Made by a program: the position numbers and the translations under genes. A DNA stretch of 64,000 nucleotides, from contig CM059432.1 of assembly GCA_030390025.1 (NCBI GenBank), positions 82,586,001 through 82,650,000 on the forward strand, in the 5' to 3' direction. Positions 1-64,000 of the stretch are shown piece by piece (the stretch's first letter is position 1; each line of letters begins with the position of its first letter). The stretch is from Squalus acanthias. Its lineage: Eukaryota. The notes under the pieces were generated by a model, which did not search any database, was not told the origin of the DNA, and saw only the letters and a program-made list of their open reading frames with translations.

Positions 1-670
1 GCCAACAACATATTGGTCAAAGAAATTCTCCTGAACACATTTCAGCAATTCCTCCCCCTCCTTTCCCTTTACCCTAGCATTATCCCAATCGATATTGGGT
101 AATTAAAGTCCCCCAATATTACCACTCTATAGCTCTTGCATATCTCTGCGATTTCCCTGCAGATTTGCTCCTCTACCTCCCTCTCACTATATGGAGGCCT
201 ATAGAATACCCCCAATAGTGTGATCATACCCTTTTTGCTCCTCAACTCTAACCAAATGGATTCTGTCCTTGTCCCCTCAAGAATATCCTCCCTTTCCAAC
301 ATTACAATGTCTTCCTTAATCAGCACTGCCACCCCACCTCCCTTTTTTCCTTCCCTATCTTTTCTGAACACCTTGTACCCTTGAATATTAAGTGCCCAGT
401 CCTCACCATTTTTAAGCCACGTTTCCGTTATTGCCACAACATCATATTGCCACACGGCTAATTGTGCTTGTAGCTCACCAACCCTATTCACCACACTTTG
501 TGCGTTTACATACATGCATTCTAAATCCATTTTTGAATTTTTCGTAGTCTTTCTTAGTCTGCTCCTATCTAATATGGTACTACTTCCCCCTCTAGTACTA
601 CTTTCTTCTCTAGTACTATCCAACACACTCACACTTTCATGCACCTTGTTCCTCTTTTCTACTCCTATAT
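1..670 (-). mobile_element. CR1 LINE fragment (start of ORF2 with APE endonuclease), runs off the window start
   Basis: ORF 69..695(-) has CR1 APE motifs: YVNAQSV, VAITETW, GGGVAVL, GVFYRPP, ILGDFN. Confidence 0.9.
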
Positions 671-1530
671 GCTGGTGGTTGAGAATGTTACACATTCCCT
701 ACAACTAAGCTTTCAGAAGCCTGATTTTCTTTTCCAATACTGCCTCTTTTTCCTTTCCTCTCTTGAAAGTGCTGCCTCTTATGGTTCCATGAGTGCCGAC
801 AGCCCTCAGATTCCTAACTGTGCCCTCATCTAATGTCCACATACTTACAGGAGCGATCAAGAGTGGAAACTCTGATTGATTTTGTCGTCTCTAATCCAGG
901 TGTGATGATGCCAATTACAGCAAGGATTCTCAACCTTTTTGCTTCTGAGGCCCCCCCGCCACCCCCCACCCCCCACCCCGTGTTATAAAAGTTCTACGAA
1001 CTCCCTGTAACACAGCACAAGTATCTTTTTTGTATTAAAATTAGTTATACAATTAAACATATCTATTTATTATTATTTTTGTTTGACTTAATGTGAAACA
1101 TTACACATTACGTAAAAATGGAACATATTAACTTTTGCGCTATCAGCATGTAATAAGCACACCAACCAGGGATGGGCATAAATGCCAGCCTTGCCCACAT
1201 CCCAAGAATCAAAATATATATTAAAAATATCCCAGCCCTCACCTATAAGTGAGTAAAGCATAATACCCCAACCTCAAATGGGCGAATATATCATCAGATA
1301 CCCCACATGGACAAGCAAAGCATCAGATACCCCAGGTGGGTGAACAAAGGATCAGATACCCCAACCCCTTTTGAAGAAATGTTGCCTGCTCTTCCTGTAG
1401 ATGTTGACTGGCCTGCTGTTTTCCAGTATGTGTACTGTTGAAGTCATTTGCTTTTTACCTCCCTATGAAGGGGACGCTTTGGTAAGACATATTGTGAACC
1501 TGTACCACATTCATTCCCAGTTCTAGGGAG

Positions 1531-1693
1531 CAATGTTCCCATTAAGCTGCACGGCTGCACAGCGGTCTAGAGCTCCCGCGCAGCTGTCTCACCAGCTTTT
1601 AAATAGAAAAACCGCGCATGCGTGGAAATTTGAATGGGCCACGCAGCCTATTAAAGGGGCCGCACACCCAAAAAAAAATGAAAGCAAACATTG
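1531..1693. mobile_element. Short (~160 bp) hAT-like MITE, copy 1, nested in 921-2423
   Basis: Ends CAATGTTCCC...AAACATTG; flanks CTAGGGAG/CCTGGGAG (6/8); homologous to 2227-2386. Confidence 0.65.
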
Positions 1694-2226
1694 CCTGGGA
1701 GGCGCTGCACAATGAGTTGCCTGGCTCGACCTCCTGCCTCATGAGTCATTAGAGCGACCGCCTGCAGATCACTAATAGCGACCCCAGCACAGCCAGAATC
1801 TGGACAGGGGAAGGCAGAGCCTGTGGCAGAGGCCAGATGTGCGGGGGGTGGGGGCTGTGCGGGGTGAGGACCAGAATGCAACTCGTCCAGTTAACCGTCA
1901 ACATCACCTACCACCCCCAGAGGGGAATTGAGACTTACCTAGAAGTCGCAGCCTGTCTCCAGGTGAGTTGCTAGGACAATCCCCTCGCACCGCTGTCTGT
2001 CTCCAGGGGTGTCCTTCACCTCCGCGCACTGCTTTATAATGACTCGCCTTTTTCAAAGATCGTGCTGCTGCTGATAGCTTCCAGTGACCTCACTATACCG
2101 CATGTGCACTGTGGGGCTGTGCCAATTTGAGCATGGGTGCCGCCATATTTCGTTAGGGCACAAAAAAGGTATTACTTTTGCCTACACATTGGCAGACCCT
2201 TTGAAATCTTCTCGCGAAATGCTAAG

Positions 2227-2386
2227 CAATGTTCCCTTTAAGCTACATGGCCACGCAGTGCTCTAGGTGTCCCGTGCAGCCGGCGAGCCAGCTTTTAAAT
2301 TGAAAAAAAGCACGCATGCGGACATTTGAATGGGCGCAGCCCGTTAAAGGGGCAGATCGGCTCAAAAAACATTACGGGGAACATTG
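2227..2386. mobile_element. Short (~160 bp) hAT-like MITE, copy 2
   Basis: Perfect 10-bp TIR CAATGTTCCC/GGGAACATTG; interior matches 1531-1693 (CCAGCTTTTAAAT, CGCATGCG, TTAAAGGGGC); no clear TSD. Confidence 0.65.
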
Positions 2387-2715
2387 CCCCAAGAGGGCCC
2401 AGAACCTCGGTTGAGAACCCCTGAATTACAGCTTCTCTGTTGATTATCCCTCAGCACTTCCACCCCAGTTAACCAAGCACAGTCCAGGAACCTTCAAGCT
2501 GTGCATGCTTCAGTTACTTACCGGAACCATCAGACAAGCCTGTATGAGCTTTCTGTCCATGCATCATTTAATTCACAAGATGTGGGAACATGTTTCCTGA
2601 ATCCAGAAATTATCAGCTACATTTAAAACCTCCTCCACATGCTACCATGGAAACAAGATTTTTGCCTTCCCTATTGTATTCCTCTTCATCAGTAAGAATA
2701 TCACTGGTCATGTTT

Positions 2716-3032
2716 ACAACAACAACAACTTGTATCTATATAGCACCTTTAACGTAGTAAAACGTCCCAAGGTGCTTCACAGGAGTGTTATAAAACAAAA
2801 TTTGACACCAAGCCACATAAGGAGATATTAGGCAGATAACCAAAAGCTTGGTCAAAGAGGTAGTTTTTAAGGAACGTCTTAAAGGATGTAAGAGAGGCAG
2901 AGAGGTTTAGGGAGGGAATTTCAGAGTTTAGGGCCTAGGCAGCTGAAGGCACGGCCACCAATGGTTGAGCAATTAAAATTGGGGTGCTCAAGAGGCCAGA
3001 ATTAGAGGAGCGCAGAGATCTCGGAGGGTTGT
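2716..3032 (-). mobile_element. L2 LINE 3' fragment
   Basis: (CAA)n tail; reverse complement of the L2 3' end at 12672-13104 and 9300-9467. Confidence 0.8.
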
Positions 3033-3064
3033 TTAGAAAGATCAAATGATTCTTATCCAAGTTG

Positions 3065-3450
3065 TTACTTTTTTTTTTACCAATTCTCCCCTTCTCTCCT
3101 TCCTTGTCTGCTGAAGGTTGTGTCTCTTGCTGGAGTATTGATTAGCATGCTCTAGTAACCCTCACCCAGGTGGCCATTTTCTGTGTGTGAGCCTAAACAG
3201 TAAGTACTTCAAGGCAGTTTGATGGGGAGCATCAAAGTGAAGCTCAATACAATGTCCACACACAGAGCGAGGTCATTGACCAATGATCAGGACTGGGAAT
3301 CGGGCTGATTTTCTCACACGGGCACTGAGGGCAACTGTAGTATCCCTACAGCCACTTTGACTAAGGTCAGCTAACCAGCTGAGCCAGACGAAGAATCAAG
3401 CCTGGGGCTTTCTGATCAAATGGCTCAGTTATCAACTAAATAATTGAGGA
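3065..3450 (-). mobile_element. SINE-like repeat (second family)
   Basis: Reverse complement similar to 53075-53600 (AGGCTCACAC, AATGGCCAC, AAAATCAGCC, TTAGCTGA motifs). Confidence 0.5.
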
Positions 3451-4069
3451 AGCTATAAGTCAATGATGTAGCTTGACTTCAACTTGAATTTGCATGTTCA
3501 GCTAAATTTATCTCTACAATGACAGTGTGAAATTGCACATTATCACATTGGCAGCAGTAATTATGTGGATTTTCAGTGTAATTACCTCCAAAAAACCTCT
3601 GCCAACTACCAAGAGGAAAATCCAGCCAATAATCTTTAAATAATTATTGCCTTTGCATTCAGCTAATTATTAGCTTCTTAACCTTTTAGTGTTATAAATT
3701 TACATCTCTATCTGCACAATGATTGATGTTAATTTTGCTTTTGCAAAATGTTTATTCCTGTTATCTACTAGGATGAGCCAGTGTCAAGATGGCAATTCTT
3801 TTTGCAAGGAATGCAGTCAATTTCACAACCTCAAGAAATAGAGAATACTGCAAATATGCCAGATCAGTATCTCTGTGTTGTTCTTGGAGTCAGTTCTAGG
3901 CAATAAACTTGACCTTTGTTCATTCTACATTTCATCACAACATTAATCAGTAACATTCGGTCAGGAGGGTCCTTATGTTATAAAAGATTAATAATTTTCT
4001 CCCACCTCAAAGCGTTCCACCAAATATTACCTAATGAAAGTCTCTGTGTAAGATAATGAAATCGATTAT

Positions 4070-4527
4070 CAACAACAACAACTTGAATTTGTATAGCACC
4101 TTTACTGTGGTGAAACATTCCAAGGCACTTCACAGAAGCGTAATAAGACAAAAATTGACATCGAGCCAAAGAAGGAGGCATTAGGACAGGTGACCAAATG
4201 CTTGGTCAAAGAGATAGGTTTTAAGCAGAGTCTTAAAAGAGAAGGGAGAGGTGGAGAGGTTTAGGGAGGGAATTCCAGAGTTTAGGGCCTAGATGGATGA
4301 AGGCACGGCCACCAATGGTGGGGCAAAGAAAGTTAGGGATGCAAAAGAGGCCAGAGTTGAAGAACGTAAAGTTCTCAATGGGTTGTAGGGCTAGAGGAGG
4401 TTACAGAGGTAGGGTGAGGCTAGGCTATGGAGGTATTTGAACACAAGGATGAGAGTTTTAAAATCAAGGCATTGGTGGACCAGGAGTCAATGTCGGTCAG
4501 TGAGCACAGGGGTGTTGGCTGAACAGG
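4070..4527 (-). mobile_element. L2 LINE 3' fragment
   Basis: (CAA)n tail and 3' region shared with 2716-3032. Confidence 0.8.
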
Positions 4528-4576
4528 AGTAAATTTGCTGTATAACAGCCTACTGAACAGCAGCTAATATGGCTTC

Positions 4577-5015
4577 AGAAAGAAAGAACATGCATTTATA
4601 TAGTGCTTTTCACAACCACAGGGCATCCTAAATGGCAGCCAATGAAGTGTAGTCACTTTTGTAATGTAGGAAACACTGAAGCCAGTTTGCACACAAGGTC
4701 CCACAATCAGCAATGAAATACCTAGCCAGATCATCTGGTTTTTAGTGATTTTGGTTGAGGAATAAATATTGGCCAGCGCACAGGAGAACTCTCTTGCTTT
4801 TCTTCGTGTCATGGAATCTTTTATATTCTTCCAAGCGGGCAGATGGGGCCTTGGTTTAACAACTCAACCAAAAGACGGCACCTCCAAGAGTTCAGCACTT
4901 TCTCAGTACTGCACTGATGTGTCAGCCTAGATTATGTGCTCACATCCCTGGAGCAGGGTTTCAATCCACACCTATTGGCTCAGAGGCAAAAGTGCTACTA
5001 TCTGGTGAGAGGCTG
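4577..5015 (-). mobile_element. DeuSINE-like (SacSINE1-like) tRNA-headed SINE, near full length
   Basis: Reverse complement of the family at 49137-49843 and 62003-62433; (TTTC)n tail. Confidence 0.75.
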
Positions 5016-5277
5016 ACAGGCTGAGCCAAGGGAAAGGTCCTGCCTGATCTGCCTCAACTTCTTTGAGGAAGTAAGAATCCACGACAGTGATAAGTCCTAC
5101 AACATGGTGTACCTTGACTTCCAAAAGGTACTTGATAGTCTAGTTAAACCTGAGACAATGGATGGAAAGGGAGATAGAATCGGTGGCAAAGGTATGCCGC
5201 TTGTGGTGGAGACAGTACCTTTGGTGTTACCAGTGTTTAGTTAGAGGAGACAATAGCTTTGGTCTTACCAGTGTTTA

Positions 5278-5500
5278 GAAAAGAAAGACTTGCATTTATA
5301 TAGCGCCTTTCACGACCACTGGACGTCTCAAAGCGCTTTACAGACAATGAAGTACTTTTTTGGAGTGTAGTCACTGTTGTAATGTGGGAAACGTGGTAGC
5401 CAATTTGCGCACAGCAAGGTCCCACAAACAGCAATGTGATAATGATCAGATCATCTGTTTTTGTTATGTTGGTTGAGGGATAAATATTGGCCAGGGCAAT
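5278..5500 (-). mobile_element. DeuSINE-like SINE, 3' half
   Basis: Same core and tail as 51843-52290. Confidence 0.75.
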
Positions 5501-5719
5501 ATTTGGAGCTGATCGCAGTTCATCTAAGACTGTCTTGGATCACTTCCCTGTGATGCCTGAAAATCCAAATTAAGTTTGTCTTCTGTTTGGTCTCAGCAGA
5601 ATGATTAGTAACTGTCGTTTAATTACTGCAGTGCAGCTTGACCAGAGTTCTACTTATACAGCATATCAGGAAATGAACTGATAACTAAGTATGGCAGTTT
5701 AGCTTTTGCATTTAGTTTC

Positions 5720-6146
5720 AAGTAATGAATAGACTGGAGAAGCTACGGTTGTTCTCCTTGGAGCAGAGAAGGCCAAGAGGAGATTTGATAGAGGTGTTTA
5801 AAATCATGAAGGGTTTAGATAGAGTAAATAAAGAGAAAATGTTTCCAATGGCTGAAGGGTCGATAACGAGAGAGCACTGATTTAAGGTGACTGGCAAAAG
5901 AACCAGAGGCGACCGGAGGAAAAACTTTTTTACACGAGTGGTTAGGATTTGGAATGCACCACCTGATAAGGTGGTGGATACAGATACAATAGTAGCCTTC
6001 AAAAGGGAATTGGATAAATACTTGGAGAAAAAATTGCAGGGATATGGGGAAGGAGTTGGACTAACTGAATTGCTCTTCGAAAGAGCCAGTGCAGACTCGA
6101 TGGGCCAAATGGCCTCCTTCTGTGCTGTACTATTCCATGATTCTAT
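5720..6146 (+). mobile_element. CR1 LINE 3' fragment, inside an older CR1 RT remnant (~5040-5240 and ~6150-6350)
   Basis: ORF 5887..6171 RKNFFTRVVRIWN..AFKRELDKYL; tail TTCCATGA TTCTATGA; flanks show YLDFQK and GVPQGSVLGP remnants. Confidence 0.85.
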
Positions 6147-6593
6147 GAAGTTACACACAAAAGGTTATTAACTAAGCTCAAAGCTGTGGAGATTCAGAGC
6201 AAAGCTGTGGGAAAGGATAAGAAACTGCCTGAAGGTAGAAAACAATGAGTACTTGTAAGAAGAGATATGTAAGGCGGGGGACGCAAAGTGCTGAGTGGTG
6301 TGCCCCAGGGCTCAGTATTGGGACCACTGCTCCTTCTAATTTTTATCTGGATTAGATTCAGAAACTCAATGGGGTTGATTTTAACTGCCTTCGCCTGGCA
6401 TTAACAGGGCTGTAACAGCCTCAAGATGGAGTCAGTAGCCTTACCGCCAGGTGTCCAAAGCGCCTACCTGTTCAGGCAATAGGCCCTTTTTAATATGCAA
6501 ATCGTGGTTGCATGATGTAAGTAGGACCTCGATTGCCATTTTAGGTCAGAACTGGTCAAAGCCTGCAGAGTCAGAGTAGGGTCATCTCATCAG

Positions 6594-6930
6594 CTATCCG
6601 ACCAGGGGGTATGCCTTGTTACCCAATAGCCACCTGTTTATATGGTTTTCTTCCCTCAAGAGATGAGGGAGCACCGAATGTTGGAGGATGAAGGCATAAT
6701 GGCAGCTTCCTGCATACTGGGGATTGACATGAAGGACTTTCTGAACGGCCTCAGAAACTATGTACACATTCATAGAGTGGAATCCCTTCCTGTTCACATA
6801 AGTGAGAGGGTGCTGTGAGTGCCTTCACTGTAACATGGGTGCCATCAATGGCACTCTACCTTTGCGAAGCCTGATATCCCATATAACTGTGAGGCCTTTT
6901 CTCTATTGTCTGCTGTGATGCCAAAGCTAA
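6594..6930 (-). pseudogene. Harbinger (HARBI1-like DDE) transposase remnant
   Basis: NRKGFHSMNV..YAGSCHYAFIL..WLLGNKAYPL aligns with NRKDYHSLNV..YPGSSHDAFIL..WLVRDKGYPL at 22177-23019. Confidence 0.85.
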
Positions 6931-6987
6931 TGAAGTGGGGTGTTCTGCAGTACAGGGTGTCAGTGGCCTGGCTATTAGTGCTCCCTA

Positions 6988-7551
6988 GTGCCCTTACTGC
7001 TCCCCGGTGCCCTTACTGCTCCCCGGTGCCCTTACTGCTCCCCGGTGCCCTTACTGCTCCCCGGTGCCCTTACTGCTCCCCGGTGCCCTTACTGCTCCCC
7101 GGTGCCCTTACTGCTCCCCGGTGCCCTTACTGCTCCCCGGTGCCCTTACTGCTCCCCGGTGCCCTTACTGCTCCCCGGTGCCCTTACTGCTCCCCGGTGC
7201 CCTTACTGCTCCCCGGTGCCCTTACTGCTCCCCGGTGCCCTTACTGCTCCCCGGTGCCCTTACTGCTCCCCGGTGCCCTTACTGCTCCCCGGTGCCCTTA
7301 CTGCTCCCGGTGCCCTTACTGCTCCCCGGTGCCCTTACTGCTCCCCGGTGCCCTTACTGCTCCCGGTGCCCTTACTGCTCCCCGGTGCCCTTACTGCTCC
7401 CCGGTGCCCTTACTGCTCCCCGGTGCCCTTACTGCTCCCCGGTGCCTTTACTGCTCCCCGGTGCCCTTACTGCTCCCCGGTGCCCTTACTGCTCCCTGGT
7501 GCCCATACTGCTCCCGGTGCCCTTACTGCTCCCTGGTGGCCATACTGCTCC
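6988..7551. repeat. 19-bp minisatellite (GGTGCCCTTACTGCTCCCC), about 29-30 copies
   Basis: Directly visible tandem units; a few 18-bp variants; degenerate at the right end. Confidence 0.97.
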
Positions 7552-8734
7552 TTGGGAAAGCTGTACCTGCTTCAGAGTCCATCTGATTGGGGCAGGGGTG
7601 TCTGAAAATCTTCGAGACAGTAGCACGCAGTCAAAATGCAGGTCTCAGTAAGTGCAAAGCAAAGAAAAAGGGATGAACATATTTTTCCAGAAGCTAGCAA
7701 TCAGAAAGCAAAGTGCAGGGACTCTTCAAAGTTCTCAAACTCCTCACTTCCCCCTGAATCAGGTGACGAGGATGCCGCTGTGCAGTTTTATCTGGGTGTG
7801 GGTTACCCAGAGTGCAAAAGGGGCACAGCTGGTATGCAAACGAGCCTGCGGGAGTTCGTTGGGTGGATCGCAGGAAGCGCAAAACAGATTGAGGAAACTT
7901 GAGAGAAGCGATTTAAAAATCGCACGAGTGACAGAAATCGCCTCCACCCTGAGTTTCCTTGTTGGAAAGCTATCCTTCGCCGTTCCAGCACCATATAACG
8001 GAAACAGTGAAGAAATTCACCCCAAGCTTTTCAGCCTGGAAAGCGGGCATGCAAGATATGATCATAGAGGTGTACAAGATAGTTTTAGGGTATGGAATAC
8101 TACTTGGATGGATGGTGGTTTGAATGGCCGTCCTCATCAATAATTATCTTGGGATCTGATTTTACAACTCCACCCACTGGTACTGATACTGTTACTGACC
8201 ATATATTGGAACAGCATTGAGTAATGCAATTACCAACATCTATTCGAATGAAACATACTGGCATTTTATTTTCACACAATAGTGACCACTATCTGTCGCA
8301 ATCCCAATTGTCCTTCTGTACACTACTGTGCTGCTGTCCTCTGGTGGAGACAGTGTGCATGTCCCATAAATTTAATAGGCATAGAATTTCAAGGGTCAAA
8401 TAACTTTTGTGTTTGAAGTTATTTACTGGGCGGGGAAACAACTGACTTAATTTTTTTTTAAATTTAATTATCCTGTTACAAAGGCATATTGAGTAAAATT
8501 AACTGGAATGCTTTAGCAGTTTGTTTCTGGTTGGCACACTCTTGTCAAATTTGCTCTGTATTTAAACAAACATTGGTCCCTCATAATTAATAGGAACCAA
8601 TGTTCTATAATCAGTCATATTTTGCCAACATTTAAAGAAGTAATATGCCATAATGTAAAATTGTTTAATAAAATAAAATTACATTTTGCTCTTCCTAGTT
8701 ATGAGGGTATTGTTTTGGCCTCTGCACCGAACGA

Positions 8735-9467
8735 CTTCTCATCCTCGGAGATTTCAACCTCCATCTCAATTCATCATGCTCTCTCTCCTGAGTTCACTAG
8801 CCTCCTATCCTCCCTTAATCTCTCCCTCCATGTAAAGTCCCCAACCCATATTCATGGCCACCCCCTCGACCTTGCCATCTCTCGTGGCCTCGCTACTTCC
8901 ATCGTGTCAATCGCAGGTAAGGAATCTCTGACCACTTCCTCGTATCGCTCTCCACCCACATCCCCCTTCCACCACCCCCCGCCCCTACTTCCTTCCGTGT
9001 CTGCCCCTGGAAAAAACTCTCCCAACTCTCTTACAACTGCACTTATGAAATCCCAACTGTCTAGCCTTTGGCCCTCCATTCACCATGACATTTCTGCAGC
9101 TACCGATCTGCTCAACCACACCCTTACCACCTTTAATGCCCTAGTCCCTATTAAAACAATTACTCTCTCTCACCCTGGCCGCTCCCCCTGGTACAGCCCT
9201 CATCTCCACTCCCTTAAGTCCAAGGGATGCAGACTTGAACAGATATGGCGGACAACTGGTTTAGCCATTCACCGCCAGATCTGGCTGGACCACAAAGCAT
9301 TTTAAGACGCTCCTTAAAACCTACCTCTTTGACTAAGCTTTTGGTCACCTGCCCTAATTGCTCCTTATGTGGCTCAGTGTCAAAATTTTTGTCTCATAAT
9401 ACTCCTGTGAAGCGCCTTGGGACGTTTTACTATGTTAAAGGCGTTATATAAATACAAGTTGTTGTTG
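8735..9467 (+). mobile_element. L2 LINE, internally deleted (endonuclease/linker region fused to the 3' tail)
   Basis: ORF 8622..9305 SPTHIHGHPLDL..SPWYSPHLHSLKSKGCRLE joins the 3' end at ~9300; tail GTTGTTGTTG. Confidence 0.8.
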
Positions 9468-9776
9468 AAAGTTATTTTAAGTTTTTTATATTGAGCAGTT
9501 GAGGAACTGCACCCTTATGCCGGCCTGTACGACTCACTCACCTGCCATGTCCCAGTCCAGTACAGTGACAGACGAGATAGTGAGCCAATGACATTTCTTC
9601 CTGTGCCACAAACAGAAACTGTGGTGGAAGCAGAATCCGTAATAAATATTAGAAAACAAATTGTTTTATGGGTATGGGGAAAGGGAAGGGAATGGGGCTA
9701 ACTGGATAACTCTATCAGGTGTGATAGGCCAAATGGATGCCTTGCTGTAAAATGTTACGATTCTACGATCCTAAAT

Positions 9777-10590
9777 CAGTGTTGTCCAATACATTACCCA
9801 CTAGACACGTGGATAATTGGAAATCCAGATGTGACTAATTGCATTTTTGATTAGTAAATAAAAAATGAGTAATAGACACCGTCGTTGGGCCTGTGGTCTC
9901 ACTACTCACATTTGCACAGCGCATGCATGTGTAGTTTATCCTTTCTGTGCATTTGGTGGTAAACGATAAGATGAAAAGCACAGTGTTTTGATCATTGTGT
10001 GTGCTTTACTTCCTTGTTTACTACTTGTTGGTTGTCGGCTAAGGTGGTGTGTAACACAGGTGAAAACACTTTACTGCAGCATCATGTGAACACCCGCAAC
10101 ATTGTATGGAGAGGGGAGCTCTAATCATGGTCAGCTCCACCAGTTGGAATAACTGCTCCAGGCCAGCTGAAGAAAGCAAGTCCAACCAATAATGAGCAGC
10201 TCCAACAGAGCACGTCATGGCAAACAGCAAGCAACATCCAACCGCGCTCCGGATGGAGAGCCGGGGCTGGTCTGGCATGTCTTGTGCAAGTCAACATTCT
10301 CAGTAATCACTCTGATGAAGTCAAAGTACTGCTCACAACTGCTGGACAAAGTCCCAGAAGCTGCACGAAGATGTGCTGTGTCTGATAAATTCATACCAGA
10401 ATTCCAAACTTTGGTGAAACAGAAATACTGCAAATTTACACACTGAATGGTGGCAGACGTTTGTTATGTAAATATACACGTGTAGTACATTTACCTGCAT
10501 TGCGCGTAAGGCATTTTCTAATAAAATTAGTGCTTGTGGCTAAAATGGTGTAGCTTGTGGCTAGTCAGCAATTTCTATTGGCCAACACTG
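9777..10590 (+). mobile_element. Non-autonomous hAT transposon with a C-terminal transposase remnant
   Basis: TIRs CAGTGTTGTCCAATA / TATTGGCCAACACTG; perfect 8-bp TSD TCCTAAAT (9769-9776, 10591-10598); LCKSTFS..MKSKYCSQL..RCAVS resembles the hAT dimerisation domain. Confidence 0.9.
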
Positions 10591-10619
10591 TCCTAAATGC
10601 TTCCTGAGGGCAAAGAGTT

Positions 10620-10960
10620 ATTAACGTAATCGAATTAATGCTTTTTAATATTATGAACGGAAATGACAAAATTGATGCAGACAAATTGTTCACTATGGTG
10701 AAGGGTTCAAATGCTAAGGAGCACAAGTAAAAAATATAGGAAGTTAGGAGTAAGAAAAGAAGTCATAAAGAAGTTTTACAGCCATAGGAATGTTGAGGAA
10801 TGACTCACCTGGATGGGTCATTGAAGCAGAAAGTATAAATGGGTTTAAGAGGCAATGGGATGTGTTTCTGGAGAGGGGAGTGATTGGGGGATATGCTGAG
10901 GAGGTGAGTAATTTTGGTTGGATTAATGGCCTTTTTCTGTATCTAAAGGTTTTGGTGTTC
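10620..10960 (+). mobile_element. Old CR1 3' remnant
   Basis: VIEAESINGFKRQWDVFL resembles the CR1 ORF2 C-terminus. Confidence 0.6.
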
Positions 10961-10999
10961 TTATTAAGACAAGCTGCTTTAAAATTCTTAGAACCCTTA

Positions 11000-12221
11000 A
11001 CCTCATCAAGCATTCATTCACATAAATTGGAAGTTGTTTAAATGAACATAAATAGTTCAATAATTAGATCTTCTAGCTTATATCTACTGAACACCAGCAG
11101 CACCAGGCACACCAGCAGCACCAACAACAACACCAACCTTCTCCGCAATCAAGTGATGCCCACAGGACATCAGCACCTGACCACATTGCTGCCCGGGACG
11201 CCAGGAGTGGCCTCACCATGGCCAGATTTACTTCACTTGACGCTGTACACCCTGGCTGCCACATGATGCGCCAGGTTGGCACCACCCCACACCAACACCA
11301 TAAAGCATCCCTACAATGCCCAATCCATTCCTTTCACACTCATCACCATTCACTGCAACTCACTAAGCCACTTCCAAAGGTGCCCACAAATCTGTCCAAG
11401 AACGCAAAGTGTTGAAAATAAAGGTTTCAATGTTTGACACTACATTAACAGAAACTTTACATGAACATTGCATAAAACACCCCCAAGTGCTTACCCTTGT
11501 GTCTTGTTAGTTGGTATGATTGCATTAGGATGAGGGTGGCTAGTGAGATGAGGAAGTGATAATGTAGATAGAGAGGGATGGGTGGAGGTGCAAGATAAGT
11601 TGGTGTGAGTAAGGATGTGCAGGAGTAGGGTAGGGAAGGCAGAGTGATGGGGATGTGATGAGTAGCACAGCAGGATAAGGTTCAGTGTGGCTTTGTACTA
11701 ACGTTTCATGATCTACTGAGATCATTGAAAGGTTTGCGCCACTGCACCCAGGTCCTCCTGATGACATTCCTGCTTATGTCCTCCTGTGCAATGTGTAACC
11801 AGGCTGCGTTGGTCTCCTGGGGTGGTCTCTTCCGCCCATGGGAAGGGAAGAGGACCTCCCTGTGTGCTGTGACTCACTCCAAAAGCATATGGAGGGAGTC
11901 ATGGGAGAGCCTGGGTGCAGCCGCGCACCTCTGTGCAGTGCTTGTCAGTGTCTGCAGCACCTCAATGCTGTAGAACACTGACAGCAGATCTGTCAAAATC
12001 AATTTGCGCATGGTCCCTTTAAGGAAACCGACTGATGACGCATCATCAAATGACGTCATCAGACCCTCTTCTTTCAATTGGCTGGTAAACGCGCTGGGCG
12101 GGCTTAACAAGCCCAATCAGGGAAAATCATTTTGGACAGCGGGCTTGAGCCGGCAGCGAGGCCGGGACCCGCCACTGTCATCGCCTGCCACGGACCCGCC
12201 GAGGTAGGGGAAATCGCAGCC
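11000..12221 (-). mobile_element. Harbinger derivative retaining a Myb/SANT exon remnant; left end unclear
   Basis: Homologous to ~58570-59790; AAPRLSHDSLHMLLE..WLHIAQ..KPFNDL; right end AAATCGCAGCC followed by TAA. Confidence 0.75.
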
Positions 12222-12252
12222 TAAGTGTCATCATAATGCACTTTGATTTATA

Positions 12253-13259
12253 GAGGCCGATTTTCCTGACACCAACCCTCCCCCCTCCCCCACTCTGCCT
12301 GGGCGCTGGACAGGCGCAGTGAGCCGAAGTGTGAACCACTTGAGTTTGATGGGCTGGGTCATTAACCTCATCCATCACAGCCCTAGTGCAGGCCCACATC
12401 CTGGTAGGGCCTTGCACCAGGGAAATGGGGGCAGAAACAAGAATGCTGCTGCAGGCCTGAAAAGCCTACAGCTGTGGGACTGGCTGCCAACCTCGGGGTC
12501 TTCTGGCTGCTGTTGGAGACTAGCTGCCAGAAGGCTTACAGGCCTGAAACTTGGTGCTACAATAAAAGGTAAGCCAGTTACCATCTAGCCTTTCTTTGCC
12601 TCATTGCCTAGCCCCCTCAGACCCCCTGATATGAGGAAATCCGAAGTGCAAAGTCCATCATCATCTTCTTTGGCGGTTAAGCACCGCCTCGATTTCAAAA
12701 TTCTCATCCTTGTTTTCAAATCCCTCCATGGCCTTGATCCTTCCTATCTCTGTAATCTCCTCCAGCCCCACAACTACCCCCGAGATATCTGCGCTCCTCT
12801 AATTCTGCCCACTTGAGCATCCCTGATTATAATCGCTCAACCATCGATGGCCGTGCCTCCTGTTTCCTAGGCCCTAAGCTCTGGAATTCCCTGCCTAAAC
12901 CTCTCCACCTCTCTACCTCTCTTTCCTCCTTTAAGACGCTCCTTAAAACCTACCTCTTTGACCAAGCTTTTGATCATCTGCCCTAATTTCTCCTTATATG
13001 ACTAGGTGTCAAATTTTTTGTCTTATAATACTCCTGTGAAGCGCCTTGGGACGTTTTACTACGTTAAAGGCGCTATATAAATACAAGTTGTTGTTGTTGT
13101 TGTTTGGGGGCCCCTGCATCTGGGCATCCAATGACCGAACCACTGGAAAAATGAGGCAAGGGGTCAGGAACGAACATCCGGTCTTCGCGCATTTTTCCCA
13201 ACAATTGACCCTGGGGCGTAAGTATTCACGGGGGAGCAAAGATCAGGAAAATTGACCCC
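12253..13259. mobile_element. Harbinger-type MITE interrupted by an L2 fragment
   Basis: TIRs GAGGCCGATTTTCCTGA / TCAGGAAAATTGACCCC (14/17); ATA TSD (12250-12252, 13260-13262). Confidence 0.8.
12672..13104 (+). mobile_element. L2 LINE 3' fragment
   Basis: VKHRLDFKILILVFKSLHGL.PSYL C-terminal motif; (GTT)n tail. Confidence 0.85.
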
Positions 13260-13404
13260 ATATTCTTTCCTGTCTGTATCATATAATTTTAAGCTATAAC
13301 CGTACCAAGCAGCCATTCACACGAGCTAAATAATTCCCCACTCTCGCTCTCTCCTATCCCAGTGAATCGTGCACATAGAAACAACACTGCAATATCAATA
13401 CAAT

Positions 13405-14072
13405 GGCCCAAAAATTAGTGCCGCTACGCGAGAGTACGCACTGTGTACTCTCGCGTATTCTGTCTCCAATTGCCGGTTTTCTGCATGCACTGCGCATGCG
13501 CTGAAAACCGGCACTTGGTGATTTCAAAAGGGGGCGGTTCCTAGGTGAACCGTGTGCGCGCTACAGGCTGCGCGCACGCAGTGCACTTAGTGCTTTGAAC
13601 GTGCAGGTAAGCATGGAAGATTTTACGCATAAAGAAAGGAGGCATAAGACCCTCTTTTAACAAGGTAAGTAGTTAATTAAGTATTATTTTGAATTTTTTT
13701 CAACAGGTATATCTTTTTTAGAGACTTTAAAGAAAGGTAAGTTTATCTTTATAACTTCTTAAAAGATTTTAAATTTTTTCAAAAATTTAATTTTTTGTTT
13801 AACGTGGTTAATTTATTTAACTATACTTATTTTATTAATGTGATGGGGGTTTTTTTTAATTTAATTGAGGTTTAGCTGTTCTTTTGGGGGGGTATAGTAT
13901 TCATAGCTTTCACAGCACAAATTAACTGCGCCTGTGGGATACGAAAGCCCTGCACAGCTGCTGTCCAGAACATCAAGTTCGTGCGAGCTGGGAATAAAAA
14001 AGCCAACGCGCAGTGAGAGATCGCGGGGAAGCCTTACCCTCGCACGAAGGCTCACTCACTAATTTTTGGGCC
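13405..14072. mobile_element. Harbinger-type MITE
   Basis: Perfect 16-bp TIR GGCCCAAAAATTAGTG/CACTAATTTTTGGGCC; AAT TSD (13402-13404, 14073-14075); CpG-rich subtermini. Confidence 0.9.
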
Positions 14073-14547
14073 AATGTAACAAAATTGAGAGTGTTGAAAT
14101 GTTGCTCACCTTTAGATGGATTTAGTTGTCTACCTCTATCAGCATGAGACCATATCCATTAACACCTCCTTGAAACTGCTGCTTTGTCTGCAGTTTGGAC
14201 AAGAACCATGGGAAATTGCAGCTCCACTGAGTTTCTGTGAGAGTGGAAAGTGCAAACCTCATCCATGCACATTCCAGAGCACCATCTTCACCCTGAACAC
14301 TGACTTCCTGCCCCCAAGTCTCCTGCAGCGAGGGGCAATAATGAAGCGGAATATTAAAGATTGAGAAGCTTGACGCTCAACCCTTCCACGGATGTGGACA
14401 TAACACACACATCAAATAACCAGAGATTTTGATAGAGAATGCTTTGAATTTTCTTTTCCCATTTTCTCTGGGGTACATTTACAAAAAGGGTCAGCAGGAC
14501 TCTAGTAACTCACTCAAGTGATCATTCTTCATGTGTGAACCTAAACT

Positions 14548-14995
14548 GGGGATAATTTTAAACCCCAAAAATGTGTGGGTTTCGGTCGGGTGTGATGTTA
14601 AAATGTAAAAACTCTTAAACCCGTACCCAAACCGCCTCGAACCCATCCATTTTAGGTTCAAACAGAGGCGGGACAGAGGGAGGGTGACCAACCTGCTCCC
14701 AGGAGGAGGGTTGCTCATTTAAATATTTTAAATAATCTGCGTGCATCTGATTTTACCTCTCTTCCAAATTAACGCTGGCTGGCCGGAATTCCCGGGCCTC
14801 GGGAAACCCGGCAGCTAAAGGGAGGTGAGGACTGCTGCGTGGAACAGGTAAGTGCTTTTCTAGCACTGCTTGTGGGCCAGGAGGAGCAGGACTACTTCCC
14901 CATGGCCCCTCAGGCAAACCTGTTTCCCACTCCATGCGATTGGACCCCCCGCCTTACGATCACCGACCCCCCATCTCTGCCTCGATCTCTCTCCA
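14548..14995. mobile_element. Truncated Harbinger-type MITE (inverted relative of 61217-61885)
   Basis: Starts GGGGATAATTTTAA; interior matches the reverse complement of 61590-61885; second TIR not seen. Confidence 0.65.
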
Positions 14996-15277
14996 ACCAA
15001 GGATGAAGTCCTAATTGTACTATAAATCATGCCATCTCACTACATACAATTTGCACTGTCTTGAACTTCCAAAAGGAAATGTTAACAAGAATGTAGCAAG
15101 TACAGTTTTAGAAATGAAAACAGCAAGGTTATGCAAATTACATTATACATACCATGATGGAGAGAGAATGTGTTGCTAAGGGACTTTTCATGGGCCAAAT
15201 CATTGTGCCTCAGACCCTGCTGCTGTTATTTTTAAAGGCAAAATTCTCACATAATAGGAATGTGTAGCACGGAACAG

Positions 15278-15455
15278 CTGATGGACCCTAGACGGGGTGA
15301 TGGAGCCCCCGAGATGGGGTGATGGAGCCCCCCCAGGCAGGGTGATGGAGCCCCAGGCAGGGTGATGGAGCCCCAGGCAGGGTGATGGAGCCCCAGGCAG
15401 GGTGATGGAGCCCCAGGCAGGGTGATGGAGCCCTAGATAGGGTGATGAACCCTAG
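15278..15455. repeat. ~20-bp minisatellite (GGCAGGGTGATGGAGCCCCA), about 8-9 copies
   Basis: Directly visible tandem units with degenerate ends. Confidence 0.9.
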
Positions 15456-16252
15456 ACACATAGCTGACTCTTAGACAGCTGGTGGACCCCTAGACCGGAT
15501 GTTACTCCTCTGGCATAAGAAGAAAAAGGAAGATTTACTGGGGTAGTGCCTGCTATGCCCTTTGTGCTCCTGGACCATCCTTTCCTGCTCCCTTGTGAAA
15601 TACCCATCAGTGCCGGAAACTCCGCCGCACTATTCATTTCTGCCACTGATGTGTTGATACTTTGCAATCTTCACCCTATGAAACTTCATTTACTCCAGGT
15701 CTGGAGTAAACAAAATATTACTTTTTAATTTTATAGTGTAGCTTCAGAATGCTGCAAGGGTTCATCATCAATCAGGAAGAATAAATTCAATAAGAAAGGA
15801 AAGGTTTCTTCAGGGAAATATAAAAATGCAGAATAAAGTTAGGGAAAGAGAAGGAGAAAACACCTTCAAAACTGTTAGGGAGAGAAATTCGGTACCTTAG
15901 CACCTCCAGTTAGCGTCTGGTGGGGGCGCTAACGGGGTGCTGAGGCAATAGTGCCACGGCGAGGCGAATCCAGTGACGCAAACCAAATCTGGCACCCCCA
16001 TAGCGCCGCCGCTACGAGTTAGCGTCGGGGACTTCAGCGCCAGGAAGATCATGACATCAGTGAGCGTGCAACGCTCACTGGGTGCCCGATCTGCGAAATT
16101 GATTTTCGCCCCCTACCTTAGCGCCTTGCCCCGATAGTGACAGGGAGAGGAGACGTAAAGCAGTCAATAGCCGGCTCCAGGGGTGCTACTTAAAGGGATC
16201 ATGAGTAATGAATCGCAGCTCTCAGTTTGGTGCTGTTTCACTGCTTCCTTGT

Positions 16253-16619
16253 CAGAGGCCGGTGTCGGGAGCAACAGGAGAGAACAGTGAGTATTTAAAC
16301 TCACTTTTGCGGGCTTTTTTTTTTTTTTTTACACAGAGGCCGGTGTCGGGAGCAACAGGAGAGAACAGTGAGTATTTAAACACACTTTTGCGGGCTTTTT
16401 TACAGAGGCCGGTGTCGGGAGCAACAGGAGAGAACAGTGAGTATTTAAACTCACTTTTGCGGGCTTTTTTACACAGGCCAGTGTTGGGAGCAACAGGAGA
16501 GAACAGTGAGTATTTAAACTCACTTTCGCGGGCTTTTTTTTTTTTTTGTTACAGAGGCCGGTGTAAGGAGCATCAGGAGAGAACAGTGAGTATTTAAACT
16601 CACTTTCGCGGGCTTTTTT
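16253..16619 (+). repeat. Five tandem 69-81 bp monomers at the presumed CR1 5' end
   Basis: Units start at 16253, 16334, 16403, 16472, 16552: CAGAGGCCGGTGTCGGGAGCAACAGGAGAGAACAGTGAGTATTTAAACTCACTTTTGCGGGC(T)n. Confidence 0.95.
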
Positions 16620-16785
16620 CAGAGGCTTACCAATCTCGCAGACCGGCGGCGGTGTTCCAGAGCCACGTCACGATTCAAAAAGTGACGCGGGCAAGAGGAA
16701 GCAGCTGATTGGGTGAGTACAGCCAGGTGAATATTTATACTACTTTATAGTTTGACAGTTAAGGTTAATAGTTTATAAAGTCATA

Positions 16786-17678
16786 GGGGTAGAAATTAGG
16801 TCGCGCCCCATTTGGGGCGCAAATATCGTCTGGACGCAAATATTAGCGCCTGGCGCTAATTATCGGCACTGACTGGAAACTTCACTTTTACCGCCCCGGG
16901 AGGTGAGTGGAGCGCTAAAGCAGGCGCTGCACACCTGTCTTAAGGCGCAAAGGCCAAGGAGTGAGGCGCTACCTCAGAGCGCTGGCGAAGCTCATGTAAT
17001 GTCAGTCAGCAATGGAACACACACACAATGGCACGGGCCAGTTCTTAAAGGGGATGGTTAATCTTGCTTTCCATCCACATCCTTCTCATTGCAGCCTTGA
17101 ATCTCGGCCTGGAGAGACTTGCACATCAAATGTGCTGGAAAGAACAATGGAGAGTACCAGGCAAAGAGCTCAGAGTGCAGCTCCCACAGTCTCTGCTAAA
17201 TCGATACAAGGAATGGCAAATCAAAATGAACCTGCAAAGTGCTGCTCAGTACCCAAAACTCCTTCACACAACGTTGAATCTCTCCAGAAGTCTCTCCCTC
17301 TCTCTCTCAGAATGCGTAGTTCAAAAATGCCACCAACAATAAAAGACAGGAAGAGGCCCCCTTTAAATAGCGCCCCCCCCAGCCCCACAGCGATTGATAG
17401 CGTTCCAGTCTTCTGGTCGTTGGATGCGCCAGGCGGTAAGGCAGGGGGCGCCACTCAATTTCCGCTCCGGGGCGCCACAAGGGCGTTGCACCATGGAATG
17501 ACGTCACAATCTGCGCGCGCAGGTGGTCGCAGCGGTAAGTTTTAGCGCCGCCGCACAATGTCAAGTTAAGTTCCCGAGCGGCGCAAACATCGCTGCGCCC
17601 GGGCGTTAGCGGCTTTGCGCCCCATTAGCGCCCTCTTAAGGCGCTAATGGGAGGCGCAACCAACTGAATTTTTACCCC
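16786..17678. mobile_element. Harbinger MITE nested in the presumed CR1 5' UTR
   Basis: TIRs GGGGTAGAAATT / AATTTTTACCCC (11/12); left TIR identical to the outer element's right TIR; flanks ATA/TTA; many TAGCGCC/GGCGCTA motifs. Confidence 0.8.
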
Positions 17679-17821
17679 TTAATTTTTGTGGTTATAGTTT
17701 CTACGGTCTCTGTTGTGTAGCGGGGAGTGCGAGTAAACAAGGGCCCTTGAGTATTTCATTTAATTGTAGTGTAATTAGTGGTATTGATTTGATTTAATTT
17801 AAATTAATTAAAGGGTAAGTC

Positions 17822-18771
17822 ATGACAGCACAGCTCGGCCCTGTGGCATGCTCCTCCTGCGCTATGTGGGAAATCAGGGACACTTCCTGTGTCCCTGTTG
17901 ACCATGTGTGCAGGAAGTGTGTCGAGCTGCAGCTACTGGCAGACCGCATTGTGGCGCTGGAGCTGCAAATGGATACATACTGGAGCATTCGCGATGCTGA
18001 GGACATCGTGGATAGCACGTTTAATGAGTTGGTCACACCGCAGGTAAAGGTTGCACAGGCAGAAAGGGAATGGGTGACCACCAGGCAGAGTAGTAGGCGC
18101 AGGCAGGTAGTGCAGGGGTCCCCTGTGGCCATCCCCCTCTCAAACAGATATACCACTTTGGATATTGTTGAGGGTGATGGCTTATCGGGGGAAGGCAGCA
18201 GCAGCCAACTTCCTGGCACCATGGGTGGTTCTGCTGCACAGGACGGGAGGAAAAAGAGCAGGAGAGCTATAGAGATAGGGGATTCTATTATAAGGGGAAT
18301 AGATAGGCGTTTCTGCGGCCGCAAACGAGACTCCAGGATGGTATGTTGCCTCCCTGGTACAAAGGTGAAGGATGTCTCGGGGCGGCTGCAGGGCATTCTG
18401 GAGGGGGAGGGTGAACAGCCAGTTGTTGTGGTGCATATAGATACCAACGATATAGGTAAAAAATGGGATAAGGTCCTAAAAGCTGAATATAGGGAGTTAG
18501 GAGGTAAATTAAAAAATAGGACCTCAAAGGTAGTAATCTCAGGATTGCTACCAGTGCCACGTGCTAGTCAGAGTAGAAATAGAAGGATATTTCAGATGAA
18601 TACGTGGCTAGAGGAATGGTGCAAGGGGGAGGGATTCAAATTCCTGGGACATTGGAACCGGTTCTGGGGAGGTGGGACCAGTACAAACTGGACGGTTTGC
18701 ACCTGGGTGGGACCGGGACCGATGTCCTAGGGGGAGTGTTTGCTAATGCTGTCGGGGAGGGTTTAAACTAA
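17822..18771 (+). pseudogene. CR1 ORF1: N-terminal CxxC..CxxC, coiled coil, SGNH/GDSL esterase; frameshift near 18670
   Basis: CSSC..CRKC; IGDSIIR, CLPG, HIDTND blocks; D-G-L-H motif read in a shifted frame, ending at TAA 18769-18771. Confidence 0.9.
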
Positions 18772-18928
18772 AATGGCAGGGGGTTGGGAACCTGTGCAGG
18801 GAGAGAGAGGAAAGGAAAGCATGGATAGAAACAAAAGACAGGAAGGAGAAAAGCAAAAGTGGAAGGCAGAGAAATCAAGGGTGTAAATCAAACAGGGCTA
18901 CAGTAAATAATAATTCTAAAAGGACTAA

Positions 18929-21742
18929 GTGTTAAAAAAAACAAGCCTGAAGGCTTTGTGTCTTAATGCGAGGAGCATTCGTAATAAGGTGAATGAATTA
19001 GCTGCGCAAATAGATGTAAACGGATATGATATAATTGGGATTACAGAGACATGGCTCCAGGGTGACCAAGGCTGGGAATTCAACATCCAGGGGTATTCAA
19101 TATTCAGGAAGGACCCAGGCAAAAAGGAAAAGGAGGTGGGGTAGCATTGCTGGTTAAAGAGGAGATTAACACAATAGTGAGGAAGGATATTAGCTCTGAT
19201 GATGTGGAATCTGTATGGGTAGAGCTGAGAAATACCAAGGGGCAGAAAACGTTAGTGGGAGTTGTATACAGACCCCCAAACAGTAATGCTGAGGTTGGGG
19301 ATGGCATTAAACGGGAAATTAGAGATGCGTGCAATAAGGGCACAGCAGTTATCATGGGTGACTTTAATCTACATATAGATTGGGCTAACCAAATTAGTAA
19401 CAATACTGTGGAGGAGGAATTCCTAGAGTGTATACGGGATGGTTTCCTGGACCAATATGTCGAGGAACCAACTAGAGATCAGGCCATCTTAGACTGGGTA
19501 TTATGTAATGAGAAAGGATTAATTAGCAATCTTGTTGTGCGAGGCCCCTTGGGGAGGAGCGATCATAATATGATCGAATTCTTCATTACGATGGAGAGTG
19601 AAGTAGTTGACTCAGAGACTAGGGTCCTGAATTTAAATAAAGGAAACTACGATGGTATGAGGTGCGAGTTGGCTAGGATGGATTGGGGAGCGTTACTTAA
19701 AGGGTTGACGGTGGATAGGCAATGGCAAACATTTAAAGATCGCATGGATGAACTACAGAATTTGTTCATCCCTGTTTGGCATAAAAATAAAACAAAAAAG
19801 GTGACTCAATCGTGGCTAACAAGGGAAATTAGGGATAGCATAACATCCAAGGAGAGAACATATAAATTGGCCAGAAAAAGCAGCAAACCTGAGGATTGGG
19901 AGCAGTTTAGGATTCAGCAAAGGAGGACAAAGGGATTAATTAAGAGAGGGGAAATAGAATATGAGAGTAAGCTTTCAGGGAACATAAAAACTGACTGTAA
20001 AAGCTTCTATAGATATGTGAAGAGAAAAAGATTAGTGAAGTCAATCGTAGGTCCCTTGCAGTCAGAATCAGGGGAATTTATAATGGGGAACAAAGAAATG
20101 GCAGACCAATTAAATACATACTTTGGTTCTGTCTTCACAAAGGAGGACACAAATAACCTCCCAGAGATGTCGGGGAACATAGGGTCTCATGAGAGGGAGG
20201 AATTGAATGAAATCAGTATTTGTAGGGAAATGGTGCTAGGGAAATTGATGGGATTGAAGGCCGATAAATCCCCAGGGCCTGATAATCTACATCCTAGGGT
20301 ACTTAAGGAAGTGGCCCTTGAAATAGTAGATGCACTGCTGGTCATCTTCCAAAATTCTATAGACTCTGGAACAGTTCCCATGGATTGGAGGGTAGCTAAT
20401 GTAACCCCACTATTTAAAAAAGGTGGTCGAGAGAAAACCGGGAATTATAGACCGGTAAGCCTGACATCGGTAGTGGGGAAAATGCTAGAGTCCATCATAA
20501 AAGATGTAATAGCAGAGCACTTGGAAAACAGTGACAGGATTGGACAAAGTCAACATGGATTTACAAAAGGTAAATCATGCTTGACTAATCTACTGGAATT
20601 TTTTGAGGATGTAACTGGTAGAATAGATAAGGGAGAACCAGTGGATGTGGTATATTTGGACTTTCAGAAGGCTTTCGATAAGGTCCCGCATAAGAGATTA
20701 GCGTGCAAAGTTAAAGCACATGGGATTGGGGGTCAGGTACTGACTTGGATAGAGAACTGGTTGGCAGACAGGAAGCAAAGAGTTGGAATAAACGGGTCTT
20801 TTTCCGAGTGGCAGGCAGTGACTAGTGGGTTACCGCAGGAATCAGTGCTAGGACCCCAGCTATTCACAATATATATCAATGATCTAGATGAGGGAACTAG
20901 ATGTAATATCTCCAAGTTTGCAGACGACACGCTGGGTGAGCGTGTGTGCTGTGAGGAGGATGCAGAGAAACTCCAGTATGATTTGGACAGGTTGGGTGAT
21001 TGGACAGATGCATTATAATGTGGATAAATGCGAGGTTATCCACTTTGGTGGCAAAAACAGGAAGACAGATTATTATCTGAACGGCAATAGATTGGGAAAA
21101 GGGGAAGTGCAACGAGACCTGGGTATCCTTGTGCACCAGTCACTGAAGGTAAGCATGCAGGTGCAGCAGGCAGTTAAGAAGGCAAATGGTATGTTGGCCT
21201 TCATAACGAGAGGATTCGAGTACAGGAGCAAGGATGTCTTGCTGCAGTTGTACAGGGCCTTGGTGAGACCACACCTTGAGTATTGTGTGCAGTTTTGGTT
21301 GCCTTATCTGAGGAAGGATGTTCTTGCCATGGAGGGAGTGCAGTGAAGATTCACCAGACTGATACCTGGGATGGCAGGAATGACGTATGAAGAGAGATTG
21401 GGTCGATTAGGCTTATATTCGCTAGAGTTTTAAAGAATGAGAGGGGATCTCATTGAAACTTATAAAATTCTAACAGGACTAGACAGACTAGATGCAGGAA
21501 GGATGTTCCCGATGGTCGGGGAGTCCAGAACCAGGGGTCACAGTCTAAGGATAAGGGGTAAGCCATTTAGGACTGAGATGAAGAGGAATTTCTTCACCCA
21601 GAGAGTGGTGAACCTGTGGAATTCTCTACCACACAAGGCAGTTGAGGCCAATTCATTAAATATATTCAAGAAGGAGTTAGATATATTTCTTAAGGCTAAA
21701 GGGATCAAGGGATATGGGGAGAAAACAGGGACAGGGTACTGA
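18929..21742 (+). pseudogene. CR1 ORF2: APE endonuclease plus reverse transcriptase, with several frameshifts and stops
   Basis: CLNARSI, GITETW, GDFN, SDH; NYRPVSLTS, YLDFQKAFD, FADD; C-terminal LVRPHLEYC, FFTQRVVNLWN. Confidence 0.95.
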
Positions 21743-21960
21743 ATTTGGATGATCAGCCATGATCTCATTAAATGGTGGAACAGGCTTGAGGGGCCGAATG
21801 GCCTACTCCTGCTTCTATCTTCTATGTTTCTATGTTTGACATTGTGCAACAGTTTAATTCAGTCATTTAAAGGTTGTTTAGTCTTCGGAGTGTTGTGGCT
21901 ACTAAAAATTAGTTACATTTATTCTCACAACATATAAAAGTGCTACACTTGGTTACATTA

Positions 21961-23161
21961 ATGGGGGCTGTACTGGCAGTCGACCTCGCCCTCCAGGATC
22001 TACGGCAGAGGGAGCGGAGGCAGCGAGAAAGATTGGAACATGTGACCAGAGTGAGGAGGAGGGTCATGAGGGCTCTCAACAGGAGTCCTTACCCTCCAAG
22101 GGAATTCCGACAGCACTTCTCCTACCTTCAATTCAGCGAGAAGCAGTGTATTAGAAGGCTCCGCTTCACCAAGTAGGTGGTCACAGAACTCTGCCATGTT
22201 CTGCAACCAGACCTCCAGCCTGAGATTAGGGTGACCACAGCTCTCTCAGTGGCAGTCAAGGTCACCGTCGCCCTCAATGTCTTCGCCAGCGGATTTTTTC
22301 ACTCTGCAACGGGAGATATAGGTAACATCTTGCAGTTCGCCATCCATCGCTGCATCCGGGAGGTCACAGAGGCTCTCTACAGTAGGAGAAGGGATTACAT
22401 TTCCTTCCCCATCACCAGAGAGAAGCAGGAAGAGCATGCACGTGGCTTTGCCAGGATAGCGGGATTCCCCATGGTGCAGGGCGCCATTTACTGCACACAC
22501 GTGACTTTGCGGGCACCGCATAACAATCCTGAGATCTTCCGTAACCGCAAAGACTACCACTCACTTAATGTGCAGTTGGTGTGCGACCACACACAGCAAA
22601 TTCTCAATGTCAATGCCCGCTATCCTGGCAGCAGCCACGATGCCTTCATCCTGTGCCAGACCGGTGTGCCAGCACTCTTCCAGCCACCACATCAAGCTTG
22701 CGGCTGGCTTGTCAGAGACAAGGGCTATCCGCTGTCCACCTGGCTCATGACTCCCCTCCACAACCCCAACACTCCTGCCCAGCACTCATATAATGAGAGC
22801 CATGCTGCCACCAGGAACATCATTGTGCAGACCATTGGGGTGCTCAAGCAACGGTTCCGATGCCTTGACCACTCGGGAGAGGCCCTCCAGTACTCGGCTG
22901 AGCGGGTGTCCCATTTCGATGTGGTGTGGCTGCATGCTCCACAATCTGGCCATCATGAGTGCCCAGCCTTTACCAGCAGGGATTGCAGGACCACCTCAGG
23001 AGGAGGAAGAGGAGGATGAAGAGGGGCAGGAAGAAGAGGAGCAAGAGGAAGACGAGAAGGACAAAAACGAGAAGAAACAGGAGTTATGGAGGAGGCAGTC
23101 ACTCAATCGGCCTTCCGGAAGGGCGGTCCGTGACCGCCTCATCAGACTGTGGTTCCAATGA
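21961..23161 (+). pseudogene. Harbinger DDE transposase (HARBI1-like), inactivated
   Basis: LRFTK*, GFPMVQGAIYCTHV, NRKDYHSLNVQ, YPGSSHDAFIL, RDKGY, YNESHAATRNIIVQTIGVLKQRF; in-frame TAG 22174-22176; frameshift ~22927; acidic tail. Confidence 0.95.
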
Positions 23162-23326
23162 ATTAAACCCCAGATCCCCGTTGCTCACCACATCCCCATC
23201 ATTCCATCCCTGTCGCAGACCACATCACAGCGCAAAGCTGAAATTAGACACACCACAAAATAATCCAAACTGAACTAATAAATTTATCAATAATCAGTTA
23301 ACACATATTTGCAACAATAATATTAA

Positions 23327-25189
23327 CTATTCACCCTTATTGCCTCTCGTTACTGTGCCTTTGCCTACTCTAGTGCTCCTACGAAGTGTTGGCCCAGTGG
23401 CTGCAGCAGAGCTGGTGGAAGGCTGCTGAGTGTCCGTGCGGGAGACTTCAGATGGCCTTGCAGGACGCCCTTGACCAGCTCTGGGCCTGGAAGGCCCGGC
23501 TGTAGACTGCACCACCTCAACATGGGCGGCAGCAGTCTGGGCTGGTTGGATGACGGGCAGCGACAAGGGCAATGGCGGAGTGGCAGTGGTGGGAGCAGGA
23601 ATGCTGTCATCCTGAGAGAGGGCAGCAGGTACCTGCTCCACTGACCCACTGGCAATTCCCTGGGGCAGCACCTCAGCATCCCTAGCAATCTGCTGCAGCA
23701 TAAATTGCTGGCCTGCTGCGCCACCGTGAAAGCCCCGGTCGACGGTGGTAGACCCAGCCATGATGGCAGCAGGCAGAGCTTGCGTGGCATCAAACTGAGA
23801 CTGCGTGAGAGCAGTCTGAGATTGAATGGCACCAACCATAGACTGCATTACAGCACTAAGACGTTGCGTCACTTCTGCCTTGCTACAATGGAAGCTGCCA
23901 GATCGCCCATCACACGCGGCATCAAGTCTGGGTCACCACGGTCTCTCTGGGAGTCTACCATCCTTTGCAGACTGGAAATTTTGGGCTCCATGGTGTACGC
24001 AGAGCTTTGTGCAATGTTGGAGGCGGACTCCTCCATACTTCTTACCATTGCCGTCAGGCTCTCGGGTACCTTTGCCATTGCACCTATGATCTCCGTGTGC
24101 ATGACCATCACTCTTCTTCTAGAGGCCTCCCCATAGAGGTCCTCATCTGAGTCCTGTGCTGCAGAACTCGCCCTCCGGGGAGCTGGCTCCTGAGCTACCC
24201 TTTCCCTCTGGCCTTGCTGCAGCCCGCTTGTTCCCGGTGCCTCACGCTGTGCAGATCCCGCTACCATACTAGCCTCTAAAGAACACGTAGTGCCAGTATC
24301 TGAGCTGGTGCCTGCGGGTGAGATATGCAGTGATGTGGTGTGTTCTTTCTCCTCCTCTTCTCCCGCCTCGCTCTCAACGGTGCCCTCAGGTACAGGCTGC
24401 TCAGGTGCTTGCTCATTACCTGAAAGCATAAAGGTACAAGAGTCGGGTTAAGGTGAGGGGAGGGGAGCAGGAAGGGAGAAAGGCATGCATACAGCATGAT
24501 TAGCTGGAAAGTGCGAAAGGCTTGTGGGGTGAGGGGGAAGTGGGATGAACATACTGTTGTTGTCCCTAAGGGGGTCAAGGTCGCCAGTGGCCACGGCGCC
24601 CACCACCTGGCGCCCAATAATCTCCAGCATTCTATTTTCCAGCGCAGATTGTGGTTGGGTGTCGGCTTGTCCCCCGCCTGTGCGCTCCTGCTCCCTCCTG
24701 TTGTGAGCCACCTTGGCCTGCAAGAGAAAGGAAAGTGTGTGTGTGAGTGTGGAGCAATGTGTTTGGGTGATGTGCCTGCCATAGTTGAATAGCTGTCATT
24801 GTGTGCAAGGTGTGAGATGTGGGTGTGAGTGTTGGTAGGTAGAGATTGTTGGTGGGTGAGTGCTGGGGGTGTGGTGCTTTGGCCAATGTGGCAGACTGTG
24901 GTTCAGACGGTGGTATGTAGCATTTGTAGAGGCATTGACTCACCCTGACCACCTGAGTGAGGTCGTTAAATTTCTCCCTGCACTGTGTGTGGTTCCTGGA
25001 GATGACAGTGCTGCCCGAGACATGCTGGGCAACCTCCCTCCACATGGCACGGAAGACTTGTGGTGAGGGCCTCCTGCCACTTGCCGGGTACAGCACCGCC
25101 CCCCGTCTCCCCACAGCGGACACCAACTCCTCCAATGCTTGGTCTGAAAATCTGCGGGCTCTCTCCCTGGGGCGTGGATCTGCCATCAT
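23327..25189 (-). pseudogene. Harbinger Myb/SANT-like DNA-binding protein, three exons (25189-24944, 24717-24555, 24419-23327), one frameshift ~23880
   Basis: RFSDQALEELV..MWREVA..RNHTQCREKFNDL; phase-compatible GTGAGT/TTGCAG and GTATGT/TTTCAG introns; AKVAHNRREQERTGGG after the Myb domain. Confidence 0.88.
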
Positions 25190-25257
25190 GACACCTGCTT
25201 GAGTCGTCCGGCTCCTTGGGCTTGGGCTTGGCCTGCTCCTGCTTGCTGACACTGGTT

Positions 25258-25387
25258 CACAGCCAGCAATGCTGAGAATGAGGTTCTGCAGCATCAATGA
25301 ACCTCCCCTTTAAGAACTGGAAAGAGCCTGTGACAATGATGACTTGCGATTAGATTGCACCTGATATTGGTTAGCGCTTTGAGTGTA
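25258..25387 (-). promoter_or_regulatory. 130-bp Harbinger block upstream of the Myb gene (putative promoter), copy 1 of 3
   Basis: On the - strand: GCGCTAA, CCAAT, TTCTTAAAGGGG, TCATTC; ends 69 bp before the Myb ATG; promoter role is inferred. Confidence 0.55.
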
Positions 25388-25455
25388 CTCTTTTTTGATT
25401 GGGTGGTGAAACAAATAAACTGTAACTAATATAGCTTTAAATAAAACTTAACAAC

Positions 25456-28400
25456 TTAAATAAAAATTGTGTTGGCCGGGGTGATGATGCACTCCAGTCC
25501 CCGCGGCGCCCACCGGTCGCGGAAGGCCTTGAGCGTGCCGGCGGACACCGCGTGCTCCATCTCCAGGGCCACCCGGGCGCAAACGTGGCCACGGAAGAGA
25601 GGCAGGCAGTCGGGCTGAACGACCCCCTTGACCGCCCGCTGCCTGGACCAGTTAATGGCCACTTTGGCCAGGCCCAGGAGAAGCCCGCTCCCCTCCGCAC
25701 CAGGTGACCAAAGATCAGGAGCGTGGGACTGAAGTGCATCCAAAAATCGAGGAGCAGCCCCTTCAAATAATGGAAGAGGGGCTGCAACATCTCACATTCC
25801 ATATATACGTGGAACATGGACTCCTCCAGGCCGCAGAAAAGGCAGGCGGCCTGGGAGTCCGTGAACCTACTTAAAACCATATTGCACGGGACTACTCTGT
25901 GCAACACCCTCCAGGCCAAGTCCCCAATAGAACAAGGGAGGACTCCCGCGTAGAGAGCCCTCCATTGGGGACCTCCGCCTCCACCGGACGGCAAGATGAC
26001 ACGCCAAGGCATGTCCGAACGGCAGACGAAGATGGCAAAGTGGAAAGTGTACAGGAGCAGCCCGTACAGGAAATGCCTCCGTGCAGAACTAAAAGGCACG
26101 GAGGGCATATCCCCGAGACAGCTCAAGTTGTGAGGCGCCGGTTCCCGAGAGGGGTTTCGGGGCCGGGCGCCGATGAGGAATTCCGTCCGAACGGGGGTCA
26201 GTTCCAACGGGATCGCCCCACGTGCTTGAGCCTCCTCGATACACCTAGTCAGGGCCCAGTGCCACTTTCAGCGACTCGATGGCTTTGGCTGTGCCAGCTC
26301 CACCGGCGCCATCCAGCCCGCTCCTCCGCCATCGAGCAGGTCCCCGATTCTAGTCACCTTGCCAGGCACGGCCCTGCCCTCCGCCAGCCACCCGAACCCG
26401 CTGTCGTGGAGGTGCGGATTCCTGAGCAGCGGCTCCCGAAGGACAGCCGCCACTCCTGACGGGGGAGAACTCTGTCTGCAGGCGACCTTGTTCCAGACCC
26501 ATAGCAGTTCCTGGTAGAAGACAGGCAGCTCCTGCAAGCAGGCCCGGGTACCACCCAGTTTCACAAACAGGGGCTGCGTGTCGTAATTGAGGCCGTGCAG
26601 CTGGCAGAAGAAATACATCGCCAGCGCACACCCTCTGGGAGGATCCTCGCTGTACAGGTATCTCTGCAGGGTCTGAAGATGGAAAGTCGCAGCCTGGGTG
26701 CGAAGGCACACCAGCGCCTGACCGCCCTCCCTAAGCGGGAGACTCAGAACTGTGGCAGAGACCCAGTGCTTCCTTTTGTCCCAGAAGAAGTCGATGAGCT
26801 TCTTCTGTATCTTGGCGACAAACGCAGGGGGAAGGATCAAAGTGACCAACTGGTACCACAACATGGCAGCCACCAGCTGGTTTATGGCCAGCGCTCGACC
26901 CCTGTAGGACACCACTCAGAGCAGTCCTGTCCATGACTTGCCCCTCGAGAGCTGGACGAGGGCGCCAGTCAGCTCCGCCAGGCTTAGCCGAGCGTCCAAT
27001 TTTTCAGCACCCTCTGGGCCGACCTTCGGCAGATCCTCCCACAAAACTCTGTGCGCATCCTCACTGGATGGATCTGGAGAGAAGAGAGCCCCGTAAAAGG
27101 CCCGGGCCTCCGCGCTGATGCCCAACGGATCCGAGACCAGAGATCCATCGTCGGCCAGCAGCCCCAAGAGCTGCTTACGGACTCCGTCTTTTTTCCAGCG
27201 AGCGGTGACTTTGGCCTCCAGCTCTCGCCAGTTCGCTGGCCAGGCGTCCTCAGCCAGGCTAAGGTAGACTCCCAAGTAGAGGAGGTGCGTTGTGCTCCAG
27301 GTGAAAGGTCTGAGCTCCTCCGGCAGGGAGTCCACCCGCCACTGACCCACCAGGAGTCCGGAATATTTCTCCCAATTGATCTTGGCGGAGGATGCGTCCG
27401 AATAAATCTGCTGGCATTCTCGCATCCTCCGCAAGTCGACGGGATCCGTGACCATGAGGAGCACGTCATCGGCGTAAGCCGAGAGGACGACCTGAGTCCT
27501 GTCAACTTCTTCCGCAAGAGGCGCAGGAAAGGCTCCATGCAGACGGCATATAACTGACCGGACTTGGGGCATCTCTGACGTACCCCTTTCCCAAAGTGAA
27601 GGGGCGCCGTCAAAGACCCGTTAACTTTAATCAGACACTCCGCGGCGGTGTACAGAAGTCGGATCTGGGCGAAGAAATGCGTCCCGAACCCGAATGCGTG
27701 CAGAGGCCCGAAGAGATACTCGTGATCCACCCTGTCAAACGCCTTCTCCTGATTCAGGGAAAGGAAGGCGACCGACAGACCAGCCCTCTGGGAATGGTGG
27801 ACCAGATCCCGGATCAGATGGATATTATCGTGGATGGTCCGGCCCGGGACCGTGTAGGACTGGTCGGGGTGGATCATGTGGGCCAGCACGGTGCCAAGGC
27901 GGGCAGACATGGCCCTGGCAAAGATTTTGTAATCCATGCTGAGGAGGGAGACTGGGCGCCAGTTCTTAAGAAGGCGGAGATCGCCCTTCTTGGGCAGCAG
28001 GACAACGACCGTCCTGCGCCAAGAGAGGGGCATCTCCACGTTCGCCAGACTTTCCCCCAGGACCCGCGCGTAGTCACCCCCCAAGACGTCCCAGAACGCC
28101 CTGTGGAACTCCACGGTCAGCCCGTCCAGCCCCAGGGACTTGCCCCTTGAGAGCTGGCCGAGGGCGCCGGTCAGCTCCGCCAAGCTTAGCGGAGCGTCCA
28201 ATTTCTCGGCGCCCTCCGGGCCGACCTTCAGCAGCTCCTCCTACAAAACTCTGCGCGCATCCTCGCTGGACGGATCCGGAGAGAATAGAGCCCCGTAATA
28301 GGCCCGGGCGTCCGCGCTGATCCCCTCCGGATCCGAGACCAGAGATCCGTCGTCGGCCAGCAGCCCCAAGAGCTGCTTACGGACCCCCCGTCTTTTTTCC

Positions 28401-29487
28401 AGCGAGTAGAAGAAGGGGGAGCCGCGGTCCAGGTCCCGGAGGAACTGGATCCGCGACCTCACGTACGCGCCTCGGGACCCGACCAGCTGCAGGTCCTTCA
28501 GCGCGCCCTTCTTCTCTTCGTACACCTTCCGCAGGGCCGGGTCTTCGACAACTTGACCGAGACGGGACTCCAGGTCGAGCACTTCTTTCTCCAATCGCCC
28601 GACCCGGGCCTCCCGCCTCTTGGTCGACCCCTTCGCGTACTCCTGACAGAAGACGCGGACGTGAGCCTTGCCCACGTCCCACCATAGCCTCAAGGAGGGG
28701 AAGCCCCCCTGCTTCCTTCTCCAGTCGGCCCAGAACCGACGAAACGAATCCTGGAACCGCACGTCCTCCAGCAGCAGGTTATTGAAATGCCAGTACACGG
28801 ACCCCCCCACCGCGCAGCGGAGCAAGCTCCGCCCACATCAGGTGGTGGTCCGTGCACGGCACCGGCCGCATGGAAGCCGCCGGAACGCAGGAGACGTACG
28901 CCCGGGAAAATGTAAAGGCGGTCGATTCTGGACCTTCCTCCTCCAGACCTCACGCTAGTGAAGGCGCTGCAGTCGGGATGGAGATTTCGCCAGACGTCCA
29001 CCAAGTCAAAGGACCCGACCAAGTCCCTCAACTTCTCCATCACCACCGGGCTTCGCGGGGGACCCTAATGGTCCCTCGCCTCGAGGGTGCAGTTAAAATC
29101 CCCGAGGATGATGCACTCGCCGACGTCGATGGAGCCCAGAAGAGCGGACACTTCTTCAAAGAAGTGCACTAAATGGAGCAGCACACCCCCCAGGCGAACA
29201 GTGACCTGGAGCAAGCGGCCCGACACATGCTCCTTGACCCTCAAGATCTCCGGCTGAAAATGTGGGGCCAGCAAGATGGCCACCCCGCAGGAATTGTTGG
29301 AGAGGTGACTCATGCTGACCCCTCCTTGCCACTCCAGGAGCCACGTGGCCTCGTCTCCCGGAACGGTGTGGGTTTCTTGCAGGAAGCACACCGCATACTT
29401 CCCGTCCTGAAGGACCGAGAAGTTATTAAATCTACGGCGCGCCTCCCTGCTGCTGTTGGTGTTGAAGCTGGCTATGGTTATCTTCAT
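25456..29487 (-). pseudogene. Tx1 ORF2 (copy A): APE endonuclease, RT, C-terminal CxxC..H..C; many frameshifts, deletions and one templated insertion
   Basis: MKITIASFN..FLQETH..GDFN; NWRPVSLL; AYADD; CLFCGLEESMFHVYMEC. Confidence 0.92.
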
Positions 29488-29512
29488 ATCAGAAGCATAG
29501 TGCAACCTCTAC

Positions 29513-31670
29513 CTAAACCTGACGGGGGGAGGGAGCGCAGTCACGTGACAACCACCACTCCCTCAGCAGCCCAGTGAGGAACGTTCTGAGCCGACGCAGC
29601 TCGAGCCGGCTCACGCCCTTGTCCGCGCCCATGATTTTAATGGCGGCGTGGACGGACCCGACGAGCATTGCCAGCTCCGACCACCTGTCGAGGGCCAGCC
29701 GGATTTTATTGTGACGGTCCAGGCGCTTGGCAATAAAATCCCGGAGTTCCGCAACGGGGATGAGGGGAGAGTCGGTGAGGGGCACGAGGGCATCCACCGC
29801 CTCACTGGCGATGGAGTCCAAATCGTCCCCAGTGCCCTCCACCAATCCCCGTCCTCCTCCAGGAGGTCGTCACCAGCGGCCGACCCGTCCGTCACACGGG
29901 GTGCAGCGAATGGCTCGGCCGCACCGGCCGGCCCTGCCTCTGTCCCGATCCCACCCCCAGGATCAACGGCAGAGGAGTCCTCCCTAGGCTCCTCCAGGGG
30001 CGCCGGGCCGGGAGGCAGCGGCGGTTTGGGGTCCCTCCGCCTCAGGCGCCGGGGCGTCCGGAGAAACCGGGGAGAAAACAATTCCCAGTTCCTCCAACAC
30101 GCCCGGCGCCAACGTCAGAGACAGAGTCATGGGGCCTTCCCCTTCCCTGCCACCAGCCACTGACCCAGCGGACTGGGTATTTTGATTGTATTCCTCGACC
30201 AGGTCGAGCAGTCCCTGGGAGAAATCTGGATTACAATGGGCGAGTTCAGCTTCTTCGGCCTCGCCCGCCCCAGTCCCCAGGACGCCCGACCCGGCGAGGA
30301 GTTCGGTTCCATTGATATATTTATATTATTATTTTCCGCGGGTTGTTCCGCGGCCCCCCCCCCCACCCGGGCAGGGTCTCTTCCCCATCCCCGGGAGGCA
30401 CAGGCTGGACAGACACATCTGTCTCACCCTCCCGAGGGACAGGCGACCCCTGCCGAATACTCGTGATGGTGGCGGCGGGGGGGGGGGGCGCAGCTCCCGC
30501 GGCGTGCGACGACTCCCCTTGTACAGAGGGACCTTCCTCCTCGCGGTCCTCCTCCTCTTCCAGGGAGTTGCGTCTTCTTTTTAGTCTGGAGGGACGCGGA
30601 GGGTGGGAGACCTCCATGTCTGCCGAGGCCTCCGCCTCCGCTCCCTCCTGTCGAGTGGGTTTCTTGGGCCCCTCGGGCCCGAGCCCAGCCGCAGGTCTTG
30701 ATTTTTCTGCCTTGGCAGTTGCGGTCACAGGCTCGGGCACGAGGCCCTCCCCACGCTCATATGCCGCCACTAACTCCGCAAGGAGCGCGGGTGTAAGTTC
30801 CAATAATTCGGTTTGCTCAACGAGGGGACCCGCCTTAAGGTGTTTTGTCTTCCGCCGTGCCTTCCTTCTGCCCGGACGCTCTCCCCCCCACCACCCCCCC
30901 GCCCCCGCCAGAGGCCGTGATGGCGTTGGCCTCCGACATCGACCGTGCATCCGTTGGCTTTGACGCGCGGACAGTATCAGGGGGAGGAGCGGCGGCGGCA
31001 CCAGCCCCGGCTGCACTTGATATTCTGGTGGCCTTGGAGGCGGGGCAGTTTTTCCTGATATGCCTCACCTCCTTACAGGCGTGGCACCGCACACCGTCCG
31101 ACGTCCAGAAGACGCGGTAGGCAGTCCCCTCGTGGCGCACCATAAAAGCACCGTCGGTGTCCTCCTCCCGCGCCAGCTGGACAAAAAGCTGGCGCCGGAA
31201 GGAGAAGATGTGCCGGAGGCTGGCTTCCTGGAAGCCGAGCGGGATGGGTGTAATCCCCGACCTCACCTCCCCCAGTTGACGTAGGTGGGGGAGGAGGAGC
31301 TCACCAGGAACAAAGGGCGGGACGTTGGAAATTACTATCCTTTGCGCGGTGGCCTCGAGAGGGTCCACCGGCAGGAAGGTCCCGCCCACGGTGAGCCCCT
31401 TTTCGATGGCCAGGGACACCGCCCGCTCCAACCCCAGTAAGAACACAGCCTTCCCGTACATTTTAGAGGCGGCGACGATGGCTGAAGGGCTGACAACCCC
31501 AGCCATGGCTTTAACACACGCCTCTATCGTCATGTTGGAGTGAGTGTAGCTCTTGACCCCATTTTTTTTGTAATTAACCTGAATGGTGACGGGGCAGCGG
31601 GAGCAGCTGTGGCTGCCACACCCGCGTACGTCCTCGCTGACCCCGCCACCGGCGAAGATGGGGTCGCCAT
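29513..31670 (-). pseudogene. Tx1 ORF1 (copy A): RRM-like region, CCHC zinc knuckle, low-complexity C-terminus; frameshifted
   Basis: IVAASKMYGKAVF, ISNVPPF, SFRRQ, CHACKEVRHIRKNC. Confidence 0.9.
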
Positions 31671-31890
31671 AAGTGGATTGTTCTTTCTAAGGGCTACACT
31701 CACCCCAAGTCACAGGCCTGAAGATGTTGGTTATGGCCTTGGTAGTTTTTTTTTCTCTCCCTTGAGCAGAGGGAGTTGTTAAATTGAAGGCACACCTCTC
31801 CCCTTATTGATTGAATTAGGAGAGGGGCCTTCTCCCCTCTGCTCAATAAGTAATTAATAAAATAAATTGAGGTGCCTCTCAGAGAGAGGC

Positions 31891-31940
<50 letters not shown>

Positions 31941-32630
31941 AAGGAGGGAGGCCGCAAGGGCGTGGTCACCACTCAGGATGGTGCATGGGTGGGTGTTGGC
32001 AGGGGTGCACTCTCCAATGTAAATGAAAGTCTCTGTTGGTGGTCTTCTGGTGGGGGGAGAAGATGTCTTCACCTGGGAAAGCTGGAGATACCCAGGCTCA
32101 GTCCTGCACCAGGTCTTAACGATGTTCAATATGATGTAATTAAAGTGTGGACTTCACCTAGGCAGCTCCAGCTGTCCCAGGTTTAGGCAATGAGAAGGGG
32201 TGTTTATTAGTGGTGTGTGTGGCCTAGTTTTTTTTACAAGAGCTACACACACACACCCCTTGGTGTTCCAGCCTTCTTTTCTTCTTTCCTCCCCCCACCT
32301 ACAATACAAAGTCTCTGGGAGAGTGCACCAGAAATAACACCCACCTGTAGATGTTCAAAATGATGCTGTTCCCTCCTTCCAAACAGTTGATGTTTCTTAC
32401 TGTTGGACTGTTGTGTTCTCCCCTCTCTTCTAAAATGGAGGCCAATTGGGGAGGCAGTGTTGGAAAGGCCTCTCCTCTGATGTTCTTCTTATGGGCCTTC
32501 TTTTTCTTTCTCCTCTCCTGTCCTCTCTCTCCAGGCACCCCAGCTGTTGTTGTTGTAGTGGTAGTGGTGGTGGTCTGCAATCTGGTCTCCTCCTCTTCCT
32601 GGTCAAAGAGACCTCCACTCCACTCTGCTT

Positions 32631-32757
32631 CACTGCCAGCATTGCTGAGAATGAGGTCCTGCAGCATCGATGAACCTCCCCTTTAAGAACTGGAAAGAGC
32701 CTGTGGCAATGACTTGCGATTAGACTGCACCTGATATTGGTTAGCGCTTTGAGTGTA
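32631..32757 (-). repeat. Copy 2 of the Harbinger block (127 bp), between the two Tx1 elements
   Basis: Direct repeat of 25258-25387 and 39853-39982 with a 3-bp deletion. Confidence 0.95.
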
Positions 32758-32824
32758 CTCTTTTTGATTGGGTACTAAACCAAATAACTGTAAATCAATA
32801 AAACTTTAAATAAACCTTAACAAA

Positions 32825-35800
32825 TTAAATTAAAATTTGGCAGCCCGGGGTGACGATGCACTCCAGTCCCCGCGGCGCCCACCGGTCGCGGAAAAACTCA
32901 AGCGTGCCGGTGGACACCGCGTGTTCCATCTCCAGGGCCACCCGGGCGCGAACATGGCCGCGGAAGACAGGCAGGCAATCGGGCCGAACGATCCCCTCGA
33001 CCGCCCGCTGCCTGGACCAATTAATGGCTTTCTTGGCCAGGCCCAGGAGCAGTCCTACAAGGAGGTCCTCCGACCTGCCCGCTCCCCTACGCACCGGGTG
33101 ACCAAAGATCAGGAGTGTGGGGCTAAAGTGCAACCAAAAATCGAGGAGCAGCCCCTTCAAATAATGAAAGAGGGGCTGCAACCTCTCACACTCAGTATAA
33201 ACGTGAAAGACGGACTCCTCCAGGCCGCAAAAATGGCAAGCAGCCTGGGAGTCCGTAAACCTATTTAAAACCCTATTGCACGGGACTGCTCCGTGCAACA
33301 CCCTCCAGGCCAAGTCCCCAATAGAACAAGGGAAGACTCCCGCGTAGAGAGCCCTCCATTGGGGACCTTCGCCTCCGCCGGACAGCAGGATGGCACGCCA
33401 AGGCGTGTCCGGACGGCAGACGAAGATGGCAAAGTGGAGAGTGTGCAGGAGCAGCCCATACAGGAAACGCCTCCGTGCGGAATGAAAGGGCACGGAGGGC
33501 ATTTCTCCGAGAAAACTCAAGTGGTCAGACGGCGGCTCCCGAGGGAGGATTCGGGGCCGGGCGCCGATGAGGAATTCCGTCCGAACGGAGGTCAGCTCGG
33601 ACGGGATCGCCCCACGTGCTTGAGCCTCCTCGATACACCTAGTGGAGACGGGGCCCAGTGCCACTTTTAGCGACTCGATGGCTTTGACCGTGAGTCGGAC
33701 GTTGACCCAGGACAGGCGCCTCGCCAGCTCCTCCAGCGCCATCCAGCCCGATCCTCCGCCATCGAGCAGGTACCCGACTCTAGTCACCTTACCGGGCACA
33801 GCCCTGCCCTCCGCCAGCTACCCGAACCCGTGGGCGTGGAGGTGCGGATTCCTGAGCAGCGGCTCCCGAAGGACAGTCGTCACTCCTGATGGGGGAGAAC
33901 TGCGCCTGGAGGCGACGCTGTTCCAAACCCATAGCAGTTCCTGGTAGAAGACAGGCAGCTCCCGCAAGCAGGCACGTGTGCCGCCCACTCTCACAAACAG
34001 GAGCTGCGTGTCGTAATTGAGGCCGTGCAGCTGGCGGAAGAAATACGTCGCCAGCGCACGCCATCTAGGAGGATTCTCCACGTACAGGTATCTCTGCAGC
34101 GTCTGAAGACAGAAAGTCGCCGCCTGGGTGCGAAGGCACACCAGCGCCTGACCGCCCTCCCTAAGCGGGAGACTCAGAACCGCGGCAGAGACCCAGTGCT
34201 TCCTTTTGTCCCAGAAGAGGTCGACGAGTTTCTTCTGCATCTTGGCGACAAACGCAGGGGAAGAGATCAAAGTGACCAACCGGTACCACAACATGGCGGC
34301 CACCAGCTGGTTTATGACCAGCGATCGACCCCTGTAGGACAGCACTCGGAGCAGCCCTGTCCAGCGCCCTAGGCGAGCGGTGACTTTGGCCTCCAGCTCT
34401 TGCCAGTTCGCCGGCCAGGCGTCCTCGGCGGGGCTGAGGTAGACCCCCAAGTAGAGGAGTTGTGTTATGCTCCAGGCGAAGGGCCTGAACTCCTCCGGCA
34501 GGGAGTCCACCCGCCACGGGCCCACCAGGAGTCCAGAACATTTCTCCCAGTTGATCTTAGCGGAGGATGCGTCCGAGTAAATCTGCTGGCATTCTCGCAT
34601 CCTCCGCAAGTCGACGGGATCCGTGACTGTGAGGAGCACGTCATCGGCGTAAGCCGAGAGGACGACCTCCACGCCCGGCCCTTGCGGAGCCAGTCCCATC
34701 AACCTCTTCCGCAAGAGGCGCAGGAAAGGCTCCATGCAAACGGCGTATAACTGACCGGACATGGGGCATCCCTGACGCACCCCCCTCCTGAAGCGAAGGG
34801 GCACCGTCAAAGACCCGTTAACTTTAATCAGACACTCCGCGGCAACGTACAGAAGTCGGATCCGGGCAACGAAATGCGTCCCGAACCCGAAAGCGCGCCG
34901 AGTCCCGAAAAGATACTCGTGATCCACCCAGTCGAACGCCTTCTCCTGATCCAGGGAAAGGAAGGCGACCGACAGACCAGCCCTCTGGGAATGGTGGACC
35001 AGGTCCCGGACCAGGTGGATGTTGTCGTGGATGCTCCGGCCCGGGACCGTGTAGGACTGGTCGGGGTGGATCATGTGGGCCAGCACGGTGCCAAGGCGAG
35101 CAGACATAGCCCTGGCGAAAATTTTGTAGTCCGTGCTGAGGAGGGAGACCGGGTGCCAGTTCTTAAGTAGGCGGAGATTGCCCTTCTTAGGCAGCAGGAC
35201 AATGACCGCCCTGCGCCAAGAGAGGGGCATCTCCCCGGTCGCCAGACTTTCCCCCAGGACCCGCGCGTAGTCGCCCCCCAAGACGTCCCAGAACGCCCTG
35301 TGGAACTCCATGGTCAGCCCGTCCAGCCCCGGGGACTTGCCCCTCGAGAGCTGGCGCAGGGCGCCGGTCAGCTCCGCCAGGCTTAGCGGAGCTTCCAATT
35401 TCTCGGCGCCCTCCGGGCCAACCTTCGGCAGGTCCTCCCACGAAACACTGCGCGCATCTTCGCTGGATGGATCTGGAGAGAACAGAGCCCCGTAATAGGC
35501 CCGGGCGTCCGCGCTGATCCCCTCCGGATCCGAGACCAGAGATCCGTCATCGGCCAGCAGCCCCAAGAGCTGCTTACGGACCCCCCGTCTTTTTTCCAGC
35601 GAGTAGAAGAAGGGGGAGCCGCGGTCCAGGTCTCGCAGGAACTGGATCCGCGACCTCACGTACGCGCCTCGGGACCCGACCAGCTGCAGGTCCTTCAGCG
35701 CGCCCTTCTTCTCTTCGTACACCTTCCGCAGGGCCGGGTCCTCGACGACTTGACCGAGACGGGACTCCAGGTCGAGCACTTCTTTCTCCAATCGCCCGAC

Positions 35801-36725
35801 CCGGGCCTCCCGCCTCTTGGTCGACCCCTTCGCGTACTCCTGACAGAAGACGCGGACGTGAGCCTTGCCCACGTCCCACCATAGCCTCAAGGAGGGGAAG
35901 CCCCCCCGCTTCCTTCTCCAGTCGGCCCAGAACCGGCGAAACGAATCCTGGAACCGCACATCCTCCAGCAGCAGGTTGTTAAAATGCCAGTACGCGGACC
36001 CCCCCCCGCGCGCGCAGTGGAGCGAGCTCCGCCCACACCAGGTGGTGGTCCGTACACGGCACCGGCCGCATGGAAGCCGCCGGAACACAGGAGACGTACG
36101 CCCGGGAAATGTAAAGGCGGTCGATTCTGGACCTTCCTCCTCCAGACCTCACGCTAGTGAAGGCGCTGCAGTCGGGATGGAGATTTCGCCAGACGTCCAC
36201 CAAGTCGAAGGACCCGACCAGGTCCCTCAACTTCTCCATCACCGCTGGGCTTCGCGGGGGACCCTAACGGTCCCTCGCCTCGAGGGTGCAGTTAAAATCC
36301 CCCCTGAGGATGATGCACTCGCCGGCGTCGATGGTGCCCAGAAGAGCGGACACTTCTCCAAAGAAGCGCACTTGCTGCGCACCGGTCTGGGGGGCGTTCA
36401 CGTCCACTAAATGGAGCGGCACGCCCCCCAGGCGAACAGTGACCTGGAGCAAGCAGCCCGACACATGCTCCTTGACCCTCAAGATCTCCGGCTGAAAATG
36501 TGGGGCCAGCAAGATGGCCACCCCGCAGGAATTGTTGGAGAGGTGACTCATGCTGACCCCTACTTGCCACTCCAGGAGCCACGTGGCCTCGTCTCCCGGA
36601 ACGGTGTGGGTTTCTTGCAGGAAGCACACTGCATACTTCCTGTCCCGAAGGACCGAGAAGTTATTGAATCTACGGCGCGCCTCCCTGCTGCCGTTGATGT
36701 TGAGGCTGGCTATGGTTATCTTCAT
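32825..36725 (-). pseudogene. Tx1 ORF2 (copy B): APE endonuclease, RT, zinc finger; few frameshifts (~36265-36050, ~33810)
   Basis: MKITIASLNINGSR, LQETH, GDFN, RIDR, TDHH; SLDQEKAFD, GVRQGCPMS, AYADD, YLG; CHFCGLEESVFHVYTEC. Confidence 0.95.
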
Positions 36726-36750
36726 GTCAGAAGCGTAGTGCAACCTCTAC

Positions 36751-38870
36751 CTAACGGGGGGAGGGAGCGCAATCACGTGACGACCGCCACTCCCTCAGCA
36801 GCCCAGTGAGGAACGTTCTGAGCCGACGCAGCTCGAGCCGGCTCACGCCCTTGTCCGCGCCCATGATTTTAATGGCGGCGCGGACGGACCCGACGAGCAG
36901 CGCCAGCTCCGACCACCTGTCGAGGGCCAGCCGGATCTTGTTGTGACGACCCCGGCACGTGGCCATAAAATGCCGGAGTTCCTCAACGGGGATGAGGGGA
37001 GAGTCGGTGAGGGGCACGAGGGCATCCACCGCCTCACTGGCGAGGGAGTCCAAATCGTCCCCAGTGCCCTCCACCAATCCCCATCCTCCTCCAGGAGGTC
37101 GTCACCAGCGGCCGACCTGTCCGTCGCACGGGGTGCAGCGAACGGCTCGGCCGCACCGGCCGGCCCCGCCTCTGTCCCGATCCCACCTCCAGGATCGGCG
37201 GCAGAGGAGTCCTCCCTGGGCTCCTTCAGGGGCGCCGGGCCAGGAGGCGGCGGCGGTTTGGGGTCCCTCCGCCTCAGGCGCCGGGGCGACCAGAGAAACC
37301 GGGGAGAAAACAATTCCCAGCTCCTCCAACACGCCCGGCGCCAACGTCAGAGACGGAGTCAGGGGGCCTTCTGTCTCCCCGCCACCAGCCTCCGACCCAG
37401 CGGACTGGGTATTCTTATTATATTCCTCGACCAGGTCGAGCAGTCCCTGGGAGATGTCTGGGTCAGAATGGGCGGGCTCAGCTTCTTTGGCCTCACCCGC
37501 CCCAGTCCCTAGGACGCCCGACCCGGCGAGGAGTAACGGTTCCGGTGCTTGGTCAATGTTCTTATTTTCCGCGGGTTGTTGCGCGGCCCCCCCCACGGGC
37601 AGGGTCTCTTCCCCATCCCCGGGAGGCACAGGCCGGACAGACTCATCTGTCTCACCCTCCCGAGGGACAGGCGACCCCCGCCGATTGCTCGCGATGGTGA
37701 CGGTGGTTGGGGGGGGGGGGGGCGCAGCACCCGCGGTGGGCGACGACTCCCCTTGTGCGGAGGGACCTTCCTCCTCACGGTCCTCCTCCTGGGAGCCGTG
37801 CCTCCTTTTTAAAGTATTGGGGCCCAGAGAGGGGGAGGCCTCCCTCTCCGCTCCCTCCCGTCGACTGGGTTTCTTGGGCCCCTCTCACCCGAGCCCGGCC
37901 GCAGGTCTTGAATTTTCTGCCTCGGCAGTTGCGGTCACGGGCCCGGGCACGAGGCCCTCCCCAGTCTCACACGTCCCCACTAAATCTGCGAGGAGCGCGG
38001 GCGTAAGTTCGGATAGTCGGATTCGCTCCCTGAGGTGTTTATTTTTCCGCAGCGCCTTCCTTCCGCTCGGACGCTCTCCCTCCCCCCTGCCGGAGGCCGT
38101 GATGGTATTGGCCCCCGACGTCGACCGCGCATCTGTTGATCTTGACGCGCGGACAGTATCAGAGGGAGGGGGTGCGGCAGTGCCAGCCCTGGCCGCACTC
38201 GATGTTGTGGCGGCCTTGAGGCGGGGCAGTTTTTCCGAACGTGACCCATCTCCTTACAGGCGTAGCACCGCACGCCGTCCGAGGTCCAGAAGACGCGATG
38301 GGCGGTCCCCCCGTGGAGCACCATGAACGCGCCGTCCGCGTCCTCCTCCCGCGCCAGCCGGAAGAAAAGCTGGCGCCGGAAGGAGAAGACGTGCCGGAGG
38401 CTGGCTTCCTGGAAGCCGAGCGGGATGGGCGTGATCCCCGACCTCACCTCCCCCAGTTGACGTAGGTGGGGGAGGAGGAGCTCACCAGGAACAAAGGGCG
38501 GGACGTTTGAAATAACTATCCTTTGCGCGGTGGCCTCAAGGGGGTTCACCGGCAGGAAGGTCCCACCCACGGTGAGCCCCTTTTCGATGGCCAGGGACAT
38601 CGCCCGCTCCGACCCCAGGAAGAACACAGCCTTGCCGTACATTTTAGAGGCGGCGACGATGGCTGAAGGGCCGACAACCCCAGCCATGGCTTTTACGCAC
38701 GCCTCTATTGTCATGTTGGGGTGAGTGTAGCTCTTGACCCTATGCTTCCTCGTAATGAGTCTAAAAGGTGACGGGGCAGCAGGAGGAACTGTGGCTGCGA
38801 CCGTGGCAGCGGCTGCCACGCTCGCATATGTCCTCGCTGTCCCCGCCATCGGCGAAGATGGGGTCGCCAT
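36751..38870 (-). pseudogene. Tx1 ORF1 (copy B); frameshifted
   Basis: MATPSSP..TYASVAA..ISNVPPF..SFRRQ..CYACKEMGHVRKNC. Confidence 0.9.
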
Positions 38871-39852
38871 AAGTAGGTTGGTCTTTAAAGGGCTACACTC
38901 ACCCCAAGTCACAGGCCCGAAGATGGTGATGGCCTTGGTAGTTTTTTTCCCCCTTGAGCAGAGGGAGCTGTTTAAATTGAAGGCACACCTCTCCCTTTAT
39001 TTGAATTAATTAGGAGAGGGGCCTTCTCCCCTCTGCTCAATGGGTACTTAATAAAATAGATTGAGGTGCCTCTTAGAGAGAGAGGCAGAGAGAGACAAGA
39101 GACAAAGAGAGAGAGAGAGAGGGGGTGGGAAGGAGGGAAGCCGCAAGGGCAGGGTCGCCGCTCAGGATGGTGGGTGGGTGGGTGTTGGCAGGGGTGCACT
39201 CTCCGATGTAAAATAAAGTCTTTGTTGGTGGTCTTCTGGTGGGGGGAGAAGATGTCTTCACCTGGGAAGCTGGAGATGCCCAGGCTCAGTCCTGCACCAG
39301 GTCTTAACGATGCCCAATAAGATGTAATTAAATTGGGGACTTCACCTAGGCAGCTCCAGCTGTCCCAGGTCAGGCAATGGGAAGGGGTGTTTATTAGTGG
39401 TGTGTGTGGCCTAGTTTTTTACAAGAATCACACTCACACACACACACACCCCTTGATGTTCCGGCCTTCTTCTTTTCCTCTTTCCTCCCCCCACCTACAA
39501 TACAAAGTCTCTGGGAGAGTGCACCAGAAATAACACCCACCTGTAGATGTTGAAGTTGTTTCTTCCTTCCTCCTTCCACACAGATGATGTTGGTTATTGT
39601 GATGTTTTTCTCCCCTCTCTCCCTCTCCTAAAATGGAGGCCAATTTGGGAGGCAGTGTTGGAAAGGCCTCCCTTCTGATGATCTTGTTCTTGGCCTTCCT
39701 TTTCTTTCTCCTCTCCTGTCCTCTCTCTCCTGGCACCTCAGTTGTAGTTGTTGTTTGTAGTGGTGGTCTGCAGTCTGGTTCCTCCTCTTCCTGGTCACAG
39801 AGACCACCACTCGCCTTCCTCTCCCTTTCCACTCTCCTGGATGAGGCAGCTG

Positions 39853-39982
39853 CACAGCCAGCATTGCTGAGAATGAGGTCCTGCAGCATCAATGAACCTC
39901 CCCTTTAAGAACTGGAAAGAGCCTGTGGCAATGATGACTTGCGATTAGACTGCACCTGATATTGGTTAGCGCTTTGAGTGTA
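39853..39982 (-). repeat. Copy 3 of the Harbinger block (130 bp), continuous with the Harbinger right end
   Basis: 126/130 identical to 25258-25387; continues into GCACCACT... rather than into a Tx1 3' end. Confidence 0.95.
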
Positions 39983-40559
39983 GCACCACTGAGCTAGGCC
40001 ATTAGCGCTTGATTTAGCACTCCAATCCTTTCTTTGAGTGATGATACTTAATTTTGCGTGCAGTGAGATTCATTAGCGTCTGGCGCTAAATCTCAAACTT
40101 TTCTGAAGTTACCGCCCATTCCTAGGCTATAATGAATTTCTACCCCTTACTGTTTTGTACAGTCACTAACAAGGAGATTCTCAGATAATGAGCTGCTCCA
40201 GTCATATGAGCTCACTTTCAAGCATGTACAGTAATTGGAAAGCCTTTTCATAAGACACCAACAGCACAGTCTCTTAGCTAATCAGTAAAAGATATGTTGA
40301 ACCTGTTTAGCCTGACTTGTATAAATGAGAGGATTTGCCATTCCCAGATCTCTCGTTACAGTGCAGGAGACCTCCTCGACCAGTTCTTTAAGGGTTCCAA
40401 ACTCATTATAATGTGCACACTGCTATTTTGATAATACCTGCATTTGGGATTCAAACTGATGCTCATTATGTATACTACAAAACAAGTGTTTTTTCCCTTA
40501 TTATTTATGGTAATTATTTAACATGTGTGGATTTTAGTCCTTGTGGACTGAGTCAGTTG

Positions 40560-41450
40560 GGACAGTGTTCAGTTCCATTCGCAGCTCCTCGGATAATGAA
40601 GCAGTCCATGCCCGCATACAGCAAGATCTGGACGACATTCAGGCTTGGGCTGATAAGTGGCAAGTAACATTTGCACCACACAAGTGCCAGGCAATGACTA
40701 TCTCCAACAAGTGAGAGTCTAACCACCGTCCCTTGACATTCAACAGCATTACCATCGCCGAATGCCCCACCATCAACATCCCGGGGGTCACCATTGACCA
40801 GAAACTTAACTGGACCAGCCACATAAATACTGTGGCTACAAGAGCAGGTCAGAGGCTAGGTATTCTGTGGCGAGTGTCTCACCTCCTGACTCCCCAAAGC
40901 CTTTTCACCATCTACAAGGCACAAATCAGGAGTGTGATGGAATACTCTCCACTTGCCTGGATGAGTGCAGCTCCAACAACACTCAAGAAGCTCGACACCA
41001 TCTAGGACAAAGCAGCCCGCTTGATTGGCACCCCATCGACTACCTTAAACATTCACTCCCTCCACCACTGGCAAACCATGGCTGCAGTGTGCACCATCTA
41101 CAAAATGCACTGCTGCAACTCGCCAAGGCTTGTTTGACAGCACCTCCCAAACCCGCAACATCTACCACCTAGAAGGACAAGGGCAGCAGGCGCATGGGAA
41201 CACCACCACCTCCAAGTTCCCCTCCAAGTCACACACCATTCTGACTTGGAAATATATTGCCGTTCCTTCCTCGTCGCTGGGTCAAAATCCTGGAACTCCC
41301 TCCCTAACAGCACTGTGGGAGAACCTTCACCACACGGACTGCAGCAGTTCAAGAAGGCAGCTCACCACCAACTTCTCAAGGGCAATTAGGGACGGGTAAT
41401 AAATGCTAGCCTTGCCAGCGATGCCCACATCCCGGAACAAATTTTTTAAA
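40560..41450 (+). mobile_element. CR1/L2-group LINE 3' fragment (family distinct from the main CR1)
   Basis: IQQDLDDIQAWADKWQVTF, GVTIDQKLNWTSHI, IYKAQIRSVMEYS; relatives at 48095-48330, 50695-51408 and ~1165-1210. Confidence 0.8.
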
Positions 41451-43667
41451 AATCGCTGCTAGTGAATATATATAGAGGTCCTTTAATGTTCAACCAACAT
41501 TCCAAACTAAAATGCTAATTTATTATAGTGATCTGTAGAAATGATTGCTTTAGCTTCAAATGAATGATGAACCTTGAGTTAAACAATACAATGTCTCTAG
41601 TGCAGTCATAAACATGCTCAAAAAGAACCTATTTATATTGCTAAAAATAGCACACAGAGGAAATCTCAAAAAAAAGCATTCGCACGGTTTCTACATTTAG
41701 TGACCAGAGTAACTGTTACTCCACAGTTTTGGATTGTATTGTGTGTAAAATAAAAGTTGCCTAACAGCTCTTTCAGTGGCTCATTTGGTAAAGCCAGCTT
41801 GTAAATGAATCCTACAGATGAATATTTATCTGGTACTTCATCCCGTTTACATACGTAAACAGACTTTTCACCGCACATGCGCCCATGGTACGGCGGCAGA
41901 GCAGGAAGAGCTCCGAGGACATTTCAGGCCAAATTCTTACATCTAATATCCATCTGTTACATGTTTGGTGTTACTCTTCAAAGTGACAAAAGTATTTTTT
42001 TTAAAGCCATTCATTTCCTGCTTGTTTTTCTGACCCTGATGACCAGGCATCACCCCAAGGACAGGAGCTGGGCATTTACAAGCAGCAGCTAACCTACAAA
42101 ATATTCTCTCAGCAATTAACCACAGTATGATGTGTCTATTTAGACGACTTCCCCATGGTAAGCACCCTTAAAGGAACAGGCCAGATTAAACACAGTTCTA
42201 CCTAATCATCATAACCTGCTCCAGCCCACAAACTATGTGGGAGAAATGCCACAAGAGACCAGCTAATATACAAAAAAGAGTTGTTGAGCATTTATCGTTG
42301 TATTACAGAAAGTGCTTCCAAGCACTGAGCAGCAGCAGCAAATGAAGGCTATAAAAGGATGATGTGAACGTGAATATTTATGTCAGTTTATTGATTTGTT
42401 TCTTTTTTATGTACCTTGTAGTTACAATTGAATGTCACTATACAGCAATAATGTCTAGAGTCTTTTCATAACTGTGAATAGTTTTACATTTTACGATGGG
42501 TTATTCCCGATGCTGCATATTGATTGATACGTAATGATTTGTACTTGCAGCTAAATAGCTTGGAAAAAAATGCTTGTGTAATCTTTATAAAATAAGAGCA
42601 GTTTGTCTTGCACTTTTATCCTATTATCTTATGTTTATCCTTAGTATCTTAGAAATAAATATTATGATAACCACCTTTAATTTTTGAGAGCTCCTACACA
42701 GGCTTGCTGGATAATGGAAAAAATTCAAAAGGCTTGCCAACTGATTTATTTTCCTTCAATTTTTTGCCAATCCCCCATCCCAACAATTTAATGATCCAAT
42801 GTAGAGAGCAATTTCCAGGATCTCTAATCTCCCAACTGCCCAATCTTTGGCCTTCCATTCACCATGATACTTCTGCAGCCTTCGATTTGTTCAACTACCA
42901 CCATATTCGATGCCCTTGTCCCCAAAAAAACCTTTACTCTCTCCCATCCTGGTCAGTCCCCCGGTATGGTTGCATTTTCACTCCCTGAAGTCCAAAGGGC
43001 GCAGAGTTGAGTGCTTCTGGCACATCCATCTGACCGGAGAAAATCAAGTACTATCAAGCATCACTCTCCTCTGCCAAAACCAGCCACTATGCCAGGATCA
43101 TCCTGGGGAGAAAAGATAACCCCCAGCTTCTTTTCTGCACTACCAACTATCTCCGTAAACCGTTCTCCCCAGCCTCCTCCACCCTCACCTCCCAACAACA
43201 AGTGTGAGGAGCTCAGGGACTTCTTTGTCACTAAGACTGAGACCATCTGTTCAGCTGCCTCTGCTGCTGTCCCTTTTCCCTGCCCACCAAGTCAGCCCCT
43301 CCCCCTTCCCCTCGCCCTTAATCCATGTCTTTCTCTAGTTTCTCTCCTATCTTCCCCATGTCTACTCTGAGCTCATCTCATTCATGAGACCCACCTCCAG
43401 TTCCTTTAACCCCATTCCCACAAAACTAGTGACCACCTATCTTGCTTTCCTGGCCACACGCTAGCTGATAATATAAATGGTTCCCTCTCCTCAGGCACTG
43501 TCCTCCTCCCTTTCAAAACCACCATCATCACTCCCCTCTTGAAAATACCCACCTCAACTATTTACAATCTATATTAATGACTTGGATGAAGGGACCGAGT
43601 GTACTGTAGCCAAATTTGCTGATGATACAAAGAAAGGTAGGTTAGTAAGTTGTGAGGAGGACACAAA

Positions 43668-44393
43668 GGGCTGGATTTTGATACTGGGGCGGGTTGGGGT
43701 CGTGTCATCCACTTTTCGTGTTATCCACCCGACTGCAATTGGATGTGGGAGATTGATTCAATTTTCACCTAATTGGGCAATTGAGTTCCAGCATGTGGGA
43801 ACTCATGAACCAATTAGTGTTTTCAGTCTGAAAGTCGCCTCTGATGATGTCATCATTGTTGCTGCATTGAAGGTCTTCAGAGACTGCCTGGCCTTTGCTG
43901 TGAGAGGACCTGGATGCAAAATGAGCAGCAGCAGCCCTAAGTCTGCTCCCAGATATTTTTACACGAGAGAGAGAGAGAGAGAGAGAATCCAGCCAGCCCT
44001 AAGTCTGCTCCCAGATATTGCACCACCACTCCCAGATATGTCTCCTCCTCATCCATCCAGATATGCCAGCCAGTGATAGTCAGCTATCCAAATGTGCTCC
44101 CACCAGGTTTCACAATCGTGGTTCAGAACAGGCGTGCTTCACGTAGAACAAGGGTTAAAATCACAAAGGCCTTTCAAAATGGCATTATAGAGGCAATTTA
44201 GTGCTTGTTAAGGGCCTTAACAGCCTATCCCGCCTCTTAGAGGCGGGACGGAGTCGGGACCAGCAGACACGATTTAATGAAAATTGGTTGGAGGCGGGAT
44301 GGAAGCGGACTTGTGCCCGCCCGCCAGTTTTCACAATTTTAACCCCCCACATGCCTCCAAACCCGCCTCCACGGGTCAATGAAAATCCAGCCC
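43668..44393. mobile_element. Harbinger-type MITE
   Basis: Perfect 12-bp TIR GGGCTGGATTTT/AAAATCCAGCCC; AAA TSD; removing it restores CR1 EDTKSLQRD. Confidence 0.92.
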
Positions 44394-44523
44394 AAAGAGT
44401 CTGCAAAGGGATATAGATAGGTTAATTGAGTGGGCAAACATTTGGCAGATGGAGTATAATGTGGGAAATGTGAGATTATCCACTTTGGAAGGAAGAATGA
44501 AAAAGCAAATTATTATTTAAATG

Positions 44524-44726
44524 TGAGAAGTTGCATAACACCAGGTTATAGTCCAACAGCTTTATTTGAAATCACAAGCTTTCGGAGCGCTGCTCCTTCG
44601 CTTCACCTGACGAAGGAGCAGCGCTCCAAAAGCTTGTGATTTCAAATAAAGCTGTTGGACTATAACCTGGTGTTGTGTGACTTCTCACTTTTGTCCACCC
44701 CAGTCCAACACCGGCATCTCCGCATC
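44524..44726 (+). mobile_element. Penelope-like fold-back fragment with a hammerhead core
   Basis: 78-bp inverted arms (44523-44600, 44611-44688); 12-bp TSD ATTATTTAAATG; CTGACGA at 44607. Confidence 0.75.
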
Positions 44727-47700
44727 ATTATTTAAATGGAGTGAGACTACAAAATGCTGTGGTATAAAGGGATCTGGGGGTCCTAGTACAAGAAACACAA
44801 AAAGTTAGCATGCAGGTACAGCAAGTAATTAGGAAGGCTAAAGGAATGTTGGCCTTTATTGCAAAGGGTATGGAGTATAAAAGTAGGGAAGTTTTGATGC
44901 AACTTTACAGGGCGCTGGTGAGACCGCACCTGGAGTACTGCGTACAGTTTTGGTCTCCATATTTAAGGAAGGATATACTTGCATTGGAGGCAGTGCAGAG
45001 AAGGTTCACTAGGTTGATTCCTGGGATGAAGGGGTTGACGTATGATGAAAGGTTGAGTAGGTTGGGCCTATACTCATTGGAGTTTAGAAGCATGAGAGGT
45101 GATCTTATTGAAATGTATAAGATTCTGAGGGGGATTGACAGGGTGGATGCTGAGAGGATGTTTCCTCTAGTGGGGGTATCTAGAACTAGGGGGCATAGTT
45201 TCAGAATAAGGGGTCGCCCATTTAAGACGGAGATGAGGAGGAATTTCTTCTCTCAGAGGGTCGTGAATCTTTGGAATTCTCTACCCCAGAGAGCTGTGGA
45301 GGCGGAGTCATTGAATATATTCAAGGCGGAGATTGACAGACATTTGAACTACAAGGGAGTCAAGGGGTATGTGGAGAGAGCGGAAAAGTGGTGTTGGGGC
45401 CAAGATTGGATCAGCCATGATCTTATTGAATGGCGGAGCAGGCTCGAGGGGCCGATTGGCCTACTCCTGCTCCTGTTTCTTATGTTCTTATGTTCGATCC
45501 CTGTGTCCTGTGAACTATTGCCCCATCTTCAACCTCCCTTTCCTCTCTAAAGTCCATGAATGTGTTGTCACCTCTCAAATCCGTGCCCACTTTTCCTACA
45601 CGTCCATGTTTGAATCTCTCTGAACAGGTTTCTGCCCCTACCACAGCACTGAAATGGCCCTAACCAAAGTAACAAATTACATCCTCTGTGATTGTAAACA
45701 TGGCGCATTATCCTTCCTTGTCCTCCTTAAACTCTCTGCAGCCTTTGACACAGTTGATCACACCATCCTCCTCCTACACTTTCTCTTGTTTCCACTTTGG
45801 CCTATCATATCAAATACAGAGCATCTCCAGAAAAAGCTTCTTTCCACCCATGCACCATTATCTCCAGAGTCCCCCAAGGATCTATACTTGGTCAACTCTT
45901 CTTCCTCATCTACATGTTCCCCTTAATGACATCAACTAGACATGTGCGTTGATGACCTCTATCTCTACCTCTCCTCAACTCTCTCAGCCTATCCACTGCA
46001 TCTGTGTTGTCAGGCTACTTGTCTGGCATTCAGTTTTGGATGAGCCACAATTCCTTCATAATTATGAATCCTTCAGTTAAGTATTGGGAAGACTGAAGAC
46101 ATCATCTCTATAACCCCTATGGCAAACTACATACCCTTGCCACAAATTCCATCCCTTCCCATCCACTATCTCAGGATGAGCCAGATTGTTTGTAACCTCA
46201 ATGTTCTATTCAACCCTGAGCTGAGTTTCCTATCCCATATCCTCTCCACCACAAAGACTGCCTACTTCCACCTCTGCCCCTACCTCAGCCCATTTGCTGC
46301 TGAAACCGTCATCCATGTCTTTGTGAGTTCCAGACATAACTATTTCAATGCTCTCCTGGCCAGCCTTCCATCCCCCACACTTTGTGCACCAGCTCATCCA
46401 AGTTTCTGCTGCCCATATCCTATCCTGAACCAAGTCCCACTCACCCAAACCCCTTATCCTTGCTAACCAGACTGGCTCCCAGCCACCCAATACCTCAAAT
46501 TTAAAATTCTTATCCTCATGCTTAAATCCCTTTAGAGTCTTGCCCTTCTATCTCTGTAACCTCCACCAGTCCTGAAAAATCTCTGTTCCTCTGATCTGGA
46601 CTCTTTTGCACCCCACTACTGGCACTCATGCCTTTAGCCATCTTGGGTCCATGATCTAAATTCCCCCTCTAAACCCTTCCGCCCCACCACCTCCCTCTCG
46701 TTTCAGACCCGCCTTTGATCAAGCTTTTGTTCACCCCTCCTAATATTTCTTCTTTGGCTCAGTGTCCATTTTATTTTATTATGCCTGTGACAAGCACCCC
46801 TCGGACGTTTGTCTACATTAAAGGTGCTATATAAGTGCAAGTGGTTGTTGTTGTTATAAGAGCACCTCTTAGCCAAGGAATGAAAGGTGACTTAAAAACC
46901 ATTTCCAAATGAGGGAAGAAAGTCATTTTAAAATGCATATTTTTACTCCAGTTTTCCCTCTGATTTTCTCCCTGTGCATTAGTAGTGGTTGGTCACAAAT
47001 GCAGTTTATTATGCAATGTATCACCACTAGAGGGCTCTGTTGAATAGTTAATGCTTGACTCATAAAAGGAATTAACGCCCAGAAAGTACTGTTTGTGATA
47101 TCAGTGTACAAATGCTTAACATATTCCTCTGTTCACAATTTTAATGAAGGTATTAACCCATTTATATCACACAAAATAGTTCATATGTTAATATTGCAAA
47201 TAGTAATTTTTAAATTAATGTATTTTTCTAGAACAAGCTAATTAACTGAGACTAATTATAACAATATATGCACAATAATGAATGTCCTGGAATGTCATTG
47301 CAAAAACAGTTTTAAAAAGTATAAAATCCTTTTGCCAGTCACATGACTAATAAAATGCATTACAGAAGTTTGTAATATGCACTCATTCATAAAATTTTAC
47401 AAGGACCTGAGGCACCTTTGCATAACAATGTCAATGGAAATTTACAGTTTCTTCAAATAAAATTAATAATAAATCATTAAAAACAGAGAATTAGAGTAAA
47501 AGAAAGTTAGAGGCAGCAACATGAACCTCTTCAGTTCTCATTCATAGCTTGTGATGTCATGTTATTGCCTTCTAAATTAAACATTATTCTCTATAAGCAA
47601 CTTATTAGAGTGAAGACATTTTATCATTAATACTTAGATCATTAGGCAATTTGATACAACAGAATGAAGTGTGCATTGGTAAAATCTATCCTATACTGTC

Positions 47701-48094
47701 ATTGGTATTTCTTCTTTCTACTTGCCTTCTCTTTACCAGAAGGTACACCAATTCATTGAGTTCAGGATGGATGACGAGCACAGGAGCAAAGGAAGCTTGG
47801 CCAGCTGATACATTTCCCTAAAGTGCAGGACATTATTGACTGCTCTCAGATTGTCATTCACACACTTCCTCATAATCTAGGTCATACATGAATTGGAAAG
47901 TCTTCCACATCCTCAATGTGCAGATCAGTTGCAATCAGTAGCTGCTGAAGGGCCAATCCTCAGATGGCAACTCATCTGCTGGAGGACAGAAGACTGCACA
48001 TCTCAAAGGCTCCCATATTTCTCCATGATGGATATCATGCCACAGGCTACTGTAGTGACCAATGCAGCCATGAATGATGCTGTGCCTCACTAAT

Positions 48095-48330
48095 AGCTCA
48101 CTCCATTACTTCCAAGTCTCGCACCATTCTGAACTTGGACATATATCGCTGTTCCGTCATCACTGGGTCAATTTCCAGGAATTCCCTACCTAGCACCATC
48201 ATGGGAGCAACATCACAACAAGGACAGCAGCAGTTCAAAGAGAAGCCCCACCACCACCTTCTCAGGCAAATAGGGATGGTCAATAAATGGGACCTTGCCA
48301 GCTTTGCCCACATCCTGAGAATTAAAAAAA
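48095..48330 (+). mobile_element. 3' fragment of the 40560-41450 LINE family
   Basis: Matches 41200-41450 (CCATTCTGA..CAGCAGTTCAA..CCCACATCC). Confidence 0.7.
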
Positions 48331-48569
48331 AATCTACATCAATCTCTATTCATCCTTCCCTTCACCTATGGCTCAAATCAAGACACCTCCATATATAATC
48401 AGCCTCTTTTGAGATACACGAAGGCAAAGCACTCCAGCTCAACCAGGGCAGCCTGTGCAACAGTTACCTACTCTGCATCTGTTCCCTTCTGATCAAACAC
48501 CTCATAGAAAGAAAGAAAGAACTTGCATTTATATAGCCCCTTTCATTACCTCAGGATGACCCAACATAC

Positions 48570-48930
48570 ACAGCTCTCTCCACCACCACCACCAGCACCT
48601 GCCTCGAATGCACTGAGCGGTCAGAGTGCTTGTCCAACATCAAGTTATGCATGAGCCAGGACCTTTTACAACTGAACAGGTGCAAGACCAAAATATTCTT
48701 ATATGGTCCCACCATAAACTCCATACCCTTGTCCCCAATCCATTCTCCTCCCCCAGCTGCTTACTTAGGCTGAACCAGATCGTGTGCAACCTCAGTGTGC
48801 AGTTCAACCTGTGCTGAGTTTCAAACACCATATCCTATCCATCATTAAGACTGCTTACTTCTGCCTCTGCACTTACATCACCTTCATCACTGCTGAAACA
48901 TTTATCCATGGTCTTATTACCTCTAAACTC
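48570..48930 (+). mobile_element. Decayed L2 fragment
   Basis: Similar to 45960-46350. Confidence 0.55.
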
Positions 48931-49136
48931 ATTTTTGCCTAAGATTTGGTTTGATAGTGGTTTCTACTTTAATTCTGTCACAGTACATATGAGGTTAAAA
49001 AACAGTTTCATAACTAGCTTCACTTACAGAGGCATGCCCTAGTTTATTTTTGATAAAATATATGCAGGTAATCATTTTGTCTTAACCAGGTGTCCGAGGG
49101 AGGAGCCAAGCCATTCAATTCAAATACAAACAGTGT

Positions 49137-49843
49137 CAGCCGAGGCTCAGTTGGTAGCACTCTTGCCTCTGAGTCACAAGGTTGTGGGTTCAAGTCCCAC
49201 TCCAGAGACTTGAGCACAAAAATCTAGGTTGGCACTAGAGTGTAGGGCTGAGGGAGTGCTGCACCGTCAGAGGTGCTGTCTTTCAGATGAGACATTAAAC
49301 CGAGGCCCTGTCTGCTCTCAGGTGGATGAAAAAGATTCCATGGCACTATTTCGAAGAAGAGCAGGGGAGTTATCCCTGGTACAACAGCAAAATACTGCGG
49401 ATGCTGGAAATCTGAAACAACAACAGAAAATGCTGGAAACACTCAGCAGGTCAGGCATCATTGTGGAGAGAGAAACAGAGTTAATGTTTCAGGTCGATGA
49501 CCCTTTGTCAGAACTCCAAAGGGTCGTCAACCTGAAACGTTGACTCTGTTTCTCTCTCCACGATGCTGCCTGACCTGCTGAGTGTTTCCAGCAGTTTCTG
49601 TTGTTGTTTGAGTTCTCCCCGGTGTCCTGGCCAATATTTATCCTTCAATCAACATAACAGAAAAACCGATTATCTGGTCATTATCACATTACTGTTTGTG
49701 GGAGCTTGCTGTGCTCATGCTGGCTGCTGCGTTTCCTACATTACAACAGTGACTACACTTCAAGTGTACTTCATTGGCTGTAAAGTGCTTTGGGATGTCC
49801 AGTGGTCGTGAAAGGTGCTATATAAATGCAAATCTTTTTCTTT
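49137..49843 (+). mobile_element. Full-length DeuSINE-like (SacSINE1-like) SINE, interrupted at 49381-49609
   Basis: tRNA-like head with A box GGCTCAGTTGG and B box GGTTCAAGTCC; Deu-like core; L2-like tail GCTATATAAATGCAA. Confidence 0.8.
49381..49609 (-). mobile_element. Penelope-like fold-back fragment with a hammerhead core
   Basis: ~90-bp inverted arms; degenerate 14-bp TSD GAGTTATCCCTGGT/GAGTTCTCCCCGGT. Confidence 0.75.
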
Positions 49844-50077
49844 TGTGGGAGTGGTTTGAATTATGTTTGACTGGCAGCTTCTTGAATCAGATAGCTCATT
49901 CAAATCAGACAGTAGTGTCTGTAGTCTTCAGAAAGTGATAGTCAGGCCAGATAGATTCCGTGGATGGTATAAAAAAAAGAGAAAGACCCATTGTATAAGA
50001 ACACATAGCTTTGTCGTAACTATTTGTTATTTTCTACTTACTTGTGGATATAGCTTAATAACTATTATAATTATTAT

Positions 50078-50203
50078 AAAGGTCATTGACCTGAAATGTT
50101 AACTCTGTTTCTCTCTCCACAGATGCTGCCTGATCTACTAAGTATTTCCAGCATTTTCTGTTTTTATTTCAGATTTCCAGCACCTGCAGTATTTTGCTTT
50201 TGG
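50078..50203 (+). mobile_element. Penelope-like short fragment (49381 family)
   Basis: AGGTCATTGACCTGAAATGTTAACTCTG..CAGATGCTGCCTGA..TTTCCAGCA. Confidence 0.7.
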
Positions 50204-50694
50204 CTTAATAACTATTGTTGTGTCATTGCTACTATTCACTTATTCTTTAGCTGTTTAATAAATTTATCAAACTCAAAGTTATGGTTTACTGAAGTGTTAT
50301 TATACCATCTTCCAAAGTCAAGAAAGATTACATCAGAACACGTGATAAAACTAGTACACCAAAATGATGAAGAGGGTTCTCTGTTTGATTCCTGGCCATG
50401 CTACTAATTTACTTAAATATCCAGAGAAATGAAAGCAATATCTGGACCATAGGGAGCAAGGACTCACCTATGGTGTGATATGCTGAACCCAAAGAATATA
50501 TAAACCAAAAATCAGTTTAGAAAAAAGCAACACTCTCGTCACCACTGTCCCCTGCTCCACCCTACATAAACTAATTAAAACAAAGCTCTGCTACACATTT
50601 CTTGTCCCACCATATGGCCCTCTTGCACATCAACAGTGTCCTTGCCAACCTCCTTTGGCTCCCTCTCCCCCAACTTGAATTGAAAGCCTTCATT

Positions 50695-51408
50695 TACAAT
50701 TCCTCGGATAGTGAAGCAGTTCATTCCCATATGCAGCAAGACCTGGACAAGGTCCAAGTTTGGGCTTATAAATGGCAAGTATAAGTTCCAGGCAATGACC
50801 ATCTCCAAAAAGAGAGAACCTAACCATCTCCCCTTGATATTCAATGGCAATACCATCACCAAGGCTCCTATCATTAACATCCTCAGGGTCACCAGAAAAA
50901 CTCAACTGAACCAGCTACATAAATGAGAGCTATGAGAGCAAACCAGAAACTGGATATTTTGCAGTGAGTGACTCACCTCCTGACTCTCCAAAGCCTCTCC
51001 ACCACCCACAATGCACAAGTCAGGAGTGTGATGCCACTTGCCTGGATGGGTTCAGCTGCAACAACACTCAAGAAGCTCGATACCATCCAGGACAAAGCAG
51101 TCTGCTTGATTGGCACATCATCCACCGTAGCTGCAATGTGTATTATCTACAGGATGCACTGTAGCAACTCGGCAATGCTTTTTCAGCAGCATCTCCCAAG
51201 TCCGTGAGCACCACCTTGAAGAACAAGGGAAGCAGGTGCATGGAAACACCATCACCTCCAAGTTCCCCTCCAAGTCACACACCATTTCGACTTGGAAATA
51301 TATAATCATTCCTTCATTGTCACTAGGTCAAAATCCTGGAACTACCTAACAGCATTGTGGGAGTATCTTCACCACATGGACTGCAGCGATCCAAGAAGAA
51401 GGCTCAAC
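50695..51408 (+). mobile_element. Older copy of the 40560-41450 LINE family
   Basis: MQQDLDKVQVWAYKWQV, AQVRSVM..TTLKKLDTIQDKA. Confidence 0.75.
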
Positions 51409-51842
51409 ATGCAGAGGGCTCCACCCTCAGTAGCAAAGCCCTCAGCTGCCTCAGTCCTACATTAGAACAGTGACTACGCTTCAAAAGTACTTCATTGGCT
51501 GTAAAGCACTTTGGGACGTCCGGTGGTCATGAAAGGCACTATATAAATGCAAGTCTTTCTTTTCATTTTACTCTCTGGTGTTCCCTCCCCAAGCCCCTCC
51601 ATCTTGTTACTTCCCTCCCCTTCCTTTAATATCCTCCTCAAAACCTATCTGCTTGACCACGCTTTTGAACATTTCTCAGCATCAGTGCTCAGTATCCATT
51701 CCTCCTCTGTGAAACACCTTGGAATATTTACCACGTATATGTATATTCCACTTATTGTTGTTGCAGTGTGATAAGCAATATACAATGATACGAAAGGTAG
51801 TGGGAACCGAAAAGTTCCAAAATAGTATACCATTTGATTTAA

Positions 51843-52290
51843 AGGAAAGACTTGCATTTATATAGCGCCTTTCATGACCTCTGGACATCTCAAATCACTT
51901 TACAGCCAATGAAGTACTTTTGAAGTGTAGTCACTGTTGTAATGTAGGAAACACACAGCCAATTTGCGCACAGCAAGCTCCCACAAACAGCAATGTGATA
52001 ATGACCACATAATCTGTTTTTGTGCTGTTGATTGAGGGATAAATATTGGCCAGGACACTGGGAATAACTCCCCTGCTCTTCTTCCAAAAAAAGTGCCATG
52101 GGATCTTTTACGTCCACCTGAGAGGGCAGACGGGACTTCGGTTTAATGTATCATCCAACAGTGCAGCATTTCCTCAGCACTGCACTGGAGTGTCAGCCTA
52201 GCTTTATGTGCTCAAGTCTCTGGAGTGGGACTTGAACTCACAACCTTCTGACTCAGAGGTGAGAGTGCTACCAACTGAGCTTTGGCTGGT
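51843..52290 (-). mobile_element. DeuSINE-like SINE, near full length
   Basis: Reverse complement of the 49137 family including the tRNA-like head. Confidence 0.8.
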
Positions 52291-53074
52291 AAAATATAAC
52301 TTTTCATAAATACTTCACTTTTACATCAGCTTCCTGTTTTGTAACTATGCATGGGTCAGTTATATGTGAATTACTCCTTCACCTTTTGAAAGCTGCTCGA
52401 ACGGGGCATTTCTGTAATTAGTTGATACCTTGGCTCTCAATTTAATGACTGTTTTAATCACCCACCTGCTGGCTACTGTTGTTGCCTACAAATTCTCTGG
52501 TAACTACCAGACATCAAATCAACAAATCAGCCCCACTATTCTTTCCAATTAGGAAATGACTCTAGATTAGCCTTTTCAATTAATTCTAAAATGGCTTGAA
52601 TACATTGCTTGCCTGATCAGTAGGTCTTACTTTGTTACCTATTCAAAGTAACTGAATAATGTCTGCGACAAAATGCAAACTATTGTGAACATGCATAAAT
52701 CACATTCAGAGAACACTGGGCTCATTGTATTTATTTAAAATAAGTGGATGTGGAAAAGCGCAATGGAGCATGGAAAAGTAACTTCTTGGTATCATTTTAT
52801 TTATTTGCCTTTTTGTATCGAAACCACATTTTGGCATTTTTGGGGGGACTAACTTGTTTTTGTTTCAGCTTATTTTCTGTTCCTTCAAGCTATACTTTGA
52901 CTCTTAGCAGCTTACAGTGCGGCGACAGCTCGGTTTACACAGGCGGGGTTTCCGTCACTCTTCCAGGAAAAAGTAACACTGGTGAGCAGAAACAGCTCCT
53001 GAGGAATTTCCAGACCAACATTTCATAGAAAGCACTTTTGATATTAAAAAAAAAATCAGTACCTATTCACTCAC

Positions 53075-53600
53075 GATGAGTCACTTGGCCAATTGAGTGT
53101 GCAGCTGAGCTGTGTAGACCAGAAGGTCCCAGGTTTAATTCCCCATGTGTGCTGTTAGCTGATCTCAGCTGGAGTGGTAGTAAAGCGACTACAGTTTGTC
53201 TCAGTGCATATGGACCATGGAGGGACAAGAATCTGCTACCATCCCCATTTTTGATCACTATTCAGTCACTCTTGCTGAAAGTGCATGTGCTCACATCAGG
53301 TGAGCACGGGTGAGGTGCAGTTATGATGCAAAAAGAAAACACTGCAGATGCTGGAAATCTGAAATAAAAACAGAAAATGCTGGAGAAACTCAGCAGGTCA
53401 GGCAGCATCTGTGAAGAGAGAAACAGAGTTAACGTTTCAGGTCGATGACCTGTCGTCAGAATGCTTGCATTCATTGTCTAGGCTCACACATAAACCATGG
53501 GCACTTGAGCAAGTTACTGGAGAATGACCAGTGTCTGTGGAACTATGTCACAGCACAGCATATTCAAGAGAGAAGGAGGAAAGAAAAGGGAGAAAGTTGA
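53075..53600 (+). mobile_element. SINE-like repeat (second family), interrupted by a Penelope-like fragment
   Basis: Degenerate tRNA-like head (AGACCAGAAGGTCCCAGGTTTAATTCC); purine-rich tail; related to 3065-3450. Confidence 0.5.
53330..53461 (-). mobile_element. Penelope-like fragment with an intact hammerhead catalytic core
   Basis: - strand reads CTGACGA C AGGTC ATC GACCT GAAA CGTT AACTC. Confidence 0.75.
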
Positions 53601-54542
53601 TAAAAATACATATATCATGGCACAGTGCACAATGATACACCAGGCATTGCAGTACTTGGACCACTTGGATACCTGGTCTGCTGCTTACAGTTAATTATTT
53701 TTACAGAAACATTAAGGTACCTGATGATACATATAATTGGAAATTTCAGTATCCAACACTTGTGAACTCATTGATCATTTATTGCTTCCATTCTGGACAG
53801 TTGCAGTAACAGAGCCCTTGGTCTTTGGTTTGAACCAGTGATGCTGGGCAGATGACGTTGAATGGCTTTTTAGTAGTGAATCAATTAAATCACAATTTCT
53901 GCTGGTGTATTCTGTGCTTTTGTTGCCTTTTATAATTCATATATCCTGCTTTGATCAGGACTGTCTCACATTTTATTGACACTATTCCAGTAAACGTGTT
54001 TAGTACAGCATAAGCTTTTTTGTCTCACCATTTCTCTCCACTTATTTTGTCGCAGCTGGCCTCCACACATACACTCACTTTCCAGCATTCCACTGGTGTT
54101 AATGATAGCACCTTGACTGCTAGCCCAGGCAACATGAGCTTGCTCACCGCACACCAGGGATTGAGCATGGGTGCTTCCTCCTCTGGACGGCTCATTAGCA
54201 CAATAGGAAATAAATTTACCAACTGAGTCTGCAGAATACCACAGTTTTTAATCAATGCTTCCAATGCCACTGCAATTGTTTTAAAGTACAATTCCAATTT
54301 AGCCTTGGGCACACTGAATCTGAGCAAAATAAATGGCCAATCATTCATATACATCAGCCACTCCCATCCGATTCCACTTGCAAACCGATTTTGTCCCCTC
54401 TCCACCTGTGCTTTTTAAATTTTTCTTTTCTTAAAATGATTTTCTCACCCTGGGTTTACAGATTGGAATATTCCAGTCGAGCATATATGAAATTTAGCCA
54501 GCTTAATCTGCTGAGCAAATGTTCTTCTTATCCGATCTGGAG

Positions 54543-54872
54543 CTTTCGGATAAGACGTTAAACCGAGGCCCCGTCTGCTCTCTCAGGTGGACATAAAAGA
54601 TCCCATGGTACCGTTTTGAAGAAGAGCAGGGGAGTTATCCCCGGAGTCCTGGCCAATATTTATCCCTCAATCAACATAACAAAAAAACAGACTATCTGGT
54701 CATTAGCACATTGCTGTTTGTGGGAGCTTGCTGTGCGCAAATTGGCTGCCACATTTCCTACATTACAACAGTGACTACACTTCAAAAAGTACTTCATTAG
54801 CTATAAAGCACTTTGGAATGTCCTGAGGTTGTGAAAGGTGCTATATAAATACAAGTCGTCTTTTTTCTTTCT
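54543..54872 (+). mobile_element. DeuSINE-like SINE, 5' truncated
   Basis: Core and tail as in the 49137 family. Confidence 0.8.
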
Positions 54873-55434
54873 ACTTCAGTCAGACTTGTTTCAATAATAG
54901 GCAGCCGCTGTGTTATTTTTTGCTGTGTGGTTGACTGCAGTGATCCTAGCACACGACCGAGCTTTTACTATAATTATACTGCGGTTTTTATTGTAAAGTC
55001 CTTCAAAATTTCCCTCTATGTGTATCCATAAATGAAAATATACTCAGAACTGTATGAAAACAATGAAATTGCTGCTATTTCACTAAGTAGTACAGAGGTA
55101 TATTTTAAATAAGTCCCAAATGTTTAATCAGTCTGTAATTCTAACCGAGTGGTGTGCATAACTCACCGCATGAAATCACCTTGGCTTCTGGAATCGCAAG
55201 GAAACCATTCTGGAACAGCAAGAAGTCTGAAACCCACTCATTTGGTAAATTTGCCATTTCCTCTCATTTCCTTTCCTGTAAGATGCAAGAATCCCTGTTG
55301 GACGTCACTATTACAATCTTTGGCATCTGTACTAATCGCCCAGTTTTACTGATACATTCACAACAGAATAATGATCAGTATAGTATATAAATGTGGAATG
55401 GAGAGAAGATTAAAAATAATAGGCTAAAAAATAA

Positions 55435-55625
55435 CAAACAAAAACACAAAATGTGGGAAACACTCAACAGGTCAGAACAGACAAGTTAACATTTCAGGGA
55501 TAACCCTCACCTCTTCTGATGAAGGGTCTACACCTGAAACAAACTTCTCCCTCTCTCTACAGATGCTGCCTAACCTGATGAGTGCTTCCAGCATTTTCTG
55601 TTTTTCTTTCAGGTTCCAGCATTTT
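55435..55625. mobile_element. Penelope-like fold-back fragment, degenerate
   Basis: Inverted arms; CTGATGAAGGGTCTACACCTGAAAC at 55516. Confidence 0.65.
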
Positions 55626-56779
55626 CCCTTGTTACAAATATCGCTGTTTCTGTTAATGCAATAGACAAAAATACAAGCAATTTCTGACCTTGCAGAGTCA
55701 GCAGAATTGTTTGGAACAGTACACAGGGGAGTAAGGAGATAAAACATTAGTGGAAAAAACGTATTTCAGTCTAAATTACTGAATCCTGCATTTCAGTATA
55801 TAAATCAATAAAACTGGTTTATAACAAATGCTTAACACCACCTTCCTGCTTTTTCATATTGTATTGTTGCCAGTGTGAGACAAGTTTGTCTTTTTGAAGG
55901 GTGCATTAATGCTCTTTTTTCACCAATTTATGGGAGCTTTATCCAAGCTCATCAAGAGATAGCTATGGGTGACGTTAGATAAGGAATGCACTTGAAGGCA
56001 GAAGAGATAATGGCCCAGCAGGGTAAATGCATTACACTACAGCTACTGTGCTTTGTATAAAAGCTGTGCTAAGTGCTTAGGCTATTTGCTAAAATAAAGA
56101 CCCCCCCTGCCCCCCACCAAATTACAACCTCTAAGAAGCCTAATCTCAAGCAAATGCATCTCGTTCTCAGGAATTTGCAGTTAATAATTTCTGCATTCAT
56201 ACAAAATATAAACAGCCAAAATCAAACTTAAATACAAACTATGCAATGTAGGACTGAGACACAGACATCTTTCAGACATCTCTAAATCTTCTTTGGCAAA
56301 ATCTTAGCAAACTATTTTCTTTATTTGTTTCTTTCTTTTATTTGTCTCATTTTTAATATAAAGAGTTCCCATCATCCAACTAAGGCCTCAGAGATCAGTG
56401 TACACGTATCTGGTCATAAATGCTGCCAGATTAGGATGGAAAGACTATAAGACACATGAACACAGTAAAGGGCAGATAATATCTTTCAACATTTGTCACC
56501 AGCAACATTACCAACATTACTAATCTGTCAGAAAGAGTTAAGTTTTAAAAGTTCATGATTGGATGTAGAGTGTGGCATGAATGCAAACACCCAGCAGAAT
56601 CATACCTCAGTGAGAGCTGATGCCTTCAATACAGGAGGAGAGGAGGACATTGGTGAGAAAAAAAGTACATCAGAATGGTGATAGAAGAATTTTACAGCAC
56701 AAAAGGAGGCCTTTTGGCTCATCGCTAGGATTGCCAACCTCCAGGATTGTCTTGGATTCGCCAAGAATTAAAGGAATTA

Positions 56780-59700
56780 AAGATAACATAAAAGGGAATC
56801 CAAAATTATTCTATAGGCATATAAATAATAAACGGATAGTAAGAGGAGGGGTGGGGCCGATTAGGGACCAAAAAGGAGGCCTACGCGTGGAGGCAGAGGG
56901 CATAACTGAGGTACTAAATGAGTACTTTGCATCTGTCTTCACCAAGGAAGAAGATGCTGCCAAAGTCATAGTGAAAGAGGAGGTAGTTGAGATACTGGAT
57001 GGGATAAAAATTGATAAAGAGGAGGTACTAGAAAGGCTGGCTGTACTTAAAGTAGATAAGTCACCAGGACCAGATGGGATGCATCCTAGGATGCTGAGGG
57101 AGGTAAGGGTGGAAATTGCAGAGATACTGGCCATAATCTTCCAATCCTCCTTAGATACGGGGGTGGTGCCAGAGGACTGGAGAATTGCAAATGTTACACC
57201 CTTGTTCAAAAAAGGGTGTAAGAATAAACCCAGCAACTTCAGACCAGTCAGTTTAACCTCAGTAGTGGGGAAGATTTTAGAAACTGTAATCCGGGACAAA
57301 ATTAACAGTCACTTGGACAAGTGTGGATTAATTAAGGAAAGCCAGCATGGATTTGTCAAAGGCAAATTGTGTTTAACTAACTTGATTGAGTTTTTTGATG
57401 AGGTAACAGAGGGGGTTGATGAGGGCAATGCGGTTGATGTGGTGTACATGGACTTCCAAAAGGTGTTTAATAAGGTGCCACATAATAGGCTTGCCAGAAA
57501 AGTTGAAGCCCATGGAATAAAAGAGACAGTGGCAGCATGGATACGAAATTGGCTAAGTGACAGGAAACAGAGAGTAGTGGTGAATGGTTGTTTTTCAGAC
57601 TGGAGGAAGGTATACAGTCGTGTGCCCCAGGGGTCGGTACTAGGACCACTGCTTTTCTTGATATATATTAATGACTTGGACTGGGTGTACAGGGCACAAT
57701 TTCAAAATTTGCAGATGACACAAAACTTGGAAGTATAGTGAACAGTGAGGAGGATAGTGATAGACTTCAAGAGGACATAGACAAGCTGGTGGAATGGGCG
57801 GACACGTGGCAGATGAAATTTAATGCAGGAAAGTGTAAAGTGATATGAGGAGAGGCAATATAAACTGGACAGTACAATTCTAAAGGGGGTGCATGAACAC
57901 AGAAACTTGGGGGTATATGTGCACTAATTGTTGAAGGTAGCAGGACAGGTTGAGAAAGTGGTTAAAAAAGCATACGGGATCCTGGGCTTCATAAATAGAG
58001 GCATAGGGCTGAATTTTGCCAGCGCTCAGAGTGCAGGTTTGGAGGCGGGTCAAAATCGCAAAGATTGACAGTGGGTCAGTATCCCACAGTAAACCCGCCT
58101 CCTTGTCAGTTTCCCAAGTGTCGGGTCTGTCATCCCTGAACAGACCCGACACCAAGCGACGGGTCAGCCAATTTAGATAGGTAAAAGCTTGTTAAAAGGT
58201 AGTTTAGAACCATTTTCCCATGTACTTACCATTTTACCAGGTTTTCAACGAGGTTCCCGGAGAGTGGGTATCACGTCAGGTAATTATGTCGGGCTCTCAA
58301 TGACTGGATTGCTGTGAATAGGTGAAAGTTGCAAAAGTGGTCTAAAACTTACCATTTCACAGCTGTTCACTTCCCAACCTTAGAAGCTGGAGCATTAATG
58401 ATTTGGAACCCACTTTTGAGCTTTATGCACTTTTGAAGTGTTTGGAGTAATCTCTCTATCCACTGTCACCTCCTTGGAACAACCTATCTCAACATTGACA
58501 GATTACTTCTGTCATCTCAACTTCAGCTGCCATCTATTCCATCAGCATCGGTGCCCGTGAAAAAATCTCACCTTGGTCCTCTGAATCCCAACACAATCAG
58601 CCCCAACACCAGCATCACCGGGCACACCAACAGCACCAACATCCACACCAGCCTTCTCCGCAATCAACTGATGCTGCACTGGACACAGGGCATCATCACC
58701 CATGCACACTGCTGCCTGGAATGCCAGCGATAACCTCACCATGTCCAGATTTGCTTCACTTAACATCCTGGCTGCCACATGATGATCCAGGTTGGCACCA
58801 CCCCACACCAACATCATAAAGCATCCCTACAATGTCCAAGCGATTCCTTTCACACTCATCACCATTGCGGGGGGGGGGGGGGGGGGGGGGGAGGGAATGT
58901 TATGTCTCATTATTCACTGGAACTCACTAACACACTTTCAAAGGTGCACACAAATCTGTCCAAGAAGACAAAGTGGTGATAATGAGGATTTCAATGCTTG
59001 ACAACACATTAACAGAAAGTTTACACGACCATTGGCTAAAACACCCAAGTGTCTACCCTTATGTGTTGTTAGTTGTTATGATTGGACTAGGATGAGGGTG
59101 AGTGTGAGGGGTGGCTAGTGAGATGGGGAAGTGATAATGTAGATAGAGAGGGATGGGTGGAGGTGCAAGGTAAGTTGGTGCGAGTAAGGATGTGCAGGAG
59201 TAGGGTAGGGAAGGCAGAGTGATGGGGATGTGATGAGTGGCACAGCAGGATGAGGTTGAGTGTGGCTTTGTAGTAATGTTTCGTGATCTACTGAGATCAT
59301 TGAAAGGTTTGCACCACTGCAGCCAGGTCCTCCTGACGACATCCCTGCTTGTGCCCTCCTGTGCAATGTGCAACCAGGCTGCGTTGATCTCCTGGGGAGG
59401 TCTCTTCTGCCCATTGGGAGGGAAGAGAACCTCCCTGCGTGCTGTGACTCCTTTCATAAGCATATGAAGGGAGTCATGGGAGAGCCTGGGTGCAGCCATG
59501 CACCTCTGCGCAGTGCTTGTCAGTGTTTACAGCACCTCAATACTGTAGAACAGCACAACTGTCAAAATTAATTTGGTCATGGTCCCTTTAAGGAAACCAA
59601 CTGATAACGCATCATCAGATGACGTCATCAGACCCGCTTCCTTTTAATTGGCTGGGAACCTCACACGGCGGGCTTAACTAACCCCATCAGGGCAAAATCA

Positions 59701-60415
59701 CATGGAGGAGGTGGGATGAAGACGGGTGCAGAGTTTGCGGCCGCTGTCTGCTCCAGCCGCACCGGACTCACCACAGCTGACGAAATTGCGACCATAGAGT
59801 ACAAAAGCAAGGAAGTTATGATGAACCTTTATAAAACACTGGTTCGGCCTCAACTGGAGTATTGTGTCCAATTCTGGGCACCGCACTTTAGGAAGGATAT
59901 GAAGGCCTTAGAAGAGGGTGCAGAAAAGATTTACAAGAATGATTCCAGGGATGAGGGACTTCAGTTACGTGGATGGACTGGAGAAGCTGGGGTTATTCTC
60001 CTTAGAGCAGAGAAGGTTGAGAGGAGATTTGATAGAGGTATTCAAAATCATGAGGGGTCTAGACAGAGTAGATAGAGAGAAACTGTTCCCAATGGCGGAA
60101 GGGTCGAGAACCAGAGGACACAGATTTAAGGTGATTGGCAGAAGAACCAAAGGCGACATGAGGAAAATCTTTTTTACGCAGCGAGTGATTAGGATCTGGA
60201 ATGCACTGCCTGAAAGGGTGGTAGAAGCAGACTCAATCATGGCTTTCAAAAGGGAATTGGATAAGTACCTGAAGGAAAAAAAATTGCAGGGCTATGGGGA
60301 AAGGACGAGGGAGTGGGACTAACTGAAGTGCTCTCGCAGAGAGCCGGCACGGGCGCGACAGGCCGAATGGCCTCCTTCTGTGCTGTAACCATTCTATGAT
60401 TCCATTCTATGATTC
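56780..60415 (+). mobile_element. 5'-truncated CR1 (RT region to 3' end) split by a Harbinger derivative
   Basis: ORF 56620..57738 KSPGPDG, NFRPVSLTS, YMDFQK, PQGSVLGP; resumes IEYKSKE at 59794; ATTCTATG tail repeats. Confidence 0.92.
58006..59793 (-). mobile_element. Non-autonomous Harbinger derivative with a Myb/SANT exon remnant (~59260-59510)
   Basis: ATA TSD (58003-58005, 59794-59796); removal restores CR1 INRGIEYKSK; ends GGGCTGAATTT / AAATTGCGACC; MAAPRLSHDSL..WLHIAQ..RTWLQWCKPFNDL. Confidence 0.9.
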
Positions 60416-60984
60416 TATTAATTTTCCAGACACTGCTGCAAGCAACCCGGGAGAAAGATTGTAGGGCGTTAAAAAAATTATTTGTTCTTTCATTTTCTTT
60501 GAACACTTTATTAGTTATAAAAATATTGGAAATGGGAAAAAGGCTGTTTGACCAAGTGGGGCAGTTGGAGCCGATAGGTCATGTGATGAAAATGCCAGGA
60601 ATATGTCCAACCAGAGTTGGCAACCCTACGCTTCACACATGTGGTGGCTCGCTGAAAGAGCTATCCACTTAGTCCCATTCCCTTCCCCATAAAATAGATA
60701 GATTTACGCAATCTTTGCCCCCTTTGAGAATTCAGGAACTCTTAATATTTTCCATGTGCACCAATATCTCTAAAGTGATGTTTCTGTGAAAAGAAAGTTA
60801 AAACATCTTGGTATTTGTGAAATCTCATTAGGTAAAGAAACAAACAATCAGGTCGTGTCACAGCTTTTCCAACTGCCCGAGCTTTAACTTACCCAGTGGG
60901 GGACGGCATCCTCCATGCACTGTTCTCTACCATTTAAGCTGCTTTTATATGGTATGAGGGCATGTGCCAGTGGCTCTGGCTCCT

Positions 60985-61990
60985 GATGTGTAATGTAACA
61001 TCTCCTCTGGACCCATCTTTTGTTCCTTTATTTGTCTCATTATCACCTCCTTTTGCCTTGCACCATCATCCCTTTTGTCATTTAATCACTCCTGCCCCCC
61101 ACCCTATCACCTTTTCTTCCTTTCCTGCCTCCTTTTCCTTGACTCTGTACTTGCTTAAAAGCTGTTCATCTCTAACATCATTGATTTTTGATTAACCGTC
61201 ATCAACCTGAAACATTGGGCTGGATATTTACTGGGGCGGGTTGCGTAGGCAGGGTGCGGAGTTTCGGGAGGGAAACCCGAAGGCTGGGTATCCCCGCACG
61301 CTGTGGAGATTTAACTCCACAACGTGTGACTCCTGCCCTGATAGGTTCTTCACTGGAAGTCAGCCTGATTGACAGGCTTGGCTTCCAGTCGGGCGGGGAG
61401 CATGCCAGAGGAGACCACAGGACCAGTTAGGTCTGATCCCTGACCCGGGGGCCTCCTATCCCTAAAGAGGGTCCGATCCCCTTCCAGACCCTGGAGGGGG
61501 GAGATGTCCAATCCCCGACCTAAGGTGGGGGGGGAGGGGTTATATGGAGTGGGGTCTGATAGTGGGGGAGCTTGGGGAGGCCAGGAGGAAGCACTTCAGC
61601 TCCTCCTGGCCCACAAGGAGTGCTTACCAAGGCTGTCCTCGTCTCGCTGCAACTGCCGGTTACCCATCAACCTGGCTCGCCCAAGTAAAACCTGCAAAGC
61701 AGGTTAAATCCGAGGCCTCCAGCCTCAATAATATTTAAAATGCCAACCTGCCTCCTGGGAGCGGGTTGGCTGCCCGCCCCTTGTCCTGCCTCAGTAAAAC
61801 CCAGAAGTCGGCGGTTTGGAGCTTGGAGTTTTTGCCCATTTAACCCCCACCCGCACCCACTCTCACCCATGTTAAAATTCTCCCCATTAACTCTGTTTCT
61901 CTCTTCATAGATGCTGCTTGACCTGTTAAGTGTCTCTAGCATTTTCTGTTTTTATTTCAGATTTCCAGCATCTGCAGTATTTTAGTTTCA
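60985..61990 (+). mobile_element. Penelope-like fragment (49381 family) split by a MITE
   Basis: CCTGAAAC-ATT | AACTCTGTTTCTCT rejoins across 61217-61885. Confidence 0.6.
61217..61885. mobile_element. Harbinger-type MITE
   Basis: Ends GGGCTGGATATT / AAAATTCTCCCC; ATT TSD (61214-61216, 61886-61888). Confidence 0.8.
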
Positions 61991-62002
61991 TCCTACGGTG
62001 TC

Positions 62003-62433
62003 CGCCGTGGCTCAGTTGGTAGCACACTTGCATCTGAGTCAGAAAGTTGTGGGTTCAACTCCCGCTTCAGAGACTGCACAAAATCTAGGCTGACACTCCA
62101 GTGCAACACTGAGGGAGTGCTGCACGGGAGTAAGTTCCATCTTTCAGATGAGACGTTAAACCGAGGCCCCTTCTACCCTCTCAGGTGGACGTAAAAGATC
62201 CATGGCACTATTCGAAGAAGAGCAGGGGAGTTCTTCCCAGTGCCTCCCCACCAACATCACTAAAAACAGATTACCTGGTCATTATCACACTGCTGTTTGT
62301 GGGACCTTGCTGTGCTCAAATTCCTATATTACAACAGTGACTGCATTTCAAAAGTACTTCATTGCCTGTAAAGTGCTTTGGGATGTCCTGAGGTCCTGAA
62401 AGGTACTATATAAATGCAAGATTTTCTTTCTTT
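62003..62433 (+). mobile_element. DeuSINE-like SINE, near full length
   Basis: GCCGTGGCTCAGTTGG A box, GGTTCAACTCC B box, core and tail as in the 49137 family. Confidence 0.8.
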
Positions 62434-62609
62434 AAAGTAACCAATATTGGATTTACTAAAGGCCAGTTGCTGAGAAGACCCAGTAAAAAAATATATCTTT
62501 CCGCCTGCCAGCCTTAGCAAATCCAACAAATTTACTTTGAGGTTGCTATTGAAGCATCAGGAACTAGCACTAGACTCACACAATATGTAAAAGCAGCTTT
62601 AGATTTATC

Positions 62610-62950
62610 ATCTGTAGGTGTGAGGGGGAGTCTAGGACTCGGGGGCATAGACTAAAAATTAGAGCAAGATCTTTCAGGGGTGAAATTAGGAAACACTGCT
62701 ACACACAAAGGGTGGTAGAAGTTTGGAACTCTCTTCCACAAATGGCAATTGATGCTAGATCAATTCTTAATTTTAAATCGGAGAATGATAGCATTTTGTT
62801 AACAAAAGGTATTAAGGGATATGGTGTAAAGGTGGGTATATGGAGTTAGGTTGCAGATCAGCCATGATCTCATCGAGTGGCGGAAATGCCTCGAGGGGCT
62901 AAATGGCCTCTTCCTGTTCCTACGTTCCACCATGTAACCATGTAACCATG
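62610..62950 (+). mobile_element. CR1 3' fragment
   Basis: GESRTRGH..TQRVVEVWNSLP; 3' UTR as at 21745-21836; (CCATGTAA)n tail. Confidence 0.8.
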
Positions 62951-64000
62951 AAACGTAATTGCTGAAAAGTGTCGCCCCACATTTAGTTTGTGCAACGTGA
63001 GCCATTTGATTCAACAAGAGATTTATAAATCCACATTTTCATGGCGCTCACACTGATTCTTTTTTGGTCAGATTGTTTACACGTAGAATTGCAACTGAGA
63101 GAGGGTGAACATGTGTCTGCTATCAGTTGCATTTGTCTAATGCTGCTTTTACACTGCCCTTAGAGGGGTGCCAGCACTTTCAGCTCTCAAAATACAGGCC
63201 TCGAGCAGCTGCTCACAACCCCAAAGTAAATTTACCAGATTTGTTAAATCCAGCTGCTGGGTCAAGCCTGATTTTATATTAAACCAGGTTTCCCCAGTGG
63301 CTGGATTTAACAATTCTGACAAGTTTACATTGGGGGTCAGTGCTGACTGTGGGAGAACTGGGTGTCGAGAGCCACCCCTCTAAGGCCAGTATAAAAGCAG
63401 TTTAGAAAGATCTGCGACCAATGAAAAAGAAAATTATCTTGCACAGCACTTGGGAATTTTCTGTAGTAAGCTTCTGAAACATTTCATCACAAAAGAAAAA
63501 CCCTGCTCATAGTATTGTTAAAGATTGCCCTCCAGCTAAAGTCGTTAAGACTTTGCTAATACTCTAAAGGCCCATTCAGAACTGCTGAAGACCACAACTT
63601 TGGTATATGTGCTGTTTGTTTACACATGGCATTGTATTGTATTTGCACCAAGATCACCGCCATTACTATGAAAGAGCTGAATAGCATCTGGTAACAGCTA
63701 GGAGTGACCAATATGCTGACAAAATTTAATTCATTTTGTCTATAATCATGATTGGGGGAAAGCCATGGCAGATTAATTACCAATTAGTTATCAGTTGCAC
63801 AGATCAGTAACGAACTAATCAGTCAACTTCACTTTTCAATTCAGTTATATTTAATGTTACAAAAGTCAAAACGTATTTCAAACAGTCATGCTAACTTTCA
63901 ACATTCCCTTAAAAGGGGCACACTGTCAGATCCATTATTCCTCTCTAAACCACAATACAAAATATTCCATCTAAGCATGTATCCAGAGAATGTCTGTGAC

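Follow-up and report, generated by a model that had tools for sequence, protein, structure and literature searches.

Tx1-clade LINEs at a Harbinger hotspot in Squalus acanthias duplicate a long stretch of local target in an apparent promoter-copying cycle

Why should two copies of one LINE family be joined to a DNA transposon at the very same base, each preceded by a further copy of the sequence that it entered? The question is raised by a stretch of 64,000 nucleotides from Squalus acanthias (assembly GCA_030390025.1, contig CM059432.1, positions 82,586,001 to 82,650,000), referred to below as the window. A first, sequence-only reading had described two full-length Tx1 elements lying head to tail and joined to the same base of a Harbinger transposon; the coordinates and junctions are as it claimed, and both copies are damaged. 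On the minus strand the two 3′ junctions read AAAAGAG/TACACTCAAAGCGC (the slash marks the junction) at 25388/25387 and 32758/32757. The same reading took the junction at base 39982 to be unoccupied. It does read GGTGC/TACACTC, but a duplicated segment of 130 bp, here called S, is present three times, and this is the edge of its 5′ copy; the minus-strand order is Harbinger terminus, 164 bp, S, Tx1 B, S, Tx1 A, S and Myb gene (Table 1).

The host has the characters of a PIF/Harbinger element, namely a 3-bp TTA duplication, short terminal inverted repeats (alike at 11 of 13 positions), a DDE transposase and a Myb/SANT gene. Within it lie both Tx1 copies, a CR1-type LINE, a tandem repeat and a related miniature element, which break up its sequence, and its extent has been revised outward to the span given in Table 1, with TTA on both sides. 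Copies A and B both span ORF1 and ORF2, yet both are disrupted by stops and frameshifts, the longest open stretch being 776 aa in B and 418 aa in A; A also has a private internal duplication of 268 bp (26935-27202). The 5′ end of B starts with a Harbinger-derived leader, the Harbinger subfamily of which differs from that of the host.

Table 1. Features of the occupied Harbinger in the window (positions of the 64,000-nucleotide stretch; S positions are counted from the nick site)
Feature	Position	Strand	Remarks
Host PIF/Harbinger DNA transposon	15878..40146		TTA duplications at 15875-15877 and 40147-40149; left end placed by homology to copy L275
Harbinger transposase, open stretch	22177..23019	+	DDE_Tnp_4 (Pfam, E 6e-28)
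Harbinger Myb/SANT gene, first coding exon	24635..25186	-	Myb_DNA-bind_5 (Pfam); ATG 25186 = S202
Segment S, host copy J1	25258..25387	-	3′ of Tx1 A; intact S left to the Myb gene
Sequence words of J1			TACAC nick site at S1; CCAAT 25370; TTAAA 25313; predicted start site 25284; putative promoter
Tx1 copy A	25388..32630	-	older lineage, broken; ORF1 start 31670, ORF2 start 29487
Segment S, middle copy J2	32631..32757	-	5′ duplicate belonging to A, into which B inserted; 3 bp deleted
Tx1 copy B	32758..39852	-	younger lineage, broken; ORF1 start 38870, ORF2 start 36725
Segment S, 5′ copy J3	39853..39982	-	long target duplication made by B
Sequence words of J3			CCAAT 39965; TTAAA 39908; predicted RNA start near 39879
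Harbinger terminal 164 bp	39983..40146	-	upstream of the nick site

Membership of the family in the Tx1 clade is supported by its domains. Pfam finds zf-CCHC, Exo_endo_phos, RVT_1 and zf-RVT, and the two-ORF layout of the clade is present, with a zinc knuckle in ORF1 and an APE endonuclease, RT and C-terminal zinc motif in ORF2. The ORF2 frame of a copy elsewhere in the genome (L279) is open over 1273 aa and is 50% identical over its full length to the Xenopus TX1 149 kDa protein (Tx1L ORF2; 1335 bits, vs 274 bits for human L1 ORF2p). By these protein comparisons Tx1L, not L1, appears to be the closest characterised relative; the partial matches of highest identity are from shark (73%) and ray (68%). 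Xenopus Tx1L, with this half-identical ORF2, likewise sits in a DNA transposon, Tx1D, but it is described as stringent in the portions of the sources covered (PMC4494074, PMC1950540), whereas the present family uses a motif of 6-7 bases genome-wide. The endonuclease hairpin loop of the present family is three residues shorter than that of Tx1L.

The arrival of A and B as separate insertions, which had been suggested from their divergence, is borne out by a within-genome tree of 83 copies based on 590 bp of ORF2. A and B share 89.4% identity over these 590 bp and take ranks 65 and 41 of 82 in each other's lists of relatives, A is placed in an older group, and the 3′ end of B has relatives of 97-98% identity elsewhere in the genome. 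Tandem duplication does happen in other places, as in the C19 array, whose units are 98.7% identical, and one could picture a single insertion that was later duplicated in tandem through the S repeats. There is next to no chance that this occurred here: the identity of A and B is 86-89% (37+5 gap openings) and they are far from being nearest relatives, whereas J2 and J3 are 96% identical, and a tandem duplication at this locus is refuted by the tree. J2 and J3 are also the only two of 119 distinct S copies to carry both G103 and A119, from which we infer that A was inserted first and B later entered the 5′ S copy of A, duplicating S through at least S119.

The sequence-only reading had further proposed that the family is specific for the Harbinger site. 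A preference for that site is real. The exact 18-base junction has 118 matches in the 3.71-Gb genome and its reversed control none, and counts of exact patterns, which are lower bounds, give at least 2585 Tx1 3′ regions, at least 133 Tx1-to-S junctions and at least 2470 intact Harbinger sites; segmental amplification has inflated some of these counts, one junction having 188 matches, mostly on small contigs. S is Harbinger sequence, being empty of Tx1 at all 27 other top-match loci (L032-L060 minus the window's own L056, 28 rows), and pattern-selected copies of S were empty in 30 of 30 cases.

For an unbiased view the first 100 of the 2585 Tx1 3′ regions, all on contig C1, were sampled; 98 were covered, and the removal of three duplicate or overlapping loci left 96 ends at 90 loci. 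Eight of the 90 loci (9 of the 96 ends), one locus being partial, are at the Harbinger S, and a palindromic repeat hosts seven loci (8 ends). Seven ends have no recognisable terminus; exact TACAC follows directly in 52 of the 89 others, and the duplication is 13-16 bp long in 49 of the 52 sites where it could be resolved. The motif, taken from 33 dispersed sites that had been selected beforehand for TACAC-like starts, is T^TACAC[C/T] with a preference for T at +11. As regards 3′ pairing between RNA and target, position 1, which is unconstrained in the match, differs in 7 of 71 duplications and the other positions in 0-4. TTACACY occurs 40 times per 146 kb, which corresponds to about 1.0 million sites genome-wide, and there are 2470-10,000 Harbinger sites; the motif alone would thus place 0.2-1% of copies at the Harbinger. 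With the observed eight of 90, the Harbinger site is enriched roughly 9-37-fold, which makes it a hotspot within a family whose specificity is for the motif.

Strict specificity, in contrast, has very little chance of being correct, even though it can point to the 118 and the at least 133 exact junctions and to Harbinger sequence on at least one side in 28 of the first 30 of those 118. The 3′ flanks are mostly unrelated, with 82 of the 90 unbiased loci off the Harbinger site, 27 of the 29 closest relatives of B lie outside this site, and Harbinger-site copies are scattered on the tree among dispersed TACAC copies without forming a clade. The Harbinger share also stays below the threshold of more than 20% of flanks in one target repeat that was set for target-specific Tx1 families by Kojima in 2015, in the part of that paper covered (PMC4494074).

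Two kinds of duplication are found at the Harbinger nick. Truncated copies, tallied in the first 30 of the 118 exact junctions, have a duplication of about 11-15 bp at 19 of the 20 loci where the 5′ end is visible, the exception being a truncated array (L102) with a 127-bp duplication and no full-length element. Full-length copies duplicate about 125-150 bp of the local host. A 5′ pattern that was blind to the upstream flank gave 29 matches, comprising one duplicate, one empty Harbinger and 27 Tx1 5′ ends with a Harbinger-type leader. Whole S is present on 23 of the 27 (15 loci; two of these 23 ends have later damage), no full S was found at a non-Harbinger site among them, and four start at S101-104 (L283, L284, L295 and L297). 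Both ends could be verified only for L283, which lies within an unrelated LINE, is flanked on both sides by a 12-14 bp duplication and has a leader of S101-130 only. The flanks of L297 do not match and the 3′ end of L295 was not found. L284 lies at a Harbinger site, other sequence having taken the place of its 5′ flank, and L065/L284 was for this reason dropped as a candidate for a non-Harbinger site.

The long duplication is a copy of the local target of about 125-150 bp. Thirteen full-length loci outside the window were ranked against 73 S copies, and in 11 of them the best match of the 5′ S1-100 is the 3′ S of the same locus, or in 10 of 12 when the identical array unit L285 is left out; the own flank ranks third at L275 and second at L289. 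The window's own two S pairs rank 18 and 19 over S1-100 and are too near the consensus to be informative. Subfamily-diagnostic and private bases are present in the duplicated S, and at L288 host-specific sequence is duplicated to about S150; the precise crossover point is hard to place, since the leader of the element is itself Harbinger-derived. Carriage of S15-130 in the RNA was considered and rejected, as the 5′ S matches the local host copy. Another way to account for such matches would be that whole S is carried in an RNA started upstream and that the S pairs were later homogenised by gene conversion. Conversion between direct repeats 7 kb apart is possible and near-identical arrays (98.7%) exist, but it would be needed at nearly every locus, and among the 27 leaders a full S never occurs away from the Harbinger, while the partial ones begin at S101-104. 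We give this account a small chance.

What, then, is being copied? S has a CCAAT word at S18, TTAAA at S75-79, an initiator-like word from S104 and the Myb ATG at S202, and S55-125 is well conserved over 30 empty copies. TTAAA precedes the S101-104 leader starts by 26-29 nt, and the spacing rule between a TATA word and its start is textbook knowledge. On the strength of this motif spacing and of the four 5′ ends, S looks like the core promoter of the Myb gene, with a putative start near S104. An earlier guess that the insertions occupy a promoter site gains from these CCAAT, TATA-like and initiator-like words before the Myb gene, and the promoter function remains a prediction. Assembled contigs of four runs from three organisms contain pieces of both Harbinger and Tx1; no contig piece listed bridged S and the Tx1 leader with enough letters, and contigs of this kind cannot show an RNA start.

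We think it probable that Tx1 is transcribed from the duplicated Harbinger promoter, and that the long duplication, which rebuilds this promoter, is guided by the Harbinger-derived leader at the 5′ end of the Tx1. The Tx1L-like endonuclease nicks T^TACAC[C/T], normally with a 13-16 bp duplication as observed at dispersed sites, and in the Harbinger this motif stands at the upstream edge of the 130-bp S. The LINE RNA would start within S near S104, as the four partial leaders suggest, and would carry about 30-45 nt of Harbinger leader. The end of a full-length cDNA could then pair with its homologue S104-150, which lies downstream of the nick, and S1 to about S125-150 would be copied back to the nick from the local host, the step to which the own-flank matches testify. 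If the RNA does start at about S104, S15-103 before full-length copies is not RNA-derived, which agrees with the local-copy result. The new Tx1 copy would gain a promoter that is absent from its RNA, and the Harbinger Myb gene would retain its own. With each duplicated S a fresh TACAC target would arise, which would explain head-to-tail stacks such as that of the window, where B would have followed A into its 5′ S copy. Copies landing elsewhere would mostly be truncated or promoterless dead ends.

Other repeats are nevertheless occupied, and the majority of present-day full-length copies do without S. A 5′UTR pattern, which favours young copies, gave 431 matches, and the first 30 to be classified fell into a palindromic repeat (20), the 5′ region of a CR1-type LINE (7) and sites with S (3). 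The CR1-type target was confirmed by a GDSL ORF1 starting about 285 nt past the junction (L123/L124). The palindromic repeat may be of Penelope/hammerhead origin; Rfam searches of L144, L291 and L222 gave sub-threshold hairpin matches only. The palindrome and CR1 classes each form a single young clade, of 13 and 5 copies with supports of 0.78 and 0.99, nested among TACAC and Harbinger copies, and both reach the 20% threshold in these small samples. Some switched copies keep a remnant of the Harbinger leader and others have about 57 bp of the new target instead. The endonuclease of one copy from the palindrome clade (L291) is near-identical to that of Harbinger-site copies, and in one copy from the CR1 clade (L292) it differs at a few positions close to the hairpin. 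These target switches support a dependence on the flank, yet they show that the family can prosper without S.

The last point favours a different view of the long duplication, in which it is driven by homology but incidental. On this view Tx1 has an internal promoter, the leader is left over from an insertion in the ancestry of the family, and the hotspot reflects accessible chromatin or a good structural substrate. In other repeats, where little S is present or none at all, the young clades do well (27 of the first 30 5′UTR-pattern matches), the Tx1 5′UTR of about 1 kb gives room for a promoter, and one full-length class starts at about S130-136. This view does not readily account for four leaders that begin at the expected distance past a TATA-like word, nor for a dependence on the flank in which three host repeats account for 29 of the first 30 full-length 5′ ends whereas truncated copies are mostly dispersed, and we consider it rather unlikely. 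A broader form of the promoter-copying model is that the family is a hyperparasite, a vertebrate LINE without a promoter of its own that rebuilds a borrowed Pol II promoter by a homology-directed duplication of 130-150 bp, its niche being set largely by the flank carried in the RNA and not by change of the endonuclease. We put this forward tentatively, as a possibility with somewhat less than an even chance.

How much of this is new? The sequence-only reading knew of no Harbinger-targeting Tx1, but one is already published, Tx1-9_AMi of the alligator, which prefers a site about 300 bp from the Harbinger 5′ end (Kojima 2015, PMC4494074). The sections of that paper covered leave its junction unspecified; here the nick lies 164 bp, and the 5′ join of full-length copies about 290-315 bp, from the end. 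Those sections give no motif, duplication length or promoter model, and the supplement (figure S4) may show a long duplication. Other sections of the paper describe SINEU and Tx1-Mar in Mariner-N4_AMi, where tandem sequential insertions likewise sandwich a duplication and where, as here, the flanking DNA transposon was proposed to drive transcription; the duplication there is short (16 bp), and promoter copying does not figure in the sections covered (PMC4494074).

Homology-guided 5′ joining has a precedent in R2, for which, in the part of the source covered, target-derived cDNA ends are described as annealing to the target and the target-derived RNA 5′ end is proposed to do so, much as in our model (PMC3774820). 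The rotifer element R9, as far as the material covered describes it, makes a long duplication. R2 and R9 are restriction-like-endonuclease elements in rDNA that are co-transcribed from upstream. In the present case the homologous sequence is downstream of the nick, and the join would therefore duplicate a segment of another transposon that resembles a Pol II promoter. A Tx1 duplication that copies a promoter was not found in the literature searched, which consisted mostly of titles and the starts of abstracts, with Repbase Reports and key subscription papers outside its scope. A Harbinger-preferring Tx1 was thus known, and what appears to be new is the promoter-copying cycle.

The 5′ joining, second-strand cutting and promoter acquisition of non-LTR elements are still open beyond L1 and R2. 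The present family offers one nick site with two outcomes, 14 bp or 125-150 bp, according to whether the element is full length, at dozens of natural loci, and private variants mark the source of each copy, which opens homology-directed 5′ joining to direct test in a vertebrate LINE of the APE type. The family also provides a testable explanation for the published preference of Tx1 elements for the ends of DNA transposons (Tx1-9_AMi, Tx1-Mar). Two recent target switches are recorded in this one genome and, if the hyperparasite reading is true, daughter lineages could change their host repeat with a near-identical endonuclease.

The array of Tx1 units on contig C19, each unit accompanied by S (the promoter-like Harbinger segment of ~130 bp), is a true tandem amplification, in contrast to the Tx1 pair of the window; its units are 98.7% identical and have one endonuclease deletion in common. 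Near-identical tandem arrays, here of 7.2 kb, are also a frequent arrangement in a young Tx1 clade hosted by a short palindromic repeat that may resemble Penelope-like termini (loci L144, L291 and L195-L201; contigs G000:C1 and C2). The insertion point is CAACACCAGG, the duplications at these insertions measure 16 bp or ~57 bp, and 20 of the first 30 full-length Tx1 5' ends listed lie in this repeat. One Tx1 junction, with TACACTCATCTG after it, is present in 188 places. Most of these lie on small contigs such as G000:C31, C196 and C273, frequently in 313-bp pairs, and the junction is passively amplified as part of a larger repeat.

In a second young clade, the Tx1 copies sit in a CR1-type LINE that has a GDSL ORF1, within its 5' region (L121-L124, L182-L188, L292 and L300); the junction motif is (T/G)AAG(A/G)AGA, and no clear duplication was found at L292. 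Truncated members of this clade are also housed in another repeat (L223, L227 and L264). Within the window, a CR1-type LINE and a miniature Harbinger-like element are nested at the other end of the host Harbinger, both with TTAAAGGGG-like words near their ends, and Tx1 copy A carries a private internal duplicate.

Coordinates of the C19 array and of nested or duplicated features in the window
Feature	Position	Details
Tx1+S array	G000:C19:33340371-33382981	L285-L287; at least 6 full units, spacing ~7.09 kb
Miniature Harbinger-like element	window 16786-17680	related element
CR1-type LINE	window 17700-21838	GDSL ORF1 17819-18730; APE-RT from 19066
268-bp duplicate in copy A	window 26935-27202	within ORF2; source, the 28137-28406 region of copy A

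A more distant Tx1 group has a different 3' end (L128, L133, L214, L230, L258, L262 and L269), and TCAGCA comes next after several of these ends. At L305 (G000:C16:46233600-46235700), one Tx1 copy lies within the ORF1 of another, at a TACAC, part of the motif nicked by the family's endonuclease. One TACAC site in another repeat holds three independent truncated Tx1 copies (L015, L026 and L029). At L015 this site directly follows a Harbinger transposase with 41% identity to that of the window, and the site shared by the three loci is a second Harbinger hotspot.

Follow-up and report, generated by a model that had tools for sequence, protein, structure and literature searches.

A 130-bp Harbinger block with promoter-like content precedes two full-length Tx1 elements in Squalus acanthias and may be rebuilt from the target

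The window analyzed here, a 64,000-nucleotide stretch of the Squalus acanthias genome (GCA_030390025.1, contig CM059432.1, positions 82,586,001 to 82,650,000), contains a PIF/Harbinger transposon that hosts two full-length Tx1-type LINEs and three copies of a block of approximately 130 bp (Table 1). The host element carries the hallmarks of PIF/Harbinger transposons, namely a DDE transposase (PF13359), a Myb/SANT gene (PF13873, with E=3e-5 for a profile match on the open reading frame at 24632-25309), terminal inverted repeats and a 3-bp TTA/TAA duplication. The best relative of its transposase is a sawshark protein, which is 77% identical. The left end at 15878 probably belongs to this Harbinger copy, as judged from the matching termini and TTA flanks found across a nested MITE and a LINE.

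The nested Harbinger-type MITE (16786-17678) and the LINE, which has a GDSL-domain ORF1 (~17700-21839), separate the left end of the transposon from its transposase. Just downstream of a CTTAAAGGG motif in the transposase leader, five tandem units of 69-81 bp (16235-16619) contain T-tracts that vary, together with the inverted pair GTGAGT...ACTCAC. A second Harbinger family that bears a Myb gene is present as two copies (11090-12129 and 58605-59700) that are 82% alike, in which the spacing from CCAAT to CTTAAAGGG is the same and a TGACGTCA motif lies between the two.

Both LINEs carry an ORF1 and an ORF2 with APE and RT domains. In Tx1 B, ORF2 encodes an N-terminal APE endonuclease, an RT and a zf-RVT domain (PF03372 on 36264-36746, PF00078 on 33818-36148), and a zinc knuckle is recognized in ORF1 (PF00098, E=1.2e-4 on 37980-38996). 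The ORF2 product of Tx1 B is 55% identical to YTX2_XENLA, the Xenopus Tx1L protein, over 93% of the query, and both elements appear to group with the Tx1 clade, a placement made by similarity to Tx1L. Tx1 B is the better preserved of the two: its ORF2 has two stops and one frame break, whereas that of Tx1 A is interrupted by four stops and a number of frame breaks and also holds a 268-bp insert.

Table 1. Features of the Harbinger-Tx1 locus, in coordinates of the window.
Feature	Position	Strand	Remarks
Host PIF/Harbinger, whole with nested insertions	15878..40146	.	Flanked by TTA; terminal sequences GGGAGAGAAATTC / GGGGTAGAAATTC
Harbinger transposase gene, broken (DDE_Tnp_4)	21961..23163	+	Start and end read from the sequence
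Harbinger Myb/SANT gene, spliced, ends approximate	23330..25190	-	Downstream of block copy 1
Block copy 1	25258..25387	-	Myb side; CCAAT, TATA-like CTTAAAGGG, Inr-like TCATTC; four private substitutions
Tx1 A, full length, more decayed	25388..32628	-	3' end A-run and GAG abuts block +1
Block copy 2	32631..32757	-	Between Tx1 B 3' end and Tx1 A 5' UTR; 3-bp deletion
First 8-11 nt of block, all that is left before two 5'-truncated Tx1 copies	32747..32757	-	Joints in sequencing runs
Tx1 B, full length	32758..39852	-	~985-nt CpG-poor 5' UTR; ORF1 (zf-CCHC) from ~38867; ORF2 36725-32846
Block copy 3	39853..39982	-	Between Harbinger end and Tx1 B 5' UTR; 164-294 bp inside terminus; no private change
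Harbinger right end, upstream of putative first-nick site 39982/39983	39983..40146	-	Sequence and run contigs

An earlier note on this DNA had reported three copies of the block, one directly upstream of each Tx1 element and one upstream of the Myb gene. Comparisons within the window bear this out. The copies are 95-98% alike, copy 3 matching copy 1 with 96.9% identity over 130 nt (E=2e-59) and copy 2 with 96.2% (E=3e-57), and there is no fourth full copy in the window, where the best remaining match spans 25 nt. Read along the minus strand, the Harbinger terminus and 164 bp of Harbinger sequence are followed by block 3 with Tx1 B, then by block 2 with Tx1 A, and finally by block 1 and the Myb reading frame.

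The start edge of the block is the identical base in all three copies: the A-run and GAG that close both Tx1 elements are followed immediately by TACACTC, so that both 3' ends (2 of 2) stop at block position +1. The far edge lies at +130 for Tx1 B and at +132 for Tx1 A (+136 if one mismatch is allowed), the match of copy 2 to the Myb side running 2 nt beyond the block to 32629. The full-length copies are thus surrounded by duplications of 130 and 132 bp instead of the 10-20 bp that are usual for APE LINEs.

Four alleles had been described as shared by copies 2 and 3 and absent from copy 1, and these are real: copy 1 alone differs at +33, +55, +103 and +119. Copy 2 additionally has private changes that the earlier note lacked, a deletion of +46-48 and changes at +92 and +127, and copy 3 has none. 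The resulting pattern is a star, with four, three and zero private changes, and it does not discriminate between the two models offered earlier, a very long target duplication or a block captured by the Tx1 as its own 5' end, since both yield identical copies 2 and 3. The proposal that Tx1 B inserted after Tx1 A is upheld in part, in that the alleles speak weakly against B having come first (copies 1 and 2 share nothing against copy 3), but they do not help to choose between the models. The greater decay of A and the allele pattern fix the order of insertion only weakly, because the layout comes out the same with either order.

The block is Harbinger sequence with a promoter-like architecture, as had been suggested. 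On the minus strand of copy 3, GCGCTAA lies at +11, CCAAT at +18, CTTAAAGGG at +74 and TCATTC at +107, the last of these 33 nt after the TATA-like CTTAAAGGG. We take these to be CCAAT, TATA and Inr elements. A CCAAT box and a TATA-like motif at conserved spacing, as expected of a Pol II core promoter, are present in the block: CCAAT lies 56 bp upstream of the TATA-like motif (53 bp in copy 2) and 58-59 bp upstream in the second Myb-bearing Harbinger family, which has no blastn similarity to the block. The pattern [CT]TTAAAGGG occurs 11 times in the window versus approximately one expected occurrence. Eight of these sites are subterminal in Harbinger elements or MITEs (the three blocks, the transposase leader, where the site is 311 bp from the Harbinger left end, both MITE ends and the Myb leaders of the second family), and the other three lie elsewhere. 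No CCAAT is found within 120 bp of the motif at the transposase and MITE sites.

On the basis of these motifs, the block is predicted to be the core promoter of the Harbinger Myb gene. An in-frame ATG at +94 was rejected as evidence of a coding role, as it precedes the predicted transcription start. The Tx1 5' UTRs are CpG poor (observed/expected 0.05 and 0.13, compared with 0.85 in ORF2), giving no hint that the elements possess a CpG-island promoter. A search of 38800-40300 against Rfam returned three matches, all well under threshold (E 0.24-0.5), although an undescribed ribozyme could escape such a search.

Tx1 A and Tx1 B were taken to be separate insertions, and their sequences bear this out. 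Of 6901 sites aligned between them, 625 (9%) are different, with a dN/dS of 0.39 over 1018 codons. At 29 sites where nearly all run contigs depart from B, collected from 40 of 1390 variant rows listed, A has the population base in 20 cases, the base of B in seven and a gap in two. Purifying selection has acted during the divergence of the pair and most private changes of B are missing from A, so that one is not a local tandem copy of the other. Divergence is patchy, from 1-4% between 28321-28838 and 35518-36038 to 15-23% in parts of ORF1, which indicates that Tx1 lineages have recombined.

Against this background the upstream blocks are unusually alike. Copies 2 and 3 differ at 2 of 127 positions, whereas the adjoining 5' UTRs differ at 107 of 976 (~11%; Fisher P=2e-4), and the blocks also stand out from the 9% divergence of the whole elements (P=1.3e-3). 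Every 127-nt window of the two 5' UTRs has at least five differences; over the whole mosaic elements, 480 of 6775 such windows (7%) are as alike as the blocks. An inherited copy under no selection should drift, as has the target copy inherited by earwig R2, in which 3 of 22 positions have changed according to the available text of PMC3774820. The near identity of copies 2 and 3 thus supports the earlier suggestion that the upstream blocks derive from the target and favors renewal from it over simple inheritance, although inherited promoter copies under selection might likewise have stayed alike.

Contigs from four public sequencing runs were compared with positions 32450-40350. Runs X1 and X2 represent organism A, with X1 possibly being the assembly's own sample, run X6 represents organism B, and run X16 was guessed to be RNA. 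The rows listed cover 15 of the 366 joints, 12 of the 79 rows of letters lying between joined parts, and 24 of the 3961 loose ends. Contigs from X1, X2 and X6 cross the Harbinger end into the same flank with 0, 8 and 9 differences, respectively. This junction (40085-40350) is thus common to organisms A and B, and the Harbinger insertion at this locus may predate their split.

Two of the joints listed link the interior of a Tx1 to the block. The joint 33804->32747 (X6, organism B) has a depth of 259, three letters between its parts, 41 letters on its short side and 11 nt of the block, and the joint 32938->32750 (X2, organism A) has a depth of 415, six letters between and 8 nt of the block. Read in the sense of the element, each leaves a Tx1 3' end, crosses the opening 11 or 8 nt of the block and then 3 or 6 extra letters, and enters a truncated Tx1, which starts 1047 nt (11-nt joint) or 181 nt (8-nt joint) from its own 3' end. 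Both joints resemble insertions of 5'-truncated copies that used the same nick and made a short duplication. Among the joints listed (15 of 366), none runs from inside a Tx1 to the block's far edge, and the chance that two random deletion ends would both fall within the first 11 of 130 nt is ~0.007.

The first model of the earlier note was a duplication of ~130 bp upon insertion, and the note had asked whether 5'-truncated copies share it. As a trait of all insertions such a duplication is not supported. At the two truncated block junctions among the rows listed the long duplication is absent and 8 and 11 nt are kept, which makes a fixed stagger of 130 bp, as in the rotifer element R9, unlikely. 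This evidence consists of two short contigs among the rows listed; both could conceivably be later deletions, and 130-bp cases could occur among the other joints.

Other junctions concern the target itself. Both 3' ends in the window and both array joints from the runs lie at the same base of a candidate target site. The base before the nick, at 39983, is private to this locus, since A is read there in 87-92% of DNA depth; this position is present among the 40 of 1390 variant rows listed, in which the interior of block 3 does not appear, a weak hint that copy 3 carries the majority alleles. In 53 X2 contigs, whose letters resemble the Myb side of block 1, the junction from block to Myb shows up as a loose end. 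A joint across the junction of Tx1 3' end and 5' UTR in organism B (32531->32845, depth 95) suggests that Tx1 arrays exist elsewhere. Given one X16 contig in which a Tx1-like 3' end is followed by other flank sequence, targeting may not be absolute. In each of the four runs, summed contig depth, which is not copy number, is greater at the 3' end of Tx1 than at its 5' UTR (262-416k versus 47-49k in X1), a hint that most Tx1 copies are truncated. Block-to-element depth ratios were rejected as a means of choosing between models.

We see an even chance that the target serves to rebuild the upstream block, through a cDNA jump guided by homology and possible for complete copies only. The starting point is the observed position of both Tx1 3' junctions, exactly at block +1 and 164 bp inside the Harbinger end. 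The APE endonuclease would nick the bottom strand at +1 and prime reverse transcription. Transcription of a full-length copy is predicted to start at ~+105 to +110, the RNA opening with ~20-25 nt of host sequence. The 3' end of the cDNA could then anneal to the matching stretch of the target, which lies 105-130 nt downstream of the nick, displace the bottom strand and copy the target back to the nick, and a cut of the top strand near +130 would leave the order block, element, block. A 5'-truncated cDNA, without this homology, would instead end in an ordinary short duplication, as the 8-11 nt and 3-6 extra letters at the two truncated junctions suggest. Each complete copy is predicted to regain the promoter that its RNA lacks, which is the logic of an LTR without the LTR, and the Myb gene would retain its own block copy. 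The target would also be renewed, allowing arrays to grow. In our reading, a remark made in passing in the earlier note, on second-strand priming by 5' homology, is the core of this mechanism.

Rebuilding from the target is favored because it explains together the constant 3' junction, the short truncated junctions, the target-like upstream blocks and a start inside the block. Its full-length evidence comprises two copies at one locus and its start site within the block is predicted, and we judge that it could as easily prove wrong as right. In the accessible parts of the R2 literature, annealing of cDNA to the target accounts for uniform 5' junctions (PMC3774820) and truncated cDNAs are unable to anneal (PMC13486585), and for duplicating LINEs a model exists in which the DNA lying between two cuts is displaced by a template jump (PMC6895275). 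The homology used in R2 annealing is upstream of the nick, and a second nick is needed close by (PMC13486585); invasion 105-130 nt downstream of a nick has no direct precedent in the accessible text of the cited papers. More generally, we consider it possible, with somewhat less than even probability, that a vertebrate APE-type LINE family without a promoter of its own nicks just upstream of a host transposon promoter and, by means of a few bases at its RNA 5' end, rebuilds this promoter before every full-length insertion, truncated copies receiving a short duplication without the promoter. Such a strategy is possibly shared by shark Tx1 families.

Less likely in our estimate, although a serious rival, is the second model of the earlier note, in which the duplication made by the LINE is only 8-11 bp and the RNA starts at or before the block and carries it as its 5' end. 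The source of such an RNA would be the Harbinger end or read-through from an upstream array member, comparable to earwig R2, which propagates a 22-bp copy of its downstream 28S target (PMC3774820, available text). An element-borne block would account just as well for truncated copies having short duplications and would suit the four alleles common to copies 2 and 3 against copy 1, and target-derived 5' extensions have been described for SINEU-2B as well (PMC4494074, in the accessible portion). However, the drift of the earwig copy contrasts with copies 2 and 3, which differ at 2 of 127 positions beside 5' UTRs that are 11% different. A promoter with a start near +107 would also leave most of the block outside the RNA, and if all of it were inside, drift would be expected. 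Moreover, the far edges are unequal, at +132 for A and +130 for B. Another candidate, in which the block is the element's own 3' end and the nick is at +130, was rejected, as the truncated copies at the two joints described above follow 8-11 nt and not the whole block.

We regard as quite improbable a top-strand cut made approximately 130 bp downstream every time, with the short junctions being later deletions or rare off-pathway events. The similar block lengths of two independent insertions (130 and 132) and the way upstream blocks track the target are what such a cut would produce, R9 makes a 126-bp duplication (PMC6895275, PMC13486585, as far as the available text goes), and the joints listed are 15 of 366. 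However, both interior-to-block joints among those listed, from two organisms, fall at +8 and +11 and none at +130, and both have the extra letters that are typical where LINE 5' ends are joined. The general range for APE LINEs is 10-20 bp (PMC6895275, accessible text). A fixed cut also predicts one length, which full-length copies of ancestral-type R1 and truncated ones indeed share (PMC2718515, accessible text), and the pattern here differs. Finally, a local accident, meaning one rare long duplication followed by tandem duplication, unequal crossover or gene conversion and thus no family trait, is highly improbable: sporadic long duplications exist (one of 25 ZfL2-2 insertions has 1228 bp, according to the available part of PMC2666801), parts of A are almost the same as in B and the evidence comes from one locus, but A and B have diverged under purifying selection with A mostly free of B's private changes, crossover between loci would still require an upstream block for each element, and the organism B joint 32531->32845 (depth 95) suggests arrays elsewhere.

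Several known systems share parts of this arrangement. One is Tx1-9_AMi of alligator, a Tx1-clade LINE with a preference for a subterminal Harbinger site ~300 bp from the 5' ends (PMC4494074); at the present locus the Harbinger terminus lies 294 bp from the 5' junction and 164 bp from the putative nick. The accessible portion of that paper, from which the comparison is made by description, gives neither a duplication length nor a promoter role, and its figure S4 may already show Tx1-9_AMi junctions, which would bear on novelty. R9 of the rotifer Adineta vaga (PMC6895275, PMC13486585, PMC3636483) is likewise a site-specific LINE with a duplication of more than 100 bp (126 bp) downstream of the first nick. 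It differs, as far as these sources describe it, in belonging to the R2 clade, in its rDNA target and in its distant staggered cut. In place of the R2-clade restriction-like endonuclease and rDNA target of the R9 type, an APE domain and a Harbinger target are found here, and, with regard to a single long duplication length, two full-length copies have a long one and two truncated junctions among the rows listed have a short one.

R2 resembles the favored mechanism in having host sequence at the RNA 5' end and uniform junctions in full-length copies only (PMC3774820, PMC13486585). In the available text, however, its homology is upstream of the nick, at most 36 nt long and set by a ribozyme, whereas that proposed here is 105-130 nt downstream and set by a Pol II start. 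Transcription of Drosophila TART starts inside a 5' repeat, and a template jump has been proposed to rebuild the upstream sequence (PMC1636488, accessible part); the second copy in TART is in its own 3' UTR, whereas the donor here would be target DNA. R1 arrays and SINEU-3 tandems also grow head to tail into a regenerated duplication (PMC2718515, PMC4494074), but their spacers are 14-16 bp, with no promoter reported in the accessible portions of these papers, unlike the ~130-bp block.

The type element of the clade, Tx1L of Xenopus laevis, has the 55% identical ORF2 and also inserts into a DNA transposon, although its target is the piggyBac-type Tx1D and not a Harbinger. The Tx1L duplication is short, about 23 bp. 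In the literature covered, which excludes most subscription papers and Repbase entries, no Tx1 or other APE LINE was found in which a host promoter is duplicated by full-length copies.

Precedents exist for all the ingredients, among them Tx1-9_AMi, R9, R2 annealing and TART; they extend to the targeting of Harbinger elements, to long duplications, to annealing at the 5' end and to the growth of arrays. New, if the pattern holds genome-wide, would be the signature of two lengths and the promoter content of the duplication. The attachment of the LINE 5' end and second-strand synthesis are still called poorly understood (PMC6895275), and whether other elements share the second-nick mechanism of R2 is named as an open question (PMC13486585), in the text accessible for each. 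If full-length copies indeed have ~130 bp and truncated copies ~10 bp, a genome assembly could test homology-guided 5' attachment directly. Rebuilding of the block would then represent a new solution by which a LINE overcomes the loss of an upstream promoter and spares the host gene, an LTR-like regeneration of a promoter that uses target DNA.

Searches in other collections returned distant relatives of the elements. Exact patterns from the block gave no matches, either with 22 nt in metagenome_contigs or with 18 nt in viral_contigs. Protein-based scans yielded 91 loci of distant Tx1/L1-like elements with 27-45% best-segment identity, none of which matches the block, the Harbinger end, the Tx1 ends, the Myb gene or the transposase. 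Among them, loci L082-L091 are on contigs filed as bacterial MAGs, where RT genes of Tx1/L1-like type are interspersed with long tandem repeats, which presumably represent snRNA, tRNA or 5S gene arrays. These contigs are probably eukaryotic contamination.

Additional variation was observed among Tx1 lineages. The extra 268-bp ORF2 segment inside Tx1 A (26935..27202, minus strand) is ~90% identical to the corresponding segments of both A and B, whereas these two are 94% alike, which indicates that it came from a third lineage. We propose that it arose by a template jump or is a nested fragment. Run X1 contains a joint, 35981->34277, that goes back in a similar way. The 5' tips also vary among lineages, and at 39812 four contigs of run X1 carry a third variant of the Tx1 5' end, with a (GCA)n run ahead of the shared UTR.
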